Translations under genes and position numbers: made by a program
Part shown: piece after piece, positions 1 to 64,000 of the stretch
How the letters are laid out: every line of letters starts with the position of its first letter
Numbering within the stretch: the stretch's first letter is position 1
Notes under the pieces: model-generated
Databases searched by the model: none
The model's input: the letters and a program-made list of their open reading frames with translations, nothing else
Told to the model about the DNA's origin: nothing
NCBI GenBank assembly: GCA_016182045.1
Contig: JACOYE010000008.1
Location: 502 to 64,501 of the forward strand
DNA from: Candidatus Microgenomates bacterium
Lineage (GTDB): Bacteria; Patescibacteriota; Microgenomatia; Daviesbacterales; UBA10151
DNA length: 64,000 nucleotides
Reading direction: 5' to 3'

Positions 1-568
1 CTCTGATGATGCATCTGTTTCATCTGTGTCATTATTTATAGATGGGGTCTTTGCAGGGGAAGATACCTCCTCCCCTTACACCTATTCCTGGGATACTACA
101 AAAGAAACTAATGGTAATCATACTATTCAATCCAAAGCCTTGGATACCTCTAGTAATCTTGGTGAATCAACAATAATTACTGTTAATGTTAATAATCCCA
201 GTCCACCCTCTCCCACCCCAACTGCTACTCCTACTTCAACACCCACAGCTACTCCTGTTGCAACTGTTGCTCCTGAGCTTCCAGATACCACTCCTCCCAC
301 AGTTTCTATAACTTATCCTACAGATGGATCAAATATTACAGGTGGTAGTAAAATTAATATAACTGCTTCTGCCCAAGATAACGTATCAGTATCAAAAGTA
401 GAAATTTATGTTAACAATAAATTAAAGTGTAGGGATTATGCCTCTCCTTATTCTTGTTCCTGGAATGTTCCTGCTGCCTCAGGTAAAACTTACCAGATCC
501 AGGCCAAAGCATATGACAGCTCAAATAATGCCAGTCCTTTTTCCACCATAACTGTAAAAGCTTTGTAA
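1..568 (+). CDS. C-terminal fragment of a surface protein with bacterial Ig-like repeats and a Pro/Thr-rich linker; the gene starts upstream of the window
   Basis: The ORF is open to the window edge. Repeats of the 'PYTYSWDT' and 'YSCSWNV' type suggest Ig-like domains, and a PSPPSPTPTATPTSTPTATP linker is present. Confidence 0.5.
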   Translation, partial: SDDASVSSVSLFIDGVFAGEDTSSPYTYSWDTTKETNGNHTIQSKALDTSSNLGESTIITVNVNNPSPPSPTPTATPTSTPTATPVATVAPELPDTTPPTVSITYPTDGSNITGGSKINITASAQDNVSVSKVEIYVNNKLKCRDYASPYSCSWNVPAASGKTYQIQAKAYDSSNNASPFSTITVKAL

Positions 569-587
569 TCTCCGACAAAGACCTCTG

Positions 588-616
588 TTGAGATTATTTC
601 CCAATCTTGATATACT
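588..616 (+). promoter_or_regulatory. sigma70-like promoter for rpmE-prfA: TTGAGA, 17 bp spacer, TATACT
   Basis: The -35 box TTGAGA is at 588-593 and the -10 box TATACT is at 611-616, 10 nt upstream of the rpmE ATG. Confidence 0.4.
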
Positions 617-625
617 TAAGCTCAT

Positions 626-952
626 ATGAAAGCTAACATTCATCCCCAGTGGTATCCTGAAGCTCGAGTTTCTTGTGCTTGTGGTAATAGTTTTATCACC
701 GGCTCCACCTTGCCGGAAATTAGGGTGGAAATTTGTTCAAACTGCCATCCATTATTTACCGGTCAACAAAAATTTGTTGACACCCTGGGTCAGGTTGACA
801 GATTTGTTAAAAAACTGGAAACTTCAAAAGCAAAACAGGAAGAAATAAAGAAAATTTTAGAAGCGCGTCGAGCCAAAGTTGAAGTTCACAAAAAGGAAAG
901 ACCATCCCTTAAAGAACTACTAATGAAGGCCAGAAAACAAGTAACTTCTTAG
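626..952 (+). CDS. rpmE: 50S ribosomal protein L31, Zn-ribbon type, with a lysine-rich C-terminal extension
   Basis: N-terminus [23 protein letters not shown]... with CxxC...CxxC zinc-binding cysteines. Confidence 0.85.
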
Positions 953-955
953 ATC

Positions 956-1894
956 GTGGATTATATCAAGCAACAATTACAACAAATAGACCAAAAGATT
1001 GAGGAGCTTAAGATGTTTTTGGAAGATCCCGAGCTTTCTGAACTAGCCAGTCAAGAAATTGCTGAATTGGAAAAGCAAAAAAGGGAACTTAAGGCATCCA
1101 GTGAGACAGCGATCCACCGATCCACTGACACACCGTCCACTGAAGGGCTTAATCCTAATGTGGCTATTTTGGAAATCCGTTCTGCTGCCGGTGGAGATGA
1201 GGCGGGAATTTTTGCTGGTAATCTTTTGAGGATGTATACAAGATTTGCTCAAAGTAAAGGATGGAAGATTGAGGAATTGAATAGATCAGAGGGAAAGTTA
1301 GGTCAAATAAAAGAAATTGTACTCAAAATAACCGGAAAAAATTGCTATTTATCTTTAAAGACTGAGTCGGGTGTTCACCGAGTACAAAGAGTACCCACCA
1401 CTGAATCTTCTGGCAGAATTCATACCTCAACAGCAACGGTGGCTGTCCTACCACAGATTAATCCTACCCAAATTAGCATCAATCCCAACGATATTGAGTT
1501 TGAATCATTCAGATCAGGTGGTAAGGGTGGGCAAAATGTCAACAAAGTTTCCACAGCTGTCAGAATAAAACACATTCCCACGGGGATTGTGGTGACCTCT
1601 CAGACTGAACGCTTTCAAGCCCAAAATAGAGAAATTGCCATGGATCTAATGCGTTCTAAAATCTGGCAAATGGAGGAGGACAAAAAGGCCAGGCAGATCG
1701 CCGGGTCAAGATCTGCACAAGTGGGTAGTGGGGAGCGCTCAGAAAAAATAAGAACATACAACTTCCCCCAAAACAGAGTAACCGATCATAGAATTAATAA
1801 ATCCTGGCATAATTTAGAGGAAATTTTGGATGGAAATTTAGAATCGATAATCCAAGCCCTTAATTCGGAGATACCCACCCACAAACTAGAGTAA
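956..1894 (+). CDS. prfA: peptide chain release factor 1 (GTG start)
   Basis: GGQ motif (SGGKGGQNVNK) and an RF1-type PxT tripeptide region (RVPTTESSGRIHTS). Confidence 0.85.
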   Translation: MDYIKQQLQQIDQKIEELKMFLEDPELSELASQEIAELEKQKRELKASSETAIHRSTDTPSTEGLNPNVAILEIRSAAGGDEAGIFAGNLLRMYTRFAQSKGWKIEELNRSEGKLGQIKEIVLKITGKNCYLSLKTESGVHRVQRVPTTESSGRIHTSTATVAVLPQINPTQISINPNDIEFESFRSGGKGGQNVNKVSTAVRIKHIPTGIVVTSQTERFQAQNREIAMDLMRSKIWQMEEDKKARQIAGSRSAQVGSGERSEKIRTYNFPQNRVTDHRINKSWHNLEEILDGNLESIIQALNSEIPTHKLE

Positions 1895-1899
1895 AATGG

Positions 1900-3204
1900 T
1901 TAAAGACCCTGCATTGAGGAAGTAACTAGTTTTTTTGTCACAGTTATTCCTTCTCTTGTAACAAACACAAAGGGATAACTACTAGTATCACCTGTTTGTT
2001 GATACTTTTCCCAAGCACTCACAACAGATTCAAATACCCTGGTATCTGCATCATATTCATCAGCCGCGCTTTTCTCACCTTCGCTTTCGTAGTGGAAAGC
2101 CTCATGTCTCAAGGTAGTGCCGGCAGTAAAAGGTTCGCTGTATCTGTGGTAGGCTTTTTCCCTCCCTACATCTCTTAATTGAGGTATCCATGGATATTCC
2201 TGAAACCAACCTGGTTCAAGATAAGATTGCTGAGGATGTGGTTTGAACTCACCCCCAACCACAATATAAATAAAGACCTGATTGTGCAATTCAGGATAAT
2301 TAACAAAGAGCTCTTTGTGTCTTTGCTCAAGTTGGGGGTATTTCCCTTTATACTCTTCCTTCATTTTTTGATAGCGGTCCAAACGGGTAAAAGAACCCTG
2401 TGGTCCACCATTTTCTGCTTCATGAGCAATTGCCCTGGGTTGATCCCTAAGTATTGCTAACTCTTTGTTTCCTTCGTCAGCTAGACTTTGATTACTTGCA
2501 ATATTTTCCTCATATTCCTTTTTCAGCTCTCCGTTTTTAATCTTTCTAAGTTTCTCTTCCCAATACCTTAGGCTTTCCTCGTATTCACCTCTAAGCTGTG
2601 GAGAAGTGATTTCTTGAATCCACCTCTGATAGTCAGCAATACTCTCCTCTACCTCTTTTTGATACTCACCAGTAGTAAATTTACTCATACGCTCCTGCCA
2701 CGATTGTATGCGTTCTTGTGCCGATTTTACATCATCCTCTGCTTGCTTAATTTTAGATCGCCAATAATCTTCTGGTTCCTCTTGGGGATGAACACTGAAT
2801 GCTTGCCATACCAAACGAGCTTCCTCAGATAATTTTTCACTTGCATTCCAGCTAAGGCTTGTGTGATCGACCAAAACAATATTAACTCCCACAATTTTCC
2901 CTTCTTTTGCATCTTTAAAAAGAGGAAAATCAAAAATACCTTCTCTCAAATAAAGCTTGACCCGCGAAGTCTGATAAATACGAATACCGTTAATTCTCAG
3001 TTGTTCAGGTTCAAGCAAATCATTAAATTTTTCTCTCGGCGGAACATCTGGAACCGGCAGTTTATCTAATAAGCTTCTTATCCATCCTAAGTTCACTTCT
3101 ACCAACACAGCACCTACTCCTCCAATCGTTACTACAGTACCCTTAAGAAATGTCCTTCTTGAGAGACGATGGTGCTGAACTCCTGGTTCTGCTTCTTGAC
3201 TCAT
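1900..3204 (-). CDS. hypothetical protein with a twin-arginine-like signal (SRRTFLKG) and tandem EY..W..K coiled-coil repeats
   Basis: Long ORF with an N-terminal RR motif plus hydrophobic segment and repeated EYEESLRYWEEKL-like units. No recognisable catalytic motif. Confidence 0.5.
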   Translation of the reverse strand: MSQEAEPGVQHHRLSRRTFLKGTVVTIGGVGAVLVEVNLGWIRSLLDKLPVPDVPPREKFNDLLEPEQLRINGIRIYQTSRVKLYLREGIFDFPLFKDAKEGKIVGVNIVLVDHTSLSWNASEKLSEEARLVWQAFSVHPQEEPEDYWRSKIKQAEDDVKSAQERIQSWQERMSKFTTGEYQKEVEESIADYQRWIQEITSPQLRGEYEESLRYWEEKLRKIKNGELKKEYEENIASNQSLADEGNKELAILRDQPRAIAHEAENGGPQGSFTRLDRYQKMKEEYKGKYPQLEQRHKELFVNYPELHNQVFIYIVVGGEFKPHPQQSYLEPGWFQEYPWIPQLRDVGREKAYHRYSEPFTAGTTLRHEAFHYESEGEKSAADEYDADTRVFESVVSAWEKYQQTGDTSSYPFVFVTREGITVTKKLVTSSMQGL

Positions 3205-3284
3205 AGTAATGAAAGATTATACCAATCAAAGGGTTTTAATGCAACAATCCTAGATGTAACCATTCACGAGTTGTCAAAGGAAAT

Positions 3285-3350
3285 GTCATCGCGAGGCTAC
3301 GAAGTAGCCGTGGCGATCTAATAAGATTGCTTCGCTACGCTCGCAATGAC
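3285..3350. repeat. intergenic GC-rich palindromic element (GTCATCGCGAG...CTCGCAATGAC), a member of the repeat family also found inside CDSs
   Basis: Imperfect ~66 bp palindrome with GTCATYSCGAG termini and an internal hairpin GGCTAC-GAA-GTAGCC. It is much more GC-rich than its surroundings. Confidence 0.6.
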
Positions 3351-3388
3351 GAAGTTTTGTTAAATCCTGAACAGCTACTCCTAGATCA

Positions 3389-4510
3389 CTACTCTTGGGG
3401 GGTCTCTCCAACAACAGCTGTCAGTTTAAGATCTTGACCATCTCTCCAGATTTGTAGCTTCAGACTTTGACCGATATTTGCCTTTGAAATAATTTCAGCC
3501 ACTTTATTTTCCGAATCAATTGAGTTGCCGTCAATTTTAGTAATAATATCCCCTTCTAAAACCCCGTCTTTTTTTGCCGGACCATCCTCCAAAACTTCCT
3601 GGATATATGCTCCTTGCGGCACTTCATTTAAGATGGCCACATCTTTGGAGATAAACCTATATCTTATTCCCAAAAATGGTCTTGACACAGTTCCTTTGGC
3701 AACAAATTCATCAACAATTTTTTTGACAGAATTGATAGGTATGGTAAAACCAATATTTTCAGCACCCTCTGTTGTTGCCACGTTAACCCCAATCACTTGC
3801 CCTGCAGAATTTAGAAGAGGACCCCCTGAATTACCGGGATTGATGGCAGCATCGGTCTGAATCAAGTTATCCAATCTTTCAAAGGACCCTTCAAAGGGAT
3901 CCCCTGCCACTACAGCTCTACCCAGTCCGGAAACTACCCCTGTTGTGACAGTATTGGTAAAACGACCCAGGGCGTTTCCGATGGCAATTACAGTTTGTCC
4001 CACCTTTAGTGTTGAAGAGTCACCTAAACCTAAAGGTTTTAAGTTTGATCCGTCTATTTGTACTATGGCCAAATCCAACAAAGGATCTCTATAGATTCTT
4101 CTTACCTCATATTTTTGCCCATCCTTTGTCACAACGCTGTATCGTCCTTCCTCCCCTACCACATGCTTATTGGTGACAATAATTCCCTTCTCAGATACCA
4201 CAAAGCCCGTACCAATGGTTGCCTCTTCTCTGGTGGGGATGGAGAAAGGATCAAAGGGATTAACGACTCTTCTTGATACACCAATTGCCACCACAGATGG
4301 GGATGCTTTCTCGGAAGCAGAAATGACTGCATTTTCTTCCTGAATAATTGTTCTGGTTTCTTGGGGAGGAAGAGGTTGTGGAGTGAAATCACCCCTTGGT
4401 ATTAAACCTCTTACTTGAGCCTGATACAAACCAACTGCCACCAACACTCCCAAAGATATGGCTAAAACTATACCTGATAAATTTGGTCTAGGTAATTTTG
4501 AATAATCCAT
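3389..4510 (-). CDS. htrA: HtrA/DegP-family serine protease (trypsin-like domain plus PDZ)
   Basis: GNSGGPL catalytic-serine motif, a TNKHVV histidine region, a C-terminal PDZ-like domain and an N-terminal membrane anchor. Confidence 0.85.
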   Translation of the reverse strand: MDYSKLPRPNLSGIVLAISLGVLVAVGLYQAQVRGLIPRGDFTPQPLPPQETRTIIQEENAVISASEKASPSVVAIGVSRRVVNPFDPFSIPTREEATIGTGFVVSEKGIIVTNKHVVGEEGRYSVVTKDGQKYEVRRIYRDPLLDLAIVQIDGSNLKPLGLGDSSTLKVGQTVIAIGNALGRFTNTVTTGVVSGLGRAVVAGDPFEGSFERLDNLIQTDAAINPGNSGGPLLNSAGQVIGVNVATTEGAENIGFTIPINSVKKIVDEFVAKGTVSRPFLGIRYRFISKDVAILNEVPQGAYIQEVLEDGPAKKDGVLEGDIITKIDGNSIDSENKVAEIISKANIGQSLKLQIWRDGQDLKLTAVVGETPQE

Positions 4511-4554
4511 TGTATTTTGAATTTGTTTCGTGCTTCGATATTCGTGCTTCGAAT
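4511..4554 (-). promoter_or_regulatory. tandem direct repeats (ATWTCGAAGCACGA x2, read on the minus strand) immediately upstream of htrA; possible response-regulator site
   Basis: The units cgaagcacgaa at 4524-4534 and 4538-4548 have a 14-nt period and lie about 15 nt upstream of the htrA start. Confidence 0.3.
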
Positions 4555-5790
4555 TTAATCAAGTAATTCCAGTGCTTTATCCAATTGCGGATCCTTAGTG
4601 GAATCCACTTTATCTTCTTCTATCTTCGTAGAAGACTCTATTTTAACATCCGCTTCCAGTCCTTGAGTATCATTAACCCAACTTCCATTAGGAGTCAACC
4701 ACTTGGCCACAGTAATATGTATTCCTGTTCCTCCGGGCAAATCCTGTGCCTCTTGTATTGTGCCCTTTCCGAAAGATTTTTCTCCCACCAATTTAGCCCT
4801 ACCCCTATCCCGAAGTGCTCCTGCCACAATCTCAGATGCCGAAGCAGAACCTTTGTTAATCACTACCACCATTGGTTTATCAAGTAATCTGCCTGTTCGA
4901 TTAACTTTAAAGGGAGACTGTTCTTTCTTGGCATTTTCCTGTATCACCACATCCCCGCTTTCCAAAAATTCCGAGGCAATAAACACTGCTCCCTCTAAAA
5001 ATCCTCCCGGATTATTTCTGACATCTAAGACTAACCCTTGGGGATTTCTAGATATAATATCTGAGACCGCCTTTTCCCACTCTTCTTTAGTTCTCTCGCC
5101 AAACCTGGACAGTTTGATGATGGCTACTTCCTTGCCAGTTTTGCTGTTTTGAAATGAAACTTCAACGCTTTTGACAACAATAGTGTCACGAGTCAGAGTA
5201 AAAATTCTTGCCTCCTCTTCCCCTTCTCTAAAAATCTCCAAGGTTACCTGAGTCCCTTTGGGACCTCTGATCAGTTTGACTGCCTCAGGCAGAGTCATTG
5301 AAGTAGTATCCTTATCATCAATTTTGACAATTAAATCCTGAGGCTTAATGCCCACTTTCTCGGCAGGAGTGCCTGATAATGGCGCTACCACCACTAACCT
5401 TTTCTCCTTATTAAACCCCAGTTGAATTCCCACCCCTTCAAAAGAACCGTTCAACTCTTCTTTGGAAGATTTTTGTTGCTCCGGTGGAAGAAAGACGGTA
5501 TAAGGATCTCCTATGGCAGATACCATGCCGGAAATAGCCCCATAGAATAACTTGTTTGGATCAATGGCACTTTTGTCAAGATACAATCTGGACACCAAAT
5601 CCCAGGTATCCCAAAATAACTTAAAATCTATTTCGATTTCTTTTGGAGGCTTCTGATTTACAAACCGGACATTAGAATCTATTTTATCCTCAACTGGTAA
5701 ATTCCTATGTCCAAGCTGCCAACCCAGCAGAAAAACCAGTATCAGTATCAGAATATTTTTTATATTAATGCGTCGGATTTGCTCTTTCAT
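4555..5790 (-). CDS. ctpA: carboxyl-terminal processing protease (S41 family, PDZ-containing)
   Basis: S41 motifs VLDVRNNPGG and the GSASASE serine region, a PDZ segment and an N-terminal transmembrane anchor. Confidence 0.85.
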   Translation of the reverse strand: MKEQIRRINIKNILILILVFLLGWQLGHRNLPVEDKIDSNVRFVNQKPPKEIEIDFKLFWDTWDLVSRLYLDKSAIDPNKLFYGAISGMVSAIGDPYTVFLPPEQQKSSKEELNGSFEGVGIQLGFNKEKRLVVVAPLSGTPAEKVGIKPQDLIVKIDDKDTTSMTLPEAVKLIRGPKGTQVTLEIFREGEEEARIFTLTRDTIVVKSVEVSFQNSKTGKEVAIIKLSRFGERTKEEWEKAVSDIISRNPQGLVLDVRNNPGGFLEGAVFIASEFLESGDVVIQENAKKEQSPFKVNRTGRLLDKPMVVVINKGSASASEIVAGALRDRGRAKLVGEKSFGKGTIQEAQDLPGGTGIHITVAKWLTPNGSWVNDTQGLEADVKIESSTKIEEDKVDSTKDPQLDKALELLD

Positions 5791-5797
5791 AAAAAGT

Positions 5798-6940
5798 TTA
5801 CTCTATTATTTCAATATTGGCAGATGGCATCTGTATTTTTCTGGATTTTGTCTCCACAGTCACCAGAAAGTCCTCTAACCCGGAGGCAAGTTGGGTCTTA
5901 GACCCATTTATTGAAATAATTTTACCTTGTCCTCCTCTATATAAGGAGCCGACAAATCTTACTTTCTGGTCCCCCTTAACCTCCTCCGAATCCGGTTGAG
6001 CCGGATTTGCATAGGTAGTAAAATCCACCATTTTAGGTAAACTGGTACTCCTAATCTTTTTCATACTGCTTGAGCTAAATGAGGGCAAATTTATTATCCC
6101 CCGATTACCGTCTAAGGTGACAAATTTTTCATCAAACTCCAACAAAATCTGGTATATATCCTCCCCTATTGGTATTGATCCAAAGCCCTCGCAAGCCACG
6201 ATGGTAATACCTATATCACTTTCTAATTTACGAGGAAAGATTAGTCTTCCTCCTGCCATGCCTCTAAAATCTTGGGCATTCAGCCCTCCGGTGATTATAC
6301 CATGAATACCCGCCGATATGGCATCTTCTATAGCCTCTTTAAAGACTATACTTCCACCAAGCAAAATATGTTCCGTATCCTTAACTGAAATTTTTGATGA
6401 GCTGATCAAATCTTCTCTTCCGCCTATTTTTCTTAGTATGCCGTCTCTCACTCTTCCGGTTCCCACCAGACCGTAAACTCTGGTAACTTGTGTTCTAATT
6501 GAAACAGCACCTCTTTTTTCATCTACCCCATCAACTACCCCATAAACTCCTGCTACCAGATTCACCCTCTTGGGTAGAAAACTCATTCTAACTTCTCCGC
6601 TATTTATGTTAAAAAAATCTAAAATTCCATCGGTGGGAGAAACCACCACCTTTTTTGAAGAAAACAGTCCACCTTCTTTATAAGCCAAAAGTTCTCCTTT
6701 GTAGATCTTTTGACCCAAACCAACTTTGAGGTATTTTTTGACGTCTTTAGGGGTGACTGAAAGTTGAGATGCCAAATTTATGGTTCTAAAACCCGATGAA
6801 ACTATGGCAGAACCGATAATCTCCGCCGGTGTGAGTTCCTGACCAACTTGTATGTTTAAACTACCCTGGCCTGGTAAGTTTCTAAAAATTCTGGTAATGA
6901 TATCTTTTTCAAAACGTAATCTTTTGGGCGCATAAAGCAT
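5798..6940 (-). CDS. hypothetical protein (380 aa), translationally coupled to the upstream 223-aa ORF
   Basis: Long ORF with no motif I can assign. It shares the ATGA overlap at 6940 with the upstream gene. Confidence 0.55.
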   Translation of the reverse strand: MLYAPKRLRFEKDIITRIFRNLPGQGSLNIQVGQELTPAEIIGSAIVSSGFRTINLASQLSVTPKDVKKYLKVGLGQKIYKGELLAYKEGGLFSSKKVVVSPTDGILDFFNINSGEVRMSFLPKRVNLVAGVYGVVDGVDEKRGAVSIRTQVTRVYGLVGTGRVRDGILRKIGGREDLISSSKISVKDTEHILLGGSIVFKEAIEDAISAGIHGIITGGLNAQDFRGMAGGRLIFPRKLESDIGITIVACEGFGSIPIGEDIYQILLEFDEKFVTLDGNRGIINLPSFSSSSMKKIRSTSLPKMVDFTTYANPAQPDSEEVKGDQKVRFVGSLYRGGQGKIISINGSKTQLASGLEDFLVTVETKSRKIQMPSANIEIIE

Positions 6941-7611
6941 TAAATAACCCTCCCATCAATTACCAACCCCAATCTTCCGCCATAAATCTGAAGCTGACTC
7001 ATCTTTTGACCTAAAATTTTTCCTCGATCAAGCTTAAAGGCTATCTCGCAACGGTTTTTTGGACAGGGTACCACTACTAAGCTACCAGGTTTAATTTTGA
7101 ATGTTTTCCCTTCTACCTGAAGCTGCATGATGGCTTTACTGTCATCAAATTGCGGCAAAAGTATTGAACCTACCACTTCATCCAAATCATCTGTCAAAAC
7201 TACGGTCCAAAGATCTGCAAACCAGTCTTCTTTTTGACGATCAAGAAGAAGTGCATCAACAAATACCCAGACACAAGTTATCAAATCAGGGCAGTATTTC
7301 AAAAATTTTGCAGGAATCAATAGCTTACGAAGAGTGATATTTAAAAAGGGATTGTCGCCCAAAAGATTATTGCCCCCTTTTATGACCCCTCCCCATGGTC
7401 CATTTAACCTGACTGCCTCACGCAAGATGGCCAGATCTATTTGCATATCAAGTTGTGACACGGCAATTGTTTGTGGGTATAAGATTCTGTTGGCCAGATA
7501 ATTTTCCATCTGATGAGGTTGCATCGGGGTCTTAATCCATCTGGCTATATTTTCTATAGGGATTTGATCAAGATTATCAAAGCTATCAAAAAGACCGGAC
7601 AGTTTGGGCAT
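6940..7611 (-). CDS. hypothetical protein (223 aa)
   Basis: Long ORF directly downstream of rpsR; no recognisable motif. Confidence 0.55.
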   Translation of the reverse strand: MPKLSGLFDSFDNLDQIPIENIARWIKTPMQPHQMENYLANRILYPQTIAVSQLDMQIDLAILREAVRLNGPWGGVIKGGNNLLGDNPFLNITLRKLLIPAKFLKYCPDLITCVWVFVDALLLDRQKEDWFADLWTVVLTDDLDEVVGSILLPQFDDSKAIMQLQVEGKTFKIKPGSLVVVPCPKNRCEIAFKLDRGKILGQKMSQLQIYGGRLGLVIDGRVI

Positions 7612-7623
7612 GGTTTAATTCTA

Positions 7624-7923
7624 CTAAACATTTGGGGTGAATGGAAGTAAGGCCAGGTGACGAGCATATTTTATCTGTCTTGTCAAAAAACGCTGATGCT
7701 TACTACAAAGCCCGCTTCTGATTTTGGGTAGGATTTTTGCTCTGTCAGTTAAAAACCGGCGTAGGGTCACCACATCAGTAAAGATGGGTATACTCTTTTG
7801 CTGACAAAAATAACACCTTTTTTTCTTGACAGGCAAATCTCCTGTTGGTGGGTTTACTTGGGGAGATTCCTCTGCTTTAGACTCCTTATTGGAAATTTTC
7901 TTTTTTACTACCTTTTTAACCAT
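7624..7923 (-). CDS. rpsR: 30S ribosomal protein S18
   Basis: CYFC...VVTLRRFLTDRAKILP...RHLALLPF matches the S18 consensus. Confidence 0.85.
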   Translation of the reverse strand: MVKKVVKKKISNKESKAEESPQVNPPTGDLPVKKKRCYFCQQKSIPIFTDVVTLRRFLTDRAKILPKIRSGLCSKHQRFLTRQIKYARHLALLPFTPNV

Positions 7924-7982
7924 GAGGAAGATTATACAGTGTGGGTCTTAGAAGGGCAAGTCCTCATCAGTTACTTCCTCTT

Positions 7983-9005
7983 TTACTCTATACCAACTAA
8001 ATATTTTTCTTTAAGGGCTTGGAGACTTGGAAAAGCATTTTGTCTCTTAATTCCTTTAAGGAGCTTCGCAGCATGTTCTACTTTTTCAGAAGGGAATCTA
8101 CCACTTTTTTCTACATACTCTTTAAATTGGGTATCAATTAAGCCTGAATGCGGATGATTGTCGCTTTGATAATTAACAGCGGCATGGAAATTATCAGACA
8201 AATGAGCATAAACCTCTTGAAAAACATCAGGATTGTGTTGTTCCAGAAAAACAAGTGCCTCTATTATTCTTCGTTGATGATGTAATAATGCCCCAGGCCC
8301 TCCTTCAACCACATAATCCAAATTTGTAGTCAATAGTTGTGGTATTAAAATACCAAGATCACTTGATAACTCAGTGGGCTGAATAATACTTAATCCCTGG
8401 ATATTCTGTACTAAATTTTCAGTATTAAATACTAAAGCTTCAGATACAATAAATCTTCTCTCTATATCCTTCTCTTCAAAAGAAGTTAAGGGTAAACCTT
8501 GTTCGGATCTGTATCTGTTCATACGTTCCCTATATGCTTGCATAAAACCTCTTGTCTCATCATAAAATTTTACTAACTTTGGGTCAGCTTTAAAGCGTCT
8601 TGCAAACCAGTATCTAAACGGAATATGCGAAGGATGAAATTCTTCAGAGGTTAGGGTAATTTCTTCAAACTCCCTATGTATTGGATTACCAGCAGATCTT
8701 TCTGCTAAACTACTATCGAATACAAGTATAAAATCAAAATCTGATCCTACACGGGCTGTACCACGCAAAAGCGACCCAACAGGGAATATCATTCCTTTTC
8801 TTTCTTTAAATTGCTCGATTATCTTAGGAGGAGACTCTTGATGTAACACTTCTCCGAAGTATTGGTGAAATCCCTCTAAAATTCCTACAGTAAACTCTGA
8901 TCTTGCTTCAGGCTTTCTTAAAGTGTTTATTACCTTATTAACCTGTCCTGCTTCGGGTGTATCTTCCATACAATGAGTATACCGAACTTTAGATCTTAAC
9001 ACCAA
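7983..9005 (-). CDS. pol-beta superfamily nucleotidyltransferase-fold protein (340 aa) of unknown function
   Basis: Minimal NTase motif GS-x10-DxD (GSLLRGTARVGSDFDFILVFD), a candidate third acidic residue about 55 aa downstream, and a ~200 aa helical C-terminal region. Confidence 0.55.
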   Translation of the reverse strand: MVLRSKVRYTHCMEDTPEAGQVNKVINTLRKPEARSEFTVGILEGFHQYFGEVLHQESPPKIIEQFKERKGMIFPVGSLLRGTARVGSDFDFILVFDSSLAERSAGNPIHREFEEITLTSEEFHPSHIPFRYWFARRFKADPKLVKFYDETRGFMQAYRERMNRYRSEQGLPLTSFEEKDIERRFIVSEALVFNTENLVQNIQGLSIIQPTELSSDLGILIPQLLTTNLDYVVEGGPGALLHHQRRIIEALVFLEQHNPDVFQEVYAHLSDNFHAAVNYQSDNHPHSGLIDTQFKEYVEKSGRFPSEKVEHAAKLLKGIKRQNAFPSLQALKEKYLVGIE

Positions 9006-9034
9006 TTTATAGAATAGTAACGAAATGAAAGAGA

Positions 9035-9610
9035 TTAGAAGGGCAAGTCCTCATCAGGAGAAACATTTTCAGAGGGAGGCTCTTCTGCTTTTGTACTCTT
9101 TTTTCCCTCCTCCTTTTCTTCTTTCTTCTCCTTGGAAGCTTCAGCGGAGGATGATTCTTCCTCGTCGGTCTTGGGACTGGATTTTGTTTGAGGCGTTGAT
9201 GTTGTTGAGGCAGCAGGAGCAGCTGGCAACTCTCCCAAAGCTACCTCTTCTCTTTGAGCAACCACTTCGCCATTTCCCTTAGGAGTTAAAAGAATCATAT
9301 CCTCTATTACAATCTCGGTAGTTTGTCTTTGGATACCATCTTGTCCCTCCCAGGAGCGGGTTTGCAGTCTGCCGGAAATAAAAACACGGTGACCCTTTTT
9401 AAGAAGTTGATTGCAAAGTTCTGCCAATTTATTCCAGGCCACTAACTTGTGAAAATCAACTTCTTCTTTTCTCTCTCCTTCTGAAACATAAGTGCGGTTG
9501 GTAGCAACACCAAAAGTACAAACTGCAGCGCCATTGGGGGTAAAACGTAATTCTGGATCTCTTGTCAGATTACCTATTAACTCAACCCTATTCCATGATC
9601 TGGACGCCAT
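9035..9610 (-). CDS. ssb: single-stranded DNA-binding protein
   Basis: OB-fold N-terminus (NRVELIGNLTRDPELRFTPNGAAVCTFGVATNR), an acidic tail ending DEDLPF, and a Gly/Ser/Glu/Lys-rich linker. Confidence 0.9.
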   Translation of the reverse strand: MASRSWNRVELIGNLTRDPELRFTPNGAAVCTFGVATNRTYVSEGERKEEVDFHKLVAWNKLAELCNQLLKKGHRVFISGRLQTRSWEGQDGIQRQTTEIVIEDMILLTPKGNGEVVAQREEVALGELPAAPAASTTSTPQTKSSPKTDEEESSSAEASKEKKEEKEEGKKSTKAEEPPSENVSPDEDLPF

Positions 9611-9696
9611 TTTTCTATACCCTACTTTCCATTTTCTCTTAATTTTAAATTTTTAATTTGTAATTTTTAATGAAAATTTAAAATTTTAAATTTCAA

Positions 9697-9730
9697 ACTC
9701 CGTTATCTTCTAATTAGAAGATAACGGAGT
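9697..9730 (-). terminator. perfect 15-bp hairpin (ACTCCGTTATCTTCT-AATT-AGAAGATAACGGAGT) overlapping the rpsF stop codon, followed by a T-rich stretch on the minus strand; possible attenuator between rpsF and ssb
   Basis: The inverted repeat is visible in the sequence, and downstream on the minus strand is TTGAAATTTAAAATTTTAAATTTTC. Confidence 0.4.
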
Positions 9731-9984
9731 ACATCTTCCTCTACTTTTAGAAGTTTGTCAAGACCTTTGGCACTTTTAGGCTCAGCATTAATCTCAAAAT
9801 GGGCATAAAAACCCTTGGCTTGTCTTTTGATTGGATATGCCAGATCTCTGATCCCCCAAAGATCTTCTTTTTCTACCTTGCCATCATCACCGGTTAGTTT
9901 TTTTACCACATTATCCACCAATACTTTGCGCTCCTTTTCCTCCAAATCCGGCTTTAAAACTAATGTTAAATAATATGAATTCAT
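9703..9984 (-). CDS. rpsF: 30S ribosomal protein S6
   Basis: MNSYYLTLVLKPDLEEKERKVLVDNVVKKL... fits the S6 fold. Confidence 0.85.
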   Translation of the reverse strand: MNSYYLTLVLKPDLEEKERKVLVDNVVKKLTGDDGKVEKEDLWGIRDLAYPIKRQAKGFYAHFEINAEPKSAKGLDKLLKVEEDVLRYLLIRR

Positions 9985-10027
9985 ATTTGGACAATTTTAC
10001 TAGGAAAGATCCGGGAATTCAATAGCT

Positions 10028-11074
10028 CTAACCAGCAAGACTTAATTGTTTTCCAACGTAAGCATATTGTCCACGTTCATCAGGCTCAACTAACTTGGCA
10101 GCTTCCTCCATAAGATAAGTATTTGAATCTACTATATTTTCTTTCCAATCAGTGCCCACTTTTTTAGCCATATCCTCGCCAGTAATACCTTTTCCAAGTC
10201 TAGTAGTAACAATCACTCTTCTAAATCCAAAAGGTCTTAAAATAGATGAGGCTAAATCATATAATGAAATAACTCCCTCTGGTGTAGGTCGATAAGAATC
10301 AGGATCTTGTAGTTCATAAGCTTGACTTATTCCAAAAGGCTGGAAATAAGGCTCCCTTTTTTGGGCAATTGTCATCATTTTATACATATCATATAGATCT
10401 TCTATCGGTGTTCTATCTCTTGGGTCATATAACTCTAACAATCCGTTAATCTCATCCTTGCCGCCGCCAACCTTGTGACGTCCAGCTTGTATGCTTCCAT
10501 AAGGAAATACTATGGCTGCAGTTCCTTTTGGTTTTAAACTAGTACGTAAAAGGTGTAATTTAGGTGGCATACCATATAGAGTAACATCCTTTCTCCTAAC
10601 TACTTCAACTAAAGTAGTATTATTCTTCTGGGCATATCTTTCTAAATAAGGATACATTTTTGCCATAAAAGCATCTTGTTTACCATTTGAAACAGAAGCG
10701 GCAACAGTCACAATAGCCCTTTGTAAGTTTTCTTCTAATCCAATCTCAGCTGCTACACTGCGCATTTCAGCAAATCCATCAGTTGCCAAAGCTGCTTCAA
10801 GATGTACAAAATGACCAGCATACATCATTGGAATTAATCCTTCCCTTGTATAAGCTATAAAAGTAGAACGGGCCTCAGGTGTGGACCAGTTTACCCTCTT
10901 TAATCTGGGAAGTCTTTCTAGAACCTGTTCTCCAAACCTATCTATTACACCAGTTCTGGCAATTTGGTGAAAAGCCCATTGTCCTACTGCTTTTAGTTTC
11001 CTGCTTTTTTCTAATTCTAAATTTTGATTAGCAGTATCTATAAATTGTCTTAATTGTTCTAATTCGATAGCCAT
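10028..11074 (-). CDS. hypothetical protein (348 aa)
   Basis: Long ORF. No confident motif match. Confidence 0.5.
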   Translation of the reverse strand: MAIELEQLRQFIDTANQNLELEKSRKLKAVGQWAFHQIARTGVIDRFGEQVLERLPRLKRVNWSTPEARSTFIAYTREGLIPMMYAGHFVHLEAALATDGFAEMRSVAAEIGLEENLQRAIVTVAASVSNGKQDAFMAKMYPYLERYAQKNNTTLVEVVRRKDVTLYGMPPKLHLLRTSLKPKGTAAIVFPYGSIQAGRHKVGGGKDEINGLLELYDPRDRTPIEDLYDMYKMMTIAQKREPYFQPFGISQAYELQDPDSYRPTPEGVISLYDLASSILRPFGFRRVIVTTRLGKGITGEDMAKKVGTDWKENIVDSNTYLMEEAAKLVEPDERGQYAYVGKQLSLAG

Positions 11075-11125
11075 AATGAATTATTATATCAAAACCCATA
11101 GTCGGCATCAATCTACGATAACCCC

Positions 11126-11154
11126 TTGACACTATAGGTTTTATTTGATAAAAT
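11126..11154 (+). promoter_or_regulatory. sigma70-like promoter TTGACA, 17 bp spacer, TAAAAT upstream of the 11190 gene
   Basis: TTGACA at 11126-11131 and TAAAAT at 11149-11154. Confidence 0.4.
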
Positions 11155-11189
11155 ATCTATAGCTTTTTATACTTAAATTTAGAATACTT

Positions 11190-11591
11190 ATGAGTATTAT
11201 AGAACGTGGAATAGATACTGTCCCTCTACAACCAAGTCTTGCCGAAGATGTCGCTGAAAAATTTCCCCAGCTTGGTCCAAAAATGACCGGTCCGGCTCAA
11301 TTCATTGAGGGAACTTTAAAGAAAAACGCAATAGAGGCTACATTAGAGGAGAAGTGGGATCTTACATTTTACTTACTTTGGGCCTCCAGAGGAACCGAAG
11401 CAGATGAAAGTATCTTAGAGAAATTTAATATTAATAGGGAAGATTTTACGACTAGATGCAACAGAATTGCAGAGGATGAGCGTTTAGTGCAAATATACGA
11501 TTTGCTTGATAGGTCAATTCCAGCCACAGTGGAACGCGCTCTGCAAAATGTAATTTCTGACAGAGGATATCATCGAAGAAGAAAGCTCTAA
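11190..11591 (+). CDS. hypothetical protein (133 aa)
   Basis: ORF with an upstream consensus promoter. It converges on ychF with a 4-nt overlap. Confidence 0.45.
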   Translation: MSIIERGIDTVPLQPSLAEDVAEKFPQLGPKMTGPAQFIEGTLKKNAIEATLEEKWDLTFYLLWASRGTEADESILEKFNINREDFTTRCNRIAEDERLVQIYDLLDRSIPATVERALQNVISDRGYHRRRKL

Positions 11592-12685
11592 CTACTTACC
11601 AAAAATTCAATTACATCCCCATCTTGGATTACATAATCCTTCCCCTCAGTTCTAATCCAACCTTTAGATTTTGCTTGAGCATAAGATCCAGCCTCAATTA
11701 GTTTTTCATATTCTATAACTTGCGCTCTAATAAAGTTTTTTTCAAAATCAGTATGAATTACTCCAGCTGCTTGGGGAGCTCTTGTTCCAGATTTAATGGT
11801 CCATGCTCTCACCTCTTTTGGTCCAGCTGTTAAAAATGAAGTTAAACCTAAAAGCTGATAAGCTTTTTTAATTAGCCTTTCCAAACCTGTTTCTTCTATT
11901 CCCAGCTCTTTCAAATAATCTATCCTTTCCTGATCGGACAAGTCAATTAATTCCTCTTCCAGCCTAGCTGAAATTACCATCTCATTCTTATAACTACCAC
12001 GATCGTAGAGTTGTGATTTATAGTCTTGTTCTGAAACATTGTAAACATATAAAATTGGTTTTATAGATAAAAGTGGCAAGTGTAAAAACCAACTCCTCAA
12101 TCTTTCATCCCCAATATTATATTGGCCGAGCCCTCTCCCATTTTCTAACTCATCTTTTATTTGTTTAAGTATTGCCAGTTTTTGAGATTCTAAAGGATCT
12201 TTTGATACCCTGGTTTCTTTCTCTTGATATGTACATAGCTTTTCTACGGTTTCTAAATCAGCTAGAGCCAACTCTGTTTCCACAGTTAATTTATCAGCAT
12301 CAGGGTTTTCTGATCCAGCGCGAGCCACAATTTGATCCTCAAAGTCTCTTAAAACATGGATTATGGCATCAACTTCTCTGATGTGGGATAAAAATTGGTT
12401 TCCCAACCCTTCTCCTTTATGGGCTCCTTTAACTAAACCAGCTATATCCACAAATTCCACAATAGCTGGAACTACTGGAGGCGGAGACTCCATTTTCTCC
12501 TCTTTCTGCACCAGCTCTGCAAGTTTTTCCAATCGCTCATCAGGCACTGCCACCACCCCCACATTCGGTTCCACTGTGGCAAATGGATAATTGGCTGAAA
12601 GTGCCACTCTTTTTTTCAAAAGAGCATTAAAAAGTGTACTTTTCCCTACATTTGGTAATCCCACTATCCCAACTCGTAGACTCAT
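11588..12685 (-). CDS. ychF: ribosome-binding ATPase YchF (Obg-family GTPase with a C-terminal TGS domain)
   Basis: P-loop GIVGLPNVGKSTLFNAL followed by the YchF-type region ANYPFATVEPNVGVV. A TATAAT box lies at 12693-12698 on the minus strand upstream. Confidence 0.9.
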   Translation of the reverse strand: MSLRVGIVGLPNVGKSTLFNALLKKRVALSANYPFATVEPNVGVVAVPDERLEKLAELVQKEEKMESPPPVVPAIVEFVDIAGLVKGAHKGEGLGNQFLSHIREVDAIIHVLRDFEDQIVARAGSENPDADKLTVETELALADLETVEKLCTYQEKETRVSKDPLESQKLAILKQIKDELENGRGLGQYNIGDERLRSWFLHLPLLSIKPILYVYNVSEQDYKSQLYDRGSYKNEMVISARLEEELIDLSDQERIDYLKELGIEETGLERLIKKAYQLLGLTSFLTAGPKEVRAWTIKSGTRAPQAAGVIHTDFEKNFIRAQVIEYEKLIEAGSYAQAKSKGWIRTEGKDYVIQDGDVIEFLVSS

Positions 12686-12759
12686 ATCCTATATTATACC
12701 CATCTATGGAAAATAAAACTGAATAGACAATTGAGTTATTTTGTTATAGTTTCGCTAGA

Positions 12760-12917
12760 TTGACAAACTTGGAGATTTGTAGTAAAAAGGCCCTGACGGT
12801 AGCCAGAATATACAATCCGACTACTCGTTTACTTAACTTCATGTAGTTGGTAACCTGACTACCGCCACTAACATGAAGGCAGTGACATTCGGGTGGCGTG
12901 GACGCGCCACCTTTTTT
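12760..12917 (+). ncRNA. candidate small RNA (~120 nt): TTGACA-17-TAAAAA promoter, then a transcript ending in an intrinsic terminator (GGTGGCG-loop-CGCCACC plus T6)
   Basis: TTGACA at 12760-12765 and the -10 box at 12783-12788. The hairpin is at 12892-12911 and T6 at 12912-12917. No plus-strand CDS exists upstream that the terminator could serve. Confidence 0.3.
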
Positions 12918-14535
12918 AAACAGTCTCACCTAACTTATGAATTCCTAAAATCTCCTTCACTTTCCTTATTATAGCTTTTGAGGAAATCTCTTCATAATCC
13001 AAAAGCTCTTGTGGTTTACCGCTTTTGGGCATTTTTTTAACTGCCAGAGAATATATCTTCCTATTTTGATTTGCTAAAGCAGACGCAACTGCCTCTCCTA
13101 TTCCTCCCTCTTGAAAATGATCTTCCACAGTTATTAGAGCTTTTGTCTCATCTTGAGCTTTCTTAAGAGTATACATATCCAGTGGTTTAACCGAATAAAG
13201 ATCAATTACTCTAATTGTTATCCCCATCTTTTTTAACTGATCAAATGCTTGTAATGCTTCATAAACTGTAATCCCAGCTGCCACCACAGTAACCTTATCT
13301 TCCTGAGATTGTTTCAAAATTTTACTTCCACCAATGGGAAATTTTTCATCATTTTTATATAAAAGAGGCATTTCTTTTCGGGTGGTTCTGATATAGACAA
13401 TTCCCTTGTGTTTGGCTGCCTCTTCCACTAATTTTTCTGTTGAGGTAGCATCCGATGGGTATAAAACTACACTTTTCAAAAGTGTCCTGAACATGGCAAT
13501 ATCCTCAAGGCCCATCTGGGATGACCCATCTTCACCAATGGATACTCCGGCATGGGAGCCGACAAATTTAATATTGACTCCGGAATACTGACTCATCCGG
13601 ATTTGATCAAAGGCCCGGGTAAAAAAGGCGGCAAAAGTGGAGACAAAAGGAATCTTGCCCATCTGGGACAAACCGATTGCCACTCCCACCATATTCTGCT
13701 CGGCAATAAACATCTCAAAAAATCTCTCAGGATATGCCTTTTTAAAAATTTCTGAATAAGTGGAATTAGAAACCTCGGCATCTAAAACTACCATGTTAGG
13801 AAACTTGGGGAATATCCTTACCAAAGCATTTCCATAAGCCTTTCTTGTCGCCACCAGATCACCTTGAGCATATTTGACAGAGTCAGTATAATTTTTTGAA
13901 CCGACTCTGTCATCCCGAGCGACTCCGACGTAAGTCGGAGGAGTCGAGGGATCTGGCTCGGCAATTTTTCCACGCAACTTCACATCCATATTTCCCAGCT
14001 CCTTTAAAGCTTTCTCCAACTCCTCAGAATTCAGTGCCTTACCATGCCATCCGTTCCGATCCTCCAAAAAAGATATTCCCTTACCTTTAATTGTTTTGGC
14101 CACAATCACAATTGGTTTATCTTTTACTTTTTGAGCTTTTTTAAAAGCATCCATAATTTCCTTAAAATTGTGACCATTTATCAAAATAGTCTCCCATCCA
14201 AAAGCAGCAATTCTTTTTGAGTAAGCTTTTATATTATGACCATACATGGTCTGGCCTCTTTGGCCTAATCTGTTAACATCCAAAATACCCACCAGATTAT
14301 CCAATTTATAGTGGGCGGCAATTTGAATTGCTTCCCAGACAGCCCCTTCTGCCATTTCACTATCACCTAACAGTACATAGGTTTTGTAACCTGATTTATC
14401 AACGTACTTGGCATTTAATGCCATCCCCATTCCAATAGAAAGACCCTGCCCCAAGGAACCGGTGGCTGCCTCCGTATATGGGAAAAGCATGGTTGGGTGA
14501 CCCTCCAACTTAGAGCCGAATTTTCTTAAAGTCAA
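12916..14535 (-). CDS. tkt: transketolase main body (TPP, Pyr and C-terminal domains); the reading frame has no ATG and continues from the N-terminal fragment in another frame
   Basis: LEGHPT...GSLGQGL...VLLGDSEMAEGAVWEA (TPP-binding) and later a ...SQMGLEDIAMFR-like Pyr domain. An in-frame repeat insert lies at 13905-13958. Confidence 0.8.
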   Translation of the reverse strand: MTLRKFGSKLEGHPTMLFPYTEAATGSLGQGLSIGMGMALNAKYVDKSGYKTYVLLGDSEMAEGAVWEAIQIAAHYKLDNLVGILDVNRLGQRGQTMYGHNIKAYSKRIAAFGWETILINGHNFKEIMDAFKKAQKVKDKPIVIVAKTIKGKGISFLEDRNGWHGKALNSEELEKALKELGNMDVKLRGKIAEPDPSTPPTYVGVARDDRVGSKNYTDSVKYAQGDLVATRKAYGNALVRIFPKFPNMVVLDAEVSNSTYSEIFKKAYPERFFEMFIAEQNMVGVAIGLSQMGKIPFVSTFAAFFTRAFDQIRMSQYSGVNIKFVGSHAGVSIGEDGSSQMGLEDIAMFRTLLKSVVLYPSDATSTEKLVEEAAKHKGIVYIRTTRKEMPLLYKNDEKFPIGGSKILKQSQEDKVTVVAAGITVYEALQAFDQLKKMGITIRVIDLYSVKPLDMYTLKKAQDETKALITVEDHFQEGGIGEAVASALANQNRKIYSLAVKKMPKSGKPQELLDYEEISSKAIIRKVKEILGIHKLGETV

Positions 14536-14758
14536 AAGCTTGCTCTCGCTGATTAGGATTTTTGGGATCTTTTAAATCAAAATGAAAAAATCCACCAAAG
14601 CAAAGAGCTACCATCAAATCAGTTGCAGATAAGGAGGAGGTGGGGTGCCCTGACCCTGCTTGGGTGGTAGATATCAGAATAAAGTAACGAATCAGTTTTG
14701 CTATTTTTTTTAAATCCCCAGCATTCATGACAACAAACTTTACCACATCATTATACAA
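14510..14758 (-). pseudogene. tkt: transketolase N-terminal fragment (82 aa) in a different frame from the main body; apparent frameshift and deletion
   Basis: AGSGHPTSSLSATDLMVAL...NPNQ matches the transketolase N-terminus and ends ...FDFKKIRL*. The expected GH(G/A) histidine segment is absent from both frames. Confidence 0.55.
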
Positions 14759-14786
14759 TTGATCAATTTTGCAATATAATTAATTT

Positions 14787-16121
14787 ATGGACTTTTTCTC
14801 AATTGTAACAAAGCTTCTTCTCAGTTTTGCCCTGGGAGCCCTGATTGGCCTGGAAAGAGAAGTTAGTGAGAAAAAAATCATCAACCGCCACAAACCCCCT
14901 ACAGCGGTATTGGGTCTAAGAACCTTTTCGCTGGCTGCAGTCTTAGGCGCACTCACAGGCATTTTATATTCTGATTATTTAATAGTTGCAACTGTTCTGA
15001 GTGTAGCTTTCTTATCCCTACTTTTGGTCTTTTATATCTTTGATAGTTACACAACAAAAGATATTGGCTTTACCACAGAACTAGCTATGGTTTACAGCTT
15101 CTTAATAGGTATTTTCGTCAGTTTAGACATCTTGCCTATTCAACTTATCATTGCTTTGACAGTTGTTTTGGTGTTACTGCTTTCAAGAAAACCGGAAGTT
15201 AAAACTATTGTGGCAGGTATTCAAAGAAGTGAGATAAATGCATTTTTAAGTTATGCCATTATTGCTCTGGTGGTCCTGCCCTTTTTGCCGAATATTTCTT
15301 ATGCTCTATCTGATATCCCCCAAGTTGGTGTATTTTTAAAAAACTTTGGTTTTGACGTGAGTATAGTCTCGCAAATTGATTTGATAAATCCCTTCAAACT
15401 TTGGCTTTTTGTGGCACTTATCACCGGCATTGATTTGGCAGGATATTTTCTGGAAAAAACAATTGGACGGAAAAAAGGATGGTTGATTGCCTCAGTAGCA
15501 GGAGGATTTGTCTCATCTACTGCCACCACCCAATCTTTGGCCCAACAAAGCAAAACTTCAAAAAGCGTAAACCATCTTTTAGGTGCAGCCATAATTTCAA
15601 ATTCGGTTAGTTTTCTTCAGATTGCCATTTTGATTTCCACAATTAATTTTGCTTTATTTTTAAAAATCATACCGACAATTTTAGTTATGTCCTTTATGGC
15701 TACTTTGATTGCCGCATATTTTTTTAACATCAAAGAGGAATTTGCAGATACTTTAGGAAGTAAACTTAAGCATAGGATTTTTAATTTGACTTCTGCATTA
15801 AAATTTGTCAGTTTGTTTGTGGTGATAAGTATCTTGTCTAAATTAACCCTCAAATTTTTTGGTGAAAGTGGTTTTTTGGCAACCACTGCCATTGGCTCTC
15901 TGGTAGGATTGGATGCAGTCATGATTAACACTGCTCAGCTAACACAAAGCGTGATTGATTATCGTTTGGGACTGATGGCATTTATAACAGCCAATGCCGT
16001 CAATCTTTTGGGGAAAAGTTTTTATAGTTTTATTTTGGGTGATCGGATATTTGCCCTAAAATTCTTTATCTCAATTGTCCTTATCATTTTGGCAAGTTTT
16101 ATGGGGTTATTATTTATATGA
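14787..16121 (+). CDS. MgtC/SapB-family membrane protein with an extended DUF4010-like C-terminal membrane domain
   Basis: N-terminal LGALIGLEREV motif typical of MgtC and multiple transmembrane segments. Confidence 0.65.
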   Translation: MDFFSIVTKLLLSFALGALIGLEREVSEKKIINRHKPPTAVLGLRTFSLAAVLGALTGILYSDYLIVATVLSVAFLSLLLVFYIFDSYTTKDIGFTTELAMVYSFLIGIFVSLDILPIQLIIALTVVLVLLLSRKPEVKTIVAGIQRSEINAFLSYAIIALVVLPFLPNISYALSDIPQVGVFLKNFGFDVSIVSQIDLINPFKLWLFVALITGIDLAGYFLEKTIGRKKGWLIASVAGGFVSSTATTQSLAQQSKTSKSVNHLLGAAIISNSVSFLQIAILISTINFALFLKIIPTILVMSFMATLIAAYFFNIKEEFADTLGSKLKHRIFNLTSALKFVSLFVVISILSKLTLKFFGESGFLATTAIGSLVGLDAVMINTAQLTQSVIDYRLGLMAFITANAVNLLGKSFYSFILGDRIFALKFFISIVLIILASFMGLLFI

Positions 16122-16126
16122 TAACT

Positions 16127-17992
16127 CTACTCTGTTTTGAAATACCAGCTTTTACTCCAGGGAACTGGCTGTCCATCACCTTGTATCCTGGGCCGAACGC
16201 GCCAATAATAAGTGGTATCTGAATCAAGATCAAACCATGACATCCAAGAATTTAAAGGATCACTCTCCCCACCATGAACCAGATTCCAATATACTGCAGC
16301 TTTAGCTTTGTGAGGATCTGTTTCAAAGTTGGGATCTTTGGATAGTTGAATTTCATAGTAGAAAACATCTTTATCGCTGTTATCCCAAACAAGAGTTGGT
16401 CTAAGGGAGCCTGTTATCTCACCTTCCCCCAGATTTAATGGCACAATACTATCGGAATCCCTCTCGGGAGTATGCAACCTAAATTTTATCGGAGGACTTG
16501 AGGCTTCTTTCAAAGGATAAGGGTAAAATTTTCCCCAATCAGGCGAATCAGCAGCAAGTGGGACATTGGCACCTGATATCCAAATTTCGAAATCAGGATA
16601 ACTCATATCAGGAAGAAGTATATAGTTACCTTCACCAAGTTTTGGAGCTTTTATCTCATAGCCGTTTTCTTCAAACTCTTTTAATTTTTGTGTGTCACCA
16701 TAAATCATAAAAATACCTGGCCCATCAGGCTGACCTGTGGTGGGATTTGCTACGGGAATAAGTTTTACCATGATTTGAGTTATTCCCTTAGGAAGCTGAA
16801 GGTGGGCGAGAATATCCATATTGTTTAACTGTATAACCTGCTCTGATTCCTCACCTTGTTTTATCATATTTCCTTGAATTTCAGCTCTAAATTCTGGTTT
16901 GTTGTAGCGGCGAGATACAGATTCTTTACCATTAAGCATTTCTTCCAACCACCAGGAATTAAGTTCGCCAAAAGTTGCATACTCAGGTGAAAGTGGCGGG
17001 GTATTCATCACATTATGCCTGCTGGTCCGCCAAGCCCCTCTTCTCTGAGAACTACATCCCTCGTATCTTTTACCAGGATCGCCTGGTATACCTTCCCAAT
17101 TGGGCTCTTCGGTGCAATTCCAATGTTTAGTTCCAACTGGCAGTGGGTTTGTATATGCCCAAGGGTAAACATATTCATCTAATAGATCAAGGATACCATG
17201 TCCGGCAAGCTCATGGGCAGCAATCATTTTGTCTGGAAAATCCGGGTTTGGTGGCAATCCGATTATGGCTGCTGTATCAAGACTTGGCGGAACTCTACCT
17301 TCATCAAGAGCTGTTCCTCTTCCCATTACTTCATTGGTGTTTCTAAGAATAACTGTCTCTTGCATGAAAATGCCAGTGGCCTCGATAGTCCTATCTCTTT
17401 CTCTTATTAGTTCAGAAGATGCGTCCCCTGGTACATCGGCGGAAGTTCCACAAAATATCATCCTTTTACCTTCTGGACCAAACTCAAAGCATCTCATATT
17501 TTCCATTCCAGTTGGATCACGAACCCAGAAGGTAAACTTATCAAGAAATTTTTCAAGAGGACGTACTAAATAAAAATATTCCACCAATTGACGTGATCTC
17601 TGTTTGGCTTCTTCAAAGGAGGAAAAATTATCCGGCAGAATAAGGATATTGATGTTATTAGGCTGATTTTCTCCGAAAATACGGGTGATGGTCACCCCCT
17701 GATTGGAAATCGTTTCAAATTCCCCTGTCACCACTTGGACTGGATTTTCGGGCATTTCCAGTTGGCTCAGATCATCTGGTCGCCAGCCAGATAAAAAGAG
17801 TTGATTATTCGGTTGATAAACTGGTGAGTTGTCAGAACTTCCATATCTACTGATATCTGTGGCAGCACTAAATACCAGCGGTACGGCTAAAACAGTATGC
17901 TTAATTAGCCTCAAGAGATTGAATCTATCTCTTTCTTTTTGTTTCTGATAATCTATCTTTAAATCGGGATAAAATCCTTCTATACTGCTCAT
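16127..17992 (-). CDS. membrane-anchored secreted protein, possibly metallopeptidase-like, with a C-terminal fibronectin-III-like domain
   Basis: N-terminal transmembrane segment, AAHELAGHGILDLLDEY (HExxxH...DEY, resembling M64-like peptidases but not canonical HExxH), and a C-terminal TYYWRVRP FN3-like signature. Confidence 0.4.
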   Translation of the reverse strand: MSSIEGFYPDLKIDYQKQKERDRFNLLRLIKHTVLAVPLVFSAATDISRYGSSDNSPVYQPNNQLFLSGWRPDDLSQLEMPENPVQVVTGEFETISNQGVTITRIFGENQPNNINILILPDNFSSFEEAKQRSRQLVEYFYLVRPLEKFLDKFTFWVRDPTGMENMRCFEFGPEGKRMIFCGTSADVPGDASSELIRERDRTIEATGIFMQETVILRNTNEVMGRGTALDEGRVPPSLDTAAIIGLPPNPDFPDKMIAAHELAGHGILDLLDEYVYPWAYTNPLPVGTKHWNCTEEPNWEGIPGDPGKRYEGCSSQRRGAWRTSRHNVMNTPPLSPEYATFGELNSWWLEEMLNGKESVSRRYNKPEFRAEIQGNMIKQGEESEQVIQLNNMDILAHLQLPKGITQIMVKLIPVANPTTGQPDGPGIFMIYGDTQKLKEFEENGYEIKAPKLGEGNYILLPDMSYPDFEIWISGANVPLAADSPDWGKFYPYPLKEASSPPIKFRLHTPERDSDSIVPLNLGEGEITGSLRPTLVWDNSDKDVFYYEIQLSKDPNFETDPHKAKAAVYWNLVHGGESDPLNSWMSWFDLDSDTTYYWRVRPRIQGDGQPVPWSKSWYFKTE

Positions 17993-18033
17993 AGAATTAA
18001 TTAGTTGAATATTATACAGCTATTAGACAATTT

Positions 18034-19083
18034 ATGCATAAACTGACTGTTTTAGTATCTTTGATATTACTGGGAATAGCTGGTTTTGTTATTTTTAATA
18101 GAGTACCACAAGTCATTCCGCCTCAGACCGAAGATAAAAAAGAAGTCCCCCGCTTTGAAGTGATAGCCAGAAATTTAGAAGTTCCCTGGGCTTTGGCATT
18201 TTTGCCTGATGGAAAGATCTTAGTAACAGAAAGAAAAGGTATTGTAAAACTAGTAGATAAAAATGGAGCAGTAACAGAGGTGGGTAAGATAAATGTCACA
18301 CAGGTTAGTGAAAGTGGATTACATGGGATAGCTATCGATCCAAAATTCTCAGAAAATCATTATATTTACTTATATTATACTTACTCAACAAATGGTGATA
18401 ACACATTTAACAGAGTTTCCAGATTTAATTTTGATAGTAGTTTAAAGAGTGAAAAGATCATTATTGATCAGATACCTGGAGCCCCTAACCATGATGGAGG
18501 TAGAATTAAGTTTGGTCTAGGTAACATGCTTTACATCACCACCGGTGATGCCCAAAATCCATCTTTGGCTCAAGACAAGGAGTCATTTGCAGGAAAAATC
18601 TTAAGAGTCACTCAGGAAGATAAAATAGAGATTTTCTCCTATGGCCATAGAAACCCGCAAGGAATTACTTGGGATGACATGGGTAATCTATGGGAAACAG
18701 AACACGGACAGACAGCAACTGATGAGATAAATCTTATCCAACCAGTACGAAATTATGGCTGGCCAATTATTAGAGGAGATCAATCTCAAAAAGATATGGC
18801 TTCCCCCTACATACATAGTGGTTCCAATACTTGGGCACCAGCTGGAGTGGCTTTTTTCAACGGCTCACTTTACTTTGGAGGATTAAGAGGCCAGGCTCTT
18901 TTTGAATATAATATTGAAAGAAAGCAGTTGAAAGAACATTTTAAAGGACAATTTGGTAGACTCAGGGAGGTTGTTTTGGGACCGGACAATATGCTTTATA
19001 TCACCACCTCAAACAGAGATGGTAGAGGTAATCCTCAACCTGAGGATGACAAAATCATCCGTATGAATCCAGAAAAACTTTAG
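18034..19083 (+). CDS. PQQ-dependent soluble sugar (glucose/sorbosone) dehydrogenase-family beta-propeller protein
   Basis: Signal/transmembrane segment, then FLPDGKILVTERKG...GLHGIAIDPKF...GHRNPQGITWD, typical of the SGDH/YliI family. Confidence 0.7.
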   Translation: MHKLTVLVSLILLGIAGFVIFNRVPQVIPPQTEDKKEVPRFEVIARNLEVPWALAFLPDGKILVTERKGIVKLVDKNGAVTEVGKINVTQVSESGLHGIAIDPKFSENHYIYLYYTYSTNGDNTFNRVSRFNFDSSLKSEKIIIDQIPGAPNHDGGRIKFGLGNMLYITTGDAQNPSLAQDKESFAGKILRVTQEDKIEIFSYGHRNPQGITWDDMGNLWETEHGQTATDEINLIQPVRNYGWPIIRGDQSQKDMASPYIHSGSNTWAPAGVAFFNGSLYFGGLRGQALFEYNIERKQLKEHFKGQFGRLREVVLGPDNMLYITTSNRDGRGNPQPEDDKIIRMNPEKL

Positions 19084-20129
19084 TCTTTAAGATATTTATC
19101 AAAAAACTCTATTGATCTTTGCATGGCTGTTGAGAAAGAATTAGAAATATTGTGGTCATCTCCTTGGTATGTATAAAGCTCAATTTCTTTTCCGACTGCT
19201 TTTACCTGCTGCTCCAGTTTTTGGGAAAATGCGACGGGAACTGATGTATCAGCAGTTCCATGATGAAGCTGCAAAGGTCCGGAAATATCTTTTAGATATG
19301 AGTTGGCAGAGATTGAGTTCCAAAATGCCGGGTTTTGCTCCGGTGTTCCGTATTGTTCTACCAGCAAATCCCGCCATCTTCTGGCAGATGAAGGAATTCC
19401 GGGAGGAGGGGTAAATCCTCTTCTTCTCCAGTTATTTAGAAGATCATCATATGAACCAACTACTCCTGCCCAAATTACTCCAGCCTTAATATCTTTGGAA
19501 ACAACCATAGATCTTAAAGTTAAAAACCCACCCAAAGAATGCCCCCACATACCTATTTTATTGGGATTAACATTGGGATATTTTTTCAAAGATGAAAGTG
19601 CATTTAATACATCAACGGTATAAGCATTTGAACTATAGGCCCCTGTGGGTTCTCCTTCAGAGTTTCCATGTCCTCTATAATCGGGTTTGAAAACTATGTA
19701 ACCTGCTCTGGCAAATCCATCCACATATGAAACATATCTTTCCGTGGTTTGGTATTCTCTTGGTGGAATATAGCCGTGATTAAATATGATTGCTGGCCAT
19801 CCACCTTCCGGTTCCTCTCCCTTAGGGACAGTTAATAAACCATAAATTTTTAATCCTTCTGATTTATATGAAGCAATAAAGCGTTTATAGTTTGAATCAT
19901 CTTGCAATGTTTCTTCTATCACCAAATCTGAACCGGGATACTCCCCACTTCTTAATGATTCAATTGTCAAAGGGTGTAACTTAAAATCATCCAGATGGAA
20001 CTCTTCCCCCATATTATTTGTGATGTTTGTGTTTGGAGATTGAGGATTTGATCTATTTTTCTGATTGATTAAAAATATTGTTGAAGATCCAAAAATTAAG
20101 ATGAATAGCATCAGAATTAATTTGTTCAT
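19080..20129 (-). CDS. alpha/beta-hydrolase (S9/dienelactone-hydrolase-like) secreted protein
   Basis: Nucleophile elbow GMWGHSLGG, a downstream HHGTADT catalytic His region and an N-terminal signal sequence. Confidence 0.7.
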   Translation of the reverse strand: MNKLILMLFILIFGSSTIFLINQKNRSNPQSPNTNITNNMGEEFHLDDFKLHPLTIESLRSGEYPGSDLVIEETLQDDSNYKRFIASYKSEGLKIYGLLTVPKGEEPEGGWPAIIFNHGYIPPREYQTTERYVSYVDGFARAGYIVFKPDYRGHGNSEGEPTGAYSSNAYTVDVLNALSSLKKYPNVNPNKIGMWGHSLGGFLTLRSMVVSKDIKAGVIWAGVVGSYDDLLNNWRRRGFTPPPGIPSSARRWRDLLVEQYGTPEQNPAFWNSISANSYLKDISGPLQLHHGTADTSVPVAFSQKLEQQVKAVGKEIELYTYQGDDHNISNSFSTAMQRSIEFFDKYLKD

Positions 20130-20153
20130 TTGAAATCTTTATGATAATATAAC

Positions 20154-21272
20154 TTGATGAAAAGGTCAAAATCCATTACATACTCCCAAGTCGGAGATGA
20201 TTATTCTACAAAGGATCCTATTAAAATCCTTGCCCAAACTGCCGCTTCTCAGACCGCCAAATATTTAAAACAAGCATTTAATTACCAAGAAATATCCGAC
20301 AGTCGAGGCGAATCGGCATTTATTTGGCAAGTCAAAGCAGATGAGTTTATGGCTTCTGTACTGGAGGGATTGGGAACTAAAAACCTCGTTGCCGATGAAA
20401 TGAGATCAATTACGGGAAAAACTTATTATGACATCATTGCTCATGATACTGTGGCTACAATAATAAATGATCTAGCTACTTCAGGGGCCAAATCAGTTGT
20501 CTTGCACGCCTATTGGGCAATTGAGGACAATAGCTGGCTTGAGGATAAAGAGCGCATGGAAGATTTAATCCGGGGTTGGAAATCCGCATGTGATTTGTCC
20601 GAAGTAGCTTGGGGTGGTGGAGAAACACCAACCCTTAAAGGAATTATCAAACCTGAAACTGTTGAACTGGCCGGCTCGGCAATAGGAGTTATCAAAGGTG
20701 ATAAAAGAAGAATAAGGGCGGAAAGATTAAAAGCTGGTGACCGGATTATTTTTCTAAAAAGTAACGGTATTAATGCCAATGGTGTTTCACTTGCCAGGAC
20801 AATTTCCAAAAATTTAGCGGAAGGTTATGCAACAAAACTTCCAAGCGGCTTAATGTTTGGTGAAGCTCTTCTAACAAAAACAAATATCTACGCAAAGCTA
20901 ATTGGGGATCTATTGGATAAAGAAATAGATATACATTATATCTCCAACATCACAGGCCATGGACTTAGAAAGGTCATGCGAGCCCCGCAAAGTTTTGCTT
21001 ATATAATAGAAAAAGTGTATCCGATTGCGGAATTATTTTTATTTATTCAAAAACGCGCCAATTTATCTGATGAGGAAATGTACGGAACCTACAACATGGG
21101 ACAGGATTATGCTATCTTTCTACCTGCTGCTGATGTAGAAAAAGCGCAACAGATAATTTCCCAAAATGGTTTTGAAAGTTTAGATGCGGGCTCTGTTGAA
21201 GTGGGCGAAAGAAAAGTCATCATCAAACCCAAAAATATCAATTTTGAAGGCGCGACTTTGGAGCTTCGTTAA
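20154..21272 (+). CDS. purM: phosphoribosylformylglycinamidine cyclo-ligase (AIR synthase, PurM family)
   Basis: Collinear matches to PurM blocks: ITYSQVGDD, LEGLGTK, INDLATSGA, GGGETPTLKG and NITGHGL. Confidence 0.65.
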   Translation: MMKRSKSITYSQVGDDYSTKDPIKILAQTAASQTAKYLKQAFNYQEISDSRGESAFIWQVKADEFMASVLEGLGTKNLVADEMRSITGKTYYDIIAHDTVATIINDLATSGAKSVVLHAYWAIEDNSWLEDKERMEDLIRGWKSACDLSEVAWGGGETPTLKGIIKPETVELAGSAIGVIKGDKRRIRAERLKAGDRIIFLKSNGINANGVSLARTISKNLAEGYATKLPSGLMFGEALLTKTNIYAKLIGDLLDKEIDIHYISNITGHGLRKVMRAPQSFAYIIEKVYPIAELFLFIQKRANLSDEEMYGTYNMGQDYAIFLPAADVEKAQQIISQNGFESLDAGSVEVGERKVIIKPKNINFEGATLELR

Positions 21273-22255
21273 CTTCTTTCCTCATATGTTCTGTGGGCTT
21301 TGGGAATTAGTTTTTCGCTCATGGAATCCCCGTTATAAACACACCTGATTGCCTCAGCCAAAAGCGGAGCCACAGACACAATGGTAACTTTTGAATTATT
21401 TCTTATTTCATCTTTCAGGGGAACGGTATCTGTAATAAATATTTTATCCAAAATACTTGCCTTAATTCTTTCCTCAGCAGGAGGAGAGAAAAGTCCATGG
21501 GTGGCAAGTGCGGATACATTTTTCGCTCCTCTTCTTTTGATAAGATCTGCAGCATCGACAATCGTTCCCCCAGTATCAATCATATCGTCAACCAAAAGTA
21601 CTTCTTTATGCGAAACATCTCCAATCATATCTAGTATCTTACTCTGATTTGTTTTGTGCACATCTCTTTCTTTAAAAACTATGGCAATACCTTCCGCATT
21701 TAAAAGATTAGCATAAAAAGTGGCCTTCAGTACTCCTCCTTTATCTGGTGAAGCAACCACTAAATCATTGGAGTAAGTCTTCCTTAAAACAGGCAAAAAG
21801 GAATAGCTGGCATACAAATTATCCCAGGGGATTTCCACAAACCCGGGTTCCTGTTCAGAGTGAATATCCACTGTCACAATTCTATCTGCTCCAGCGTGTT
21901 CAATGAGTCTGGCAATGACTGATGCTGAAATTGGCACCCTTGGCCGATCTTTCCTGTCTTGTCTGGAATATCCGAAATATGGCACAATCGCTGAAATTTC
22001 CGATGCCGAAGATCTTTTGGCTGCATCTATCATTAAAAGAAGTTCCATAATATTTGAATCAACTGGTGGACAAGTTGGTTGGATTATAAAAACATCACGT
22101 TTTCTTAAATTCTCAGGGATAACTATTCTTTTCTCACCATCAGCAAAAACTCCCACGATCTCATCAACATTTTTCCCCAAAATTTTGGCAATATCCTTGG
22201 CAAGTTTTGCATTGGCAGTGCCAGTTAAAAGTACAAAACCATTATCATTACCCAT
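21269..22255 (-). CDS. prs: ribose-phosphate pyrophosphokinase
   Basis: GYSRQDRK, the VDDMIDTGGTI PRPP-binding loop and DIHSEQ. Confidence 0.9.
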   Translation of the reverse strand: MGNDNGFVLLTGTANAKLAKDIAKILGKNVDEIVGVFADGEKRIVIPENLRKRDVFIIQPTCPPVDSNIMELLLMIDAAKRSSASEISAIVPYFGYSRQDRKDRPRVPISASVIARLIEHAGADRIVTVDIHSEQEPGFVEIPWDNLYASYSFLPVLRKTYSNDLVVASPDKGGVLKATFYANLLNAEGIAIVFKERDVHKTNQSKILDMIGDVSHKEVLLVDDMIDTGGTIVDAADLIKRRGAKNVSALATHGLFSPPAEERIKASILDKIFITDTVPLKDEIRNNSKVTIVSVAPLLAEAIRCVYNGDSMSEKLIPKAHRTYEERS

Positions 22256-22308
22256 AATTAAGACTTGATTAAATTAATGTTACATAACAATAAAAACTTT
22301 AACAAGTG

Positions 22309-23244
22309 TCATTTTAATCCGCTTAAGCTTTTCCTTATCCTTTCTTCTATCGGATATTTAAATCTTTTAAATTTTTTTCCAGTGATCTTTTCATAAATTG
22401 TGATATATCTATTGGCAACCCCCTTTTGTAGACTTTCAGGCATCTTTGGTGGTTTTCCCTCACCTTTGTATCCACGATCCGCATACCAAATTCTTAAAAA
22501 CTCTTTGTCAAAATTTTCAGGCTCTAAACCTTTAGAGAATTTTTTATTATAAGAATCTTTAACCCAAAATCTAGAAGAATCTGGAGTATGTATTTCGTCA
22601 ATTAAAATAAGTTTTCCATCTAAAAGTCCGAACTCATATTTGGTGTCTACCAAAATTATCCCAGCCTTACTGCATATTTCTGTCCCCTTTTCAAACAATA
22701 ACAGTGCAGTTTTTTTCATCTGTTCCCAAAGTTTAGGTGGAATAATTCTCCTTTGTAGGATTTCTTTTTCAGTTAATCTTTCATCATGTCCTGTTTCTGC
22801 TTTGGTAGTGGGGGTTATCACAGGGGTTGGTAGTTTTTGATTTTTCTTTAGCCCCTCAGGAAATTTAATGCCATAAATTATTCTTTCCCCCTCCTCATAA
22901 CTGCCCCAGATTGATGTGGCAGTTACACCGGTTATGTATCCTCTGATTACCATTTCAATAGATATTGGTTTGGCATCTTTGACAATCATCACGTTTGGAT
23001 CTGGGACGGAAATCATGTGATTGGCAACGATCTTTTTAGTTTTTTCGAACCAAAAGGCAGATAAAAGATTTAAAACAGCACCTTTGTATGGAATGTATCC
23101 CAAGTTAACATCAAAAGCAGAAATTCTATCAGTGGTGATTAAAATTCTTTTACCATCAAAGATGTAGTAATCTCTTACTTTACCGCTATATTTCTTACCA
23201 TACCCTTTAATATTAATTGTTTTAAAAATATTGCTTCTCATCAA
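22309..23244 (-). CDS. purC: phosphoribosylaminoimidazole-succinocarboxamide synthase (long form)
   Basis: GKVRDYY...ITTDRISAFDV... SAICAR synthetase family. Confidence 0.85.
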   Translation of the reverse strand: MMRSNIFKTINIKGYGKKYSGKVRDYYIFDGKRILITTDRISAFDVNLGYIPYKGAVLNLLSAFWFEKTKKIVANHMISVPDPNVMIVKDAKPISIEMVIRGYITGVTATSIWGSYEEGERIIYGIKFPEGLKKNQKLPTPVITPTTKAETGHDERLTEKEILQRRIIPPKLWEQMKKTALLLFEKGTEICSKAGIILVDTKYEFGLLDGKLILIDEIHTPDSSRFWVKDSYNKKFSKGLEPENFDKEFLRIWYADRGYKGEGKPPKMPESLQKGVANRYITIYEKITGKKFKRFKYPIEERIRKSLSGLK

Positions 23245-23284
23245 GTTTGTTCTAATGATTTAAATCAATGGAACAAATTTTTTA

Positions 23285-23770
23285 TTAGGCCATCTTTAAG
23301 CTACTCGCTTTTTCCTCTACACCCAAAGCCAAATTTTTTTTATATTCTATTAACTGCTTTTCCAGACGTTTATCTGAAGTTGCCAAAATTTGCAGTGCCA
23401 AAAGTCCGGCATTTTTAGCATTGTCTATACCAACAGTTGCCACCGGAATTCCCGGAGGCATCTGCATGGTAGATAAAAGTGCATCTATACCATTTAATGC
23501 TTTACCCTGAAGAGGAACTCCTATAACTGGCAATGGAAAATGCGCTGCCACAACTCCTGCTAAATGGGCAGCCAGTCCTGCCCCACAAATTATTACCTTA
23601 CCACCACTTTGGTGAAATTTTTCCACCAGTTCTAATGTTCTTTTGGGAGACCTGTGGGCAGAAGAAATTGTCAGATCATATTCCACCCCGAACTCTTCCA
23701 AAACTTTTGCTGCCTCCCCCATCACAGGTAAATCAGAATCAGAGGCAGAGATGATTAACACTTGTTTCAT
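23285..23770 (-). CDS. purE: phosphoribosylaminoimidazole carboxylase catalytic subunit / N5-CAIR mutase (PurE)
   Basis: ISASDSDLPVM...SAHRSP...GAGLAAHLAGVVAA. No purK is present in the window. Confidence 0.9.
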   Translation of the reverse strand: MKQVLIISASDSDLPVMGEAAKVLEEFGVEYDLTISSAHRSPKRTLELVEKFHQSGGKVIICGAGLAAHLAGVVAAHFPLPVIGVPLQGKALNGIDALLSTMQMPPGIPVATVGIDNAKNAGLLALQILATSDKRLEKQLIEYKKNLALGVEEKASSLKMA

Positions 23771-25158
23771 ATTTTATTAATTTTATTAACTAAGTCTAAA
23801 GCTTTTTCGGCTGCATTACCAATATAATTTTTTGCATCCAACATTTTTTTTAAATCTTCTGCGCTTAAATATTTTTTAATTTCCGCATTTGCTAAAATCA
23901 AACCCTCCATTGGATTTTCCCTTCCCTCATGCATCTCCTGCCAAGATTTCATGGAAACCCCTCTTAGGATTTCGTGTATCTTTTGACGGTCAGCTCCTTT
24001 CTTGACTGCCTCCGCCATAATCACCTCACTAGCTGAGAAAGAGAAGAAAAATTCTAAATTCTTTGTTATTACGACTTCATTAATATTCAATCCTTTGAGA
24101 ATATTGTTTGCACTTGTCAACATTTCATCCACTGCTAAAAACATCTCCGGCATTACTACTCTTCTGTTAGCTGAATCATCCAATGTTCGTTCAAGTAACA
24201 TATGAGCTGCATTATCCCAAGTTGTCTTTGATAAATTGACTACCAGTCTTGCCAACGAACAAATTTGTTCTGCTTTAACAGGATTTCTTTTAAATGGCAT
24301 AGCAGATGAGCCAACCTGCAGTTTTCCAAAAGGCTCCTGCCATTCATTCATCCATGGAGCTTGCATAATTCTTAAATCAAAAGCAAACTTATATAAAGAT
24401 TGGGCAATTGATGAAAGTAAATTTCCAATCCAAACTTCTATTTTCCTAGGCGAAGTTTGGTTTGTTATTTCAAATCCTTCTAACCCTCCTAATCCTTCTA
24501 ATACTTCTAATTCCATCTTCTTTGCTCCTTCTTCTCCTAAAAGCTTTACGAAAGAAGCCGATGTCCCCACAGCTCCTTTCATTCCCTTGCCTTTAAGATT
24601 TTTCTTAACAAATTGGAGCAACTCTAAATCCATCAAAAGATCTTGGGCATAAAGAGAAAATCTGTATCCCAAGGTTGTGGGCTCTGCAGGTTGTAAATGG
24701 GTATATCCCATACAAACAAAGTCTGCATAATTCTCAATCTTTTTAGCAAAAGTTTTAAGAAGTTTTATCAATTCCTCCTCTACTATTTTCAGCGCCTCTC
24801 TTATTCTCAGCGTTTCTGCATTGTCCGAGATATCCATGCTGGTTGCGCCAAGGTGAATTTTACCTCCACCAATTTTGGCTTTTTCTGCAAACTCTTTGAT
24901 GGCCGCCACAACATCATGACGAGTATCTTTCTCAATCTCCCAAATTCTTTCTATATCCAAATCATCTTGATGTTTTTCTAAATCTTCCAGTTCCTCTTTG
25001 GAGACCAAACCTAATTTATGCTGGGCCCTTGCCAGTTCCACCCAAATCTTTCTCCAGGTTCTATATTTATTTTCTTCAGACCAGATGGCCCGCATTTGTT
25101 CCGATCCATATCTCCAGGAAAATGGTGACGTATATTTTTTGTAATCGTTATTTTTCAT
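23767..25158 (-). CDS. purB: adenylosuccinate lyase
   Basis: Fumarate-lyase signature GSSAMPFKRNP. Confidence 0.9.
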   Translation of the reverse strand: MKNNDYKKYTSPFSWRYGSEQMRAIWSEENKYRTWRKIWVELARAQHKLGLVSKEELEDLEKHQDDLDIERIWEIEKDTRHDVVAAIKEFAEKAKIGGGKIHLGATSMDISDNAETLRIREALKIVEEELIKLLKTFAKKIENYADFVCMGYTHLQPAEPTTLGYRFSLYAQDLLMDLELLQFVKKNLKGKGMKGAVGTSASFVKLLGEEGAKKMELEVLEGLGGLEGFEITNQTSPRKIEVWIGNLLSSIAQSLYKFAFDLRIMQAPWMNEWQEPFGKLQVGSSAMPFKRNPVKAEQICSLARLVVNLSKTTWDNAAHMLLERTLDDSANRRVVMPEMFLAVDEMLTSANNILKGLNINEVVITKNLEFFFSFSASEVIMAEAVKKGADRQKIHEILRGVSMKSWQEMHEGRENPMEGLILANAEIKKYLSAEDLKKMLDAKNYIGNAAEKALDLVNKINKI

Positions 25159-26687
25159 TAATGTCTAAATGCTCTCCTTTCTGAAAATACCATTGGTATT
25201 CCTAACTCATCTGCTGCCTTAATTGATGCTTGATCATTTAAAGATCCACCTTGCTCTAAAATTGCTCCTATCCCATACTCTCCAGCAAGTTTGACACTAT
25301 CATCAAATGGAAAAAAGCTATCACTTATTAGAATACCACCTTTGGCAAAATCTTTTGCTTGTTCTAAAGCAATTTTGGTTGCCCCAATTCTTGAAGTTTG
25401 CCCAGATCCAATTCCACGGGTCTGCGGTAACTCCTTATCTATCACAATGACTGCATTGGATCTGACAGCTCTAACTGCTTTAAAACCAAATCTCATCAAA
25501 TCCATCTGTTTATCCGTGGGCTCTTTCTTTGTAACAACCTTCCAATCCTTAAAACTTTTTTCTAAATTATCATCAAAATCCTGAAGTAATATTGCACCTG
25601 CAAAATATTTTAGATCCCATTTTTCCGAACGAGTTTTTGGAATTTCACCAAATGTATAAACTCCCATGCTTTTTCTGACCTTTTTCAAAAGTTCTAACGC
25701 CTCATCAGAAATTTGCGGCACTGCCACAATATCCACATTGCCCATCTTTTCATTTTTAAAAGTGGCAATAACCTTTGCAGCCGAAACATCCATGGGCCTA
25801 TTAATAACCATAACTCCGCCAAAAGCAGACACAGGATCTGCTTTTACAGCCCTCTCCAATGCTTCTTGGGCATCTTTACCTGTTGCTATTCCACAAGGAC
25901 TTAGATGTTTAATTACACAAGCAGCAGTCTCCTTGAACTGTCTGACAGTTTCCAAGCCGGAATAAATATCTCCAATATTTGTCCCAGACAACTCCCTTCC
26001 CCAAAGATGCTTCAGTTTCGCCAAAGGCGAATTAGTCTTAGGCATTAAATATAAAGCACCATCTTGATGGGGATTTTCTCCATATCTTAAAATATTAGTT
26101 TTTCGCAAAGGTATGGTAACTTCTTTTGGAAATTTCTCATTTGAAAAATGATTCCCTATTTGGGAATCGTAAAATGATAAATAATAAAAAGCTTTGGCAG
26201 CTAACTCTTTTCTTAATTCATTAGTTACCCTACCATTTTCCAGAACATCAGCTACCATGACATAGTCCTCTGGACTAACAACTACTATCACATTCTCATA
26301 ATTTTTGGCAGCTGCCCTTATCATGGTCGGTCCACCTACATCAATATTTTCTACTGACGGTTTTTCCTCAAAAGGATAAAGATTACAAACAACAATATCA
26401 ATTTGTGGTACTTTTAATTCCTGCGCTTCATCCCTATGTTTGGGATTTTTTCTATCGAATAAAATCCCAGATTCTATTTGGAAAGAAATAGTTTTCATTC
26501 TACCATCAAAAGAATTCCTGGGATTCCCTGTTATTTCATCAATCGGGGTCACATCTACTCCGCCCTCTTTTAAAGCTTCATATGTTCCTTCTGTTGAAAT
26601 TATGGAGTAGCCATTTTTTACCAAGACTTTTGCGAAATCAACAATTCCAGTTTTATCATAAACACTTAAAAGGGCATACTTTTTCAT
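25158..26687 (-). CDS. purH: bifunctional AICAR transformylase / IMP cyclohydrolase
   Basis: N-terminal MGS-like KKYALLSVYDKTGIVDFAK followed by the AICARFT domain; 509 aa. Confidence 0.9.
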   Translation of the reverse strand: MKKYALLSVYDKTGIVDFAKVLVKNGYSIISTEGTYEALKEGGVDVTPIDEITGNPRNSFDGRMKTISFQIESGILFDRKNPKHRDEAQELKVPQIDIVVCNLYPFEEKPSVENIDVGGPTMIRAAAKNYENVIVVVSPEDYVMVADVLENGRVTNELRKELAAKAFYYLSFYDSQIGNHFSNEKFPKEVTIPLRKTNILRYGENPHQDGALYLMPKTNSPLAKLKHLWGRELSGTNIGDIYSGLETVRQFKETAACVIKHLSPCGIATGKDAQEALERAVKADPVSAFGGVMVINRPMDVSAAKVIATFKNEKMGNVDIVAVPQISDEALELLKKVRKSMGVYTFGEIPKTRSEKWDLKYFAGAILLQDFDDNLEKSFKDWKVVTKKEPTDKQMDLMRFGFKAVRAVRSNAVIVIDKELPQTRGIGSGQTSRIGATKIALEQAKDFAKGGILISDSFFPFDDSVKLAGEYGIGAILEQGGSLNDQASIKAADELGIPMVFSERRAFRH

Positions 26688-27772
26688 GTTAAGACTTTTT
26701 CCAGTTTACCTTTCTGGATCGCTTCTTTAATCTCCATTGCCACTCTTTTACCTATAGAAATATTTTGTCCGTACAAATATCCGCTGTAAGGGGTTGCAAA
26801 AATTCCAGGAGATCCTGGCATTCTGGGTGAAACATCAAAAACTATAATTTCTTTTTTAGGAGGTCCTGGTGTTATAACAGTTTGTAATGCAAACGGGCCA
26901 ATAACACCTGGCGGTACCAAATCTTTTGTAGCTTTTACAAATTTTTCTCCCAAAGAAAATGCATCCTCTAAAAGTGATTCCAAAACTGTCACAGCAATAT
27001 GACCTGCTTCTTCATACTTGACTCCAATTTTTTTCATCACATCTTCTCCATAATGTGCTGGCAGTTTTGTTAATCCTTCTATATTGGTCTGCCTTCTGGT
27101 ATCAGTTCCAATCAGCTCTAACCTAGAGTTAAGGGGAGAATAGAAAAAGTCAAAATTAACCTGTACACCAACAATAAACTCCTCCATAACTGCTTGGTTT
27201 ATTTGCTCTTGAGTAAATCTTCCCAACCCTAATCCTTGTTTTACACCTATTTCATATTCCTTAAAAGATTCAGCAAAGAAAAATGCTCTTTCAAATCCTC
27301 TCATCTTTTCCAAGACTTTAACAATACAAAGTCTGTCAATACTTTTTGGATCTTTAAATTGTTTTGGGTATCTAATATTTGCTTTATCTAATAAATCATA
27401 CTGATTAGGTTTTACTCCCCGTTCTTCTACTTTTAATAAAAACCTATTTCCAAACATTGGTATTTTAAATTTTTTCTCAATTGCCTCATAATCATTGATG
27501 TAAACTTCAAAAGATCTATGTGGAATAAATATGCCGTTTCTTTTTATCAACTGCTTTTGAACTTCGGGTTTTAAGATGTCTGAGAACTTTGCCAATTCTA
27601 TTACTTCATCAACACATCCCAACTCATTTTCACTTTTGTAATATTTTGCATAAGTTTTGTCTCTGCCTTTTTGCACAATTACCAAAGTTTTAAACCCCTC
27701 ATCTTTGGCCCCACGGCATACATCAAGTGCTGAATGAGAACCTAATACTGCAATGGTATAACTTTTATTCAT
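26684..27772 (-). CDS. purP: archaeal-type PurP-family ATP-grasp enzyme (FAICAR synthetase-like), paralog 1
   Basis: N-terminus IAVLGSHSALDVCRGAKDEGF and a PurP-like ATP-grasp body; 362 aa. Confidence 0.65.
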   Translation of the reverse strand: MNKSYTIAVLGSHSALDVCRGAKDEGFKTLVIVQKGRDKTYAKYYKSENELGCVDEVIELAKFSDILKPEVQKQLIKRNGIFIPHRSFEVYINDYEAIEKKFKIPMFGNRFLLKVEERGVKPNQYDLLDKANIRYPKQFKDPKSIDRLCIVKVLEKMRGFERAFFFAESFKEYEIGVKQGLGLGRFTQEQINQAVMEEFIVGVQVNFDFFYSPLNSRLELIGTDTRRQTNIEGLTKLPAHYGEDVMKKIGVKYEEAGHIAVTVLESLLEDAFSLGEKFVKATKDLVPPGVIGPFALQTVITPGPPKKEIIVFDVSPRMPGSPGIFATPYSGYLYGQNISIGKRVAMEIKEAIQKGKLEKVLT

Positions 27773-27832
27773 AATTTAAAATTTTTAATTTTTAATTTGA
27801 ATTCAAATTTTAAATTTCAAATTTGAAATTTT
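27773..27832. repeat. AT-only intercistronic element with perfect palindromes AATTTGAATTCAAATT and AAATTTCAAATTTGAAATTT; member of the AT-rich intercistronic repeat family
   Basis: Shares the TTTAAATTTTTAATTT and AAATTTTAAATTTCAAA blocks with 9641-9695, 53502-53607 and 59756-59869. Confidence 0.5.
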
Positions 27833-28849
27833 TCAATCTAAAACTTCCTTTAACTGATCTTGCTTAATAGCATTCTTAATCTCCCTTGCAATACGTCTTC
27901 CAGTACTCATTGGTTCTTTATAAAGTAAATAAGTATACGGTGAACCATTAATAAAAAAGTTTGTTCCAGCCACAATTCTTGCTGAAATTTCAATCACATA
28001 AATTTCCTCCGATGAAGTTATAATGGTCTCCAAACAAAATGGGCCAAAAAGTCCTTTTGGTGGTATCAGTCTCTTTGACACATCAATCACTCTGTCTGCC
28101 ATAGCCACAGCCTCTGCAAGCATTGATTCCCTTACAGCCATGGGGATATTGGCAACAACTTCAAAGGTTGGTTCTATACTAATTCCTCGCTGATTTTTGG
28201 CAGGAATTCGACCTAGCGAATCAACATTGGTTTCATATCTTTTATCAACACTCATAAGCTCCACTTTTTTGCTTAATGGTGAATAAAAGAAATGAAAATA
28301 AACCGGCACTCCAATTACATACTCTTGTACCATAAACCTTTCTTCGCTAAAGGTTTTGAGTTTTTCATCTAACTCTTTTTGATTTCTGGCAGTAAAATAT
28401 CCTTTTCCTCCTGCTGCCCCATATGATTTCACAATTACTGATCTATCAATTTTATCTCCTTTTCTAAACTTGTGTGGTACTTTAATACCAGATTTTTCCA
28501 TCCATTCCCTTTGCATTTTTCTATTCTCTTCCCAATCCAATACAGCCTTATTTCCAAAATAGGCAACTTGCATTTTTTTATTTTCATCCATCCCCAAATA
28601 TGCAACAAATGATCCGTGTGGAATTATTATTGAATTTCTTTTTATGAGACCTTTCTCAAGATTGGGAAAATCAGACCACTTATCAATCAATAAAATATCG
28701 TCAATAAAATTATCATAAGAAGAATAAAGTGTTTTTCTATCCGGAGTACAAACAACAGCGGTTTTAAAACCCTCATCTTTTGCGCCTTTGAGGATTTGTA
28801 AGGCGGAGTGAGATCCTAAAGTGACAATGGTTATGTTCTTAATTCCCAT
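27833..28849 (-). CDS. purP: archaeal-type PurP-family ATP-grasp enzyme, paralog 2
   Basis: N-terminus ITIVTLGSHSALQILKGAKDEGF; 338 aa; about 35% identical to paralog 1 by eye. Confidence 0.65.
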   Translation of the reverse strand: MGIKNITIVTLGSHSALQILKGAKDEGFKTAVVCTPDRKTLYSSYDNFIDDILLIDKWSDFPNLEKGLIKRNSIIIPHGSFVAYLGMDENKKMQVAYFGNKAVLDWEENRKMQREWMEKSGIKVPHKFRKGDKIDRSVIVKSYGAAGGKGYFTARNQKELDEKLKTFSEERFMVQEYVIGVPVYFHFFYSPLSKKVELMSVDKRYETNVDSLGRIPAKNQRGISIEPTFEVVANIPMAVRESMLAEAVAMADRVIDVSKRLIPPKGLFGPFCLETIITSSEEIYVIEISARIVAGTNFFINGSPYTYLLYKEPMSTGRRIAREIKNAIKQDQLKEVLD

Positions 28850-28868
28850 GATTTATTATATAAAATAG

Positions 28869-30182
<1,314 letters not shown>

Positions 30183-30199
30183 AACTCTTATCATTTTAC

Positions 30200-30514
30200 T
30201 CATAAGACAAGGTAATATCCCATTAAAAGCAATACGGTTGAAAATATAACTAAGATACCATAAAATCTCCTTCTATCATTTGATTCTTTGATCCATATTG
30301 CAACAATTACTCCGGATAAAATCCCCATAATGAGACTAGTAATCCAATAGAAGATCACAACAGTCATTACACCAATAGGTCCGAAAACTCCGAATATAAA
30401 AAAGAAGTTTACCTTTAAAATAAGAGTTCCCAATACTGTTAAACTTATCCAGATCCCAAGAACTATTAATATTTTAAGCAGTTTAATTATTAAATTATCT
30501 TTCATTTTATACAA
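30200..30514 (-). CDS. small membrane protein (104 aa, three predicted transmembrane segments)
   Basis: Hydrophobic ORF adjacent to the cassette insertion region. Confidence 0.4.
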   Translation of the reverse strand: MYKMKDNLIIKLLKILIVLGIWISLTVLGTLILKVNFFFIFGVFGPIGVMTVVIFYWITSLIMGILSGVIVAIWIKESNDRRRFYGILVIFSTVLLLMGYYLVL

Positions 30515-30537
30515 TATTTATTTTAACAGAAATATTA

Positions 30538-30579
30538 AATTATTCCCATTCCATAGTGGCTGGGGGGTTTGGTGAATTA
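30538..30579 (-). repeat. decayed copy A of the guaA 3' end (on the minus strand it would encode ...SPNPPATMEWE*)
   Basis: About 85% identical over 38 nt to the true guaA 3' end at 31864-31900. Confidence 0.6.
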
Positions 30580-30665
30580 AGTTATTACTTTCAAATTTGG
30601 GATATGATCAAAGTGCTTTTTAACCTGGATTTTTTCCTTGCAGGAAATCTATAATTACATCTGAA

Positions 30666-30947
30666 TCAAGGAGATATTGCATGTTTGTGAGGTAGCAACT
30701 TCATACTTTCTCTTAATTTTCTTGCTTCCTTTGCAATTAAATCGCCCTCTTTTCCCCTCCAGATTCCAGCCCATTTTAAAGGGTTCCTTTTTTTATTTAT
30801 TTTATCTTTTTCTTCTTTAACTGAAACTAATTTAACCATAGGTTTCCCCATTTTCTCGATAACAACTGTATCTCCCTTATAGTAAACTAAATTTAATAGC
30901 TCTCCTAATCTTGTTCTTGCTTCATACGCTGAAACCGTTTTTGTCAT
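30666..30947 (-). CDS. Phd/YefM-family antitoxin (orphan; no cognate toxin ORF downstream)
   Basis: TVSAYEARTRLGELLNLVYYKGDTVVIEKMGKPMVKLVSV matches the Phd/YefM N-terminal fold. Confidence 0.6.
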   Translation of the reverse strand: MTKTVSAYEARTRLGELLNLVYYKGDTVVIEKMGKPMVKLVSVKEEKDKINKKRNPLKWAGIWRGKEGDLIAKEARKLRESMKLLPHKHAISP

Positions 30948-31014
30948 AATTAAACAAATTGTATAAATTGATTAACTTGATTAAATCATTATTACTCAGG
31001 TATGTCAAGTACTA

Positions 31015-31049
31015 CTCCCACTCCATAGTGGCCGGGGGTTTGATGGTAA
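31015..31049 (-). repeat. decayed copy B of the guaA 3' end (would encode ...ITIKPPATMEWE*)
   Basis: CTCCCACTCCATAGTGGCCGGGGGTTTGATGGTAAT aligns to the guaA terminus. It abuts the vapC stop. Confidence 0.6.
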
Positions 31050-31442
31050 TTAATAATTCTGATAGAACTTTTGTAAGTTTTCATCAAAGGTTAAAAATTC
31101 ATCAGGTTTAATTCTTTGTAACTGGGCGGCAATCACTGAATCAGTAAACTTAATATTGACCATTTTAAATATATTAACTGCTTGCTGCATATCTGGTTTA
31201 TTTTCAAGGATTATCCCATCCAGGGCCAGTAGTTCTTGAAAAAAATCTATAATATTTTCCTTTGGTTCCTTATAAAAAGATCTGAGGACCCATTCAACTT
31301 CCGGAAATACTACTTGAGGAATAAAAATCTGTATCTTTCCATTTGTGCAATCCGCAAATAGTTTCTTCACCACATTGAATCTGGGATGTCTTTTTAACTT
31401 AAAGTCCAATAATACATTTGTATCTATGGCTACAATTTTCAT
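31050..31442 (-). CDS. vapC: PIN-domain toxin (VapC family)
   Basis: MKIVAIDTNVLLD... with conserved PIN acidic residues; 4-nt overlap with the upstream antitoxin gene. Confidence 0.75.
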   Translation of the reverse strand: MKIVAIDTNVLLDFKLKRHPRFNVVKKLFADCTNGKIQIFIPQVVFPEVEWVLRSFYKEPKENIIDFFQELLALDGIILENKPDMQQAVNIFKMVNIKFTDSVIAAQLQRIKPDEFLTFDENLQKFYQNY

Positions 31443-31753
31443 TTCTTGAATTTAATACGATATAATTTGGCGTTTTTACGTTGAGTTAATTTATCATAAT
31501 CAGAAACCAGTTCTTGTGCAGCCAACCTCTCTGTTTCCTCTCTAATCTCTTTCCAGGATCTACCATCATCTAAATGAGCTAAACTGCCTGCAAATTTCAT
31601 AATATTAGATTTTCTCCTGGGTCTGCCTACAAAACTACCATCTGGTATGGGGAAAATATCAATTTTAGTTCCTTTTTTTAAACCCAGTCTTTCTCTAACG
31701 GGTTTAGGGATAGTAATTTGAGCTTTAGAAGTGAGAGTCGTAGTTAGATTCAT
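31439..31753 (-). CDS. vapB: AbrB/MazE/SpoVT-type swapped-hairpin antitoxin (VapB-like)
   Basis: SKAQITIPKPVRERLGLKKGTKIDI matches the AbrB-fold DNA-binding domain. Confidence 0.7.
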   Translation of the reverse strand: MNLTTTLTSKAQITIPKPVRERLGLKKGTKIDIFPIPDGSFVGRPRRKSNIMKFAGSLAHLDDGRSWKEIREETERLAAQELVSDYDKLTQRKNAKLYRIKFKK

Positions 31754-31774
31754 ATGGATTTATTATAGCATATC

Positions 31775-31843
31775 TTACTTTCGCAAGAAAGAGTTTACTT
31801 TTTTGTCAACCTCCTTACTTTCGTAAGAAAGAGAATACTTTTC
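31775..31843 (-). promoter_or_regulatory. two 29-bp direct repeats (CTTACTTTCG[C/T]AAGAAAGAG..TACTTTT), each holding a CTTTC-GNAA-GAAAG hairpin, overlapping a TGcTATAAT -10 box upstream of vapB; putative operator
   Basis: DR1 is at 31775-31803 and DR2 at 31815-31843. On the minus strand TATAAT lies about 9 nt upstream of the vapB ATG. Confidence 0.4.
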
Positions 31844-31863
31844 AATATAAAGTAGGGCTAGTT

Positions 31864-33381
31864 TTATTCCCATTCCATTGTTGCCGGGGGTTTGGTGGTG
31901 ATGTCATAAACTACCCGGGAAACTCCTGGGACTTCATTAACTATTCTGGATGAGATTTTCTGCAAAATCTCATACGGCAGTTTAGACCAGACAGTTGTCA
32001 TCACATCTTTGGACTCAATAATTCTTACTGCCATAACTTCTAAGTGGGCCCGCTCATCCCCTTTGACAGCCGTACTTTTGGTATTTGTTAAAATTGCAAA
32101 ACTCATATAAACTTTGCCATAAAGCTCGGCTTTTTTGATTTCCTCTAAAACAACTGCATCTGCCTGTTGCTGTCTTTCCAAACGCTCCTTTGTTACCTCC
32201 CCAATAATCCTGATTGCTTGACCCGGACCTGGAAAAACTTGTTTGAAGACAACTTCTTTTGGTAACCCCAATTTTTCTCCAATTAACCTAACTTCATCTT
32301 TATAAAAATCCCGCAAGGGCTCAAGAAGTTCCAAGTTCATCTCATCAGGCAATCCCCCCACATTATGATGCGATTTAATCTTATCTGCTTTTTTGGTCCC
32401 TTTACTTTCAATCACATCAGAATAAATTGTTCCCTGGGCCAAAAACTTTACCCCTTTTAACTTTTTTGCTTCTCTTTCAAATAATTCTATATAGATTTTG
32501 CCAATGGTTTTTCTTTTTTCCTCCGGATCCGTAATACCTTTGAGGGCTGAAAGAAATTCCTTCTCTGCCTCAACAATGATCGGGGTAATTTTTAAATGTT
32601 TTTGGAAAATTTGTAAAACTTCCTCTTTAGTTCCTACCCTCATCAGTCCGCTTTCAATATAAATGGGATATAAATTTTTGCCAATGGCTTTTCCAATAAG
32701 AGTTGCTGCGACAGTTGAGTCAACACCTCCAGAAACAGCACAGATAATTTTGTTATTTCCCACCCTTTCTTTGATATCTTTAATAACCTTTTTAATATCA
32801 ATCTTTTTTTTGGAAATCTTAAGTCCGCAAATATTTTGGGCAAAGTTTATCAGTATTTCGTTACCAAAAACAGTATGATCTACCTCAGGATGAAACTGGA
32901 CCCCAAAAATCTTTTTGTCTAAATTTGCTACAGCTGCTGCTTTAACATTTTCAGTACTTCCCAAATATGTAAACCCTTTAGGAATAGTTACTACGCTGTC
33001 ACCATGACTGACCCAGACAATGGAATTATTCTCCACACCTTGTAGGATAATTCCTTCATTTATGATATTAAGATTTGCCGGCCCATATTCTTTATGTCCC
33101 CCAACTACTTTCCCTCCTAAAAGATGGGCAGTCAGCTGCCAACCGTAACAAATACCAAGAATTGGAATTCCCAAACTAAAAATTTTTTTATCAATAGTAG
33201 GGGCGCCTTTTGCATAAACAGAAGCCGGCCCTCCGGAAAGAATAATCCCTTTTGGCTTAAACTTCTTAATCTCGGAAAGAGCATCTTCAGGCTGGATAAT
33301 AGTCACAGCAATGCCGTGATCCCGCAACCTTCTGCCAATCAAATGACAAGTTTGTGATCCAAAATCAACTATAATAATCAT
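31864..33381 (-). CDS. guaA: GMP synthase (glutamine-hydrolysing)
   Basis: N-terminal GATase (IIIVDFGSQ...GICYG), ATP-PPase SGGVDSTV and C-terminal ...KPPATMEWE. Confidence 0.9.
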   Translation of the reverse strand: MIIIVDFGSQTCHLIGRRLRDHGIAVTIIQPEDALSEIKKFKPKGIILSGGPASVYAKGAPTIDKKIFSLGIPILGICYGWQLTAHLLGGKVVGGHKEYGPANLNIINEGIILQGVENNSIVWVSHGDSVVTIPKGFTYLGSTENVKAAAVANLDKKIFGVQFHPEVDHTVFGNEILINFAQNICGLKISKKKIDIKKVIKDIKERVGNNKIICAVSGGVDSTVAATLIGKAIGKNLYPIYIESGLMRVGTKEEVLQIFQKHLKITPIIVEAEKEFLSALKGITDPEEKRKTIGKIYIELFEREAKKLKGVKFLAQGTIYSDVIESKGTKKADKIKSHHNVGGLPDEMNLELLEPLRDFYKDEVRLIGEKLGLPKEVVFKQVFPGPGQAIRIIGEVTKERLERQQQADAVVLEEIKKAELYGKVYMSFAILTNTKSTAVKGDERAHLEVMAVRIIESKDVMTTVWSKLPYEILQKISSRIVNEVPGVSRVVYDITTKPPATMEWE

Positions 33382-34181
33382 TTTCCCTCCTTTGCAAACT
33401 TTATCATATCTTCAAATATAAAAGCTCCATGAGGTTTAATTATTTTCTCTCTTCTCCAGTTGGGGTATTGGGTAACATCAACAAACTTTTCCGGATGTGG
33501 CATCAATCCTAATACTCTTCCAGAAGGATCAGTCACTCCAGCGATAGCATTTAAAGATCCGTTTGGATTCTCAGGATATTTTTGTGTGGGATTGCCTTGC
33601 TCATCAACATACCTAAAAGTGACCAGATTCTCATCTTCAATTTTTTTAATAATTCCGGGACTAGAGAAAAATTTACCTTCTCCATGATTTACTGAAAACC
33701 AACCCACTTGATTATTTTCTTTTAAAAATACACAGTTACTTTTATTACTCTTTATTCTTACCCATCTGCATTCAAAATGTCCACTACTATTTGCGGCCAA
33801 AGTGGCATCCATTTTGCCTAAATTTCCAAAAGGCAAAAGCCCGGTTCTTATTAAAACCTGAAATCCATTACAGATTCCGATAATTAATCCCCCTCTTTTT
33901 CTAAAATTTTCTATTTCCTCTCTTAAAAAACTTACTAGCTCAATTGCCCAAATTTTTCCGGATGCCACATCATCTCCATAAGAAAATCCTCCAGGCAAAG
34001 CCAGAATATGAAAATCTTTCAGAGTTTTGGATTTGTTCCTTAACTCATTAACATGAACAAACTGTGGACTCCCCCCAAACTTTTTAAAAGCATAAAAAAG
34101 TTCATTATCACAATTAGTCCCATCAGATTGTAGTATACAAACATTTACTTCTCGCCCTGAGCGAAGTCGAAGGGTTTTCAT
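33378..34181 (-). CDS. purQ: phosphoribosylformylglycinamidine synthase glutaminase subunit (PurQ), with an 11-aa repeat-derived N-terminal insert
   Basis: GTNCDNE...LPGGFSYGDD class-I GATase. Residues 3-13 (TLRLRSGREVN) are encoded by a copy of the GC-rich repeat. Confidence 0.85.
   Translation of the reverse strand: MKTLRLRSGREVNVCILQSDGTNCDNELFYAFKKFGGSPQFVHVNELRNKSKTLKDFHILALPGGFSYGDDVASGKIWAIELVSFLREEIENFRKRGGLIIGICNGFQVLIRTGLLPFGNLGKMDATLAANSSGHFECRWVRIKSNKSNCVFLKENNQVGWFSVNHGEGKFFSSPGIIKKIEDENLVTFRYVDEQGNPTQKYPENPNGSLNAIAGVTDPSGRVLGLMPHPEKFVDVTQYPNWRREKIIKPHGAFIFEDMIKFAKEGK
34149..34175. repeat. GC-rich repeat copy (CTCGCCCTGAGCGAAGTCGAAGGGTTT) inserted in frame after codon 2 of purQ
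   Basis: Near-identical to the inner unit at 35891-35917 in purL; GC-rich relative to its flanks. Confidence 0.6.
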
Positions 34182-34825
34182 AAGTTTTTAATATCTTCTA
34201 TAGATAATTCATCAAATGCACTAATGACTCGATCAGCATTTTGCAGCTTATCTTTTGTCACACTTGTTGCTATGGCAATGCATTTCATACCTGCAGCTTT
34301 GGCTGCCTTTATTCCGCTTGGTGCATCTTCAATAACTAAACAGTCCGATGATGAAATTCCAAGTTTTTTAGAAGTTAACAAAAATATCTCAGGATTTGGC
34401 TTACCTTGTTTAACTTCATCACCTGAGACCACTGCACTAAATTTTTCCTTAATAGAAAGACTGCTGAGAATAATCGAGATAAACTTCTGGTTTGTTGAAG
34501 AAGCGAGTGCTAGGGGATATCCATGTTTTTGAAGTTTCTCAATAAGATCAAGTGAGCCTGGTACAAGAGGGATAGATTTATCCGAAAGTTTTTTATACAC
34601 TATTTCCCATTTCTTTTTTCTCAGTTTCTCAATATCTTTTATAAGATGGCGTTTTGCCATATCTTTAAACATCTCTGTATCCTTCCAGCCAGAGTAACTG
34701 TTTATTATTTCCTCAGGTGTTATATGAATTCCAATAGTGGCAAAGACTTGGCTTTCTGCCCCAGATTGAATCGCTTCTGTTCTGGTAATAACTCCATCCA
34801 TATCAAAAATTACTGCTTTAATCAT
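34178..34825 (-). CDS. HAD-superfamily hydrolase, subfamily IA (beta-phosphoglucomutase-like)
   Basis: DxDGV motif I (IFDMDGVIT) and motif IV (IEDAPSGIKAAKAAG). Confidence 0.75.
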   Translation of the reverse strand: MIKAVIFDMDGVITRTEAIQSGAESQVFATIGIHITPEEIINSYSGWKDTEMFKDMAKRHLIKDIEKLRKKKWEIVYKKLSDKSIPLVPGSLDLIEKLQKHGYPLALASSTNQKFISIILSSLSIKEKFSAVVSGDEVKQGKPNPEIFLLTSKKLGISSSDCLVIEDAPSGIKAAKAAGMKCIAIATSVTKDKLQNADRVISAFDELSIEDIKNL

Positions 34826-37695
34826 GGAAATATCTCTTTCATTGGCGCTTGCCAGGCTTGTTGTAATCTGTCCATATCAACTGTAAATAATCCATCAACC
34901 ACCAACTTCTCATCCTGTGTAGTTTTTCCTAATATTTTGTAAGGCACTCCTTCAAATAATTTTTTAGCAGTTGTCTCATTTTCAACTTCCATTACAAAAC
35001 ATCCAGCTGTTTCATTAAGAAGAAAACCACCTCGAAGGTGGGCTTTCTTGTCCCGAGCGAAGTCGAGGGAGACTCCTTCGAGGTGAAGCCGAACCCCACA
35101 ATTTCCGCCAACACACATTTCAAAAATGGTTGTAATCAGGCCTCCTTCTGAAACATCATGGCATGCTAATACTTTTCCACTAACAATTGCTTTGTGCACT
35201 TTATCCAAAACCTTCGGTAAAACTTTCAAATCAACTCTGGGGATGCTACTTTCCAAATCCTGCTTACCAACCAGTACAATTGTTGACCCAGCTTTTTTAA
35301 AATCAGAAGAAACAGTTTTTTTAACATCAGGAATTTTGCCAAATACAGACATGCAAAGTGTTGGAGGACTGTGTATCACCACCCCACTAGAGCCACGATA
35401 TGTGGCAGATAAACTGTCTTTGCCAGAAATCACCGGAATCTTTAAAGTCTTCATAAAATCACAAACAGCATCTACTGATCTATCAAGCGACCACAACCAT
35501 TCTTTATCAGGAAACGGCCAAATATAGTTATTAACCAGCGATGCATCTTTGTAATTACCACCAACTGCCACATAATTAGAAATTGCCTCAGTTGCAGACC
35601 AGACACTTCCCCAATATGGATCCATCATGCTAAATTCAGGATTTAATCCATGAGAAACAACCATTCCATAGGGTTTATCCAAAAGCGGCTTAATTACTGC
35701 TGCATCATTTGGCCCATCCATTCCCACCCCTGCAAAAGGATGCAAAGCATTTGTTCCCTGAACATTATGATCATACATCCTCAAAATTGGCTCTTTTGAA
35801 TTAATATTTCCATTAGCTAAAACTTTCTCTAAAACCTTCGCCCAAACCATTTTGTCATTCCGAGCGATTAGCGAGGAATCTCTCAACTTGCCCGCCCTGA
35901 GCGAGGCCGAAGGGTTTGAGATACTCACATTCGTCAGAGATTCTTCACTTCGTTCAGAATGACGAGGAGAGATAGCTCTCATCACCCTTTGTGGCAATCC
36001 TTCAAACAAAAAACTCATTTCCAAATCTCCCACTTTTTCTTTTCCATAAAATACCTGTAATCTTTTACTGCCGTCAAACTCTGCAATCTCTGAAGCCTGG
36101 ACATTATATTTTTGACATATCTTTAAAAATTCTTTCAGATTATCTTTTGAAAGAATTATTAACATTCTTTCTTGAGATTCTGAAAGGAAAATTTCCCAAG
36201 GAGCAAGTCCTTGATATTTCAAGGGTGCCTTTTCCAAATGAACAGTCGCTCCAGTTTTTACTCCCATCTCACCAATAGCAGATGAAAATCCACCAGCTCC
36301 CAAATCTTGAACTGCCCTTATTAAATCTTTATCCCGCGCTTCTAAAATTGCATCAAATACTCTTTTTTCCTCAATTGCATTTCCAATTTGCACAGCTTGG
36401 GAGTTAACTTCCATGGTTTTTTCACTCATCTCAGCAGAGGAAAAAGTGGCTCCGTGTATTCCATCTCTTCCCGTCCTTCCTCCGATAACCACCCCTACAT
36501 CACCAATTTTTGGATAGCCTTTTTTAGCTTTACTTTTAGGTAAAATTCCATATGATCCAACCAGTACAATTGGTTTGGCTCGAAAATCCTCATGAAAATG
36601 AAATGAACCATTATTTGTAGGTATCCCCACTCTATTGCCATAATCCCTAACAGCAGCCACTACTCTTTTTAACATATAGTCAGGAGGCAATGTCCCGGCA
36701 GGTAATTTACTTTTATCTAAATCATAAGGAGCAAGACAAAAAATATCTGTTGATACCAAACTTTTTGCGCCCTGGCCTGTTGCTACCACATCTCTAAAAA
36801 CTCCACCAGATCCAGTCATTGCCCCACCATATGGTTCTATTGCAGAGGGTGCATTATGAGTTTCTGCTTTTCCATTAATTGCCCAACCTTCATAAAAATC
36901 CATCACCCCTGCATTGTCCACAAACGCTGAGACAATATTTTTGTTATGTTTCAGCGCTTCCTTTTTAATTCTTTCAAAAAGCGGTGCCTTGTTTTTCCCA
37001 TCAACTAAAAGTCTTGCTTTAAAAGTTTTATGAGCACAATGTTCACTCCAAGTTTGGGCTAGAGTCTCAAGTTCTAAATCTGTGGGATCTCTTTTTATCT
37101 TTTGAAAATAATTTTGTATCACTTTCATCTCTTCTAAATTTAAAAACAACTTATCTTTTGAAAGTTCTAATAGCTGTTCATCATTGATCCGCCTTAGGCG
37201 GATAATATTCGTTTTTGCAGGAATGTCTTTGATAAGAAGAGTCTTTTGTTTCTCCTTCACAAAATGCTCAACCATTTCATTAAGAAGATGCAATTTCCTG
37301 GCAATATCCTCTATCTCTTGATGTGTTACTTTTCCATAAAAGCCATATTCATGAGAGGAGTCAGCTGCAATAAGTTTAATTCCCAAATCCTCTGCAGTTT
37401 TAAGAATTGACCCAACTTCTGGATTCATTACACCTGGTCTGTAAGCAATCTCTATAATCTGATTTGCTCCTTTTATTATTGGAGAGTTTAAAGTATATTC
37501 CTGATAAATACCTTCACAAAAAACTGTCTCCGCTAAAACTTTTGCCTCTCTCTCGCTTACACCTTCCAATCTATAAACTTTGGCAGTCTCCACTTTTGTG
37601 ATGTTTTTGATTCCCATCTGATAAATGTCATTTAAAACTCCCTCACCAATCAGGTCTTTTCCCATAACATTTTTTACTCTGATTATATGTATCAT
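34822..37695 (-). CDS. purL: phosphoribosylformylglycinamidine synthase large subunit (PurL) with a ~185-aa N-terminal extension of PurS-like modules and two repeat-derived in-frame inserts
   Basis: Core PurL motifs (WSEHCAHKTF, GGRTGRDGIHGATFSS, AIGEMG). The N-terminal region resembles PurS twice. Inserts lie at 35854-35963 and 35049-35095. Confidence 0.85.
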   Translation of the reverse strand: MIHIIRVKNVMGKDLIGEGVLNDIYQMGIKNITKVETAKVYRLEGVSEREAKVLAETVFCEGIYQEYTLNSPIIKGANQIIEIAYRPGVMNPEVGSILKTAEDLGIKLIAADSSHEYGFYGKVTHQEIEDIARKLHLLNEMVEHFVKEKQKTLLIKDIPAKTNIIRLRRINDEQLLELSKDKLFLNLEEMKVIQNYFQKIKRDPTDLELETLAQTWSEHCAHKTFKARLLVDGKNKAPLFERIKKEALKHNKNIVSAFVDNAGVMDFYEGWAINGKAETHNAPSAIEPYGGAMTGSGGVFRDVVATGQGAKSLVSTDIFCLAPYDLDKSKLPAGTLPPDYMLKRVVAAVRDYGNRVGIPTNNGSFHFHEDFRAKPIVLVGSYGILPKSKAKKGYPKIGDVGVVIGGRTGRDGIHGATFSSAEMSEKTMEVNSQAVQIGNAIEEKRVFDAILEARDKDLIRAVQDLGAGGFSSAIGEMGVKTGATVHLEKAPLKYQGLAPWEIFLSESQERMLIILSKDNLKEFLKICQKYNVQASEIAEFDGSKRLQVFYGKEKVGDLEMSFLFEGLPQRVMRAISPRHSERSEESLTNVSISNPSASLRAGKLRDSSLIARNDKMVWAKVLEKVLANGNINSKEPILRMYDHNVQGTNALHPFAGVGMDGPNDAAVIKPLLDKPYGMVVSHGLNPEFSMMDPYWGSVWSATEAISNYVAVGGNYKDASLVNNYIWPFPDKEWLWSLDRSVDAVCDFMKTLKIPVISGKDSLSATYRGSSGVVIHSPPTLCMSVFGKIPDVKKTVSSDFKKAGSTIVLVGKQDLESSIPRVDLKVLPKVLDKVHKAIVSGKVLACHDVSEGGLITTIFEMCVGGNCGVRLHLEGVSLDFARDKKAHLRGGFLLNETAGCFVMEVENETTAKKLFEGVPYKILGKTTQDEKLVVDGLFTVDMDRLQQAWQAPMKEIFP
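35049..35095. repeat. GC-rich repeat copy in frame near the PurL C-terminus (encodes ..GVRLHLEGVSLDFARDK..)
   Basis: TCCCGAGCGAAGTCGAGGGAGACTCCTTCGAGG; its core matches the 34149-34175 element. Confidence 0.5.
35854..35963. repeat. composite (nested) GC-rich palindromic element in frame in purL, adding about 37 aa (ISPRHSERSEESLTNVSISNPSASLRAGKLRDSSLIARNDK)
   Basis: Outer termini are GTCATTCCGAGCG...CGTTCAGAATGAC. The inner unit CGCCCTGAGCGAGGCCGAAGGGTTTG matches the purQ copy. Confidence 0.65.
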
Positions 37696-39032
37696 TGCTT
37701 CACCCTTTCTATGTCACGCCAACCAATGTCAGTACGATAATGCAGGTTATCTCCTTCAATACTAATTAGGGATATTGCCTTGTATACTTTTTCCCTGGCA
37801 GCGATTACATCCTTTCCATCAGCCATTACATAAAATACACGCCCACCATTTACCACCCAATCTTTTCCATCTCTTTTAATCCCTGCTCCATAAACTTTTA
37901 CTCCACTTTTAATTGCTTTATCAATACCAAAAACCTTTTTTCCTTTAACAGATAAATAATCAATCGGATAACCTTTTGCTGTCCCAGCCACCACAACTCT
38001 CACTTTGTTATCAATCTCCAATTTAAGATTTTTTATCTGACCAAAAATTATGGCATCAGCAACTTCTATAAAATCATTTTTTATGGACGGAAGAATAACT
38101 TGGGCTTCCGGGTCTCCCCATCTGGCATTAAATTCTATAACATACACATTTCCATTAATTACCATTCCTCCTAAATATAAAACTCCGATATATGGTCTGC
38201 CTTCTTGTCTTAAACCATCAACAGTTTTTTGAAAGATTTTTGATATTTTATTTTTGATATTTGCATTTACTATTAAAGGATTTGAGACACAACCCATACC
38301 ACCAGTGTTTGGACCTAAATCTCCATCATTAACTCTCTTGTAATCTTGTGCATATCCCACTACTTTAAAATTTTTCCCATCACATAAAGCAAAAGCAGAA
38401 AACTCCTCACCTTCCAACCACTCTTCTAAAAGATAAGTTTCTCCGCTTTTACCAAACTTTGACATTTTTCTGATTGCATCAATAGCCTCATTTGCATTCT
38501 TTGCTCCAATAGCTCCTTTTCCTTCAGCTAACCCGGATGCTTTTACAAACCAACTTCTTTTGGGATAATTTTTAACAAACTTTATTCCTTCTTTCTCTGT
38601 ATAAAAAATTTTATATTTAGGTATAGGGATTAAATATCCTCCCACGAATGATCTTGCCCAGGCTTTATCCCACTCAATTTGTCCAGCGAGCTTAGTCGGT
38701 CCAATAACTGGAACTCCGTTTAACATTAAAGCATCTACTAATCCAGCCTCTACCGCATTATCTTGTGCCACATCCACCAAATCCACTTTTTCCTCTCTTG
38801 CAATTTGCAAAATCTCAGCAACCGAATTGGTTTTAAGATTTTGATATGTCACAACATGCTTTCTAGTATTAATCTGCATTAAATCATTCCCGGGCACCAC
38901 CAAAATTTTCCCTACCTGTTTTGACTGCCCATATTTATCCACTAAAGCAGCTCCTCTCCCCCCGCCATCTATAATCAAAATGGTTTTTCTATTTTTTTTA
39001 GCTTCAAATTGTTTCATTGTTATCGCGGCCAC
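37692..39032 (-). CDS. purD: phosphoribosylamine--glycine ligase
   Basis: ILIIDGGGRGAALV, an ATP-grasp body and the GPNTGGMG motif. Confidence 0.9.
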   Translation of the reverse strand: MAAITMKQFEAKKNRKTILIIDGGGRGAALVDKYGQSKQVGKILVVPGNDLMQINTRKHVVTYQNLKTNSVAEILQIAREEKVDLVDVAQDNAVEAGLVDALMLNGVPVIGPTKLAGQIEWDKAWARSFVGGYLIPIPKYKIFYTEKEGIKFVKNYPKRSWFVKASGLAEGKGAIGAKNANEAIDAIRKMSKFGKSGETYLLEEWLEGEEFSAFALCDGKNFKVVGYAQDYKRVNDGDLGPNTGGMGCVSNPLIVNANIKNKISKIFQKTVDGLRQEGRPYIGVLYLGGMVINGNVYVIEFNARWGDPEAQVILPSIKNDFIEVADAIIFGQIKNLKLEIDNKVRVVVAGTAKGYPIDYLSVKGKKVFGIDKAIKSGVKVYGAGIKRDGKDWVVNGGRVFYVMADGKDVIAAREKVYKAISLISIEGDNLHYRTDIGWRDIERVKQ

Positions 39033-39036
39033 TTAA

Positions 39037-39651
39037 CTAATGATGTTTTTTGCTATTACATATTTTTACCAGAACATCTACATATAATCGATTCTCTTTT
39101 TTCTTAAGTCTCTTATATAAGGATTCTACAGTATCACCTTTCTTAATTTTCTTAAAACATCTTCCAAGTACAGGACCAAAGTCAAATTCATCAGATAAAA
39201 AATGATTAGTACATCCGGCATAAGTGGCTTTATTGTCCAAGAAATTTTGGATTGCTTTATCAGTCATTTTACCTTTATTCCATAAGGCATCTGTACCATC
39301 CGGATTTTTAACTACCCCATCTAAAGTGTCTGGAATCAGCCCCGGGTGTGTGTTTAAAATTCTGTTTGGAAATGCCTCTATTACTTCATCCAAAATAATC
39401 TGCTTCCATCCAGCAAGACAGATATAATCTGGATTTAATTTTTTCAAGGTTGATAAGAGATCTTCTTTTTTAGGGATTATCTTAATTGGAAGTTTATTTT
39501 TTCTGGCTCTTTCTAACCCAAAAGCCTTCGGAGTATCAGATATTACAGCAATAATTTTTGCATTAATTTTCTTAGAGTTTACTCCATCAATAATTGCTTG
39601 AAGATTAGTACCTGTACCCTTATTAGAAATCAGAATTACCAGCCGTTTCAT
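39037..39651 (-). CDS. purN: phosphoribosylglycinamide formyltransferase (start placed at the internal MKRLVIL; the longer ORF to 39723 overlaps purF)
   Basis: MKRLVILISNKGTGTNLQAII...NTHPGLIP (the NxHPS-like motif) ...D. Confidence 0.8.
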   Translation of the reverse strand: MKRLVILISNKGTGTNLQAIIDGVNSKKINAKIIAVISDTPKAFGLERARKNKLPIKIIPKKEDLLSTLKKLNPDYICLAGWKQIILDEVIEAFPNRILNTHPGLIPDTLDGVVKNPDGTDALWNKGKMTDKAIQNFLDNKATYAGCTNHFLSDEFDFGPVLGRCFKKIKKGDTVESLYKRLKKKENRLYVDVLVKICNSKKHH

Positions 39652-41048
39652 CCTACTTTCTTTATCTGCCTTGCCCTTTCTCCAATATCTACCGGATATA
39701 TGCCAGTAAAACAGGAGGTGCAAAGATTATCCTCAGGTATCCCAACTGCTTTAAGCAGCCCTTGATAAGAAAGGTAGTGCAAAGAGTCAGCCCCAATTTC
39801 TTTTTCAATTTCTTTAACAGGTTTTTTTGAAGCAATAAGGTCAACTTGTCTTGGTGTATCAATACCATAAAAATCTGGATATTTAACTGGCGGAGAAGAT
39901 ATTAAAAGGTGAACCTCTTTTGCACCTGCTGATTTAATCATTTTGATAAGCTCTTTTGAGGTGGTACCTCTGACAATTGAATCATCCACAACTGCAACTC
40001 TTTTTCCTTTTAAAATGTGCTTCATTGGGTTGAGTTTAAGCCTTACTCCCACATTCCGGGTATGTTCCTCAGGCATGATAAAAGTTCTGTGGATGTAACG
40101 ATTCTTAATAAGGCCTGGATAAAAAGGAATCCCTGAGGCCCGCGAAAAACCTAAGGCAGCAGGAATTGCTGAATCAGGAACCGGTATCACAATATCCGCC
40201 TCAATCTTATTTTCTTTGGCCAGTTGCTCTCCCAAATTTTGGCGAACTTCATCTACACTTTTCCCCAATAAATAGGAGTCTGGTCTGGCAAAATAAACAA
40301 ATTCAAATACATCTAATTTTGATTGCCCTTTTTCAAGTTGGATACTTTTTAATCCGGATTCATCAAGAACTATCATCTCCCCTGGTCTAACATCTCTTAC
40401 AAACTTTGCTCCAATAATATCCAGAGCGCAAGATTCAGACGCAACTACATACCCTCTATTCAACTGCCCCAGACAAAGAGGCCTTATTCCAAAAGCATCT
40501 CTTAAAGCAACAACCTTACTCTTATCCATGATCAGAAGGCAAAAGACTCCACTGAAAAGAGGGTAAGCCTTTTTTACTGCATCCTCCAAAGAAAGGCCAG
40601 AAGATATAAAGTAGGCTATGGCTTTTGTCATCATTTCTGAATCATTCAAACCTGAAAATGAAATTTTTCTGGACTTCAAAAATTCTTCTAGTTTTTTGGC
40701 GGAGGGAAGATTGCCGTTGTGAACCAAAGCAAGTAGTCCTTTACCGTTAATTTTCTCTACAACAGGCTGAGCATGTTTAGAAATAGAAGCACCAGATGTT
40801 GAGTAACGGTTATGGCCAATTGCCATATGTCCCTTAAGAAAACGTAAATTTTCCTCAGAAAAAACGTGAGCCACCAAACCCATACCTTTGTGGACATAAA
40901 CTTTCTTACCATCAGATGAAGCAATTCCTGAAGATTCTTGACCTCTGTGTTGAAGGGCCCAAAGGCCTGGGTGAATTAAACGGGCCGCCTCAAATCCCCC
41001 ACCTACTACTCCAAATATTCCACATTTTTCCTTGATGTGCTTTCCCAT
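39648..41048 (-). CDS. purF: amidophosphoribosyltransferase
   Basis: Ntn-hydrolase N-terminus ...KCGIFGV and the PRTase motif VVDDSIVRGTT. Confidence 0.9.
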   Translation of the reverse strand: MGKHIKEKCGIFGVVGGGFEAARLIHPGLWALQHRGQESSGIASSDGKKVYVHKGMGLVAHVFSEENLRFLKGHMAIGHNRYSTSGASISKHAQPVVEKINGKGLLALVHNGNLPSAKKLEEFLKSRKISFSGLNDSEMMTKAIAYFISSGLSLEDAVKKAYPLFSGVFCLLIMDKSKVVALRDAFGIRPLCLGQLNRGYVVASESCALDIIGAKFVRDVRPGEMIVLDESGLKSIQLEKGQSKLDVFEFVYFARPDSYLLGKSVDEVRQNLGEQLAKENKIEADIVIPVPDSAIPAALGFSRASGIPFYPGLIKNRYIHRTFIMPEEHTRNVGVRLKLNPMKHILKGKRVAVVDDSIVRGTTSKELIKMIKSAGAKEVHLLISSPPVKYPDFYGIDTPRQVDLIASKKPVKEIEKEIGADSLHYLSYQGLLKAVGIPEDNLCTSCFTGIYPVDIGERARQIKKVG

Positions 41049-41102
41049 AACCTAATATAACGTTTTCTTCCTTTTAAGTCAAGTACTTGATATACTAAAA
41101 AC

Positions 41103-41468
41103 ATGGATCAAAAAAGATTTCATGTTCTCTCTTTTAAATATGCTTTTCAAGGAATTGTTGCTGCTTTAAAAGAAGAGCCAAATTTAAAATTTCACCTTCT
41201 TTCTGCTTTGGCAGTCGTAATTTTATCTTTAATCTTAAAAATTTCCAGAACTGATTGGATTTTAGTAATTCTTTTGTTTGGATTGGTGATTTCCGTGGAA
41301 CTGACAAATACTGCCATTGAGGCAGTTGTTGATTCATTTACAGATAAAGAGCATCCGGCCGCCAAAATGGCTAAAGACATCTCTGCCGGGGCAGTATTGG
41401 TTGTTGCCGCAACCTCAACCATTGCCGGTATTATCATATTCCTGCCATATTTACTGGCACTCCTCTAG
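41103..41468 (+). CDS. dgkA: diacylglycerol kinase / undecaprenol kinase (DgkA family)
   Basis: ELTNTAIEAVVD signature and three transmembrane helices; 121 aa. Confidence 0.8.
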   Translation: MDQKRFHVLSFKYAFQGIVAALKEEPNLKFHLLSALAVVILSLILKISRTDWILVILLFGLVISVELTNTAIEAVVDSFTDKEHPAAKMAKDISAGAVLVVAATSTIAGIIIFLPYLLALL

Positions 41469-42538
41469 TCTCTTTTTTCAGGAGATACTGAAACATTTTC
41501 GGGATTAGGTTTTATCTTCTCCTTAAGTTCACTGAATTCTCTAACTTGCTCACCATTAGCTTCTAAGATAACTGATCTGGGATAGTACATTTCATATCTT
41601 TTTCCAAAAGCCATTTCCAAAAATTCTTTTGGATAATTACTCAGGTAATCCAAACAGAAATTTTTACCCTGCCTAAGCCACTCTGATATGGACATATGTC
41701 TTCCATATAGAAATCCAAAGTTTGGCTTTTCCATTCCCAGCATCTTTGATCCCCTTTCTTCTTCTACGTATCTTAGTGCTTTATATGCAACCAAAGCGTT
41801 CGTATGGGTCATTATTAAATCTTCTGGATGAGCTATCTCCACAAAAAAAAGCATTTTTCTTGCCTGTTCAGCCCAAGGTTCTCTAAGTAATTCTTGCCAT
41901 TTGTAGAGCTCGTCTTTAATGATTGCTGGTAATGACCACAAAGCAACTGCTCCCCAAAATAATCTTTTTGCAAATCCAAAAGATTCTCTTCTATCAATTT
42001 TATTTGAAGGATTATCAAGAGCAATTAAGGCTCCATAAACTGCCAGACCCCAGTACGCCTCTTTAAAAATATTCCTGCTTAAAATCAAAGAGGCAGGTAC
42101 GGGAATATCTGCCAAAATAATAGGGATGTTGTCCTCATTTAACTTACGTTTAAATTCTCCGTTGGGAATAACCTCCTCTATAAGACGGTCGCGTCGAACA
42201 GTAACTTCTACTTCTTCTGATGATTTGTCTGAAACCCCTAAATACCCATTCATACCAATCTCTAAGAACAATCCGTCACTAAAATGGTGTTCTTTTGGCA
42301 ACATTAGATGTTGTCTAAACCCATCTTTGCTGTGTAAAGATTGCCAAATTACAAAATCTGCATCCCTTGTAGAAATTTCCTCGGGATAGACTGGTGAATC
42401 TTTTTCTTGTCTAGGTTCTGTCAGGCGAGTAAGGATGTTAATAGCAGGTGGAGTCAAGAATGGAGTGTTGCGCGCGACAACACTAGCTGTACCAACCACA
42501 GCACTAATAGAAGATTTTAAAAAAGCTCTCCTGTTCAT
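41465..42538 (-). CDS. hypothetical exported protein with a twin-arginine-like signal (MNRRAFLKSS)
   Basis: RR motif plus a hydrophobic h-region; no catalytic motif recognised. Confidence 0.5.
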   Translation of the reverse strand: MNRRAFLKSSISAVVGTASVVARNTPFLTPPAINILTRLTEPRQEKDSPVYPEEISTRDADFVIWQSLHSKDGFRQHLMLPKEHHFSDGLFLEIGMNGYLGVSDKSSEEVEVTVRRDRLIEEVIPNGEFKRKLNEDNIPIILADIPVPASLILSRNIFKEAYWGLAVYGALIALDNPSNKIDRRESFGFAKRLFWGAVALWSLPAIIKDELYKWQELLREPWAEQARKMLFFVEIAHPEDLIMTHTNALVAYKALRYVEEERGSKMLGMEKPNFGFLYGRHMSISEWLRQGKNFCLDYLSNYPKEFLEMAFGKRYEMYYPRSVILEANGEQVREFSELKEKIKPNPENVSVSPEKRD

Positions 42539-42655
42539 TTGTTTATGAGCAGAGAGCAGTTATAAAAACCTATAATAACCTATACTAGGATTAAATTGCA
42601 AGATAGGAGTTAAAATTTCTGTTATACTAAATATAATAACCAATTTTATACTGAC

Positions 42656-43186
42656 ATGGACAATGAAGCCTTGTTTTTTACCATATTCAACTTAGCTGGT
42701 AAAAATCCAGCACTGGATACTTTAATGATTTTTGGTGCAAGATTTTTAATTTATCTAACATTTTTGTTGATGTTTGTTTTAGCTTTTAAAGGTGGTGCCA
42801 AAGAAAGAAAGGTTATTATATTGGTACTCTTATCCCTGCCATTAGTTTTTTTAATTATCGCTGTAATCCACTTATTTTTTATTGAACCAAGGCCTTTTAT
42901 CAGTTACCAATTTACTCCACTTATTCCATTCCCATTTATAAATGATCCTTCATTTCCATCAAGACATGCATCTATTATATCGGCCATTGCTTTTTCATAT
43001 TATTATTTCAAATCCAAATGGGCGCCTCTTTTTTTTATATTTGCAATCTGGGTTGGAGTATCGAGAATTTATGTTGGTGTACACTATCCTCTGGATATTT
43101 TAGGAGGAGTTATGGTCGGTATTGTTTCTTTAATAATCACCAAACAAATTGTCAAGTTTCTAAAGATCAGGTTTGGCCTCGGCTAA
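42656..43186 (+). CDS. PAP2-family phosphatase (undecaprenyl-diphosphatase-like)
   Basis: PAP2 motifs PSRH and SRIYVGVHYPLDILGG. Confidence 0.75.
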   Translation: MDNEALFFTIFNLAGKNPALDTLMIFGARFLIYLTFLLMFVLAFKGGAKERKVIILVLLSLPLVFLIIAVIHLFFIEPRPFISYQFTPLIPFPFINDPSFPSRHASIISAIAFSYYYFKSKWAPLFFIFAIWVGVSRIYVGVHYPLDILGGVMVGIVSLIITKQIVKFLKIRFGLG

Positions 43187-44449
43187 TCTTTGCAGAGCTA
43201 AAATATAGGCAGCTGTTCTAAGATCTACTTTTTTCTCTTTGTATATTTTCCAAACTTTCTCAAATGCTTTAACCATTTTTTCTTTTAAACCACGATTTAC
43301 TTTCTCTAAACTCCATTTCTCTGAATGGATATTTTGATACCATTCAAAATATGAAACAATCACTCCCCCTGCATTATTTAAAACATCCGGTACTACCAAA
43401 ATCCCTCTTTTATTTAAGATTTGATCTGCTTCAGCAGTTGTTGGACCATTAGCCATTTCAAAAAGTATTTTAGCTTTTATTTTTGAAGCATTTTTGGAAG
43501 TGATGACGTTCTCTATAGCAGCAGGGATCAAAATATCTACCGGCAACTCCAAAAGCTCCTCATTGGTGATGATTCCATCTTCATATTTTTTTGCCAAATC
43601 ACAAACAGAACCAATACAATAACACCCCGCAAACATCCCTTTTTCCAATCTACATTCTCTGACCAAATCAATATTAAATCCGGTGTTTGAACTGTCATAA
43701 ATTCCTCCTTTCACATCTGAAACAGCTACTACCTTGTATCCATAATCATGCAGTATACCTGCCATATTGGATCCCACATTTCCAAAACCTTGTATGGCCA
43801 CTGTTAAAGGCTTTTTTACTCCCACCCTTTTAATTAATTCTTCCAAAACAAAAAAACCGCCCATCCCGGTTGATTGCTCTCTTCCCTTTGACCCATCATT
43901 TTGCAAAGATTTGCCAGTAACTACAGCCTTTAATTGATCTTTATTTTCTACATTTTGCTTCTTGTCTTTCACTTCAATGTACTCGTCGGCAAACCAGTCC
44001 ATAATTTTTGAATTGGTATTTACATCCGGTGCCGGTATATCCCTCATCGGACCAATATTTGGGGCAAGCTCTTTGGCAAAAAGCCTTGTTAAGCGTTCCA
44101 ACTCCTTTTCCGATAAACTTTTGGGGTCTATTGCCAAACCCCCTTTTGCTCCACCAAAGGGCACATCAACAATGGCATTTTTAATCACCATCAAAAGTGC
44201 CAAGAATTTTATTTCATCCATATTAACATCCTGATGATAACGTAAGCCTCCTTTGTAAGGACCTAATAAATTATTATATTGGACTCTATAGCCTTTAATT
44301 ATTTCTACCTCACCGGAATCTTTTTTGAAGGAAAAGTTAAGTGTTATTGTCCTTTCGGGGAAAGATAATTGATCAATGAAATATGGGGGGAGATTGATAT
44401 ATTTGGCTCCCCTTTTAAGCTGTGTTAGCGCTGAGTTAAAAACATTCAT
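43160..44449 (-). CDS. gdhA: NAD(P)-specific glutamate dehydrogenase
   Basis: GGAKGGLAIDPK (catalytic Lys region) and the GFGNVGS Rossmann motif. Confidence 0.9.
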   Translation of the reverse strand: MNVFNSALTQLKRGAKYINLPPYFIDQLSFPERTITLNFSFKKDSGEVEIIKGYRVQYNNLLGPYKGGLRYHQDVNMDEIKFLALLMVIKNAIVDVPFGGAKGGLAIDPKSLSEKELERLTRLFAKELAPNIGPMRDIPAPDVNTNSKIMDWFADEYIEVKDKKQNVENKDQLKAVVTGKSLQNDGSKGREQSTGMGGFFVLEELIKRVGVKKPLTVAIQGFGNVGSNMAGILHDYGYKVVAVSDVKGGIYDSSNTGFNIDLVRECRLEKGMFAGCYCIGSVCDLAKKYEDGIITNEELLELPVDILIPAAIENVITSKNASKIKAKILFEMANGPTTAEADQILNKRGILVVPDVLNNAGGVIVSYFEWYQNIHSEKWSLEKVNRGLKEKMVKAFEKVWKIYKEKKVDLRTAAYILALQRLAEAKPDL

Positions 44450-45711
44450 TTGCTTAAAATTTCCGTAAACTTTTGGGTATTTTTAAAAGGCCCAATCACT
44501 TGTAAGTTAAACTTTTCTTTTTTAAAAAGTTCTCTTGCCACATTTTGTATATCTTCTTTTGTGACCTGATCAATCTTTTTTAAATATTCCTTAAATGTTT
44601 CAATTTCCCTATCTAAAATAAATTTTGTCCCAAAATATTGGGCCAAAAAATTGGTAGACTCAGTAGATAAAGCTAATCTTCCTCTTATCATCTCTTTGCC
44701 TTTTTTAAGTTCCTGATCAGTTACCTTTTCTTTAACTATTCTTTCAAGTTCGGCAATAATAACCTGTAACCCCTCTTCTATTTTTTCCAATTTTAATCCT
44801 GCATAAACAGTAAAAGATCCTGTATCTTTATATGGGTTAAAGTTACAACTGACGTGATAAGCCAATCCTCTTTTTTCCCTAATTTCCAAAAATAATCTGG
44901 AGGACATTCCTTCTCCCAAAATAACTGATAAAATCCTGGCAGCATATCTTTTGGGATGGTTTCGATAATACCCTTCAACTCCCAAAACTAAATTTGCCTG
45001 GTCTGTATCTTTATAAAAAACATTTGATCTGGCATTTTTCTGCTTACTTTCTTTATAAGCAGAATGCCTAAATTGTGATCTTTTTGGCAAATCCAAAAAA
45101 TATTTTTCTGCCAGCGCCTGAATATCTTCCGGTAATTTACCAACATATACTAAAGCCATATTTTTGGGAGCATATAAAGAATCCATATAGTTTATAAAAT
45201 TTTGCCTGTTAAATTTTGTGATGATATTTTCCTGACCGCCTATATCCCAACCCAAAGGCTGATCCCCAAACTGTAAAATCTCATATAAATTCCAGACATA
45301 TTGTGTTGGGTGATCTCTATACATTCTCAGTTCTTCAACAATCACTCCCTTTTCTTTCTCTATCTCCTCTTCCACCAAAAGAGACTCTTTGATCATTGAA
45401 GAGAGAATATCTGTTGATAGTTCTATATGTTTTGAAGCTGATTTTATCCAATAATAAGTAACTTCCTTATCTGTGGCTGCATTGTTAACTGCTCCAATTC
45501 CATCAACTAATGTGGCAATTTGTTCAGCTGTTGGATATTTTCTGGATCCTTTAAAAAACATATGCTCCAAAAAGTGCGAAATGCCATTTATATTTTTAGT
45601 CTCATATCGGGAGCCTGCCCCAACAGCTACCAAAGTAGTTACAGAATCAAGATGTGGTAAATCCACTGTAATTAAGGTCAGACCGTTTGTTAGGGTTTTA
45701 ATTTTATGCAT
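44446..45711 (-). CDS. M16-family (pitrilysin/insulinase-like) zinc peptidase
   Basis: Inverted zinc motif HFLEHMFFKGS (HxxEH). Confidence 0.8.
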   Translation of the reverse strand: MHKIKTLTNGLTLITVDLPHLDSVTTLVAVGAGSRYETKNINGISHFLEHMFFKGSRKYPTAEQIATLVDGIGAVNNAATDKEVTYYWIKSASKHIELSTDILSSMIKESLLVEEEIEKEKGVIVEELRMYRDHPTQYVWNLYEILQFGDQPLGWDIGGQENIITKFNRQNFINYMDSLYAPKNMALVYVGKLPEDIQALAEKYFLDLPKRSQFRHSAYKESKQKNARSNVFYKDTDQANLVLGVEGYYRNHPKRYAARILSVILGEGMSSRLFLEIREKRGLAYHVSCNFNPYKDTGSFTVYAGLKLEKIEEGLQVIIAELERIVKEKVTDQELKKGKEMIRGRLALSTESTNFLAQYFGTKFILDREIETFKEYLKKIDQVTKEDIQNVARELFKKEKFNLQVIGPFKNTQKFTEILSK

Positions 45712-45720
45712 GTCTCCCTC

Positions 45721-46392
45721 TCACTTCCCACTTCCGGTAATGTACTTTAGCATCTGATCCACCGTTTCCTCAACTGTTAAATTAGTATTATCAATCACAA
45801 AAGCCCCCTTTGGAATTCTCATTGGAGAAGCTTCTCTTTCAGAGTCTTTTTTATCTCGATCCATCATACCTTTTAAAACATCTTCATATTTGATTGATGG
45901 ATCTTTTTCTACAAGTTGCTTAAATCTCCTTTTAGCCCTAACCTTTGAAGAAGCAGTTAGGAAAAATTTATACTTTGCATCCGGAAAAATTTCAGACCCA
46001 ATATCTCTACCCGTCATAACCGTATTTTTTACTTTACCCAAATTATGCTGAATTATTTTAGTAGCTTCCCTGACCTTCCTGATAGCAGCCACTTCGGGGA
46101 CTATTTTGGTAACATCTGCGTTATGCAAGATATCAGTCACATCTTCACCATTAGCAATAACCCTGATATTATGATTTTGCATTTTGATTCCTACAGTTAA
46201 ATCTTTAAAAACTTGAACAATTCTTTCTTGACCATCCAGGGGTATTTCATTTTTTATAATAAACACACAACCTGCCCGATAGATGGAACCTGTATCTATA
46301 TATTGATAGCCTAATTCTTGGGCCAACAAAAATCCGACACTATTTTTGCCGGAAGAGGTTGGACCGTCAATTGTTATAACATCAGTTTCCAC
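45721..46392 (-). CDS. cmk: cytidylate kinase
   Basis: ITIDGPTSSGKNSV P-loop and ...YIDTGSIYR. Confidence 0.9.
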   Translation of the reverse strand: METDVITIDGPTSSGKNSVGFLLAQELGYQYIDTGSIYRAGCVFIIKNEIPLDGQERIVQVFKDLTVGIKMQNHNIRVIANGEDVTDILHNADVTKIVPEVAAIRKVREATKIIQHNLGKVKNTVMTGRDIGSEIFPDAKYKFFLTASSKVRAKRRFKQLVEKDPSIKYEDVLKGMMDRDKKDSEREASPMRIPKGAFVIDNTNLTVEETVDQMLKYITGSGK

Positions 46393-46399
46393 TAAAGTC

Positions 46400-47809
46400 T
46401 TAGTTTACCACCGTTTTCACGTTTGGTCCAGTTGGAGTATCTTCAATTTCAAAACCCAAACTTTTAATTTCTTTCCTTAACTTATCTGCTTTTTCAAAAT
46501 CTCCGGATTTTCTTACTTGTTCTCTTTGTTCCACCAATTTCATCACATTTTCTGGCACTTCAATTGGTTTACCAAAATATTCATCAAGCCTTAGTCCTAA
46601 AATTTTATCCATGTCCAAAAGAATCCAACCTTTACTAGATATTGTGGCATCGGAGGCAATCATCTCCCATACTACCGCAACAGCTTGGGGCATATTTAAG
46701 TCATTATTAGCAGCATCAAGGAATTTCTGCCAAAATTGTCCGACATTGTCTTTGGATTGTCCTGACAATCTAATTGGTACCTCCCACTGTCTAATTTCAT
46801 TTCTTAAGTTGTTTAAAGCATTTTGAGCAGCCTGCAAAGATTTCCAGGTAAAATTTAATTTATCTCTATAGTGGGCAGTTAAAAAAAGGTATCTTAAAGC
46901 TATTGGGTCAAAACCCTTTTGGATAATCTCATCTATTCTATAGAAATTTTTTTTTGACTTAGACATTTTTTCTCCATCCACCAGTAAAAATTCATGGTGT
47001 ACCCAATATTTAACAAATGGTTTTCCAGTAGCTGCTTCCGATTGAGCTATTTCATTAGTGTGATGAACGGGAATATGGTCCACCCCGCCAGTATGAATAT
47101 CTATACTATCTCCCAGATATTCCATAGCCATGGCAGAACACTCAATATGCCAACCTGGAAATCCCTCCCCCCAAGGAGAAGACCACCTCATCACATGATC
47201 CTTAAAATGACCAACTATAAAAAACCACAATGCAAAATCTTGTGGATTTTTTTTCTGTTTATCCACCACCACATCCGATCTTGCACCTATCTCTTTTTCT
47301 TCAAGTCTTTGTCCCGACAATTTTGTGTAGGTGGGGAATTTTGTGATATCAAAATAAATTGCCTGATCTGTTATATAGGTAAATCCATTTTTTTCTAATT
47401 TTTTAATAAGTTTAATTTGTTCTTCAACGTGATCTGTTGCCTTTGCAATAACATTCGGTCTTTTTATATTCAGTGTATCTTGGGATCTGAAGAAATAATC
47501 TTCAAAAAATTTTGCCACCTCCCAAACGCTTTTACCAAACTGCTTGGCCCCTTTTTCCATTTTATCTTCACCGCTGTCTCTATCGGAAACCAAATGACCA
47601 ACATCTGTAATATTCATCACATGTTTGACCTGATACTCATTTGCTTCTAAAATTCTTCTTAAAATATCATTTCCTACATAAGTCCTCAAGTGTCCAATGT
47701 GGGTATAATCATAAACAGTAGGTCCACAAGTATACATTCCGACAGAAGGTGGATTAATGGGTTTAAATTCTTCAACTTTTTTAGTTAGGGTATTATAAAG
47801 TTTAAGCAT
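46400..47809 (-). CDS. cysS: cysteinyl-tRNA synthetase
   Basis: HIGH (THIGHLRTY), KMSKS and Zn-binding Cys residues. Confidence 0.9.
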   Translation of the reverse strand: MLKLYNTLTKKVEEFKPINPPSVGMYTCGPTVYDYTHIGHLRTYVGNDILRRILEANEYQVKHVMNITDVGHLVSDRDSGEDKMEKGAKQFGKSVWEVAKFFEDYFFRSQDTLNIKRPNVIAKATDHVEEQIKLIKKLEKNGFTYITDQAIYFDITKFPTYTKLSGQRLEEKEIGARSDVVVDKQKKNPQDFALWFFIVGHFKDHVMRWSSPWGEGFPGWHIECSAMAMEYLGDSIDIHTGGVDHIPVHHTNEIAQSEAATGKPFVKYWVHHEFLLVDGEKMSKSKKNFYRIDEIIQKGFDPIALRYLFLTAHYRDKLNFTWKSLQAAQNALNNLRNEIRQWEVPIRLSGQSKDNVGQFWQKFLDAANNDLNMPQAVAVVWEMIASDATISSKGWILLDMDKILGLRLDEYFGKPIEVPENVMKLVEQREQVRKSGDFEKADKLRKEIKSLGFEIEDTPTGPNVKTVVN

Positions 47810-47812
47810 ACC

Positions 47813-48214
47813 TTATCCACCCACCCCCCGTTTTAACTCAGCCTTACCCATAGCCTTGATGGCAATAGGCAGTTCTTTTTTCTTTTGAATTATCACTATC
47901 TCTTCCTTTTGTTTCTCCTGCTGCTCTTGCTGTTGTCTTTGTAATTGTTTTTGTTTCTCTTGTTCTCTAACACGTCTTTGGTCTTCCCGCAAATCATTCC
48001 ACCAATTAAGTTTTCTTCTGGTTTCTGCCAGTTGTTTTTGTCTTTCCAGCTCTTTTTGCTGAAGCTGTTGTGGAGTAAGCTGAGTACCTGCTACAGATTG
48101 AACCCCCTGCTCAATTGCCTGCCCCACCGAATCTTTAACATCCCTAGTGACATCCCTAACTGCTGTCTCCATTTCATCAGTAAATTGTTTTACAGTCCCA
48201 CCAGAATCAGCCAT
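47813..48214 (-). CDS. hypothetical Gln/Glu/Lys-rich coiled-coil protein (133 aa)
   Basis: ORF with low-complexity QQ/EK repeats. Confidence 0.35.
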   Translation of the reverse strand: MADSGGTVKQFTDEMETAVRDVTRDVKDSVGQAIEQGVQSVAGTQLTPQQLQQKELERQKQLAETRRKLNWWNDLREDQRRVREQEKQKQLQRQQQEQQEKQKEEIVIIQKKKELPIAIKAMGKAELKRGVGG

Positions 48215-48391
48215 AAATATACTATAGCATAACTAAGAAAAAAGCAGCGAAGTCACAAGTAATAAAGCAATTAGAAAGTTTTGTGTGCAGTTGCTCATCA
48301 CAAAACTTTCCCATAGCGAGGTCTTGAGTACTTACTTTATGACTCAGAATTACTGACCGAGTGGTACTTTATACTGTAACGAGCTGCTTAC

Positions 48392-48988
48392 TTAATATTC
48401 CTTCCTTCCTTCTAAAGCCCTAGATAAAGTTGTCTCATCAGCATATTCTAAGTCAGCACCTACTGGTAATCCTCTAGCTATTCTTGTAATTTTCATCCCT
48501 AGTGGTTGCAGTAGCCTTTGAATATACATGGCGGTTGCCTCTCCCTCCATGGTGGGATTGGTTGCTAAAATAATTTCTTTGACTTGACCGCTTTTAAGCC
48601 TTGGCAAAAGCTCTTTTATCCGCAGTTCATCTGGGCCGATATTTTCTAAAGGGGCAATCACCCCATGCAAGACATGATATAAACCCTTATAATTTGCCCG
48701 CTCCAAAGCCAAAACATCCAGTGGGTTTTCAACAACCATAATGGTTGACTGATCCCTTGTGAAATCAGAACATATTGTGCACGGGTCTTCCTCTCCAATA
48801 TTAAAACAATTAGAACAAAGGAGGGTTTTGTCCTTCATTTCTAAAGCAGCATTAGCTAATTTCTCTGCTTCCTCTTTTGGAGCATGAAGTAAATAAAAAG
48901 TTAAACGTTGTGCAGTTTTAGGCCCAATTCCAGGCAACCTTTCAAAAGCCTCTATCAAATTTTGTACGGACTTTGGAACTTGTGCCAT
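48392..48988 (-). CDS. recR: recombination protein RecR
   Basis: HhH N-terminus, C4 zinc finger (CSNCFNIGEEDPCTICSD) and Toprim domain. Confidence 0.9.
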   Translation of the reverse strand: MAQVPKSVQNLIEAFERLPGIGPKTAQRLTFYLLHAPKEEAEKLANAALEMKDKTLLCSNCFNIGEEDPCTICSDFTRDQSTIMVVENPLDVLALERANYKGLYHVLHGVIAPLENIGPDELRIKELLPRLKSGQVKEIILATNPTMEGEATAMYIQRLLQPLGMKITRIARGLPVGADLEYADETTLSRALEGRKEY

Positions 48989-49029
48989 GGCGAGGAAAAT
49001 TCTATCAGAAGATTCTCCGAATTACTATA

Positions 49030-49311
49030 TTAACCCATTCCAGGCAAACCCATACCTCCCATTAATCCTTTCATTTCCTCTGCAGCTACTTTTTGGCTTT
49101 GCTTTAATGCCTCATTAACTGCTTCTGTGACTTTTTGAGGGTCCATCTCTCCTGAGATTGATTGAACTTTTTGATCAGCTGTCATCACAATAATCACCCC
49201 TCTATGTTCCACAGTGATTTTTATCACGGCCAGTTTCTTTTGCACTTCCATAGCCTGATCCCTCATTTTCTTAAGATCACCCAGTTGTTTTAGATTATCC
49301 ATTAAACCCAT
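49030..49311 (-). CDS. ybaB: nucleoid-associated protein YbaB/EbfC
   Basis: MGLMDNLKQLGDLKKMRDQAMEVQKKL... typical of YbaB; it sits in the classic dnaX-ybaB-recR neighbourhood. Confidence 0.85.
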   Translation of the reverse strand: MGLMDNLKQLGDLKKMRDQAMEVQKKLAVIKITVEHRGVIIVMTADQKVQSISGEMDPQKVTEAVNEALKQSQKVAAEEMKGLMGGMGLPGMG

Positions 49312-49314
49312 GGT

Positions 49315-50151
49315 CTATTTTCTCCTTGCAGATGATTGTACAACATTTCTTAATAAACAGGCAATTGTTAATGGGCCAATCCCTCCAATGGTTGGACAAT
49401 ATAATTTGGCCTTTTTGGAAACTTCCTCCTCATTAATATCACCATAAATTTTAGATTGTTCATCTATTATCTCTTTCCCAACTCCCACTCCTATCACATA
49501 TGCCCCATCTTTTATATTAGATCCGTTGACAATATGTTTTTTACCTGTAGCAGAAATAACCACATCAGCATTCTTAATAATCTCATCAGGATTTTCTGTT
49601 TTTGAATCTATCACAGTTATACCGATTCCCTTCTCTTTTAATAGATTGATTGTTGGTCTCCCGGCAGTTTTTCCTTTTCCCAAGATGACTATCTTCTTAC
49701 CTTCTAAAAAGTCTTCAGCATTTTTAAAACCTTCATGTTTGGCAAAAGCTCCAATCATTTCCCAAACTGCCAAAGCTGTCGCCCCCCTAAATGGTGAGTT
49801 TTCTAAAAATCCATCTACATCTTTTAAGACAGTAACTTTTGATGAAATCTCATCAAAATCCCAACCCTCATATACTGGATACTGGACAATTATTCCATTA
49901 AGTTTGGGGTCATCGTTTAGCCTATTGATAGTTTCCAAACACCTATTCATCTCGCTTTTGGAAAACTCAAAAAGTTCAACCTTTATACCAATTCTTTGAG
50001 CAGTTTTTATTTTACTATTAACATAAATCTTTGATGCTGGATTATCTCCAGCCAAAATTATGGCAAGGGAGGGTTTTAAGTTTTTTTCTTTAATTTCTTT
50101 TTCTAATTTCTTTAGAATTGCTTCTGCAACTTCTTTACCAGATACTTTCAT
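49315..50151 (-). CDS. folD: bifunctional methylenetetrahydrofolate dehydrogenase/cyclohydrolase (start placed at the internal MKVSGK; the longer ORF to 50190 overlaps glyA)
   Basis: ILAGDNPASKIYVNSKIK and the GKKIVILGKGKTAGRP Rossmann motif. Confidence 0.85.
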   Translation of the reverse strand: MKVSGKEVAEAILKKLEKEIKEKNLKPSLAIILAGDNPASKIYVNSKIKTAQRIGIKVELFEFSKSEMNRCLETINRLNDDPKLNGIIVQYPVYEGWDFDEISSKVTVLKDVDGFLENSPFRGATALAVWEMIGAFAKHEGFKNAEDFLEGKKIVILGKGKTAGRPTINLLKEKGIGITVIDSKTENPDEIIKNADVVISATGKKHIVNGSNIKDGAYVIGVGVGKEIIDEQSKIYGDINEEEVSKKAKLYCPTIGGIGPLTIACLLRNVVQSSARRK

Positions 50152-50155
50152 CCAA

Positions 50156-51448
50156 TCATTGTATACCGGGCACTGGAAATTTTCCAGCAAATTCTTCCAC
50201 TTCTTTTCTTATTTGTCTTAAATTTTTATTTGTCTTAAGAATCTTTTTAACCTCTTTTAAGAAATCTTTTCTTTTGTCCTGTTCTTTTGGTAAATCGTGA
50301 CCCCTCACTTCTTCCAAAACTCTCTTTATCCATGTTGCAATTTTAATCATATCCTTCTCCTTCATGCCTCTAGTTGTAAGCGCCGGAGATCCTAACCTGA
50401 TTCCAGATGGATAAAAGGGAGAGGCCGGTTCACCTGGAATGGTGTTTTTATTCACTGTAATACCTGCTTCCTCTAAAGCATATTGCGCTTGATAACCTAA
50501 ACCATATCCCAGATCAGTCAAACTCTTCAACACAAGATGTACTTGGGAAACAGTGCCTAACTGGTCAGCTAAAACCTTAGCATTTTTAACAACCTGTCCA
50601 ATATAGTTTTTAAATGAAGGCTTTAATGCCTCTTCTAAAGCAACAGCAATTGCTGCAGTTTGATGATCGTGTGGTCCCCCTTGTAAACCGGGCATGACAG
50701 ACTTTTCCAATCTTTTGGCAAGCTCTGGATCTTTGTCTAATCCTTTTTTAGTAATAAGTATCATGGCCCCCCTGGGGCCTCTTAAAGTTTTATGAGTAGT
50801 TGTGGTCATAACATGAACATAGGGCACAGGAGTGGGGTGATATCCTGTCACAACCAGACCCGAGATATGTGAGGTGTCTGCCACTAAAAAACAGCCCACC
50901 TCATCTGCAATCTGGGCAAAACCTTTGTAGTCTATTTGAAAGGGATAGGCGGTTGTGCCAACCCATATAAATTTGGGTTTATGTTTTTTGGCCAAAGCTT
51001 TCACCTCATCCAAGTCTATCTGCCAAGTTTTTGGATCTACTCCATACTGGATGGCATTAAAAAGACGGCCAGTCCAGGAAGCTTGAGCCCCGAAAGTTAA
51101 ATGACCACCGGCCGTTAGACTTTGACCCAAAGTGGTACCTCCTGGACCAGCCAATTCTAATGCCACAGCCAGATTGGCAGGAGAACCGCTGTGAGGTTGA
51201 ACGATGGCATGGACTGTACCAAATAATTTATTGGCCAACTCACAAGCATATCTTTCTATCTTGTCTATTATTTCATTCCCACCATAATATCTTGCACCGG
51301 GGAACCCTTCTGAATATTTATTAGTCAAAATTGACCCCATGGCTTTTAAAACATCTTCTGAAGCATAGTTTTCAGAAGGTATCATCTCCAACCCATATTT
51401 TTGTCTATGTGCCTCTTCAGCAATCAACCCGAAAACCTTTGATGTCAT
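50156..51448 (-). CDS. glyA: serine hydroxymethyltransferase
   Basis: PSENYAS..., the TTTTHKTLRGPRG PLP-lysine region. Confidence 0.9.
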   Translation of the reverse strand: MTSKVFGLIAEEAHRQKYGLEMIPSENYASEDVLKAMGSILTNKYSEGFPGARYYGGNEIIDKIERYACELANKLFGTVHAIVQPHSGSPANLAVALELAGPGGTTLGQSLTAGGHLTFGAQASWTGRLFNAIQYGVDPKTWQIDLDEVKALAKKHKPKFIWVGTTAYPFQIDYKGFAQIADEVGCFLVADTSHISGLVVTGYHPTPVPYVHVMTTTTHKTLRGPRGAMILITKKGLDKDPELAKRLEKSVMPGLQGGPHDHQTAAIAVALEEALKPSFKNYIGQVVKNAKVLADQLGTVSQVHLVLKSLTDLGYGLGYQAQYALEEAGITVNKNTIPGEPASPFYPSGIRLGSPALTTRGMKEKDMIKIATWIKRVLEEVRGHDLPKEQDKRKDFLKEVKKILKTNKNLRQIRKEVEEFAGKFPVPGIQ

Positions 51449-51487
51449 ATGTGTAATTTATAGAGTCGGAAGCTTTCAGTCAAGAGG

Positions 51488-53095
51488 CTAGTTAATGGAG
51501 TCTGAGTTAAAAATTTCTGAAGCAATTCGTATAATTTCATCATCTTGGGCCACCTCTATATTAACAACATCTTCCAATCTTTTAGGACGGTTGCCTAAAA
51601 CCGTTACCACCTTCACTTGCCTTCCTAAAATATCAGACAAGACAGATTCCAAAAGATCCCGATTTTTGGGAGCTTCCAGAATTCTTTGATGAAAAGAATA
51701 AGGTACTTCCAAAACTACCCCGGTTTCATTACATTCTCTAATATTTATGGATCTAAGTAATGCTTCCAAAGAAAAATTAAATGGTCTGATAGTTTCCAAA
51801 ACATAAGTCCATTTTTCCTTAAGCAAAAGGATATCAGGGGAATCTGAACTTGACGGTGGATGATTGAGGATAGAAGGTGGATCTTTGATGCCGGAAGATG
51901 GAGGATGGATTTCTTCTTGCTTTTCTATATTCGAACTCCTACCTTCTACCTCTATCTTCAATTTTCCATCATCTATCGTCTTATTTGTTTGTTCTCCACA
52001 TATCTCCACCACTGCTATCTCTAACGGTAATTGAGGAATTAAGGCAAATTTTAATTTTTCCAAGGCATCTTGTAATACATCCAAGGCATCAATTAAATTA
52101 TTGGTGCCAAACTGTTCAGAGATTTCTACTAATTTTTGATAATTCTCCTGGGTATATTGAGGTTTTACCAGATGCTGCCCTACACCGTTTTTAATGAGCA
52201 TCAAACTTCTCAATATATCCATCAAAGACACCATCAACTCCTTAACATCCAAACCTTTATCTATCTGTTTTTGTACAGTCATTAAGCTCTCTTGAATTTT
52301 CTTTTTAGCCAAAGTTTCAATAACTCCTATTAAATCATCAAACTTTGAGGAGCTTAAGGTTACTAATAAAATATCATTGGTAATCTTTTTCCCTAAAGTA
52401 GCTACTTGATCAAGCAATTTGACCGCATCTCTAAAGGAGCCATCGGCTTTCTTAATCAGAGTTTGAATCGCCTCTCCCTCAATATCAATTTTTTCCTCTT
52501 TAATAATTCTCTCCAAAGCCTGTCTTAACTCCATATGAGTAGCCAGCTTAAAATCCAGTCTTTGGGAACGGGAAAGAATTGTTTGTGGAATTTTCGAAAC
52601 CTCAGTGGTGGCCATAATGAAAAGGGCATGGTTGGGGGGTTCTTCCAAGGTTTTAAGGAGTGCATTAAAGGCCTCGCTGGTTAACATATGAACCTCATCA
52701 ATTATGTAAACTTTCTTTTTAGAAGAAGTTGGGGCCAGTTTAATTTTTTCCCTTAATGCTCTGATATCTTCAATACCTCTGTTTGATGCCGCATCTATCT
52801 CGATGAGGTCCAAATTGCTACCATCGGTTATGGAGACGCATGTAGAACACTTATTACATGGGACTTCACCCTTCCCGCTTTCCCCTTTACCCTCACAATT
52901 AACCATCTTGGCCAAAATTCTGGCTGTGGAAGTTTTGCCTGTACCTCTGGGACCGACAAAAAGATAGGCATGTGATAATTTATTGCCTTTGTAAGAGGCG
53001 AAAAGAGTTTCCTTAATCCCTTCTTGACCAATTAGATCCTTAAGGGTCTGAGGACGATATTTTAGGTAGAATGCTTGATTGATATTTTTACTCAT
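51488..53095 (-). CDS. dnaX: DNA polymerase III subunit gamma/tau
   Basis: AAA+ P-loop GPRGTGKTS, Zn module CNKCSTC and the SRSQ sensor region. Confidence 0.85.
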   Translation of the reverse strand: MSKNINQAFYLKYRPQTLKDLIGQEGIKETLFASYKGNKLSHAYLFVGPRGTGKTSTARILAKMVNCEGKGESGKGEVPCNKCSTCVSITDGSNLDLIEIDAASNRGIEDIRALREKIKLAPTSSKKKVYIIDEVHMLTSEAFNALLKTLEEPPNHALFIMATTEVSKIPQTILSRSQRLDFKLATHMELRQALERIIKEEKIDIEGEAIQTLIKKADGSFRDAVKLLDQVATLGKKITNDILLVTLSSSKFDDLIGVIETLAKKKIQESLMTVQKQIDKGLDVKELMVSLMDILRSLMLIKNGVGQHLVKPQYTQENYQKLVEISEQFGTNNLIDALDVLQDALEKLKFALIPQLPLEIAVVEICGEQTNKTIDDGKLKIEVEGRSSNIEKQEEIHPPSSGIKDPPSILNHPPSSSDSPDILLLKEKWTYVLETIRPFNFSLEALLRSINIRECNETGVVLEVPYSFHQRILEAPKNRDLLESVLSDILGRQVKVVTVLGNRPKRLEDVVNIEVAQDDEIIRIASEIFNSDSIN

Positions 53096-53501
53096 GGTGG
53101 ATCCCCAACAGATGACCTACACCATGCTCCACTAAGTTTCTTATCTCCTCATCTACTGGTATCCCATCAATTGAAGCATCCTCCACTGCCTGCGGATAGG
53201 AAATGACAATGTCACCAAGCCTTAAAAATTTATCGGGCGAGGACACAAAACCGATTCTGGGAATATGTTGTAAGTTTGATTGATTAGGATCCTCAAGGGC
53301 AAAAGATAATATGTCTGTGGTGGAGTCAATCCCGCGAAACTTCCGATTAAGCTCGTGCATCTTCCGATCTCCCACAATATTGACCCCCAGCTCTATTCTG
53401 CCGTGGATGCGGTGTCTCCGTAGAGCCTCTAAAACTACCACTCTTATAGCCGCTCTATCTATTCCATATCTTGGATCTGAAGAAACAATAATATTAATCA
53501 T
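53088..53501 (-). CDS. ybeY: rRNA maturation endoribonuclease YbeY
   Basis: H-x3-H-x5-H zinc motif (HGVGHLLGIHHE) and RKMHELNRKFRGIDSTTDILSF. Confidence 0.85.
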   Translation of the reverse strand: MINIIVSSDPRYGIDRAAIRVVVLEALRRHRIHGRIELGVNIVGDRKMHELNRKFRGIDSTTDILSFALEDPNQSNLQHIPRIGFVSSPDKFLRLGDIVISYPQAVEDASIDGIPVDEEIRNLVEHGVGHLLGIHHE

Positions 53502-53607
53502 AAATTTTAAATTCTAAATTTTTAATTTTTATTCAAATATAAATGTCTTAATTTTAAATTTTTAAACATTTAAAATTGATTTAAAATTTCAAATTGAAAA
53601 TTAAAAA
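53502..53607. repeat. AT-rich intercistronic repeat R1 (106 bp) between yqeY and ybeY; about 90% identical to R2 at 59756-59869
   Basis: Alignment of the two regions shows only one 11-nt indel and a few substitutions. Confidence 0.6.
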
Positions 53608-54051
53608 TTATTCAGATAACCTTTCCTTAACTATATTACTAACAACACTTCCATCAGCTCTACCAGCCACCTTACCCATAACTAATCCCATTACTCTTCC
53701 CATATCATCCAAACTTTTGGCCCCTAACTCATTTATAGAATCTTGGACTAATTTAGTCAACTCCTCATTTGAAAGTTGGGCCGGCATATATGCTTGCAAA
53801 ATCTTTTCTTCAGCTTCTTCTTTCTGTGCTTGATCTTCCCTGCCACCTTGTCTAAAACCCTCTGCTGCTTCTTTTCTTTTTTTAACTTCCCGTTGAGCAA
53901 CCTGGATCGCGTCTTGATCAGTTAAGTTACCACCCTTTTGAATCTCTAGATTGTGGATCTCTGACAAAAGCAGTCTTAAGGTGACAACCTTTACTTCATC
54001 CCTATCTAGCTGAGCTTGTTTTAAATCAGACTGCAATTGATCAATCAACAT
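53608..54051 (-). CDS. GatB/YqeY-domain protein
   Basis: MLIDQLQSDLKQAQLDRDEVKVVTLRLLLSEI... typical YqeY. Confidence 0.8.
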   Translation of the reverse strand: MLIDQLQSDLKQAQLDRDEVKVVTLRLLLSEIHNLEIQKGGNLTDQDAIQVAQREVKKRKEAAEGFRQGGREDQAQKEEAEEKILQAYMPAQLSNEELTKLVQDSINELGAKSLDDMGRVMGLVMGKVAGRADGSVVSNIVKERLSE

Positions 54052-54054
54052 AAT

Positions 54055-54285
54055 CTAGCCCGAATACCTTCTGGCCCGCATAATTTTTCTTCTTTTCTCA
54101 GCCAAATATACTTGCCTTAACTCTGAAGGTTTTTTATAAACTGATCTTTCTCTAATTTCCTGAACTATTCCTTCAGCCACGACTTTTTTTTGAAATTTCC
54201 TGATGACAGCATCAGTTGAATCCCCAGGTCCTGCTTTTACAACAATACTCAATAAAAACACCTCCTTTAAACATATTTCTTCCAT
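54055..54285 (-). CDS. rpsU: 30S ribosomal protein S21 (the true start is possibly downstream of the annotated ATG, avoiding the overlap with the HIT gene)
   Basis: ...IRKFQKKVVAEGI..YKKPSELRQVYLAEKRRKIMRARR matches the S21 basic C-terminus. Confidence 0.75.
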   Translation of the reverse strand: MEEICLKEVFLLSIVVKAGPGDSTDAVIRKFQKKVVAEGIVQEIRERSVYKKPSELRQVYLAEKRRKIMRARRYSG

Positions 54286-54599
54286 TGTCCACCTAAAAGG
54301 TGAAAATGTAAATGGGGTATGTGTTGAGCCTTACCTCCATTTACCACTACCCGATATAAATCTTCTCTTAAGTTGTTCTCCAAAACTAACTTATTCACAA
54401 CCTCATATACTTCGATTAGCAAATCACCGTGTTCTCTCCCTAACTGCCCCATCCCGCTGATATGCTTTTTGGGTACTATTAAAAGATGGACATCAGCTGA
54501 AGGATTAATATCCGGAAAAACCACTATATGGTCGGATTCATAGTCAAACTCTTTCGGAATCTCTTTGTTTATAATCTTGCAAAAAATACATTGATCCAT
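54267..54599 (-). CDS. HIT-family (histidine triad) nucleotide hydrolase
   Basis: CIFCKI N-terminus and the HIPHLHFHLLGG triad. Confidence 0.85.
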   Translation of the reverse strand: MDQCIFCKIINKEIPKEFDYESDHIVVFPDINPSADVHLLIVPKKHISGMGQLGREHGDLLIEVYEVVNKLVLENNLREDLYRVVVNGGKAQHIPHLHFHLLGGQWKKYV

Positions 54600-54600
54600 C

Positions 54601-55692
54601 CTATCCTCCTACCATCTTCTTTAGAAGATCCAGTGTTCTGGTCTGTCTTAATGCATGCCTTAAATGTAATCTGGGTTCTTGGGCTTCAAACTGTCTTTTA
54701 ACTCTGGCATCTTGAATCTTATCTATTTCTGCTTGTAACTCCTGGTCTGTAATACTGACATTTTCCATCCTGGCAATATCTGCCAAACCCAATTCCATTC
54801 TGACATTTTTCTCAGCCTGCACCCTCCATTCACTTTTTAACTGTTCCAAAGTTTTCCCCTGACCCCTAAGATAGTCTTCCAAAAGTAACCCCATGTCAGC
54901 CACTCTTCTTTGTAAAGAAACTAACATTCTATTTAACTCATCTTGAATTAAAACCTCAGGTAATTCCACTTGAGTCATCTTTTCCACCTCTTGTAGAATA
55001 GCCTCTTCATAATCTAGCTCATTATTGTAAGATGCATTTGCCTCCAGATCTTTCCTGATCTTTGCCCTTAAATCATTTAAATCTAATGCCCCCATGGCCT
55101 TGGCAAAAACATCATCAGGAACTTGGGCCTGACCATTGGTGGGTGTTTGTTGTCCTTGCTGGAAACTTATTGATCCAGTAACTTTGTCATTCTGGGGAGC
55201 GCTAGCGACTCCAGAATCCTTTCCCACTGGCTGCCTCACCTTCCATCTTTTATAAAGATCGTCAATAACTTTTTGGACCTCCTCCTCAGTCACTGATTTT
55301 GGGGTTGGTCTGGTAACTTTAATGGCTTTATAATTTCCCACAGAAACTGCTGGTCTATTGGTGATGGTGGCCTTAAATTGAAGTTGCTGACCCTTAACAA
55401 AAGAAATTAAATCATATTTTGGATAGTCAATCGGGATAATGTCTGTGCCTTTAAGCGCCTCTATTAAAAAATTGGGGTAGGCAGCTTTTAAAACTTCATC
55501 CTGAAGCTTAATACCCAAATTTTGCTCAACCATGGGTAGGGGCGCAGCACCTTTTCTGAAACCGGGCAACTCCACATCTTGAGCCATTTTTTGAAGTGTC
55601 TGATCCCAAGTTTGCTGTAAATCTGCCCAAGGAACAGTCACAGTCACCTCAACTATAGATTTAGGAAGTTTTTGAATATTTTTAGAAATCAT
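54601..55692 (-). CDS. tig: trigger factor (short form, 363 aa)
   Basis: N-terminal ribosome-binding domain with the GFRKGAAP signature. Confidence 0.75.
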   Translation of the reverse strand: MISKNIQKLPKSIVEVTVTVPWADLQQTWDQTLQKMAQDVELPGFRKGAAPLPMVEQNLGIKLQDEVLKAAYPNFLIEALKGTDIIPIDYPKYDLISFVKGQQLQFKATITNRPAVSVGNYKAIKVTRPTPKSVTEEEVQKVIDDLYKRWKVRQPVGKDSGVASAPQNDKVTGSISFQQGQQTPTNGQAQVPDDVFAKAMGALDLNDLRAKIRKDLEANASYNNELDYEEAILQEVEKMTQVELPEVLIQDELNRMLVSLQRRVADMGLLLEDYLRGQGKTLEQLKSEWRVQAEKNVRMELGLADIARMENVSITDQELQAEIDKIQDARVKRQFEAQEPRLHLRHALRQTRTLDLLKKMVGG

Positions 55693-55758
55693 ATCTTCTG
55701 AATAATTTAACAGAACTAGAATTTAAAATCAATCATCGTCATGATATAATCTCCAAAT

Positions 55759-56136
55759 ATGTCAGGGGAAAGATTGAGAGAAGAACAACTAGCGCCAGAG
55801 AAGAATAAAGCAGTTAAGAGAACTGTTACTCCGGACGATATCTTAAATTATATTGTAGATCAAGAAATCAAGGCGTTCTATGTAGAAGAAATCGCACCAG
55901 GCCACTTGGCCGTTCATCGAAACTTGTTGGATGCACTTGTCTCAGGAGATAAGGAATCAACAGAAGCAGCAAGGAAGGAACATAATGATGTGGAACTAGC
56001 TTTCTTTGATGCATTTGTAACCAGACGAGAAGAATTCAAAGGAAAAATTGCCTCAACTTTAAAACCAGGCTCACTGGAAGAGCTTGCTAAAAAAATTAAT
56101 TCTGAAAATAGGAAAAAATCAAGAAAGAGGAAGTAA
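55759..56136 (+). CDS. hypothetical protein (125 aa); a TGaTATAAT extended -10 box lies upstream
   Basis: ORF in a divergent intergenic region with a plausible promoter (TATAAT at about 55741). Confidence 0.4.
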   Translation: MSGERLREEQLAPEKNKAVKRTVTPDDILNYIVDQEIKAFYVEEIAPGHLAVHRNLLDALVSGDKESTEAARKEHNDVELAFFDAFVTRREEFKGKIASTLKPGSLEELAKKINSENRKKSRKRK

Positions 56137-56150
56137 ATCTATAGGGGAAA

Positions 56151-57389
56151 TTAGAAATTTAGTATCTTTAAAAGTTTGTCAAAAGTCACAAATTTTGTTT
56201 CCTTCTCATGTCTTTTTTTAACTTCCAATTTCTCCCCTGTCTTTTTGGAAATAACTACTCTATATGGAATTCCTATTAGATCACAATCTGCAAATTTTTC
56301 TCCTGCTGACATTTTTTGACGGTCGTCAAATAATGTCTCTATTCCCTCTGCTTGTAAAAGCTTATACATTTTTTCTGCCTCTTCCATTACACTTCTTTCT
56401 TCCAGATCCAATCCCACAACATGTACCATATATGGAGCCACGGACTCCGGCCAAATTATTCCTTTTTCATCATGATAAACTTCCACAATTGTTCCCATCA
56501 CTCTGGTAATACCTATCCCGTAACAGCCCATTACCACCGGTTTTTCTTTACCATCTTTATCTTTAAAAGTTAAACCAAATGCATCTGAGAATCTGGTTTT
56601 TAAAGGAAAAATATTCCCCACCTCAATAGCCCGGGCCCTCTTAAGAGGTCCATGACCCAAATCGCACTGCTTACCTTCTTTTACTTGAGCTATTTCCACA
56701 TTGGAACTAAAATCCCCACCCTCACAATAAATAATCTCATCCTCTCCGCTTCGGCAAAGTACCTGATATTCATGAGAAAATTTACTGAATGCTCCACCAG
56801 TTGCCTCTGTTTCTATAGCTTTTAACCCGCATCTTTCAAAAACATTTTTATAAGATTTTTTCATCACCTCATAATAGCTTTCCATATCTTTATCATCAGC
56901 ATGAAAAGAATAAAGATCTTTCATGATAAATTCCCTGCCTCTTAAAATGCCACTTTTGGCCCGCGGTTCATCTCTAAATTTGGTTTGAATTTGATAAAGA
57001 TACAAAGGCAGATCTTTATAGGAGTTTATAAGCTGCTTGACTATTGGCACCAAAACCTCTTCATGAGTAGGACCTAAAGTAAATTCGAAGTCATATCTAC
57101 TTTTAACTTTGAAAAGCGCATCAAAACTTTCCCATCTGCCGGTTTTTTCCCAATTAGCTCTATTTTGCAAGGCACTCATAAGCATTTCCTGACCTCCTGC
57201 CGCATTCATCTGCTCTCTGACAATTTTATTGATTTTATCTAACACCCTAAATCCTAAAGGCAAATAATTATAAACTCCAGCTACTTCTTTTCTGATAAAT
57301 CCGGCGCGAACCAAAAGTTTGGCATTAACCGAAACTTCGTCTTTAGGATCTTGTTTTATGGTTTTTCCAAAAAGTTTCGAATACTTCAT
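56151..57389 (-). CDS. proS: prolyl-tRNA synthetase, minimal bacterial-type lacking the INS editing domain
   Basis: Class II motifs (FRDEPRAKSGILRGREF) and an anticodon-binding C-terminus; only 412 aa. Confidence 0.85.
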   Translation of the reverse strand: MKYSKLFGKTIKQDPKDEVSVNAKLLVRAGFIRKEVAGVYNYLPLGFRVLDKINKIVREQMNAAGGQEMLMSALQNRANWEKTGRWESFDALFKVKSRYDFEFTLGPTHEEVLVPIVKQLINSYKDLPLYLYQIQTKFRDEPRAKSGILRGREFIMKDLYSFHADDKDMESYYEVMKKSYKNVFERCGLKAIETEATGGAFSKFSHEYQVLCRSGEDEIIYCEGGDFSSNVEIAQVKEGKQCDLGHGPLKRARAIEVGNIFPLKTRFSDAFGLTFKDKDGKEKPVVMGCYGIGITRVMGTIVEVYHDEKGIIWPESVAPYMVHVVGLDLEERSVMEEAEKMYKLLQAEGIETLFDDRQKMSAGEKFADCDLIGIPYRVVISKKTGEKLEVKKRHEKETKFVTFDKLLKILNF

Positions 57390-57466
57390 ATTTTAACTAT
57401 AGCATGGTGACTTTAGCATGTACACGCTCTTTCAACCATACAATCTTAATTCCTATGTAGGTAGGT

Positions 57467-58585
57467 TTAATAGTATTGGGGAGAACTAACAGGACAAGCG
57501 GAGCAGGAATAATTGTATACACCCTCATCCGCACTTTGACAATTTGTATTATCTTTTGCATAACATCTAAATCCGCTTGCTCCGTCTGTACAAAAAGCGG
57601 TATCTGCGCTCTTTCTACCTAAATTATCAGTACATGTATCATAAGTTGATGCTCCACAAGTTTGGCTGGTAGGACAATACTTACAATCTGTTTGGCAACT
57701 GGCTTCGGGAGTTGGTGAAGGTGTGGAAGACACATCTATAAAATCTTTATCATTTCCTGGTTGAGAAAACAACCTAAATATACCATGTCCACTCGGTGTA
57801 GGTGTAGGTTTTAGGGTTAAAGTTGGAATGAGTGTAGAGATTGGTTTTGGTGTAGGCGTAGGCTCATGGGTTGGTTTTGGAGTTTGAGTTGGACTTGGTG
57901 TGGGAGATTCCTGTAACTGCTGCTGTCTTTCTTCCTCGAGTCTTCTTGCTTCTTCTTCTAATGCTCTCCTTATCTCTTCAAGTCTTCTTCTTGCCTCCTC
58001 TATCTCTTGTTGTGAGGGATCTGAAGGATATGAAGGTTGAGTTGGCTGGTAGGAAGTAGTCGGTGCAGGAGTGGGAGTAAACTTAGGCGATTGACTGGGT
58101 ACTGGTGTCTGAACTGGTAAGGGTTTGTGTTGATTAGTTGATCTGGGGGGTGTTGGGGAAGGAGAAGAAACTTTAGCAATCTGTTTCTTTCCAGAAGCAT
58201 CTTTTAAACCTTTATCATATTTTTCAATAGACTCCGAAAGCTTATCAACTAATTGCTTTTTTTGAGCATTGCCTTTAACCTCCGCAATTTGTTTTGAGGC
58301 ACTCTTAGTTTGTTCCACCAACTCATTTAAACTATCTTTGACTGGCTTACCGCGATTAATTAATACTGTAACCTCTTGGAAACGCCTGTCAGAGCGGGCA
58401 GCAGCAAACCAAGCTTTGGTTGTGGGAGTAATAGAAGCTATCGCAAAAATCCCCTCTTCCAAGAACCTCTTTATAGGGTAGGTAGCATCACCGGGCACTG
58501 CATCATTTGAGATAACTGCCAAGGTGGCCGGAGGAAAAAGAATAATTGATAAGATGATGGTGATAATTGTGAGCAGCCTTATCAC
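57467..58585 (-). CDS. hypothetical secreted protein: signal peptide, DUF5667-like N-domain, Pro/Thr-rich linker and Cys-rich C-terminal domain
   Basis: Composition and domain layout read from the translation; no catalytic motif found. Confidence 0.45.
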   Translation of the reverse strand: MIRLLTIITIILSIILFPPATLAVISNDAVPGDATYPIKRFLEEGIFAIASITPTTKAWFAAARSDRRFQEVTVLINRGKPVKDSLNELVEQTKSASKQIAEVKGNAQKKQLVDKLSESIEKYDKGLKDASGKKQIAKVSSPSPTPPRSTNQHKPLPVQTPVPSQSPKFTPTPAPTTSYQPTQPSYPSDPSQQEIEEARRRLEEIRRALEEEARRLEEERQQQLQESPTPSPTQTPKPTHEPTPTPKPISTLIPTLTLKPTPTPSGHGIFRLFSQPGNDKDFIDVSSTPSPTPEASCQTDCKYCPTSQTCGASTYDTCTDNLGRKSADTAFCTDGASGFRCYAKDNTNCQSADEGVYNYSCSACPVSSPQYY

Positions 58586-58606
58586 AATTTAAGTATATAC
58601 TATTTT

Positions 58607-59743
58607 CTAAAAAAGAATTTTTTGGATATCTGAAAAGGTGATAAAGATTGTCAATGCCAAAAGCAGTGCCAAACCAACTGCATGAACCCACCGTTCAATC
58701 TCAGCATGAACCCTTCTTCTTGTTAAAGCTTCAACCAGTAAGAAAAACAGCCTTCCTCCATCTAAGGCCGGTATCGGTAGCAGATTTATTACGGCCAAAT
58801 TAAGAGATAAAATGGCCACGAAATTAATATAAGGTATAAAAGGTTTGTCTGTTGAGGTTAAAATGCTATTTGCCAAATTTGTAATACCCACAGGACCAGC
58901 AACTGAGTGAGAAACCGGGGTAAAACTTTTCTCAAGTATAGATTGATTTATCAGCTGGCCAAAAACTTTTCCGGAATAGGCAATCAAATTCCAAGAATGA
59001 ATTGGTCCTAACAATAATTTTGATAAAAGACTTCTATATTCTAAAGTAGCCACTCTAAATTGGCCAAAAGAAATTCCCAAGGGACCTTGACCTTCGGGTG
59101 GATTTATTCTGGGGGTAACAGTGACATCTTTTAAGTTTTGCTTTTGGGGATCAGACAAAGTAATCTTTATTTCTTGTCCTGCCAAACTTTTGGTTTTGTT
59201 AACCAGTTCCCCCTCCCCGCTTATCTCTTCACCATTAATGGCAATAATTCTATCTCCCATCTTTATGCCTGCTGACTCAGCCGGAGAATCTTTGGCCACA
59301 CTTCCCACCAAAACCACTGTTTCAACTTGTTGATCTGTTAGAAAAAACTTGTGATCAAACCTTAGATCTATCTGGAATTTAAATCCTTGGGATGCTAAAA
59401 CCGCGTAAAAAAGTACCCAGGCAAATAGAAGATTCATCAAAACTCCTGCCACCACCACTAATATTCTTCTAAAAACTTCTTGGGCAGCAAATGATCTATG
59501 GTTCTCTAAAATTTTTCTGTCCACCTCATCTTCTCCCAAAAGCTTAACAAATCCTCCAAAAGGTAACCAGTTTAAGGAAAATATTGTCTCACCAAATTTT
59601 TTGCCCCAGGCTCTAGGGGGAATCCCAAACCCAAATTCTAAAACTTTAATATTAAATTTTTTAGCCACCAAAAAGTGACCCAGTTCGTGGATGAGAACCA
59701 GAACTAAAAGGGTAATGATGAAAATGATGATGGAAAATATCAT
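58607..59743 (-). CDS. rseP: RIP site-2 metalloprotease RseP (M50 family with PDZ)
   Basis: HELGHFLVAK (HExxH) in TM1, a PDZ segment and a C-terminal LDGG motif. Confidence 0.85.
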   Translation of the reverse strand: MIFSIIIFIITLLVLVLIHELGHFLVAKKFNIKVLEFGFGIPPRAWGKKFGETIFSLNWLPFGGFVKLLGEDEVDRKILENHRSFAAQEVFRRILVVVAGVLMNLLFAWVLFYAVLASQGFKFQIDLRFDHKFFLTDQQVETVVLVGSVAKDSPAESAGIKMGDRIIAINGEEISGEGELVNKTKSLAGQEIKITLSDPQKQNLKDVTVTPRINPPEGQGPLGISFGQFRVATLEYRSLLSKLLLGPIHSWNLIAYSGKVFGQLINQSILEKSFTPVSHSVAGPVGITNLANSILTSTDKPFIPYINFVAILSLNLAVINLLPIPALDGGRLFFLLVEALTRRRVHAEIERWVHAVGLALLLALTIFITFSDIQKILF

Positions 59744-59755
59744 ATTTAGTTTAGT

Positions 59756-59869
59756 GAATTTTAAATTCTAAATTTTTAATTTTTATTCAAATCTGAATGA
59801 CTAAATTTTAAATTTTTAAACATTTAATCATTAAATATTGATTTAAAATTTCAAATTGAAAATTAAAAA
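59756..59869. repeat. AT-rich intercistronic repeat R2 (114 bp) between frr and rseP; near-identical to R1
   Basis: See R1. Confidence 0.6.
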
Positions 59870-60424
59870 TTATATTTGAGTCAGTTCTTCTTCCTTAGCC
59901 TTCCCCAAACTTTCCACTTCTAATATCTTTTTATCTACCAGCTCCTGCAGTAATTTTTCCCTTCTAAAAAATTCATCTTCCCCATACTTTCCATCCTCCT
60001 GTTCTTTTTTCCATAAATTCCTAGAATCATGCCGTATTTGTCTTATCTCCACCCGGGCTTGTTCCATCTTTTGATGCAAAAGTTTGATAAATTCTTCCCT
60101 CCTTTCGGAAGTCAGTGGTGGGATTGGCAGACGGATTAATGTACCTTCATTTGAGGGATTAAATCCCAACTTTGCTTCTTGGATGGCCTTTATCACATTA
60201 TCCAAAATGGAAGCATCCCAGACTTGAACTGTTAAAAGTGTGGGTTGTGGAGCAGAAATATTTCCCACCTCCACCAATTTCATCTTTGATCCATAGGCAT
60301 CAACAGGGATATTTTCCACTAAAGCCGGATTAGCCCTCCCCGCTCTAATCCCAGCAATCTCCATCTTAAAATGGTGTATGGCTGCCTCTATCTTTTCGCT
60401 TAGTTGGGTCAGGACTGGATCCAT
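59870..60424 (-). CDS. frr: ribosome recycling factor
   Basis: IRAGRANPALVENIPVDAYG... RRF signature. Confidence 0.9.
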   Translation of the reverse strand: MDPVLTQLSEKIEAAIHHFKMEIAGIRAGRANPALVENIPVDAYGSKMKLVEVGNISAPQPTLLTVQVWDASILDNVIKAIQEAKLGFNPSNEGTLIRLPIPPLTSERREEFIKLLHQKMEQARVEIRQIRHDSRNLWKKEQEDGKYGEDEFFRREKLLQELVDKKILEVESLGKAKEEELTQI

Positions 60425-60425
60425 A

Positions 60426-60875
60426 CTATTCTCCCAGAGCTATCCTTTCGAATCTACCTACCTGTATATTCTCTCCCAGTTTTCCAATCACCGACTTTAT
60501 CAGTTGATCCACAGTTATTGAGGTGTCCCTAATATGCTCTTGTTTTAGTAATTCTTCAACTGATTGCGGATTCATGGAGGCAATTTGTAAGGAAAGCTCG
60601 TGGGCTAAGTTTTTGAAATCTTGGGTTTTAGCCACAAAATCCGTCTCACAAAGTAGCTCCACTAAAACCCCTACCTTGCCGTTGTGAGAATATACATCAA
60701 CAATGCCAGCTTTTACTTCTCTATCGGCTTTTTGAGAAGCCTTATCCAAACCCTTTTGTTTTAACCATTCCTTAGCCTTGTTAATATCACCCTTAGACAG
60801 GCTCAGGGCCTCCTTGCAGTCGGCAATCCCAGCCCCTGTTTGTTCTCTAAGTTTTTTGATGTCATCTATATCCAT
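60426..60875 (-). CDS. tsf: elongation factor Ts (short form, 149 aa)
   Basis: UBA-like N-terminus IKKLREQTGAGIADCKEAL and a single core domain. Confidence 0.8.
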   Translation of the reverse strand: MDIDDIKKLREQTGAGIADCKEALSLSKGDINKAKEWLKQKGLDKASQKADREVKAGIVDVYSHNGKVGVLVELLCETDFVAKTQDFKNLAHELSLQIASMNPQSVEELLKQEHIRDTSITVDQLIKSVIGKLGENIQVGRFERIALGE

Positions 60876-60876
60876 A

Positions 60877-61716
60877 CTAAACTACCTTTCTTTCAAAATC
60901 TTTAACCGTCTTCTTTTCAATTTCTTCCTCTGCCTCTGCTACCTCTTCTGCTATTTCCTTATCCAAAACTTCCTCCTCTTTCTTCCTTTCTTTTTCGGCT
61001 TTTTTCTCTGCCTTGGCTAATATCCTTCCTGCCTCTTTTTTACCTTCTCCATAGGCAGAAACCACAGTCTCCACCAATATTTTAATTGATTTTATGGCAT
61101 CATCGTTTCCGGGGATAGGGTAATCTATTTCCGAAACATTGCAATTTGAATCAGCTATAGCCACCACCTTAATCCCCAATCTTTTGGCTTCCCTAACGGC
61201 AATATTGTCTGAAACAGCATCAGTCACAAAGATGGCATCCGGCCATTTTTCCAAATCCATCACGCCTCTGAAATCCTTTTCCAGCTTATCCATTTTCCTC
61301 TCCAAAAGCAACTGTTCTTTTTTAGTGTATTTAGAAAGTTCGCCTTTTTCTTTTTGCTGCTTGTATTCTTTTAAAAGTTTTATTCTTTTTTTAATTTCTT
61401 CAAAATTAGTTAAAAATCCACCCATCCATCTTTCCACCAGAAAGGGTGCTCCCAAATCTTTTACTAAATCTTCCACAATTGGTCTGGCCTGTTTTTTTGT
61501 TCCCACAAAAAGTAAAATTTTTCCCTCTTTACCTAAATTATAAACAAACTCACAGGCTTCTTTTAAACACTTTTCGGATTGGGTTAAGTCAATAATATGT
61601 ACTCCATCCCTGGCTCCATAAATATAGGGCCTCATCCTGGGATGTCCACGTCTAACTTGGTGTCCAAAATGAACACCAGCTTCCAGTAACTGCTGCAAAG
61701 TGGGTAACTTATACAT
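60877..61716 (-). CDS. rpsB: 30S ribosomal protein S2 with a Lys/Glu-rich C-terminal tail
   Basis: LLEAGVHFGHQVRRGHPRM... signature and a GGAGG Shine-Dalgarno 11 nt upstream. Confidence 0.9.
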   Translation of the reverse strand: MYKLPTLQQLLEAGVHFGHQVRRGHPRMRPYIYGARDGVHIIDLTQSEKCLKEACEFVYNLGKEGKILLFVGTKKQARPIVEDLVKDLGAPFLVERWMGGFLTNFEEIKKRIKLLKEYKQQKEKGELSKYTKKEQLLLERKMDKLEKDFRGVMDLEKWPDAIFVTDAVSDNIAVREAKRLGIKVVAIADSNCNVSEIDYPIPGNDDAIKSIKILVETVVSAYGEGKKEAGRILAKAEKKAEKERKKEEEVLDKEIAEEVAEAEEEIEKKTVKDFERKVV

Positions 61717-62014
61717 AGTCTCTTAAACCTCCCCGCAGCATTGTGGTCAGAGACTTAAAAACTGCGAGTGCGTAATGAAAAGTATTTTAACAGGTCCACT
61801 TAGTAAAATCAACGTCTCATCATAAATGGTAAAAATAATAGAACAGGCAAAAAAATGCCTATAAGAAGTAATAAAGAAAAGTATAACAATAAATCTAACT
61901 GAGTGGTAAGTAACGAAAATTTAATGGCAGAATAGTACAACTTTACATTGAAAGTTAATAAAATCGAAGTTGGAATTATAACTCCCTTATTATTTTTAAA
62001 AAAATTAAAAAAAT

Positions 62015-62569
62015 TCATAGATTTTTTTTGTTTACAAATATATCTGTATAGGTTGTGGCCTTCAACAATGAACTCCTAATAGATAATTCAAACTTTCTAT
62101 CTCCAATATCTTTGGTAAAAACTTCGTAGAACAATCCTTTTGTTGGAAACTTTATTTGGAGTTCCTTCTCAATATTATTCCCAATATCCCACCCTTTTTG
62201 GGAAAGTCGATCTACATAGAACTTAACTACAGTTTCTGGAGAATCAGTGGTATTGAAACTTATACTTGCATATGGTTGAGGACCAAAAGGTATATGGGTT
62301 TCAACTCTCCAAACACCTGAAATATTAGAAAATACAGACGGTCCACCAGATTGTAGTTGATGTTGGGTGGTAATCCTGGTTAAACTTTGGTTCTTACTTT
62401 GGGAATAAGTCAAGTCATCCAGGCTAAATGTAATTAAATTAGGATATTGAGGTATGGTTTTTGCTATTATAAAATCTTCCACTGGCTTGGGAAAGAGTAT
62501 TAAATATATTAAGGTTGAAGTGACAAAACCTGTGACAAGGATTAGAAATCCTATTATAAAAGATTTCAT
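62015..62569 (-). CDS. hypothetical membrane-anchored protein (184 aa)
   Basis: N-terminal transmembrane helix; no motif recognised. Confidence 0.4.
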   Translation of the reverse strand: MKSFIIGFLILVTGFVTSTLIYLILFPKPVEDFIIAKTIPQYPNLITFSLDDLTYSQSKNQSLTRITTQHQLQSGGPSVFSNISGVWRVETHIPFGPQPYASISFNTTDSPETVVKFYVDRLSQKGWDIGNNIEKELQIKFPTKGLFYEVFTKDIGDRKFELSIRSSLLKATTYTDIFVNKKNL

Positions 62570-62662
62570 AAAACAATTTTATATCATTTTACTACTTTTC
62601 AGATTTTAAGATAGATAAATTGACAAATTTCCGCCATAGCGGCATTTTGTCAAAAATTGCTT

Positions 62663-63148
62663 TTAGCTCTTTTCTAGTTCATAGAATTTATATCTTAAGC
62701 CTTCATGTTCCTGCCAGTCTGATTCAGAAACTACTTTTTTAAATTCTGAATAATCTGGAAAAAACACTTCCCCTTCTATTTCTTTATCTATATAAGTTAA
62801 ATATAGCTTATCAGCCAACTTGATGGCTTCCTGATAAATCTGCCCGCCACCAATAATGAATATTTCATTATTGCCCGAAGCGTTCTTTGCGAGTCGAAGG
62901 GCTTCTTCTAAACTATGAGCCACCTCACAACCTTCTGCTTGATAGTTTGGTTCACGAGTTACCACTATATTTGTTCTTCCCGGCAATGCTCGACCAATGG
63001 ACTCATGGGTTTTCCTTCCCATAACAATGGGGTGTCCCATGGTAATCTCTTTAAATCTTTTTAACTCCTCGGGTATATACCAAGGTAGCCCCCCTTTTTT
63101 TCCAATAATTCTTTTCTTACCAGCCACAGCAACTATGATGCTAACCAT
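62663..63148 (-). CDS. folA: dihydrofolate reductase
   Basis: IIVAVAGKKRIIGKKGGLPW...GRKT...IIGGGQIY. Confidence 0.85.
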   Translation of the reverse strand: MVSIIVAVAGKKRIIGKKGGLPWYIPEELKRFKEITMGHPIVMGRKTHESIGRALPGRTNIVVTREPNYQAEGCEVAHSLEEALRLAKNASGNNEIFIIGGGQIYQEAIKLADKLYLTYIDKEIEGEVFFPDYSEFKKVVSESDWQEHEGLRYKFYELEKS

Positions 63149-64000
63149 TAAAAACCTCCCACCACGGTTACTTCTCCTTTTATAGGAGGATATGGATCAT
63201 AACCTTCCAAAGTAAAATCCTCATATTTAAAATCATCAATATTTTCAACTTTAGGATTTATCTTCATTTTTGGAAATGGTCTTGGTTTTCTTTTTAATTG
63301 TTCTTTAACTTGATCAAAATGATTACTGTAAATATGCACATCACCAAATGTTAGGATAAATTCCCCAAGTTTTAATCCCACAACTTGAGCAATCATCATG
63401 GTAAAAAGGGCATATGAGGCAATATTAAAGGGAACTCCCAAGAAAATATCTGCTGACCTCATATAAAGTTGCAAAGACAATCTATCTTTCCTGGTATTGA
63501 ACTGATAAATAGTGTGGCAAGGAGGTAAAGCCATTGATTTACCAGGAGCTGCCATTTCATATATAAATTCCGGATTCCAGGCAGACACCACAATTGATTT
63601 TCTAAAAGGGGTGGTCTTTAACTCATTTATAGCCCAGGCCAGCTGATCAATCACCCTTCCATCAGATGTTTTCCATCTCCTCCACTGCACCCCATAAACA
63701 TTCCCTAAATCCCCCCATTTTTTAACAAATGGATCATTCTTTGGTAGGGATTTAATTTTTGCAATGAATTCCTCTTGTATCATTAACTTTTGAGATTTGA
63801 GTTTTGACATTTGAGTTTTGTATGGCTTGTATGCCCATTCATCCCAAATATGAACATCCTGATCAAGCAAATATTTGATATTGGAATCTCCTTTGATAAA
63901 CCACAAAAGCTCATGAATTATCCCTCTTAAAAATACTTTTTTGGTAGTTAAAAGTGGGAAGCCTTTTTCTAAATCAAACCTCATTTGTCTTCCAAAAACA
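63148..64000 (-). CDS. thyA: thymidylate synthase (N-terminus beyond the window edge)
   Basis: ...[10 protein letters not shown]...[29 protein letters not shown]. The reading frame stays open upstream of the annotated Met to position 64000. Confidence 0.9.

Follow-up and report, generated by a model that had tools for sequence, protein, structure and literature searches.

The window, by which we mean the whole 64-kb stretch of DNA analyzed here, has a GC content of 0.375, and about 96% of it (an upper bound) lies within long open frames, with the genes mostly on the minus strand. Its closest PurL relatives, at 73 to 75% identity, are annotated as Candidatus Daviesbacteria or Microgenomates, and these homologues suggest that the host is a Daviesbacteria-like member of the candidate phyla radiation (CPR). 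Six loci in the window carry members of a family of short, GC-rich palindromic repeats (Table 1). One is intergenic, situated 39 nt downstream of an htrA-like ORF (3389-4510, minus) and 81 nt upstream of the ORF at 1900-3204, and five of the six are genic. The initial annotation of this DNA had placed its genic copies in genes of purine and sugar metabolism, naming PurL, Tkt, and PurQ; these host genes are tkt, purQ, and a purS-purL fusion.

Table 1 Repeat elements and their component units in the 64-kb window
Feature	Position	Strand	Composition and context
Intergenic inverted dimer, 66 nt	3285..3350	.	Two tagged units: GTCATCGCGAG...GCGATCT, partner AGATTGC...CTCGCAATGAC
tkt insert	13905..13958	+ (gene minus)	In frame; linker between PP and Pyr domains
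purQ insert, 27 nt, untagged	34149..34175	+ (gene minus)	Core CCCTGAGCGAAGTCGAAGGG; codons 3-11 of purQ
purL outer hairpin, untagged	35028..35085	. (gene minus)	CACCTCGAAGG...CCTTCGAGGTG; C-terminal part; encodes HLEGV...KAHLRG
purL nested 24-nt unit	35047..35070	+	CTTGTCCCGAGCGAAGTCGAGGGA; in loop of outer hairpin; encodes SLDFARDK
purL inverted dimer, 110 nt	35854..35963	.	Inter-domain linker, aa 578-614, RHSERSEES...RDSSLIARNDK
purL nested 24-nt module	35891..35914	+	CCCGCCCTGAGCGAGGCCGAAGGG; centre of 110-nt dimer, flanks CTTG...TTT
tig insert, tagged unit (new)	55186..55220	+ (trigger factor 54601-55692, minus)	GTCATTCTGGGGAGCGCTAGCGACTCCAGAATCC; in frame, encodes GKDSGVASAPQNDK

The initial annotation, made from the sequence alone, had counted at least five copies of this repeat. 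All five were recovered at the same coordinates or within a few bases of them, and a sixth locus, in the trigger factor gene, had been overlooked. The terminal motif GTCATYCCGAGCG with up to two mismatches occurred four times in the window compared with 0.54 expected, a count reached in none of 100 shuffles, and a looser core motif occurred five times compared with 0.66 in shuffles. A covariance model, trained mainly on copies from other phyla together with three arms from the window and run unfiltered on the window, returned nine units with E<0.4 at six loci, among them all five loci reported at first. The elements are richer in GC (about 0.52 to 0.65) than the window that hosts them, and the genic copies known at the outset are all in frame and encode the peptides originally assigned to them. 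The description of the elements as long hairpins held for the intergenic dimer (DNA fold −17.1 kcal/mol, z −3.84) and the 110-nt purL dimer (−22.3 kcal/mol, z −3.60), but not for the remaining three reported loci, which consist of single, truncated, or composite units with DNA folding z values of −1.1 to −1.7. Rfam gave no match, whether across the window at the gathering score, in 18 loci of other phyla, or near the purL dimer at E<=10. Other GC-rich or GTCAT-hairpin places in the window were inspected and rejected as family members. The hairpin at 12875-12915 is a plain GC hairpin with a T-run, and, by eye and without an orthologue check, three further spots appear to be native coding sequence, in ORFs resembling a sugar dehydrogenase (19024-19050), EF-Ts (60788-60839), and DHFR (62873-62902).

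All units follow a common plan, in which a (T/C)GTC tag is followed by A-T, a stem, a loop, the complement of the stem closing in A-T, and a tail of C plus two bases. The dominant type is GTCATYCCGAGCG-NAG(Y)-CGAGGRATC, 25 nt in length, the loop being nearly always NAG or NAGY. It folds into a 5-bp stem followed by an internal 2x2 loop of G/A, two more base pairs, and a loop of 3 to 4 nt, and a single type-A unit folds weakly (−2.7 kcal/mol, z −0.4, with nearest-neighbour DNA parameters). In the window, the tag reads TGTC at 3285, 13909, 35854, and 55186 and CGTC at 3350 and 35963 on the minus strand, and the short units at 34149-75, 35047-70, and 35891-914 are missing the full tag and the A-T start. 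Of 143 units from other phyla, 92% carry the YGTC tag, the base before GTC being T in 106 and C in 26. The framework GTC-AT...AT-C is invariant in alignments: pair 4-42 is A-U in 99 of 101 rows and pair 5-41 is U-A in all 101. In the same 143 units, position 6 (Y) faces its partner R as T-A 82 times and as C-G 61 times with no mismatch, and the first base of the tail is always C, followed by TC in 44, TG in 32, CC in 27, TA in 15, TT in 13, and CA in 2. A model-fitted alignment of 150 matches, which leans to the model and much of which was picked by the search pattern, pairs in 99.2% of its cells, and four of its six pairs change on both sides, in 67 cells compared with 16 ± 12 when shuffled. 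Half of the 143 units (71) are accompanied by an inverted partner no more than 130 nt away, and the resulting elements measure 66 to 147 nt, with a median of 86 nt. Read directly, the unit is open in five of its six frames and closed in the sixth by the TGA within ATGAC. Canonical members with an 8-bp stem, a 4- to 5-nt loop, and a 3-nt tail (GTCATTCCCGCGAAAGCGGGAATCCA and GTCATCCTGAACTTGTTTCAGGATC) occur in the related CPR-like loci L191, L192, L249, and L264, and no unit with an 8-bp stem and a 4- to 5-nt loop was found in the window.

The individual loci differ in how much of this plan they retain. In the intergenic dimer, the covariance model matched the minus-strand arm (3323-3350) with 33.9 bits and the plus-strand arm (3285-3320) with 17.4 bits. 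The tagged unit of the tkt insert, GTCATCCCGAGCG...AGTCGAGGGATC, spans 13909-13953, encodes EPDPSTPPTYVGVARDDRV, and matched with 12.5 bits (E 0.36); it is split by a perfect 18-nt hairpin, CTCCGAC-GTAA-GTCGGAG (13923-13940). An alignment of Tkt orthologues places this insert in a hypervariable linker, where P0122 and P0123 have a related, shorter RDPS..QDDKV, two orthologues have different repeat-like peptides, and the others have unrelated sequence; the net gain in length is 7 aa. The tkt gene of the window has itself undergone a 74-nt frameshifting deletion. The purQ unit (16.2 bits) gives the N-terminus MK-TLRLRSGRE-VNVCIL through 27 extra nt after codon 2. The syntenic purQ genes of L123, L190, L121, and L122 begin with MKK, MKI, MK, or MRS and continue directly into VNVCIL-type sequence, the empty form of the site, and in L194 a different, decayed unit occupies the same spot. 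The newly recognized tig unit matched with 17.3 bits (E 0.016); no clean empty site could be assigned to it, since this part of the Tig alignment is hypervariable.

The purL gene carries the most elaborate arrangement, which a codon alignment of the window with the three syntenic loci L121, L122, and L123 made it possible to dissect. What had been annotated as one palindrome at 35049-35095 does contain an element, but it is actually a 24-nt unit (23.4 bits, E 3e-4) nested in a different, older, untagged hairpin. In the codon alignment, exactly 24 nt (TCCCTCGACTTCGCTCGGGACAAG) lie between GTC and AAA in the window and in L121/P0012, while L122 lacks them and has the outer hairpin only. The untagged outer hairpin thus stands alone, as CTTCGAAGG...CCTTCGAGG, in L122/P0013; it is absent in L123/P0005 and patchy among PurL orthologues. 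The second purL element, the 110-nt linker dimer, comprises an arm, GTCATTCCGAGCGATTAGCGAGGAATCTC, and a decayed partner, GTCATTCTGAACGAAGTGAAGAATCTC, which matched the covariance model with 42.5 and 38.8 bits, both arms being part of its training set. L122 has an orthologous 69-nt dimer in this linker, with the same odd CTAATCG in one arm, and L121 and L123 are empty there. The window dimer equals the L122-type dimer plus about 41 nt at its centre, including the second 24-nt module (12.7 bits), which is missing from the 69-nt element. That module, CCCGCCCTGAGCGAGGCCGAAGGG, is also found in guaA of L123, again within a loop, that of a GTCATCCTGAA..TTTCAGGATC unit, and in the same CTTG^TT context. 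Nesting was thus seen four times, in tkt, twice in purL, and in guaA of L123. The linker dimer also records vertical inheritance with decay, in that opposite arms have deteriorated by GC-to-AT transitions in the window and L122 lineages. Further genic units lie in purL of the related loci L194, L216, L217, and L222, in addition to the one in guaA of L123.

Across PurL orthologues, lengths range from 875 to 1023 aa, and the differences cluster at a few spots. The presence or absence of inserts does not track sequence distance, so that losses, parallel gains, or recombination are needed to account for the pattern. The orthologues have a star-like relationship, nearly all pairs of close relatives being about 0.20 apart in p-distance, and rooting of gains and losses failed. 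An AlphaFold model of PurL built with 25 sequences has a mean pLDDT of 63, and 344 of its residues score below 50. It shows residues 579-613 and 874-887 as coil with pLDDT below 50, as low in confidence as a third of the whole protein. Because the model is poor overall, it hints but weakly that the PurL inserts occupy surface loops, and when PurL was aligned to solved structures, the inserts fell in poorly aligned stretches that gave no exact loop assignment.

The initial annotation had proposed that these segments were inserted into their host genes, and the orthologue alignments agree, with filled and empty sites visible at the DNA level. The elements look like insertions rather than ancestral protein segments because orthologues differ by their presence or absence in DNA. 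The same segment at the same position in unrelated lineages, as ancestral segments would give, was not encountered; different repeat units sit at the same tolerant spots. The inserts fall in hypervariable linkers or termini. Some of them seem to replace 3 to 30 nt of native sequence, which simple insertion does not predict.

The search for further copies, suggested at the outset, yielded more of them, a sixth locus in the window with the covariance model and many in other phyla with a pattern scan. The family is real, as first claimed, but it extends well beyond this genome. When one genome per species, 596 Gb in all, was scanned for the exact pattern, at least 120 loci emerged, against a chance expectation that we estimate at about 2 to 5. 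Among the matches listed, the 25-nt unit is nearly unchanged in at least 13 phyla. These include Acidobacteriota, Chloroflexota, Verrucomicrobiota, Planctomycetota, Gemmatimonadota, and Bacteroidota, the last with complete isolate genomes of Hymenobacter and Dysgonomonas, as well as Firmicutes, several proteobacterial classes, Nitrospirota, Armatimonadota, Dormibacterota, a CPR Uhrbacteria genome, and a Nanoarchaeota metagenome-assembled genome (MAG). The unit is near-identical in genomes from 35% to 70% GC, and the covariance model found 204 matches in 726 kb of those loci. In these mostly GC-rich genomes of other phyla, the units are almost always outside recognisable genes; 24 of 146 lie in long open frames, and a Pfam check of ten such units left a Prevotella GH2 gene as the only one clearly with a unit inside a domain. 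The unit is also present in 65 IMG/VR viral contigs. At least 10 of these represent a single phage clade; here the unit is no more than about 1.5 kb away from terminase-like ORFs and portal-like ORFs of about 900 aa, and in some contigs it lies inside them. When a canonical dimer was compared by BLAST with the plasmids of PLSDB and the phages of INPHARED, nothing matched at E<=1e-3. Copies at different loci of the window, L122, and L194 have in common the loop variant ATTAG, which was found in 0 of 112 units of other phyla. Its sharing within the lineage and absence elsewhere point to amplification of units within the lineage of the window. Clustering of ORFs located within 400 to 1500 nt of the units, at about 185 loci, revealed no recurrent transposase-like neighbour that could serve as a mobiliser. 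A small GIY-YIG ORF adjoins 3 of 120 units, too small a number to carry any conclusion.

The closest described relatives are the CGTC-tagged REP sequences, a superfamily that Di Nocera, De Gregorio and Rocco (2013, BMC Genomics 14:522, PMC3733652) reported from five phyla and divided into four families. According to the same authors, these repeats have an unpaired CGTC tag (with the variants TGTC and CCTC), a stem of 8 to 9 bp starting with A,T, a loop of 4 to 5 nt, and a 3-nt tail with the consensus CCA, and they mostly form inverted dimers that fold into a larger hairpin (PMC3733652). They are further described there as genic in several species, as inserted within other palindromes, and as having no associated transposase (PMC3733652). 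The window elements are alike in the YGTC tag, the A-T start of the stem, the presence of a short tail, and the inverted dimers, and also in having in-frame genic units, insertion in palindromes, and no neighbouring transposase. There are differences as well. The CGTC REP stem is uninterrupted and its loop is 4 to 5 nt, whereas the dominant unit here falls outside the 8- to 9-bp description, having an interrupted stem and a loop of 3 to 4 nt; the tail is mostly CTC, CTG, or CCC instead of CCA; the tag is lacking in some copies here; and the host range, five phyla in 2013, is at least 13 here, with a CPR member and a Nanoarchaeota MAG among them. The dominant unit of the window may best be classed as a variant of the CGTC REP kind, set apart from the four described families by the 2x2 G/A loop that breaks its stem and by a terminal loop of 3 to 4 nt.

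A resemblance to the palindromic elements of Rickettsia (RPEs) had been pointed out in the initial annotation, and it turned out to be stronger than was supposed, extending to the tag (C/T)GTC, a stem that opens with A-T, the presence of a short tail, and inverted dimers. RPE-1 elements are about 100 to 150 bp long and AT-rich, like their host. Compared by description, the elements here are units of 24 to 28 nt and dimers of 66 to 110 nt, in contrast to that RPE-1 length, and they are GC-richer than the host, nested, and distributed across phyla. As summarized in two sources, the RPE-1 type (Ogata et al. 2000) consists of palindromic repeats in frame in many unrelated housekeeping genes (PMC10969869, PMC3733652). 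The window elements are alike in their in-frame insertion in unrelated genes of a small genome and in the peptides that they add; we found in-frame inserts in tkt, purQ, purL (twice), and tig and, at related loci, in purL and guaA, and filled sites could be set against empty ones in orthologues for purL, purQ, and guaA of L123. Di Nocera and colleagues equate CGTC-1 with Neisseria dRS3, the CGTC-1 of R. conorii with RPE-6, and its CGTC-4 with RPE-4 (PMC3733652). Since the units share the features of CGTC REPs and that text places RPE-4 and RPE-6 among these, the likeness to RPEs is probably one of kinship.

Two other repeat systems invite comparison. REPINs are inverted doublets of a tagged hairpin associated with RAYT (TnpA-REP) tyrosine transposases (Bertels and Rainey 2011, PMC3116915). 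They resemble the window elements as replicative inverted doublets that make no target duplication and whose single units are remnant-like. However, REPINs have a GTAG tag and a RAYT and are extragenic, in contrast to the YGTC tag and the five of six genic loci found here. We rejected an identity with REPIN/RAYT systems on the basis of the YGTC tag and the lack of a Y1-transposase-like neighbour cluster at the approximately 185 loci. The small dispersed repeats (SDR) of Nostoc and other cyanobacteria are reportedly hairpins of 21 to 27 nt inserted in one another and in conserved sequences, and they are not known to have a mobiliser. By description, SDR and the window units are alike in size, hairpin, and nesting, and differ in host phylum.

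We therefore consider, with a probability of roughly 75%, that the elements are non-autonomous, hairpin-forming, (C/T)GTC-tagged repeats of the REP kind, which are copied in trans and survive in frame as read-through peptides. The basic unit would be a stretch of about 24 to 28 nt with an unpaired YGTC tag, an A-T stem start, a short loop rich in G, and a tail whose first base is C, and two such units in inverted orientation would make up the palindromes of 66 to 110 nt. Copying would be carried out by a trans-acting enzyme that is not encoded adjacent to the repeats and that presumably recognizes the folded single strand. New copies would land without duplicating the target, frequently within the loop of a hairpin that is already there, and so generate nested composites. 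With about 95% of the genome coding, most landings would be genic, and the five genic loci of six are what random landing predicts for such a genome. Selection may then act as a filter, so that surviving copies would be those that preserve the reading frame, are not inserted in the single closed frame, and lie in linkers, loops, or termini only. These would be read through as 8 to 37 extra residues, and they would be inherited vertically while decaying by GC-to-AT transitions. The elements may still move today, although the window holds few copies, at six loci in 64 kb, and several of these are old and have decayed. A GC-rich unit sequence is kept in a genome of 37% GC, and the proposal leaves this unexplained.

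A different view is that the hairpins are kept for a role in RNA or DNA, as mRNA stabilisers, as points at domain boundaries where transcription or translation pauses, or as sites bound by a host protein, roles of the kind proposed for classical REPs, with the peptides as a by-product. The sameness of the unit across genomes of 35% to 70% GC, the covariation of stem positions, the siting of genic copies at domain boundaries and linkers (between PP and Pyr in tkt and between domains in purL), and the intergenic copy just downstream of a gene would all fit such a role. Nevertheless, the closest orthologues function without the inserts, the arms decay freely by transitions in either lineage, the host genes are unrelated, and the elements match no Rfam family. 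The demands of a mobilising enzyme would equally conserve the unit, and we regard a retained nucleic acid function as unlikely. Lower still we would place ordinary MITEs, that is, deletion derivatives of insertion sequences with terminal inverted repeats, moved by a DDE transposase. The dimers do resemble 27-nt terminal inverted repeats around a variable centre of 10 to 60 nt, with totals of 66 to 147 nt. However, the two clean pairs of filled and empty sites (purL and purQ) lack a target-site duplication, single units of 24 to 28 nt exist and insert alone, each arm forms a hairpin of its own and has an unpaired tag, and neither a full-length parent element nor a transposase lies beside any of the approximately 185 loci, making MITEs quite improbable.

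It is very improbable that these segments are ancestral protein linkers, specific to the lineage, whose GC richness and self-complementarity arose by coincidence. Several segments do lie in hypervariable linkers where the alignment is ambiguous and the net gain small (7 aa in Tkt) or, in Tig, unclear, but the same 20 to 28 nt recur in unrelated genes, intergenic DNA, and other phyla, exactly 24 nt and 27 nt are present or absent, copies are read in different frames, and chance-level DNA similarity was excluded by the motif, core, and covariance-model searches. An artefact of metagenome assembly, by which a repeat common to many organisms able to co-occur in one sample was spliced into contigs from elsewhere, is hardly credible, as the inserts keep reading frames, independent assemblies agree (P0121, from a Logan run, is 100% identical over the tkt insert, and P0012 and P0013, which come from other genomes, have orthologous purL inserts), and the complete Hymenobacter and Dysgonomonas isolate genomes carry the unit too.

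The trans-copied, in-frame REP-kind repeats favored here also allow a broader reading, which is conceivable but rather doubtful at present, namely, that the 25-nt hairpin in at least 13 bacterial phyla (a CPR member included), a Nanoarchaeota MAG, and a phage clade is a prokaryote-wide mobile module that a widespread enzyme, able to recognize a tagged hairpin in single-stranded DNA, inserts into the loops of other hairpins. Were this so, the gene-dense CPR genomes would receive a steady supply of new surface peptides in their core enzymes. In either case, the near-identical unit in distant phyla and phage contigs offers a handle on the enzyme that moves the CGTC class. With a unit so widespread and invariant, the genes that accompany it from genome to genome could point to the enzyme that mobilises CGTC repeats and RPEs.

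The initial annotation had considered such elements undescribed for this kind of genome. Literature searches on CPR with palindromic or in-frame repeats and on Patescibacteria with REP retrieved nothing relevant, in agreement with that view, and searches for the motif strings retrieved no mention of them. Several aspects thus appear to be new: the Daviesbacteria-like CPR host; the unit GTCATYCCGAGCG-NAG(Y)-CGAGGRATC, with its interrupted stem and 3- to 4-nt loop; the nested copies and the location of five of six loci inside genes; and the 25-nt unit that is near-unchanged both in 65 viral contigs and in at least 13 phyla, a Nanoarchaeota MAG among them. The elements bring together three topics, the selfish coding DNA of the Rickettsia style, the orphan CGTC REPs without a known transposase, and the small genomes of the CPR. 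Where there is little intergenic space, repeats end within genes and lengthen the linkers and loops of core enzymes, and such inserts help explain length variation among CPR orthologues, as in the PurL proteins of 875 to 1023 aa. For annotation and structure prediction, peptides such as SLDFARDK, LRLRSG, RHSERSEES, and ARNDK in MAG proteins should be taken as a warning that the segment is repeat derived. Predicted peptides that span insert junctions include ...GVSLDFARDKKAH... and MKTLRLRSGREVN....

In the form GTCATYCCGAGCG, the repeat unit occurs in at least 10 phage contigs that make up one clade (L129, L131, L140, L141 and L143, together with related IMG/VR loci). In these contigs it lies within about 1.5 kb of terminase-like and approximately 900-aa portal-like open reading frames (ORFs), and in some of them it falls inside these frames. 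The portal-like ORF of L131 reads through the unit as ...EIPRFARNDG....

Units are likewise found in loci of other bacterial phyla. A GH2 glycosidase gene of Prevotella (L073) contains one in-frame unit near residue 659, within the DUF4982 region, and genic insertion of units therefore also occurs outside the CPR. A Dehalococcoidia chromosome (L006) has 7 units in 900 nt, which form a roughly 330-nt tandem array in which orientation alternates. Among the 120 other-phyla loci examined, three had a unit adjoining or overlapping an ORF with a GIY-YIG nuclease motif. Two of these ORFs are small (131 aa in L011 and 108 aa in L066) and are abutted or overlapped by the unit, and the third, which carries the motif in L019, is a 415-aa ORF about 280 nt from the unit. 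Three loci of 120 are too few to claim an association.

Features of the window and of related loci, with coordinates on the window unless a locus is named
Feature	Position	Remark
Ribosomal protein L31 gene	626-952	108 aa
AT-only intergenic repeat family	9631-9711, 27762-27843, 53492-53611, 59757-59873	
Region of the transketolase (tkt) deletion	14536-14740	junction between 14552 and 14551; comparison with P0121
guaA 3'-end repeats	30528-30578, 31000-31050, 31852-31902	...KPPATMEWE, then stop
Cassettes between guaA 3'-end repeats	31439-31753 with 31050-31442; 30666-30947	
HAD-family hydrolase gene	34178-34825	between purL and purQ
Trigger factor gene	54601-55692	363 aa
Repeat unit in trigger factor	55186-55220	found by covariance model
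GIY-YIG-motif loci	L011 4704-5127; L019 2426-3980; L066 853-1180	
Prevotella GH2 glycosidase gene with unit	L073 4466-6973	in frame
Unit array, Dehalococcoidia chromosome	L006 6247-7141	

Within the window, the trigger factor is short compared with typical homologs of about 430 aa, which it matches in two separate stretches; the central PPIase domain is apparently missing. The newly found repeat unit sits at the position where that domain would be expected. The L31 protein, by comparison with its family profiles (about 70 aa), continues past the point near residue 70 at which they stop, giving a C-terminal extension of about 38 aa that the profiles do not explain.

The transketolase gene of the window is broken. 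P0121, a 628-aa transketolase from another assembly, has an additional 74 nt at the junction relative to the window and is 100% identical elsewhere in the protein comparison. The frame is shifted in the window because the missing 74 nt comprise the codons for NDRLIFSKGHASPLFYSLYAAAGA plus 2 nt, and after the frameshift the ORF has a new start at TTG 14535. Possible explanations of the break are a strain variant, a pseudogene, and an assembly error.

Three copies of the guaA 3' end (61 to 78% identity) flank two small cassettes that, by eye, look like toxin-antitoxin pairs. The layout resembles serial site-specific integration into the guaA terminus. In the purine region, three syntenic relatives (L121, L122, and L123) have purL followed directly by purQ, with no HAD gene between; in a fourth (L190), a HAD-like C terminus is also found upstream of purQ.

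The AT-only repeats (families D1/D2 and inverted repeats I1 to I6) are intergenic sequences of about 70 nt (AATTTTAAATTTTTAATTT...); some copies are 86 to 94% identical to one another, and some are palindromic.

Follow-up and report, generated by a model that had tools for sequence, protein, structure and literature searches.

A gene for a nucleotidyltransferase (NTase) of the Pol-beta superfamily has been inserted between ssb and rpsR in the window, the 64,000-nucleotide stretch of DNA that was analysed here, and the insertion is a true one and not an artefact. We consider it probable that the gene arrived recently as a 1,064-bp (1.06-kb) single-gene cassette, and that it encodes an accessory, mobile, stand-alone NTase that has its own promoter and whose insertion was accompanied by a long target duplication. 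The locus, from a Microgenomates (CPR) bacterium, offers a reconstructable, integrase-less insertion with a probable long target duplication, in which both the 23-nt repeat and the empty sites can be examined. It also illustrates that membership of a ribosomal-protein/SSB cluster is no guarantee of a shared function, the position of the NTase gene here being probably the scar of a recent insertion. The features of the region, in coordinates of the window, are as follows.

9703..9984, minus strand: rpsF (ribosomal protein S6), upstream member of the cluster; Pfam Ribosomal_S6, E 4.8e-23
9035..9610, minus strand: ssb, 191 aa, C-terminus ...PDEDLPF followed by the stop codon; Pfam SSB, E 9e-36
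9035..9057: direct-repeat copy 1, the final 23 nt of ssb with its stop codon (DEDLPF plus stop); minus-strand reading CTGATGAGGACTTGCCCTTCTAA
8970..9034, minus strand: 5' non-coding region of the cassette with promoter-like hexamers, read off the sequence
7983..8969, minus strand: NTase coding sequence, 328 aa, ATG at 8969; Pfam NTP_transf_2, 27 bits; same as NCBI MBI2039743.1
8733..8777, minus strand: NTase catalytic motif G77-S78-x10-D89-x-D91 in 340-aa numbering, equal to G65, S66, D77 and D79 in 328-aa numbering
8439..8441, minus strand: putative third catalytic carboxylate, E189 (E177 in 328-aa numbering), predicted strand 175-182
7971..7982, minus strand: 3' non-coding stretch of the cassette, 12 nt (AAGAGGAAGTAA), from the NTase stop codon to repeat copy 2, read off the sequence
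7948..7970: direct-repeat copy 2, non-coding duplicate of the ssb 3' end
7931..7959, minus strand: rpsR promoter-like site, TTGCCC-17-TATAAT, the best promoter-like match in the region (10/12)
7624..7923, minus strand: rpsR (ribosomal protein S18); Pfam Ribosomal_S18, E 5e-17

The Pfam matches confirmed the order rpsF, ssb, NTase reading frame, rpsR that an earlier note on this DNA had described, here on the minus strand. The view of that note that the NTase gene splits a pair that is normally contiguous is also supported. In five loci of the closest relatives, which were checked for the same insertion, ssb and rpsR are directly adjacent and the synteny is otherwise conserved. The nearest homologues of the window ssb belong to Ca. 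Daviesbacteria (68-70% identity); in the Daviesbacteria relatives the gap between ssb and rpsR is 23-60 nt, and the gene order on the rpsF side is likewise present in the relatives L022 and L026.

The NTase gene is bracketed by a perfect direct repeat (23/23; 7948-7970 and 9035-9057) with a spacing of 1087 nt, and the local-alignment score of this repeat is 46, compared with a maximum of 25 for shuffled sequence. Repeat copy 2, together with the sequence downstream of it, corresponds to the ssb-rpsR junction of the relatives, which carry a single repeat copy at an intact junction; the copy in L022 is identical at 19 of the 23 positions. When the cassette and one repeat copy are removed, the window reads ...GACTTGCCCTTCTAA, then GACCCACACTGTATAATCTTCCTC, then ATGG, and L022 at the same place reads ...GACTTGCCCTTCTAA, then GCTAAACACTATATAATTTCCCA, then ATGG. 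The empty-site junction predicted for the window is GTTTCTCCTGATGAGGACTTGCCCTTCTAAGACCCACACTG, and the junction of a circular form would be AAGAGGAAGTAACTGATGAGGACTTGCCCTTCTAATCTCTTTCATT. The stretch comprising ssb, the NTase gene, rpsR and both repeat copies is identical, with 0 mismatches, in three independently assembled source runs (SRR12113420, SRR12113424 and SRR12113430), and an assembly artefact was, therefore, rejected. The NTase gene is the sole open reading frame of the cassette, no recombinase lies in or beside it, and a search for terminal inverted repeats or conserved cassette ends found none.

These observations suggest that the cassette landed exactly at the ssb stop codon and that a 23-nt target stretch was duplicated in the process. 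Copy 1 of the repeat would then keep the tail and stop codon of ssb, and copy 2 would keep the −35 element of the rpsR promoter. Because such a duplication preserves both the SSB tail and the rpsR promoter, the two essential neighbours would stay functional.

The earlier note had described a protein of 340 aa. The open reading frame stands, but translation probably begins at the ATG at 8969, which gives 328 aa, and not at the TTG at 9005. We favor this start because the homologues begin with MEDTPE, because NCBI annotates 328 aa (MBI2039743.1) and because only 6 nt separate the −10-like hexamer TATACT from the ATG. The full upstream arrangement is TTGGTG (9005..9000), an 18-nt spacer, TATACT (8981..8976), 6 nt and the ATG, and GATATACTC is also found immediately upstream of the ATG in the homologues L004 and L001. 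At 20 of the 57 open reading frames of the window, the ATG is preceded at a distance of 4-11 nt (mode 6 nt) by a −10-like hexamer, compared with 5 of 57 controls. The NTase gene is probably expressed from its own −10 box, on a leaderless or short-leader transcript. Since the −35 hexamer is poor, with a match at only 3 of 6 positions, we regard the promoter as a putative one.

Co-expression with replication and translation genes, which had been deduced from the position of the gene, finds no support in these results. The position is that of an insertion site, the contexts of the homologues are unrelated, the NTase gene has a −10-like box of its own in a placement common to many genes of the genome, and the downstream repeat copy restores the conserved promoter-like site of rpsR. 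In that site, the −35 falls within repeat copy 2, and 7 nt separate the −10 from the rpsR ATG; in L022, a TTGCCC...TATAAT arrangement likewise spans the end of ssb and the spacer. If the cassette is a recent insertion, as seems probable, then the location in a ribosomal-protein cluster informs on the mobility of the gene and not on its function.

The insertion architecture was also seen at loci of homologues. In L003, whose NTase is 45% identical to that of the window, a bracketing repeat with 32 of 33 nt matching extends across the stop codon of the upstream gene, which encodes a UvrD-type helicase (spacing 1107 nt), and in L017 (52% identical) the repeat is degenerate, about 40 nt long and spaced at 1057 nt. 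Flanking repeats were absent in L001/L013, L014, L015 and L019/L020, in a test that left out L006, L007 and L008. The neighbours differ at every homologue locus (FtsJ, an ABC ATPase, tRNA-Leu, RelB/YafQ, IS110/IS30, and a serine recombinase with tRNA-Pro), and homologues elsewhere are never next to ssb or rpsR. Sequence similarity to the 73%-identical homologue ends at the ends of the open reading frame. In a separate part of the same window, toxin-antitoxin (TA) modules lie between copies of the 3' end of guaA, and the two remnant copies agree with each other at bases where the functional guaA copy differs.

The NTase core of the GS-x10-DxD type reported earlier is intact, with the motif GSLLRGTARVGSDFDFILVFD at residues 77-97 of the 340-aa reading. 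The sequence agrees with the superfamily pattern hG[GS]-x9-13-Dh[DE]h, and the match to Pfam NTP_transf_2 (PF01909) reaches 27 bits, above the curated cut-off of 21; the same profile matches 25 of 33 family members, and NTP_transf_2 and Polbeta are the only Pfam families found. The G, the S and both D residues of the motif are invariant in all 32 aligned members, and 26 of 31 aligned members have an acidic residue, E or D, at a third position (E177 in the 328-aa numbering). By the pattern of the Pol-beta superfamily, E177 is the putative third catalytic carboxylate. As had been proposed, the protein is much larger than the minimal NTases and belongs to the Pol-beta superfamily with a conserved catalytic core, and a large helical C-terminal part is borne out in that the remainder outside the core is predicted to be mostly helical. 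The AlphaFold2 (AF2) model (pLDDT 84.5, pTM 0.83) has, in general layout, the NTase core first and a helical domain after it. The model and the family alignment both indicate that about 90 helical residues are inserted between the strand with DxD and that of the third carboxylate; in the predicted structure these residues interrupt the NTase core, and an orphan helical C-terminal domain comes after it. A profile of this C-terminal domain found nothing real in PDB and Pfam; a match to PPR repeats was rejected as an additive repeat artefact. In the reaction that this architecture suggests, D77, D79 and E177 (328-aa numbering) would bind two Mg2+ ions and an NTP, and the NMP would then be transferred to a hydroxyl of a substrate held by the helical domain.

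The NTase family is under purifying selection, with a dN/dS of about 0.2 (0.20 for the window NTase and its 73%-identical homologue; 0.10-0.26 overall). The invariant motif, taken together with this selection, predicts a catalytically competent enzyme. With 36 clusters out of 1.84 billion representatives, the family forms a tiny and uncharacterised branch of the Pol-beta superfamily. Relatives were found neither in the 185,579 species-representative genomes of GTDB nor in IMG/VR, GenBank phages or PLSDB plasmids. Its conserved motifs are LRKPExR[ST] (N-terminal), HP, LLT..D..E, HQ, NP..F, SGRF and FP. The NTase of L015 carries a fusion to about 640 further residues, which gave no Pfam, PADLOC or PDB match and have no similarity to the 396-aa neighbour in L001; because these residues match nothing, the fusion provides no functional link. 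A very rare NTase family that is under selection and, judged by its sequence, catalytically intact is a clean target for enzymology.

Our leading guess for the function, a tentative one, is that the NTase is a modifier of the ANT/Lnu type acting on a small molecule, for instance an antibiotic or a toxin. The ANT enzymes (AadA, which is ANT(3'')(9); ANT(9); and KNTase, which is ANT(4')) are stand-alone, single-gene enzymes, as is the NTase, and ANT genes are typically mobile. Both have an N-terminal Pol-beta core with GS...DxD and a later acidic residue; in the ANT enzymes a helical domain follows, and the AF2 model of the NTase suggests the same general layout. The top Foldseek matches were AadA, ANT(9) and KNTase (5luh, 6sxj and 1kny), all non-significant, with E at least 0.056, a probability of at most 0.51 and a TM score of about 0.2 (0.22 for the best match). 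The NTase differs from the ANT enzymes in being about 70 residues longer, in having the LRKPExR[ST] motif of its own and the helical insertion of about 90 residues, and in the lack of a Pfam or NCBIfam ANT match. NCBIfam names the known resistance NTases, and the search of that collection with the NTase gave no match; likewise, the ANT C-terminal domain of Pfam was not detected.

A second guess, to which we give somewhat less credence, is that the enzyme modifies a protein or an RNA rather than a small molecule, as part of a selfish, defence or addiction module comparable to MntA, AbiEii/MenT or DrrA. At the sequence level, the closest core is that of the MNT/MntA antitoxins of HEPN-MNT modules (GSxxRGxxxxxSDxD), and these gave the best matches in the PDB profile search (1wot, E 2e-4; MntA 5yep, E 2e-3), which cover only the core of minimal NTases. 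PADLOC returned matches to PDC-S09, a candidate defence NTase, at E 0.005, but these are confined to the core and far below the useful threshold. The notion also gains from the fact that the same insertion architecture carries TA modules in the window, that the NTase of L017 adjoins RelB/YafQ and that the published precedent for such insertions, discussed below, consists of restriction-modification units. On the other hand, no conserved partner gene (HEPN, AbiEi or an effector) accompanies the family, and AbiEii and HEPN are not among the Pfam matches. HEPN was found neither among the neighbours nor by the profile of the C-terminal domain, and no locus contains a HEPN partner gene. The MNT antitoxin of the type VII HEPN-MNT system has about 100-150 aa, whereas the NTase, at 328 aa with extra conserved domains, is three times larger and shares a similarity of about 30 residues with it, which places it outside the size range of that class. 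PHROGs gave a generic 'nucleotidyltransferase' match to the core only, and single-sequence phmmer against PDB gave noise only.

How the cassette entered the genome can also be read in another way. The 3' ends of very conserved genes are typical targets of site-specific integrases, and one could envision that the two repeats are attL and attR, and that the NTase is the cargo of an integrative element, or of a decayed or cis-mobilisable remnant, served by a recombinase in trans. The element would carry a mimic of the 3' end of a conserved gene; alternatively, a small circle would have entered by Campbell-type recombination. We regard this as unlikely, although several observations fit. Integrative elements and cis-mobilisable remnants that enter conserved genes or tRNA genes at the 3' end leave their target intact by duplicating that end, as here; the repeats involve the 3' end of a highly conserved gene in both cases, ssb for the cassette and guaA for the TA modules of the window; the modules at guaA show serial accretion; and the guaA remnants jointly depart from the functional copy. 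Furthermore, L015 adjoins a large serine recombinase and tRNA-Pro, and other members lie by tRNA genes or IS elements. A search downstream of L014, L015 and L016 for attR sites made of tRNA fragments found none. What speaks against the proposal is that no sequence relationship links the repeats of the window, L003 and L017. Because no conserved non-coding end is shared between the cassettes, no common attP is visible, and, in contrast to integrative elements, the cassette has no integrase and the family members have no att sequence in common. The window repeat also reproduces the host's own synonymous codon choices at 23 of 23 positions, whereas the relatives differ at no fewer than 4 positions; the near-equal spacing at the three loci (1087, 1107 and 1057 nt) fits a gene-only unit better than random remnants; and no recombinase is present in or beside the window cassette.

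[quoted passage not shown] (2010; PMC2853133). In the latter paper, the inserts are restriction-modification units, the repeat cut-off is >30 bp and the examples have repeats of 46-423 bp. Those inserts and the cassette alike lack a mobility gene and terminal inverted repeats, have direct repeats far longer than transposon duplications and correspond to a single copy at the empty site in relatives. In addition, the repeats of the cassette include the end of the upstream coding sequence, a feature that the H. influenzae cases of that paper share. The cassette differs in carrying a single NTase gene instead of a restriction-modification pair and in having a CPR host. With respect to the >30-bp cut-off, the 23-nt repeat of the window is below it, the 33-nt repeat of L003 is above it, and that of L017, at about 40 nt, is degenerate. 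The second locus with its 33-nt repeat and the TA modules behind guaA would be further examples of long target duplication. A bolder extension, which we put forward as a long shot, is that the NTase is the cargo of a new class of minimal, integrase-less, single-gene CPR cassettes that spread by insertion just after the stop codons of conserved genes with target duplications of 20-50 nt, and that the guaA-bracketed TA modules move by the same route. In its strongest version, which belongs to the same long shot, the NTase itself would be the agent, either in its own insertion, by gap-filling or end-tailing, or as a stand-alone defence or addiction enzyme.

The resemblance to cGAS/DncV-like and OAS-like enzymes that the earlier note had seen in the layout found no support, and we consider it very unlikely that the NTase is a signalling enzyme of the CD-NTase (cGAS/DncV) or OAS type that makes a nucleotide second messenger. 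What the NTase has in common with the CD-NTases of CBASS, cGAS and OAS is the generic Pol-beta catalytic core, here GS-x10-DxD, a size of >300 aa, above that of the minimal enzymes, and helical regions. Matches to CdnC (6p80, E 0.07) and OAS2 (9h1z, E 0.55) in the PDB profile search cover only the core motif of about 30 residues, and the non-significant Foldseek matches include HalB, a defence NTase. There is, however, no Pfam or PADLOC match to CD-NTase, SMODS or OAS, and neither an OAS1_C domain nor an OAS profile was detected by Pfam; the best 50 Foldseek matches include no cGAS, DncV, OAS or CD-NTase structure; the core motif is most like the MNT type; and no effector, Cap or ancillary gene adjoins any family member at about 10 distinct loci.

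Least credible is a housekeeping factor co-transcribed with SSB and ribosomal proteins, for example in RNA tailing or replication, which would explain the shared strand, the tight spacing and the lack of a terminator-like site on the NTase strand between ssb and the NTase gene, but which is largely refuted by the empty sites, the gene being absent from the cluster in all closest relatives examined, flanked by a perfect target duplication, never beside ssb or rpsR in its homologues and a member of an extremely rare family. In agreement with this, Pfam, NCBIfam and the PDB profile search assigned the NTase to no housekeeping family (CCA-adding enzyme, GlnE/GlnD or PAP); PAP chains appeared in the PDB profile search at E 0.04-0.5, aligned over the N-terminal helix and the core only. 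An Rfam search of the region found no RNA family. The GC content of the cassette is 0.35-0.37, compared with 0.36-0.43 nearby, and a compositional anomaly was rejected since the cassette is not distinctive from its surroundings.

The gene order on the minus strand is rpsF, ssb, a nucleotidyltransferase (NTase) ORF and rpsR, with the following coordinates:

9703..9984, minus strand: rpsF (Pfam S6)
9035..9610, minus strand: ssb (Pfam SSB), protein ending in PDEDLPF before the stop codon
7983..9005, minus strand: NTase ORF (Pfam NTP_transf_2, GSLLRGTARVGSDFDFILVFD motif)
7624..7923, minus strand: rpsR (Pfam S18)

The ORF coordinates and the S6, SSB and S18 matches confirmed the location of the NTase ORF between ssb and rpsR that the earlier note had described, and because the ssb-NTase-rpsR sequence is identical, with 0 mismatches, in three run-level assemblies (SRR12113430, SRR12113424 and SRR12113420), the arrangement is real. 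The NTase assignment was also right, given that the NTP_transf_2 score is 27 bits (Pfam cut-off 21) and the quoted GSLLRGTARVGSDFDFILVFD motif is present. Translation likely starts at the ATG at 8969 (328 aa) rather than at the TTG at 9005, because the homologues begin with MEDTPE, the NCBI record MBI2039743.1 (Candidatus Microgenomates bacterium) is 328 aa long, and a −10-like TATACT ends 6 nt 5′ of this ATG.

A single-gene cassette was recently inserted here, and it encodes an orphan, catalytically intact Pol-beta-superfamily NTase. A perfect 23-nt direct repeat, overlooked previously, brackets the gene (7948-7970 and 9035-9057, spacing 1087 nt); it reads CTGATGAGGACTTGCCCTTCTAA on the coding strand and corresponds to the terminal 23 nt of ssb, stop codon included. 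It is the sole perfect long direct repeat within the 64-kb window, and its score is 46, compared with a maximum of 25 for shuffled flanks. In silico removal of the 1,064-bp insert and one repeat copy yields ...GACTTGCCCTTCTAA|GACCCACACTGTATAATCTTCCTC|ATGG, and the ssb|rpsR junction of a Daviesbacteria relative (L022) reads ...GACTTGCCCTTCTAA|GCTAAACACTATATAATTTCCCA|ATGG. The closest relatives, Ca. Daviesbacteria (SSB identity 68-70%), keep the whole neighbourhood (YchF, unknown gene, rpsF, ssb, rpsR, two unknown genes, CtpB) with ssb and rpsR 23-60 nt apart, which bears out the claim that the NTase interrupts a normally adjacent pair. Three ORFs of 380, 223 and 348 aa that flank the cluster on the minus strand (5798-7611 and 10028-11074) had no match in Pfam, NCBIfam, PADLOC or PHROGs; they are lineage-specific conserved unknowns, since they are syntenic in the Daviesbacteria relatives.

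The top promoter-like site of the region is TTGCCC-17-TATAAT (10/12 matches), of which the −35 element lies inside the ssb tail and the −10 element ends 7 nt 5′ of the rpsR ATG, an arrangement also kept in L022. Through the duplication, one repeat copy completes ssb and the other the putative rpsR promoter, which explains why an insertion between two essential genes is tolerated.

The NTase family is tiny. Among 5.8 billion sequences searched, 7 proteins were found, and 36 of 1.84 billion cluster representatives matched in a profile search at E<=1e-3; no member was detected in 185,579 species-representative genomes, IMG/VR, GenBank phages or PLSDB plasmids. The neighbours differ at every locus:

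L003: UvrD-type helicase, DUF433
L004: FtsJ, with a tRNA on the opposite strand
L008: ABC ATPase
L014: tRNA-Leu, DnaB
L017: RelB/YafQ, glycosyltransferase
L019: CTP synthase
L001/L013: IS110 upstream, IS30-type transposase downstream
L015: large serine recombinase and tRNA-Pro; here a 1007-aa fusion protein has the NTase as its N-terminal part

The L003 homologue (45% identical) is bracketed by a direct repeat (32/33 nt, spacing 1107 nt, score 61, highest shuffled score 37) that spans the helicase stop codon, and the L017 homologue (52% identical) has a degenerate repeat of ~40 nt with a spacing of 1057 nt and borderline significance. At the other loci repeats were absent or the flanks were too short for the test. 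The cassettes share neither conserved non-coding ends nor terminal inverted repeats, and similarity to the 73%-identical homologue ends at the ORF limits; the mobile unit is essentially the NTase gene alone.

Insertion with long target duplication, the more probable mode here, has been described for restriction-modification units, where the repeats can extend into the 3′ end of the preceding gene (PMC2853133). The main alternative is that a recombinase acted in trans and integrated the cassette into a conserved 3′ end by an att-type reaction. We consider this unlikely because the repeats of the window, L003 and L017 are unrelated in sequence, the cassettes have no common att sequence, and the window repeat fits the host's own synonymous codons at 23/23 positions, whereas the relatives differ. 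[quoted passage not shown]

The fusion in L015 (2421-5444, JGI Ga0233420_10002088) and L016 joins a family member to ~640 extra C-terminal residues, for which, in L015, no Pfam, PADLOC or PDB match was found; because a large serine recombinase and tRNA-Pro adjoin it, an integrative element may carry the L015 NTase as cargo. At the P0006 locus (L001 9091-9198, L013 7069-8058), a 44-nt imperfect tandem pair containing the tRNA T-arm-like TTCGAATC lies 3′ of the NTase and is followed by the IS30-type transposase gene, with the IS110 transposase upstream.

G65, S66, D77 and D79 (328-aa numbering) are invariant over 33 aligned members, and position 177 is acidic in 26 of 31. Also conserved are the motifs LRKPExR[ST] in the N-terminal part, HP, LLT..D..E, G.L.HQ, NP..F, SGRF and R.Q..FP. 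The dN/dS values of 0.10-0.26 against homologues (0.20 at dS 0.67 for the closest) indicate a functional gene that is under selection. An AF2 model from an 11-sequence alignment (pLDDT 84.5, pTM 0.83) predicts three helices at the N-terminus, two strands of the core, a ~90-residue helical insertion, the residue-177 strand and a helical C-terminal domain, in agreement with the helical C-terminal region proposed earlier.

The suggested resemblance to CD-NTase and OAS enzymes is not supported. Pfam matches were NTP_transf_2 and Polbeta only; NCBIfam gave no match, and PADLOC gave no CD-NTase match, only weak, core-limited PDC-S09 matches. In the PDB profile search, matches were confined to ~30 residues of the core (minimal NTase 1wot, E 2e-4; MntA, 2e-3), and CdnC (0.07) and OAS2 (0.55) were non-significant. 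The top Foldseek matches were AadA (E 0.056, probability 0.51, TM 0.22), ANT(9), HalB, DrrA and KNTase, with no cGAS, OAS or CD-NTase structure among the top 50, and the C-terminal domain searched alone had no match. The NTase would transfer NMP onto an acceptor. Our leading, though tentative, guess is small-molecule modification like that of antibiotic nucleotidyltransferases; a protein- or RNA-modifying role in defence or addiction seems somewhat less probable, and a signalling role is very improbable.

Co-expression with rpsF-ssb-rpsR, which had been implied, is not supported, the cassette being a recent insertion. The TATACT before the NTase ATG occurs without a Shine-Dalgarno-like motif, GATATACTC also precedes the ATG in the L004 and L001 homologues, and the −35 hexamer has 3/6 matches only; we infer a putative promoter of its own and a leaderless or short-leader mRNA. 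Of the 57 window ORFs that reach 120 aa, 20 have a −10-like hexamer (5 or more of 6 matches to TATAAT) ending 4-11 nt 5′ of the ATG (mode 6 nt), against 5/57 in an internal control, and just 9 have a Shine-Dalgarno-like motif, which suggests that leaderless or very-short-leader transcripts are widespread in this Microgenomates genome.

Downstream of guaA, the 3′ end of this gene occurs three times (30528-31902):

31864..33381, minus strand: guaA
31852-31902, minus strand: guaA 3′ end, functional copy (...KPPATMEWE, stop)
31000-31050: degenerate copy, after a MazE-type antitoxin (31439..31753) and PIN toxin (31050..31442)
30528-30578: degenerate copy, after a Phd/YefM antitoxin (30666..30947) and toxin remnant

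Apparently, two toxin-antitoxin modules were inserted successively behind guaA, each bracketed by copies of its 3′ end, as the NTase cassette is behind ssb. Small selfish modules behind housekeeping genes, between 3′-end copies, are recurrent in this genome, which supports the NTase as accessory cargo of a like kind. The GC-rich repeat CGCCCTGAGCGAAGTCGAAGGGTTT is present in three copies (68-100% identity; 34153-34177, 35049-35073 and 35893-35917), which lie within purQ and purL or at the limits of these coding regions. It has the appearance of a repetitive element that these purine-biosynthesis genes tolerate in frame, and one copy in PurL translates as ...SPRHSERSEESL...SLRAGKLRDSS...

What the first reader, a model, noticed from the sequence alone, without database searches (positions are those of the whole stretch)
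12760..12917. Candidate ~120-nt small RNA with consensus promoter and intrinsic terminator, antisense-adjacent to the tkt stop
The 230-bp gap between ychF and tkt (both minus strand) contains a plus-strand TTGACA-17-TAAAAA promoter and, about 110 nt downstream, a strong intrinsic terminator (GGTGGCG-loop-CGCCACC plus T6) oriented for the plus strand only. The T-tract overlaps the tkt stop codon. There is no plus-strand CDS nearby, so a non-coding transcript is the simplest explanation. It does not show the SRP, 6S or tRNA hallmarks I could check by eye.
Basis: seen in the sequence. Interest (0 to 1): 0.55.

Follow-up and report, generated by a model that had tools for sequence, protein, structure and literature searches.

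The report
Orphan terminator-capped candidate small RNA
A 230-base gap in a groundwater "candidate phyla radiation" bacterium holds the only textbook transcription terminator in 64 kb, facing away from every gene, so a short non-coding RNA probably ends there; nothing like it turns up in any relative and its start signal is weak, so it stays an ordinary, unproven small-RNA candidate.

Summary
The gap is 230 bp (12686-12915) between ychF and tkt, both on the minus strand. On the plus strand there is TTGACA, a 17-nt spacer and TAAAAA (12760-12788). A GC-rich hairpin plus T6 (12891-12917) follows, and its T-tract overlaps the tkt stop codon.

The terminator is far beyond chance. It is the only one of its quality in the window, against 0.007 expected per shuffled window.

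The promoter is weaker than claimed:
- The -10 lacks the final T that this genome's promoters otherwise keep.
- About 7% of shuffled gaps give a promoter-like match this good.
- The -10 is the mirror image of the T-run of a weak minus-strand terminator.

Structure does not settle the strand. The 5' hairpin is much more stable on the minus strand, and only the terminator hairpin is better on the plus strand.

There is no Rfam family, tRNA or tmRNA. No homologue turned up in 165 related loci by BLAST, nhmmer, tblastx or a covariance model. The tkt-ychF gene order is not conserved. The organism is Ca. Daviesbacteria (Microgenomates), and its nearest ychF is only 78% identical, so conservation could not be tested fairly.

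Verdict: a plausible lineage-specific plus-strand non-coding transcript, unproven and of modest interest.

The parts
12760..12765 (+). -35-like hexamer TTGACA (perfect consensus). Shifted by one base it reads TTGTCA on the minus strand (12766..12761).
   Evidence: TTGACA is 4-fold enriched in intergenic DNA of this window (11 of 41 occurrences against 2.7 expected).
12783..12788 (+). -10-like hexamer TAAAAA, 17 nt after the -35. It matches 4 of 6 and lacks the final T. It is also the reverse complement of the T5 run that follows a weak minus-strand hairpin.
   Evidence: The -10 boxes near genes in this window are TAnnnT.
12795..12917 (+). Predicted non-coding transcript of about 122 nt, with its start inferred 7-8 nt after the -10 and its end in the T-tract.
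   Evidence: Inference. Fold of -40.5 kcal/mol, z -2.95. No Rfam hit.
12796..12829 (.). Hairpin H1. Weak on the plus strand (-5.5 to -7.2 kcal/mol) and strong on the minus strand (-15.1 to -15.5), because its G-U pairs become A-C mismatches on the plus strand.
12830..12885 (.). Hairpin H2, a long imperfect stem of about 16 bp, equally stable on both strands (-17.1 and -15.9 kcal/mol).
12891..12912 (+). Terminator stem-loop H3: 7 Watson-Crick pairs plus 2 G-U pairs and a 4-nt loop on the plus strand (-15.8 kcal/mol); only 7 pairs with a 6-nt loop on the minus strand (-13.4).
12912..12917 (+). T6 tract directly after the stem. Bases 12916-12917 belong to the tkt stop codon.
12916..12918 (-). tkt stop codon TAA.
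12784..12808 (-). Weak terminator-like site on the minus strand: a 7-pair stem with 3 GC pairs (12808..12791, -6.1 kcal/mol), then CC and T5 (12788..12784). It could end a tkt transcript.
12693..12698 (-). Perfect TATAAT ending 7 nt before the ychF start codon. This is the likely ychF promoter, of the short-leader or leaderless type that is common in this window, so ychF does not need the 12760 hexamer.
12744..12842 (-). 32-aa ORF (MKLSKRVVGLYILATVRAFLLQISKFVNLAKL) antisense to the candidate RNA. Considered as a small protein or type I toxin and not supported.

Best explanation
The gap holds a short plus-strand non-coding transcription unit. RNA polymerase most likely starts at about 12795, from TTGACA-17-TAAAAA. 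It may instead start at about 12703, by divergent firing of the symmetrical ychF -10 region. Either way it stops at the intrinsic terminator at 12891-12917, giving an RNA of about 122 nt (or about 215 nt).

The RNA lies between two minus-strand genes. It is therefore fully complementary to any tkt transcript that reads on towards ychF. Its likeliest mode of action is as a cis-antisense RNA against that trailer or read-through RNA.

Shown: the terminator, its orientation, its uniqueness in the window, and the absence of a plus-strand coding sequence. Inferred: the start site, that the RNA accumulates, and everything about its function.
For: - The terminator is canonical and works on the plus strand only: U6 follows the stem on plus, and no U-run follows it on minus.
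- It is the sole element of its quality in 64 kb, with 0.007 expected per shuffled window.
- The hairpin is 2.4 kcal/mol better on the plus strand.
- The nearest plus-strand gene upstream ends 1.3 kb away at 11591 and converges on ychF, so the terminator serves no coding gene.
- A perfect TTGACA with 17-nt spacing sits about 125 nt upstream. TTGACA is 4-fold enriched in intergenic DNA here, and canonical TTGACA-17-TATAAT or TAAAAT promoters exist at 28883 and 11126.
- ychF has its own TATAAT 7 nt before its ATG, so the 12760 hexamer is free for the plus strand.
- All five sub-threshold Rfam matches are on the plus strand. Four are to terminator-ended bacterial sRNA families.
- No coding signal lies in the gap.
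Against: - The -10 TAAAAA lacks the -7 T that gene-proximal -10 boxes in this window keep.
- A match this good arises in 6.7% of shuffled gaps.
- H1, the proposed 5' hairpin, is weak on the plus strand and strong on the minus strand. The whole interval is more stable on the minus strand (-44.8 against -40.5 kcal/mol).
- Folding z-scores of about -2.6 to -3 are matched or beaten by several other gaps in the window.
- No homologue and no analogous terminator were found next to ychF or tkt in 160 related loci.
- There are no expression data.
Confidence: 0.4

Rival explanations
1. The structured region belongs to the minus strand. It would be the 3' trailer of the tkt transcript, or an RNA processed from it. 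The trailer would run from the hairpin just after the stop codon, through H2, to the strong minus-strand hairpin H1 and the T5 run. The plus-strand T6 would then be an accident of the A-run that follows the tkt stop codon.
For: - H1 is -15.5 kcal/mol on the minus strand against -7.2 on the plus strand.
- The same 123-nt interval folds to -44.8 on minus against -40.5 on plus; minus-strand z is -2.63.
- A terminator-like site with T5 exists on the minus strand at 12808..12784.
- tkt lies directly upstream, so no extra promoter is needed.
- The only other intergenic perfect hairpin in the window, 9697-9730, is sense-oriented at the end of a gene, rpsF.
Against: - The minus-strand terminator is poor. 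The short stem is -6.1 kcal/mol, and the strong H1 stem ends 7 nt before the T5 run.
- H3 has no U-run after it on the minus strand, and it is weaker there.
- This reading leaves the only canonical hairpin-plus-T6 in 64 kb (0.007 expected by chance) unexplained.
- tkt itself looks inactivated.
Confidence: 0.25
2. Plus-strand transcription here is only by-product (divergent or pervasive) initiation from the AT-rich, symmetrical ychF promoter region. The selected element is the terminator alone. It would act as an insulator that stops antisense polymerases from running into tkt. The RNA itself would have no function.
For: - The plus strand carries TATATT and TATTAT at 12690-12697, mirroring the ychF TATAAT.
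- The terminator sits exactly at the tkt stop codon, where an insulator would be placed.
- Neither the sequence nor the structure of the RNA body is conserved.
- H1 is poor on the plus strand.
Against: - No other gene in the window that faces a promoter region has such an insulator.
- tkt appears to be a pseudogene, which weakens selection to protect it.
- The long H2 stem between promoter and terminator is not explained.
Confidence: 0.2
3. The element is a non-functional relic. The hairpin plus T6 would be the leftover terminator of a plus-strand gene lost in a rearrangement, and the promoter-like hexamers would be chance matches.
For: - The neighbourhood is rearranged. tkt-ychF adjacency occurs in none of 160 related loci.
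- A relative about 90% identical in nucleotides breaks gene order at window position 11112.
- tkt carries a deletion of about 22 aa plus a frameshift.
- A promoter-like match is expected by chance in about 7% of such gaps.
Against: - A perfect 7-bp GC stem and an uninterrupted T6 show no decay.
- tblastx finds no trace of a coding gene in the gap.
Confidence: 0.12
4. The gap encodes a small minus-strand protein, either the 61-aa ORF at 12744-12929 or the 32-aa ORF nested within it (12744-12842). It might be a type I toxin, with the plus-strand RNA as its antisense antitoxin.
For: - The 32-aa ORF has a basic N-terminus and a partly hydrophobic body.
- The candidate RNA overlaps its start region, and its AUG lies inside the H2 stem.
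Against: - It has no Shine-Dalgarno sequence and no nearby -10 of the leaderless type.
- The hydrophobic stretch is interrupted by R, Q and K.
- There are no Pfam or NCBIfam matches.
- None of the four gap ORFs looked up (61, 32, 33 and 28 aa) is in the 15-billion-protein collection, although the neighbouring proteins from the same NCBI record are.
- There are no tblastx matches.
- The weak minus-strand terminator lies inside the ORF.
Confidence: 0.03

Closest known systems
Terminator-ended, independently transcribed bacterial sRNA genes in intergenic regions (the class found by 'orphan promoter + orphan terminator' searches in E. coli and Bacillus)
   Same: It lies in an intergenic gap, has a -35 and -10-like pair about 125 nt upstream of a canonical intrinsic terminator, has no ORF, and is about 120 nt long with two body hairpins plus the terminator hairpin.
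   Different: There is no sequence or structure conservation and no expression evidence. The -10 lacks the -7 T, and one body hairpin prefers the other strand. The host is a Patescibacteria (CPR) bacterium; two full-text literature searches listed no paper describing sRNAs in this group.
Cis-antisense RNAs and overlapping convergent 3' ends
   Same: The RNA would be perfectly complementary to whatever the tkt transcript carries downstream of its stop codon. Its terminator abuts the stop codon of the opposing gene.
   Different: The overlap with the tkt coding sequence is only the stop codon. Whether tkt transcripts extend into the gap is unknown, and tkt appears to be disrupted.
Divergent (bidirectional) promoters arising from -10 symmetry (Warman et al. 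2021, recalled from memory, not checked here)
   Same: The ychF TATAAT region reads as TATATT or TATTAT on the other strand, and TTGACAA reads as TTGTCA in reverse, so both directions have plausible signals.
   Different: Here the overlapping elements are the -35 hexamers (start sites about 64 bp apart), not the -10 hexamers. No start-site data exist.
Rfam sRNA71 (RF03534), AniS (RF02274), TarB (RF02538), RsmW (RF02809)
   Same: They share the general shape of a hairpin followed by a GC-rich terminator with a U-run. All four matches are on the plus strand.
   Different: Scores are 10.8-17.8 bits against gathering thresholds of 50-80, with E-values of 1.6-8.4. The matches rest on the terminator alone. 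It is not a member of any of them.

Membership tests
Intrinsic (Rho-independent) terminator | GC-rich stem of at least 5-7 bp with a short loop | tested here: met
   The stem has 7 Watson-Crick pairs (6 G-C) plus 2 G-U pairs, a 4-nt loop and -15.8 kcal/mol.
Intrinsic (Rho-independent) terminator | A run of U directly after the stem, on the transcribed strand only | tested here: met
   T6 at 12912-12917 starts 0-1 nt after the stem on the plus strand. On the minus strand the stem is followed by GAATGTCA.
Intrinsic (Rho-independent) terminator | More than a chance occurrence | tested here: met
   One was observed in the window against a mean of 0.007 per shuffled window; 2 of 300 shuffles had any.
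Intrinsic (Rho-independent) terminator | Transcripts actually end there | not testable with these tools
   This needs Term-seq, 3' RACE or a strand-specific metatranscriptome.
Sigma-70-type promoter | -35 TTGACA and a 17 +/- 1 bp spacer | tested here: met
   TTGACA at 12760-12765 matches 6 of 6, with a 17-nt spacer.
Sigma-70-type promoter | -10 of the form TAnnnT (A at position 2, T at position 6) | tested here: not met
   TAAAAA has A at position 6, so the scan tool did not call it. Where a TATAAT-like -10 was found near a start codon in this window (30 of 62 genes; the search itself required A2 and T6), it reads TATAAT, TAAAAT or TATACT, not TAAAAA.
Sigma-70-type promoter | Mapped transcription start | not testable with these tools
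   This needs dRNA-seq or 5' RACE.
Known RNA families (SRP, 6S, tmRNA, tRNA, RNase P, riboswitches, all of Rfam 15) | Covariance-model score at or above the family's gathering threshold | tested here: not met
   There were no gathering-level hits in the 64 kb. The best sub-threshold hit was 17.8 bits against a threshold of 50. ARAGORN found no tRNA or tmRNA.
Conserved structured non-coding RNA | Homologues in other genomes with compensatory base changes | tested here: inconclusive
   No homologue was found in 165 loci (about 1.1 Mb) by blastn, nhmmer or tblastx, or in the 99 of them (about 0.68 Mb) searched with a single-sequence covariance model. Two exact-match scans of viral contigs also found nothing. 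No relative closer than 78% ychF identity covers the locus, so covariation could not be assessed.
Cis-antisense RNA | An overlapping transcript on the opposite strand | not testable with these tools
   The overlap with the tkt coding sequence is 2-3 nt, within the stop codon. Overlap with a tkt trailer depends on where tkt transcripts end. A weak minus-strand terminator at 12808..12784 would give about 120 nt of overlap.
Type I toxin-antitoxin | A small hydrophobic toxin ORF with translation signals, opposite the RNA | tested here: not met
   The 32-aa ORF has no ribosome-binding site, an interrupted hydrophobic stretch, no family match, and is not recorded as a protein.

The most novel reading that the evidence does not exclude
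This would be an sRNA specific to one Daviesbacteria lineage, possibly among the first sRNA candidates in a Patescibacteria (CPR) genome. Its promoter sits back-to-back with that of ychF. The RNA, or the act of transcribing it, would set the level of YchF. YchF is reported to regulate translation of leaderless mRNAs, and most mRNAs in this genome appear to be leaderless or short-leadered.
Probability: 0.08. Interest if true: 0.5.

Novelty: new member of a known kind. Interest (0 to 1): 0.25.

Why it matters
If the RNA is real, it would show that a reduced CPR genome with almost no intrinsic terminators (one in 64 kb here) still keeps a classical promoter-terminator sRNA unit. It would also give a concrete target for metatranscriptome mapping in an uncultivated lineage. 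Its position next to ychF, in a genome dominated by short-leader promoters, would make a link to control of leaderless translation testable. As it stands it is one unconserved candidate, of a kind that sRNA prediction turns up routinely.

Tried and rejected
- **Rfam.** I ran a gathering-threshold scan of the whole window, two permissive scans of the region, and a gathering-threshold scan of 14 related loci. No family matched.
- **tRNA and tmRNA.** ARAGORN found none.
- **Homologues next to ychF.** In 80 GTDB species genomes there was no similarity, no tkt neighbour and no analogous terminator.
- **Homologues next to tkt.** In 80 metagenome contigs the result was the same.
- **Single-sequence covariance model.** It found only itself in 749 kb.
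- **tblastx of the gap.** It found no coding relic.
- **Exact-pattern scans of viral contigs.** Both found nothing.
- **Closer relatives by protein search.** I used full-length ychF, the ychF N-terminus and the tkt C-terminus. The nearest hits were 78%, 88% (fragments with no contigs) and 69% identical. Contig look-ups for the fragments failed.
- **Logan contigs of the same population.** They stop inside ychF and are 100% identical.
- **The one relative at about 90% nucleotide identity (L165).** It breaks gene order before this locus.
- **Small-protein or type I toxin reading.** There was no support.
- **SRP-like reading.** By eye I saw 'GUUUAC' and 'AAGGCAG' strings reminiscent of 4.5S RNA. 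I rejected this because the covariance model gives no SRP hit even at E <= 10 and the shape is three hairpins, not one.
- **Target prediction.** I tried RNAduplex against the start regions of the window's genes. The energies were inflated by long interior loops, so the result was uninformative and I discarded it.
- **Large ORF-free 'gaps' upstream of ychF in L001, L003, L007 and L011.** In L001, the one I read, this was a script artefact: a 558-aa recombinase-like ORF overlaps the ychF start. The other three were not read individually; none of the four gave an Rfam hit.

Full report
**Where the window comes from.** The ychF product is 100% identical to an NCBI protein of a 'Candidatus Microgenomates bacterium' on a 160-kb contig. 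Neighbouring proteins carry locus tags HYT18_01610 and HYT18_01615. The 80 closest ychF loci among GTDB species genomes are mostly Ca. Daviesbacteria, at 74-77% identity or less. So this is a CPR (Patescibacteria) genome with no close sequenced relative. The next-best ychF among 5.8 billion protein clusters is 78% identical.

**The observation.**
- The gap 12686-12915 (230 bp) lies between ychF (11588-12685, minus) and a transketolase (12916-14535, minus). Both are confirmed by Pfam.
- The plus strand carries TTGACA (12760-12765), a 17-nt spacer and TAAAAA (12783-12788).
- The hairpin GGGUGGCGU-GGAC-GCGCCACCU (12891-12912) is followed at once by T6 (12912-12917).
- The last two T's are part of the tkt stop codon (TAA, 12918..12916).
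- No plus-strand ORF longer than 33 aa lies nearby. The nearest plus-strand gene upstream ends at 11591.

**Is it more than chance?**
- The terminator clearly is.
  - With an energy-based finder it is the only compact intergenic hairpin plus T-run in the 64 kb. The other candidates lie inside genes and are irregular.
  - I then required a perfect stem of at least 7 bp with at least 5 GC, a loop of 3-8 nt, and at least six T's within 1 nt of the stem. One such element exists on both strands together. Only 2 of 300 dinucleotide shuffles of the whole window produced any, a mean of 0.007 (one search gave 0 of 12 with an energy criterion).
  - Only two GC-rich perfect hairpins lie outside genes in the window. 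The other one is at the end of rpsF.
- The promoter is a different matter.
  - TTGACA is 4-fold enriched in intergenic DNA. Textbook promoters exist at 28883 (TTGACA-17-TATAAT) and 11126 (TTGACA-17-TAAAAT), so sigma-70-type signals are used here.
  - But TAAAAA lacks the position-6 T. The tool's scan therefore did not call it.
  - 6.7% of shuffled gaps give a plus-strand match of at least 10 of 12.
  - In this window 30 of 62 genes have a TATAAT match of at least 5 of 6, with A at position 2 and T at position 6, ending 0-20 nt before the start codon. At random positions the figure is 12%. The usual -10 here is thus a good TAnnnT.
  - TAAAAA is also simply the reverse complement of the T5 run after a weak minus-strand hairpin.
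  - TTGACAA reads as TTGTCA on the other strand, where it pairs with CAAAAT at 17 nt.
  - On the positive side, ychF has its own perfect TATAAT 7 nt before its ATG. It does not need the 12760 hexamer.

**Which strand carries the structure?** Both strands of the region fold better than shuffles: z is -2.95 on plus and -2.63 on minus. Other gaps in the window reach -3 to -3.9, so this is not exceptional.

| Element | Plus strand (kcal/mol) | Minus strand (kcal/mol) |
|---|---|---|
| H1 (12794-12831) | -7.2 | -15.5 |
| H2 (12830-12885) | -17.1 | -15.9 |
| H3 (12890-12912) | -15.8 | -13.4 |
| Whole interval 12795-12917 | -40.5 | -44.8 |

(Values.) The terminator favours the plus strand and the 5' hairpin favours the minus strand. 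One coherent picture is a pair of convergent, overlapping ends. A plus-strand RNA would stop at H3 plus U6. A tkt transcript would run through the gap to H1 plus U5. The two would be complementary over about 120 nt.

**What it is not.**
- No Rfam family reaches its threshold in the window.
- Permissive scans give only plus-strand matches of 10.8-17.8 bits, all carried by the terminator: four to terminator-ended sRNA families (sRNA71, AniS, TarB, RsmW) and one to a viral stem-loop.
- There is no tRNA or tmRNA.
- The gap ORFs have no Pfam or NCBIfam match, and none of the four looked up is in the 15-billion-protein collection, which does hold the neighbouring proteins.
- tblastx finds no coding relic.

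**Conservation.**
- 80 ychF loci from species genomes and 80 tkt loci from metagenomes show no similarity to the gap by blastn or nhmmer.
- Only one of the 160 has any tkt-like match near ychF (a 25%-identical, opposite-strand hit in L076).
- None has a consistent terminator upstream of ychF or downstream of tkt.
- A covariance model built from the sequence and its predicted fold finds only itself in 749 kb.
- Two viral scans are empty.
- This is absence of evidence at low power. At 70-78% protein identity, intergenic DNA is not expected to align.
- A relative about 90.6% identical in nucleotides exists in the Logan assembly of SRR22388052. Its only retrievable contig covers rpsF and the 348-aa gene, then continues into a Fic-domain gene instead of the 133-aa gene and ychF.
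- Fragments of the same population from four SRR121133xx/SRR121134xx runs are 100% identical and stop inside ychF.

**Most likely mechanism.** I commit to a plus-strand non-coding transcription unit that ends at H3 plus U6 (confidence 0.4).
- Shown: a canonical, unique, plus-only terminator with no gene to serve, and a perfect -35 at the right distance.
- Inferred: the start at about 12795. An alternative start is about 12703, from the mirror image of the ychF -10 (TATATT and TATTAT at 12690-12697).
- Also inferred: accumulation of the RNA, and a cis-antisense action on tkt read-through RNA.

The rivals are:
- a minus-strand tkt trailer structure, with an accidental T6 on the plus strand (0.25);
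- a terminator that only insulates tkt from by-product divergent transcription (0.2);
- a relic of rearrangement (0.12);
- a small protein or type I toxin (0.03).

**Comparison with known systems.** It works like the classical intergenic, terminator-ended sRNA genes and like cis-antisense RNAs. It is not a member of any curated RNA family. As a sigma-70 promoter it fails the TAnnnT test. As an intrinsic terminator it passes every sequence test.

**Novelty and score.** It is at most a new, lineage-specific member of a known kind. A specialist would not be surprised, and nothing here opens a long-standing question. The host lineage and the ychF link with leaderless mRNAs add mild curiosity. Interest is 0.25.

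Noticed in passing
window 12916-14758 (minus): The transketolase gene is broken. The N-terminal 82-aa piece (14510-14758) is in a different frame from the 539-aa body. About 22 residues that relatives keep (…NDRLIFSKGHASPLFY…) are missing. The protein is not in the 15-billion-sequence collection. It is likely a pseudogene or an assembly error.
   Followed up: partly
whole window; e.g. 28855-28860, 11080-11087, 12693-12698, 14775-14780: 30 of 62 genes have a TATAAT match of at least 5 of 6 ending 0-20 nt (mostly 4-11) before the start codon, against 12% at random positions. Shine-Dalgarno motifs are scarce. Leaderless or very short-leader mRNAs seem to be the rule in this CPR genome. ychF is one of them, and YchF is reported to regulate leaderless-mRNA translation (PMC12641178, citing Landwehr et al. 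2021).
   Followed up: partly
window 9697-9730: A perfect 15-bp hairpin (-22 kcal/mol) overlaps the last codons and the stop of rpsF (9703-9984, minus). A U-rich tail follows it on the minus strand, before the ssb-like gene. It may be a sense terminator or attenuator within the rpsF-ssb cluster.
   Followed up: partly
window 62620-62653: A palindrome, TTGACAAAtttCCGCcataGCGGcaTTTTGTCAA, lies in the 93-bp gap between two minus-strand genes (fold z -3.8). 7 of the 11 intergenic TTGACA sites read TTGACAA. This hints at a regulator binding site rather than, or as well as, a -35 box.
   Followed up: no
window 3235-3384 and 7732-7851: These intergenic stretches fold unusually well (z about -3 on both strands, and -3.9 on the minus strand). 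They have no Rfam match.
   Followed up: no
whole window: There is no tRNA, tmRNA, rRNA or any Rfam family at gathering threshold in 64 kb. Only one canonical intrinsic terminator is present.
   Followed up: yes
L165 (Logan SRR22388052), 1-2247: This contig is from a relative 90.6% identical in nucleotides over rpsF and the 348-aa hypothetical gene. Gene order breaks at window position 11112, where a Fic-domain gene (HPFLDGNGR motif) replaces the 133-aa gene and ychF. It is the best source for a future comparison of the gap.
   Followed up: partly
L001 2440-4116: In one of the closest Daviesbacteria relatives, a 558-aa recombinase-like ORF (judged by eye from its sequence, not tested) overlaps the start of ychF. 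This suggests mobile-element activity next to ychF in this group.
   Followed up: no

Follow-up and report, generated by a model that had tools for sequence, protein, structure and literature searches.

A probable REP-type palindromic repeat lies in frame in the predicted inter-domain linker of a Microgenomates transketolase gene

Introduction

How does a core gene come to carry a palindrome within its reading frame, and what does the palindrome say about the state of that gene? The question is raised by a transketolase gene (tkt) in a 64-kb stretch of a Candidatus Microgenomates contig (hereafter the window, i.e., the whole 64,000 nucleotides that we analyzed). An earlier note on this DNA had described a palindromic element inserted in frame in tkt and, because the same gene also shows a frameshift near its 5' end, had suggested that tkt may be under relaxed selection or actively remodelled. 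Literature searches for in-frame palindromes in CPR bacteria returned a general MITE review only, and the terminal 11-13-mers of the element found only unrelated primer matches in full-text articles. Here, we describe the element and the gene that contains it, date the insertion relative to the closest ortholog, follow the repeat family through the window and through other genomes, and compare it with known repeat systems.

Results

A layered palindrome is read in the Tkt frame

The element is an imperfect palindrome of 45 bases at window positions 13909-13953 (+), GTCATCCCGAGCGACTCCGACGTAAGTCGGAGGAGTCGAGGGATC, and sits within the 539-aa tkt open reading frame (ORF; 12916-14535) on the opposite, minus strand, as the earlier note had it. 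Read in the Tkt frame, the reverse complement of 13905-13958 yields AEPDPSTPPTYVGVARDD, which bears out the in-frame coding claimed for it. The element proper, on the tkt (minus) strand, codes for DPSTPPTYVGVARDD, the 15 aa that form residues 284-298 of the intact protein; four of its six frames are open. Together with its flanking T residues, it spans 13908..13954 (+), and between these two Ts the blocks GTCAT, CCC, GAGCGA, CTCCGAC, GTAA, GTCGGAG, a single G, AGTCGA, GGG, and ATC follow one another. An unpaired 5' tag, TGTC (13908..13911, +), is the variant form of CGTC under the tag definition of PMC3733652. The 5' arm of the outer stem, ATCCC (13912..13916, +), pairs with the 3' arm GGGAT (13948..13952, +), after which comes the tail CTG. 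Inside these five Watson-Crick pairs, GAGCGA stands opposite AGTCGA with G.A-type mismatches, and nested in this loop motif is an inner hairpin (13923..13940, +) with a 7-bp stem, CTCCGAC/GTCGGAG, and a GTAA loop. The whole looks like a GAGCGA(A)GTCGA core whose loop has taken in a hairpin of 18-20 nt. It carries the family signature T/GTCAT-NNN-GA...GA-N'N'N'-ATC/T, where slashes mark the ends of the element.

To judge its significance, we counted matches in the window and in 300 dinucleotide shuffles. The strict rule GTCAT-NNN-GA...GA-N'N'N'-ATC gave 3 matches, including the tkt copy, versus a mean of 0.01; a looser rule based on the termini only was not significant in the window by itself (6 matches versus 3.4 expected). 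The RNA of the 123-nt tkt linker folds at -53.6 kcal/mol (z = -6.7; mean z = -0.66 for control windows from the same gene), and the linker of L002, the closest distinct ortholog, gave z = -6.4. With DNA-parameter folding, the 76-nt region alone was unremarkable (z = -1.13). The strict-rule excess and the RNA fold of the linker together exclude a chance origin.

A second hairpin, H1 (13875..13912, +), has 13-nt arms, TGACAGAGTCAGT and ACCGACTCTGTCA, that pair with one mismatch around a 12-nt loop, and codes for part of DDRVGSKNYTDSVK. H1 abuts the element and overlaps its tag, with the first four bases of the element common to both. It came to light, along with a palindrome in a purL-like ORF (see below), when we scanned the window for hairpins in general; the scan was too noisy to serve as a census. 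Rfam returned nothing relevant for the tkt region (E-value mode) or for the whole window (gathering mode). The flanks of the tkt element show no target-site duplication, and across the family only a single T recurs on each side; nor did we find an empty-site allele among close relatives.

The tkt gene is intact in other assemblies

The tkt gene (12916..14728, minus strand; start as in P0001, MNAGDL...) encodes a short, human-type transketolase and is interrupted in this assembly. Frame-by-frame translation showed that the first 60 codons are in another frame than the remainder of the gene, with about 25 codons gone. The lesion is a 74-nt deletion with AAT microhomology at its junction (14552..14554, minus strand), which removes NDRLIFSKGHASPLFYSLYAAAGA and shifts the frame. 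Because the missing stretch holds several residues that are invariant in an alignment of 61 orthologs (N60-P72), the window allele would be null. The 5' frameshift reported earlier is therefore real in the window, but it is found in this assembly only. A Logan assembly of SRR12113420 (L001) is 100% identical to window positions 12603-18885 except for 74 additional bases; these are AAT-flanked, bring back NDRLIFSKGHASPLFYSLYAAAGA, and yield a Tkt of 628 aa with the element in it. A contig from SRR12113424 is identical to L001, and three assemblies, which come from two or more runs, have the element sequence.

All other invariant Tkt residues are retained, and comparison of the intact allele with L002 yielded a dN/dS of 0.085 at a dS of about 1.7. 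From these substitution rates, tkt as a whole is under strong purifying selection, contrary to the relaxed selection proposed before. The 74-nt deletion is a separate event, unrelated to the element, and is either an assembly artefact or a null allele; such a deletion in a single MAG should not be taken as evidence of gene decay.

The element occupies a predicted linker between the PP and Pyr domains

The best solved relatives of this Tkt are human-type transketolases. Aligned with the intact protein, the two chains of the split Carboxydothermus transketolase (6yak and 6yaj) cover residues 5-269 and 317-620, which puts the element (residues 284-298) in the segment where the split enzyme has its gene boundary. 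An AlphaFold2 model built from 61 orthologs (mean pLDDT 88, pTM 0.90) has residues 270-301 nearly all in coil, with pLDDT <50 at residues 291-304. The element is thus predicted to lie within a flexible or disordered linker that joins the PP and Pyr domains.

The segment running from WHGK to TRKAYG measures 53 aa in 56/69 orthologs; it has 63 aa in the window gene and 59 in L002, and reaches 66-72 in three further lineages. The alignment therefore upholds the earlier claim in so far as there is extra sequence relative to most orthologs, but L002 and P0003 have a related segment of their own. The net gain is 10 aa despite an element of 15 aa; hence, some of the original linker must have been lost or replaced. 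Elsewhere among the orthologs, P0020, P0120, and P0074 have linker peptides such as VIANEVKQS...SPRNDK, and the corresponding DNA (L124-L126) contains inverted dimers of the family at linker positions unlike that of the window copy. These lineages have acquired family dimers independently in the same Tkt linker. Element-bearing linkers have z scores between -2.6 and -6.7, whereas ordinary 53-aa linkers have a mean z of -0.31 versus -0.33 for controls. RNA structure is thus a property of the inserts and not of tkt mRNAs generally, and we rejected the idea that Tkt linkers as a rule carry mRNA structure.

The insertion is old, and its arms have changed together

The closest distinct ortholog, P0002/L002, shares 77-78% aa identity and 75% nucleotide identity with the window gene. 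A metagenome scan for closer Tkt relatives returned none above 72% identity. At exactly the same nucleotide position, L002 has a related 33-nt palindrome, GTCATCCTGATCCGGCAAAGCCGGAGAAGGATC, with orientation and frame unchanged; the P0003 protein reads DPSSLITPQDD at the corresponding place, and the palindrome segment is absent from more distant orthologs. On this evidence, the insertion is old and predates the split from L002, which speaks against recent or ongoing remodelling of the gene. To posit separate insertions at this site would be less parsimonious and would leave H1 unaccounted for; L002 retains this hairpin too, its arms being TGACAAAGTGAGT and ACTCACTTTGTCA, and differs from the window there by two compensatory double changes.

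The arms of the element itself also differ in a coordinated way. From the window to L002, CCC/GGG in the outer stem is replaced by CCT/AGG (ATCCT/AGGAT in L002), a compensatory change, and TCCGAC/GTCGGA in the inner stem by TCCGGC/GCCGGA. Using RNAalifold on the window and L002, we recovered two abutting hairpins in which 4 pairs are changed on both sides, 1 has become a wobble, and 0 are broken; manual alignment adds one double change in the inner stem that MAFFT had misaligned. This comparison rests on two DNA sequences of the clade. Several of the compensatory changes bring radical amino-acid replacements (R/Q, D/H, and S/F). We estimated by hand, not with a tool, that all stem pairs would be kept with a probability of about 1e-3 to 1e-4, assuming independent sites, a 15-25% change per site, and about 23 stem pairs, as counted in the manual alignment (RNAalifold scored 19 in the two hairpins). 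In quasi-palindromes, template switching from arm to arm can give "compensatory" patterns without selection. Either the pairing has been selected or mutations have been copied between the arms by template switching. As a separate observation, conservation of the hairpin over a dS of about 1.7 exceeds what a purely neutral passenger would predict and, to this extent, counts against the explanation that we favor in the Discussion.

Related units are dispersed over the window

At least six tagged units (GTCAT-NNN...N'N'N'-ATC) are present in the window, together with 3 tagless ones, at 6 loci in all. Besides the tkt copy, the tagged units comprise an inverted intergenic pair (3285-3318 and 3325-3350), two units in a purL-like ORF (35854-35880 and 35939-35963), and one in the gene for trigger factor (tig; 55186-55218). 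The copies at 3350 and 35963 have CGTC as their tag, and all six tagged window copies, like L002 and the genome-wide sites, have a stem that starts AT...AT. The tagless units, at 34156, 35052, and about 35891, share the center GAGCGA(A)GTCGA with the tkt copy; those at 35052 and 34156 have the loop GAGCGAAGTCGA in common and are without the nested hairpin of the tkt copy. Three of the loci other than tkt lie in frame within long ORFs: the purL-like ORF (34822-37695) reads ...PRHSERSEESLTNVSISNPSASLRAGKLRDSSLIARNDK... at one locus and has the palindrome at 35028-35085 at a second, and the trigger-factor-like ORF (54601-55692) reads DSGVASAPQNDK. Their positions fall between domains or within poorly aligned segments. 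Three core genes (tkt, purL, and tig) thus have in-frame elements within 64 kb.

The family is widespread and mainly extragenic

We searched the 25-nt core GTCATNNNGAGCGNAGCGANNNATC against GTDB contigs, one genome per species, and found at least 120 loci, where our own calculation for the whole GTDB collection gives about 17 matches by chance. Among the matches listed, record titles name Acidobacteriota, Chloroflexota, Planctomycetota, Bacteroidota, Nitrospirota, Gemmatimonadota, Proteobacteria, Firmicutes, and CPR groups. The core also occurs in IMG/VR viral contigs, with one related phage group dominating among the matches listed, and on plasmids of cyanobacteria, Hymenobacter, Granulicella, and Phocaeicola, where it sometimes lies beneath an annotated CDS. 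Canonical relatives consist of 5 bp and an 11-nt conserved center, GAGCG-N-AGCGA, in a unit of about 28 nt. NNN and N'N'N' are complementary in 139/160 GTDB genome sites. T precedes the unit (position -1) in 77% of these 160 sites and C does so in 16%, T follows it (position +1) in 81%, and the tail consensus is C-T-c, the tail of the tkt copy being CTG. Adjacent units are mostly inverted with their tags outward (+- 51, -+ 11, ++ 10, and -- 5) and are spaced by 4-89 nt. Sites spanned by a long ORF, i.e., with at least 60 codons on either side, make up 17% as compared to 64% of positions drawn at random from these loci; hence, the family is mainly extragenic.

All-against-all ORF clustering of 240 loci, 120 of them from genomes, identified no recurrent neighbor gene at the genome loci. 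We also searched for RAYT by tblastn and jackhmmer with E. coli RayT as the query (window and 120 genome loci). No RAYT turned up, either in the window or at distances up to about 8 kb from the 240 family sites, save one weak RAYT-like fragment 1.2 kb from a family site in L094. Because no mobilising enzyme was found in the window or the 240 loci, we infer the mobility of the family from its distribution only.

Discussion

The most probable explanation, and one in which we have considerable though not complete confidence, is that the tkt segment is a small, non-autonomous REP-type palindromic repeat that was fixed in frame in the PP-Pyr linker in an ancestor shared with the P0002 and P0003 lineages. 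The element might have spread as a single-strand hairpin via a trans-acting enzyme; to our knowledge, no mobilising enzyme is known for the CGTC-tagged REPs discussed below. The transketolase itself would gain nothing from the insert. Those intragenic copies that survived would be the ones whose length was divisible by three, that were free of stops, and that had landed in permissive linkers, and the hairpin may have been kept symmetrical since, whether through selection for its DNA or RNA structure or through templated repair from arm to arm. Besides the hairpin conservation mentioned above, several results count against this explanation: neither a target-site duplication nor an empty-site allele was found, the linker has grown by less than the length of the element, stem, loop, and tail depart from the published CGTC definition, and the window and 240 loci yielded no mobilising enzyme.

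How the symmetry was kept is also where the main competing reading begins. H1 and the element may have been kept by selection for a nucleic-acid role in this lineage, in which case the element is domesticated rather than a passenger; the pair of hairpins could, for example, slow ribosomes at a domain boundary, affect transcript stability or processing, or bind a protein. We consider this rather unlikely, although several data speak for it: the 4 compensatory double changes (a fifth by manual alignment), single wobble, and absence of broken pairs at a dS of about 1.7, several of them at the cost of the D/H, S/F, and R/Q replacements; the z scores of -6.7 and -6.4 for the linkers of two lineages; and the purL and tig elements, which likewise occupy inter-domain positions or segments that align poorly. 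These data have to be set against ordinary Tkt linkers, which are unstructured (z = -0.31 versus -0.33), so that tkt generally needs no such hairpin, and against a family that is mostly extragenic and whose contexts are unrelated. Moreover, template switching in quasi-palindromes can mimic compensation, and two DNA sequences of the clade were compared.

Far less credible is the view that tkt is becoming a pseudogene or is being actively remodelled, with the palindrome and the 5' lesion as symptoms of relaxed selection. It accounts for the window copy, which lacks 74 nt including N60-P72 and is frameshifted, but not for two other runs in which otherwise 100% identical DNA encodes an intact 628-aa gene product, nor for a dN/dS of 0.085, the conservation of the remaining invariant residues, and an element that predates the L002 split. 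Least probable of all, to the point of being negligible, is a palindrome that arose as a chance coding product or an assembly chimera. The unremarkable 76-nt DNA fold and the termini-only rule are what such an origin would lead one to expect, but the strict rule (3 versus 0.01) and the RNA z score of -6.7 are not, and three assemblies drawn from no fewer than two runs show the same sequence, with a homologous palindrome at the same site in L002.

The favored reading, a REP-type repeat fixed in frame, bears on several wider matters. Intragenic REP palindromes that are read through, so far reported mainly from Rickettsia and a few Proteobacteria, would now extend to a small, CPR-like genome. The Tkt inter-domain linker, colonised repeatedly, is a natural marker of insertion-tolerant sites, and co-evolving arms within a coding region offer a clean case for weighing selection on structure against palindrome-correcting repair. 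On the practical side, the characteristic peptides of the elements (...ARNDK, VI.SEAK.., and DPS..RDD) inflate protein alignments. A bolder possibility, to which we attach a low probability, is that the tkt hairpin pair, and perhaps the purL and tig copies, are kept for a nucleic-acid function in these small genomes, or else that T/GTCAT...ATC/T hairpins are spread and kept symmetrical by a widely shared, non-RAYT enzyme. If this were true, the elements would be more than junk, and CGTC-type REPs would gain a testable mechanism.

Among known systems, the in-frame palindrome invites comparison with Rickettsia palindromic elements, which occur in frame in housekeeping genes, presumably at permissive surface sites that tolerate them. 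Like them, the tkt element is a palindrome in a conserved gene, is absent from most orthologs, and occupies a permissive site; their inserts are read through as extra peptide, as is predicted here from the open frame, the length of 45 nt, and the purifying selection on the gene. RPE-1, however, is about 100-150 bp long and has a conserved peptide of its own, whereas the tkt element is 45 nt long, with a peptide that changes along with its stem sequence. GTAG REPs and REPINs resemble the family in their conserved, unpaired 5' tetranucleotide, in stems that covary, in their inverted doublets, and in a C-T dinucleotide at both flanks, as at RAYT cleavage sites, and the loops of enterobacterial REPs, AAGCG-N-AGCGC, resemble GAGCG-N-AGCGA. 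GTAG REPs have a GTAG or GTGG tag at the foot of the hairpin, in contrast to the TGTC/CGTC tag here, and are mobilised by RAYT (TnpA_REP), a Y1 HUH transposase whose gene typically has REPs on its flanks. MITEs differ in that the tkt element has no target-site duplication around it. The small dispersed repeats (SDR) of heterocystous cyanobacteria, which Elhai and colleagues reportedly described in 2008, are mobile repeats of 21-27 nt that can occur within genes and within one another, an arrangement of which the nested tkt hairpin is reminiscent.

A closer match is found in the CGTC-tagged REPs (CGTC-1 to -4; Di Nocera, De Gregorio & Rocco 2013, PMC3733652), which include dRS3 of Neisseria and RPE-6/RPE-4 of Rickettsia conorii. 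As published, these have an unpaired CGTC or TGTC tag, complementary A and T at stem positions 1-2, perfect stems of 8-9 bp, loops of 4-5 nt, and a 3-nt unpaired tail with the consensus CCA (PMC3733652). They are mostly extragenic, occur predominantly as inverted dimers with 20-100-bp spacers, and are without a dedicated transposase; they have been reported from five phyla, mostly from Alphaproteobacteria (PMC3733652). Some units lie in frame within ORFs and encode 9-30 aa; such intragenic units are most numerous in R. conorii, where they correspond to RPE-4 and RPE-6 (PMC3733652). The family described here shares the TGTC tag, a stem that starts A-T then T-A, and a short unpaired 3' tail. It is likewise dispersed, mostly extragenic (17% versus 64%), and arranged in inverted dimers with some in-frame units, and no transposase gene is associated with it at the 120 genome loci. 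Its terminal peptides (ARDD, ARNDK, and PRNDK) resemble SFLRKQES...DSRFRGND of the R. conorii units, and from the dimer peptides of that species one can deduce termini, GTCATTCC...GGAATGAC, identical to those found here.

In place of a stem of 8-9 bp and a loop of 4-5 nt, the tkt copy has 5 pairs, the GAGCGA/AGTCGA motif, and an inner stem of 7 bp with a 4-nt loop, and its relatives have the conserved center GAGCG-N-AGCGA, possibly with tandem G.A pairs and a GCGNAGC mini-hairpin. PMC3733652 does not describe this center; in overall length, about 28 nt, the canonical unit is similar to the published ones. In PMC13037366, GCGNAGC is described as an unusually stable DNA mini-hairpin. The tail, CTG here as compared to CCA, agrees in its first base alone. 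Relatives here also occupy a much wider taxonomic range than the published CGTC REPs and extend to viral contigs. The closest described kind is nevertheless the CGTC/TGTC-tagged REP super-family, for which in-frame events of this type are already known, and the family described here is arguably a new sub-family of CGTC-type REPs in a new host group.

Family units elsewhere in the window

The purL-like ORF 34822-37695 (- strand) contains three successive palindromic units at window positions 35854-35963. The first and last carry tags and are oppositely oriented, and between them is a tagless one, GCCCTGAGCGAGGCCGAAGGG (the shared core without its tag). The in-frame reading of all three is PRHSERSEESLTNVSISNPSASLRAGKLRDSSLIARNDK. 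The best full-length match to this ORF, 3viu, is gapped or poorly aligned at these units, and matches to PurL of the T. maritima type (2hs0, 1vk3, and 3d54) stop at residue 564. The same ORF also carries a GC-rich palindrome, CACCTCGAAGG...TCCCGAGCGAAGTCGAGGGA...CCTTCGAGGTG, at 35028-35085 (60% GC versus 38% for the genome). Its centre is the core of the tkt element, the imperfect palindrome in frame within transketolase, with the nested hairpin absent, and it translates to approximately HLEGVSLDFARDKKAHLRGG.

Another tagless unit, GCCCTGAGCGAAGTCGAAGGG (34153-34175), lies within the opening codons of a purQ-like ORF, 33378-34181 (MKTLRLRSGRE...). A downstream GTG may be the true start of this ORF, in which case the unit would lie in the 5' UTR. 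We also noted a 33-nt unit, GTCATTCTGGGGAGCGCTAGCGACTCCAGAATC (55186-55218), in frame within a trigger-factor-like ORF (54601-55692, - strand), where it encodes DSGVASAPQNDK. An inverted dimer of the family at 3285-3350 (units of 34 nt and 26 nt, with a 6-nt spacer) is intergenic, flanked by an HtrA-like ORF (3389-4510) and an ORF at 1900-3204, both on the - strand.

Transketolase linkers, A+T repeats, and the 5' deletion

Two other Tkt linkers may both hold other palindromic inserts: that of L316 (Ga0163144_10002955) has a normal length of 53 aa, yet its RNA fold z-score is -6.4, and that of L257 (Ga0213870_1000633) is 68 aa long (…SSEAKPRMTRRSEVDKFSTSS…), with a z-score of -4.1. Peptides such as IQNSKFKI are present in many CPR Tkt linkers and could be derived from AT-rich repeats similar to a second palindromic family in the window. 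This second family is near-pure A+T (AATTTTAAATTTTTAA..., 4-7% GC) and occupies four loci (9641-9685, 27773-27816, 53548-53604, and 59804-59857). Directly after one such repeat is a perfect palindrome with 15-bp arms, ACTCCGTTATCTTCT-AATT-AGAAGATAACGGAGT (9697-9730), which may be a terminator or operator.

In the 5' part of tkt, at 14552-14554, 74 nt are missing in comparison with two contigs from other runs that are identical elsewhere. The deletion is flanked by a 3-nt AAT microhomology and may be either a null allele in the population or a mis-assembly.

Copies in other genomes, phages, and plasmids

In a Bacteroidaceae MAG (L017, JAZNUE010000016.1, 3563-4217), the 25-nt core occurs seven times on one strand only with an exact 105-nt period; these copies are a tandem array, not dispersed units. 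Among the 120 IMG/VR matches listed (viral loci L127-L246), 35 have one capsid-like protein cluster in common, hence one group of related phages carries the element. At one viral locus, L148, the element is just upstream of a gene (...LPVILSEAKNL...). Lastly, in two Planktothrix agardhii plasmid matches (H3, NZ_LR882964.1; H4, NZ_LR882951.1), CDS annotated as an MmeI-type restriction-modification enzyme and as BREX PglX overlap family-like units, which suggests in-frame family copies within cyanobacterial defence genes.
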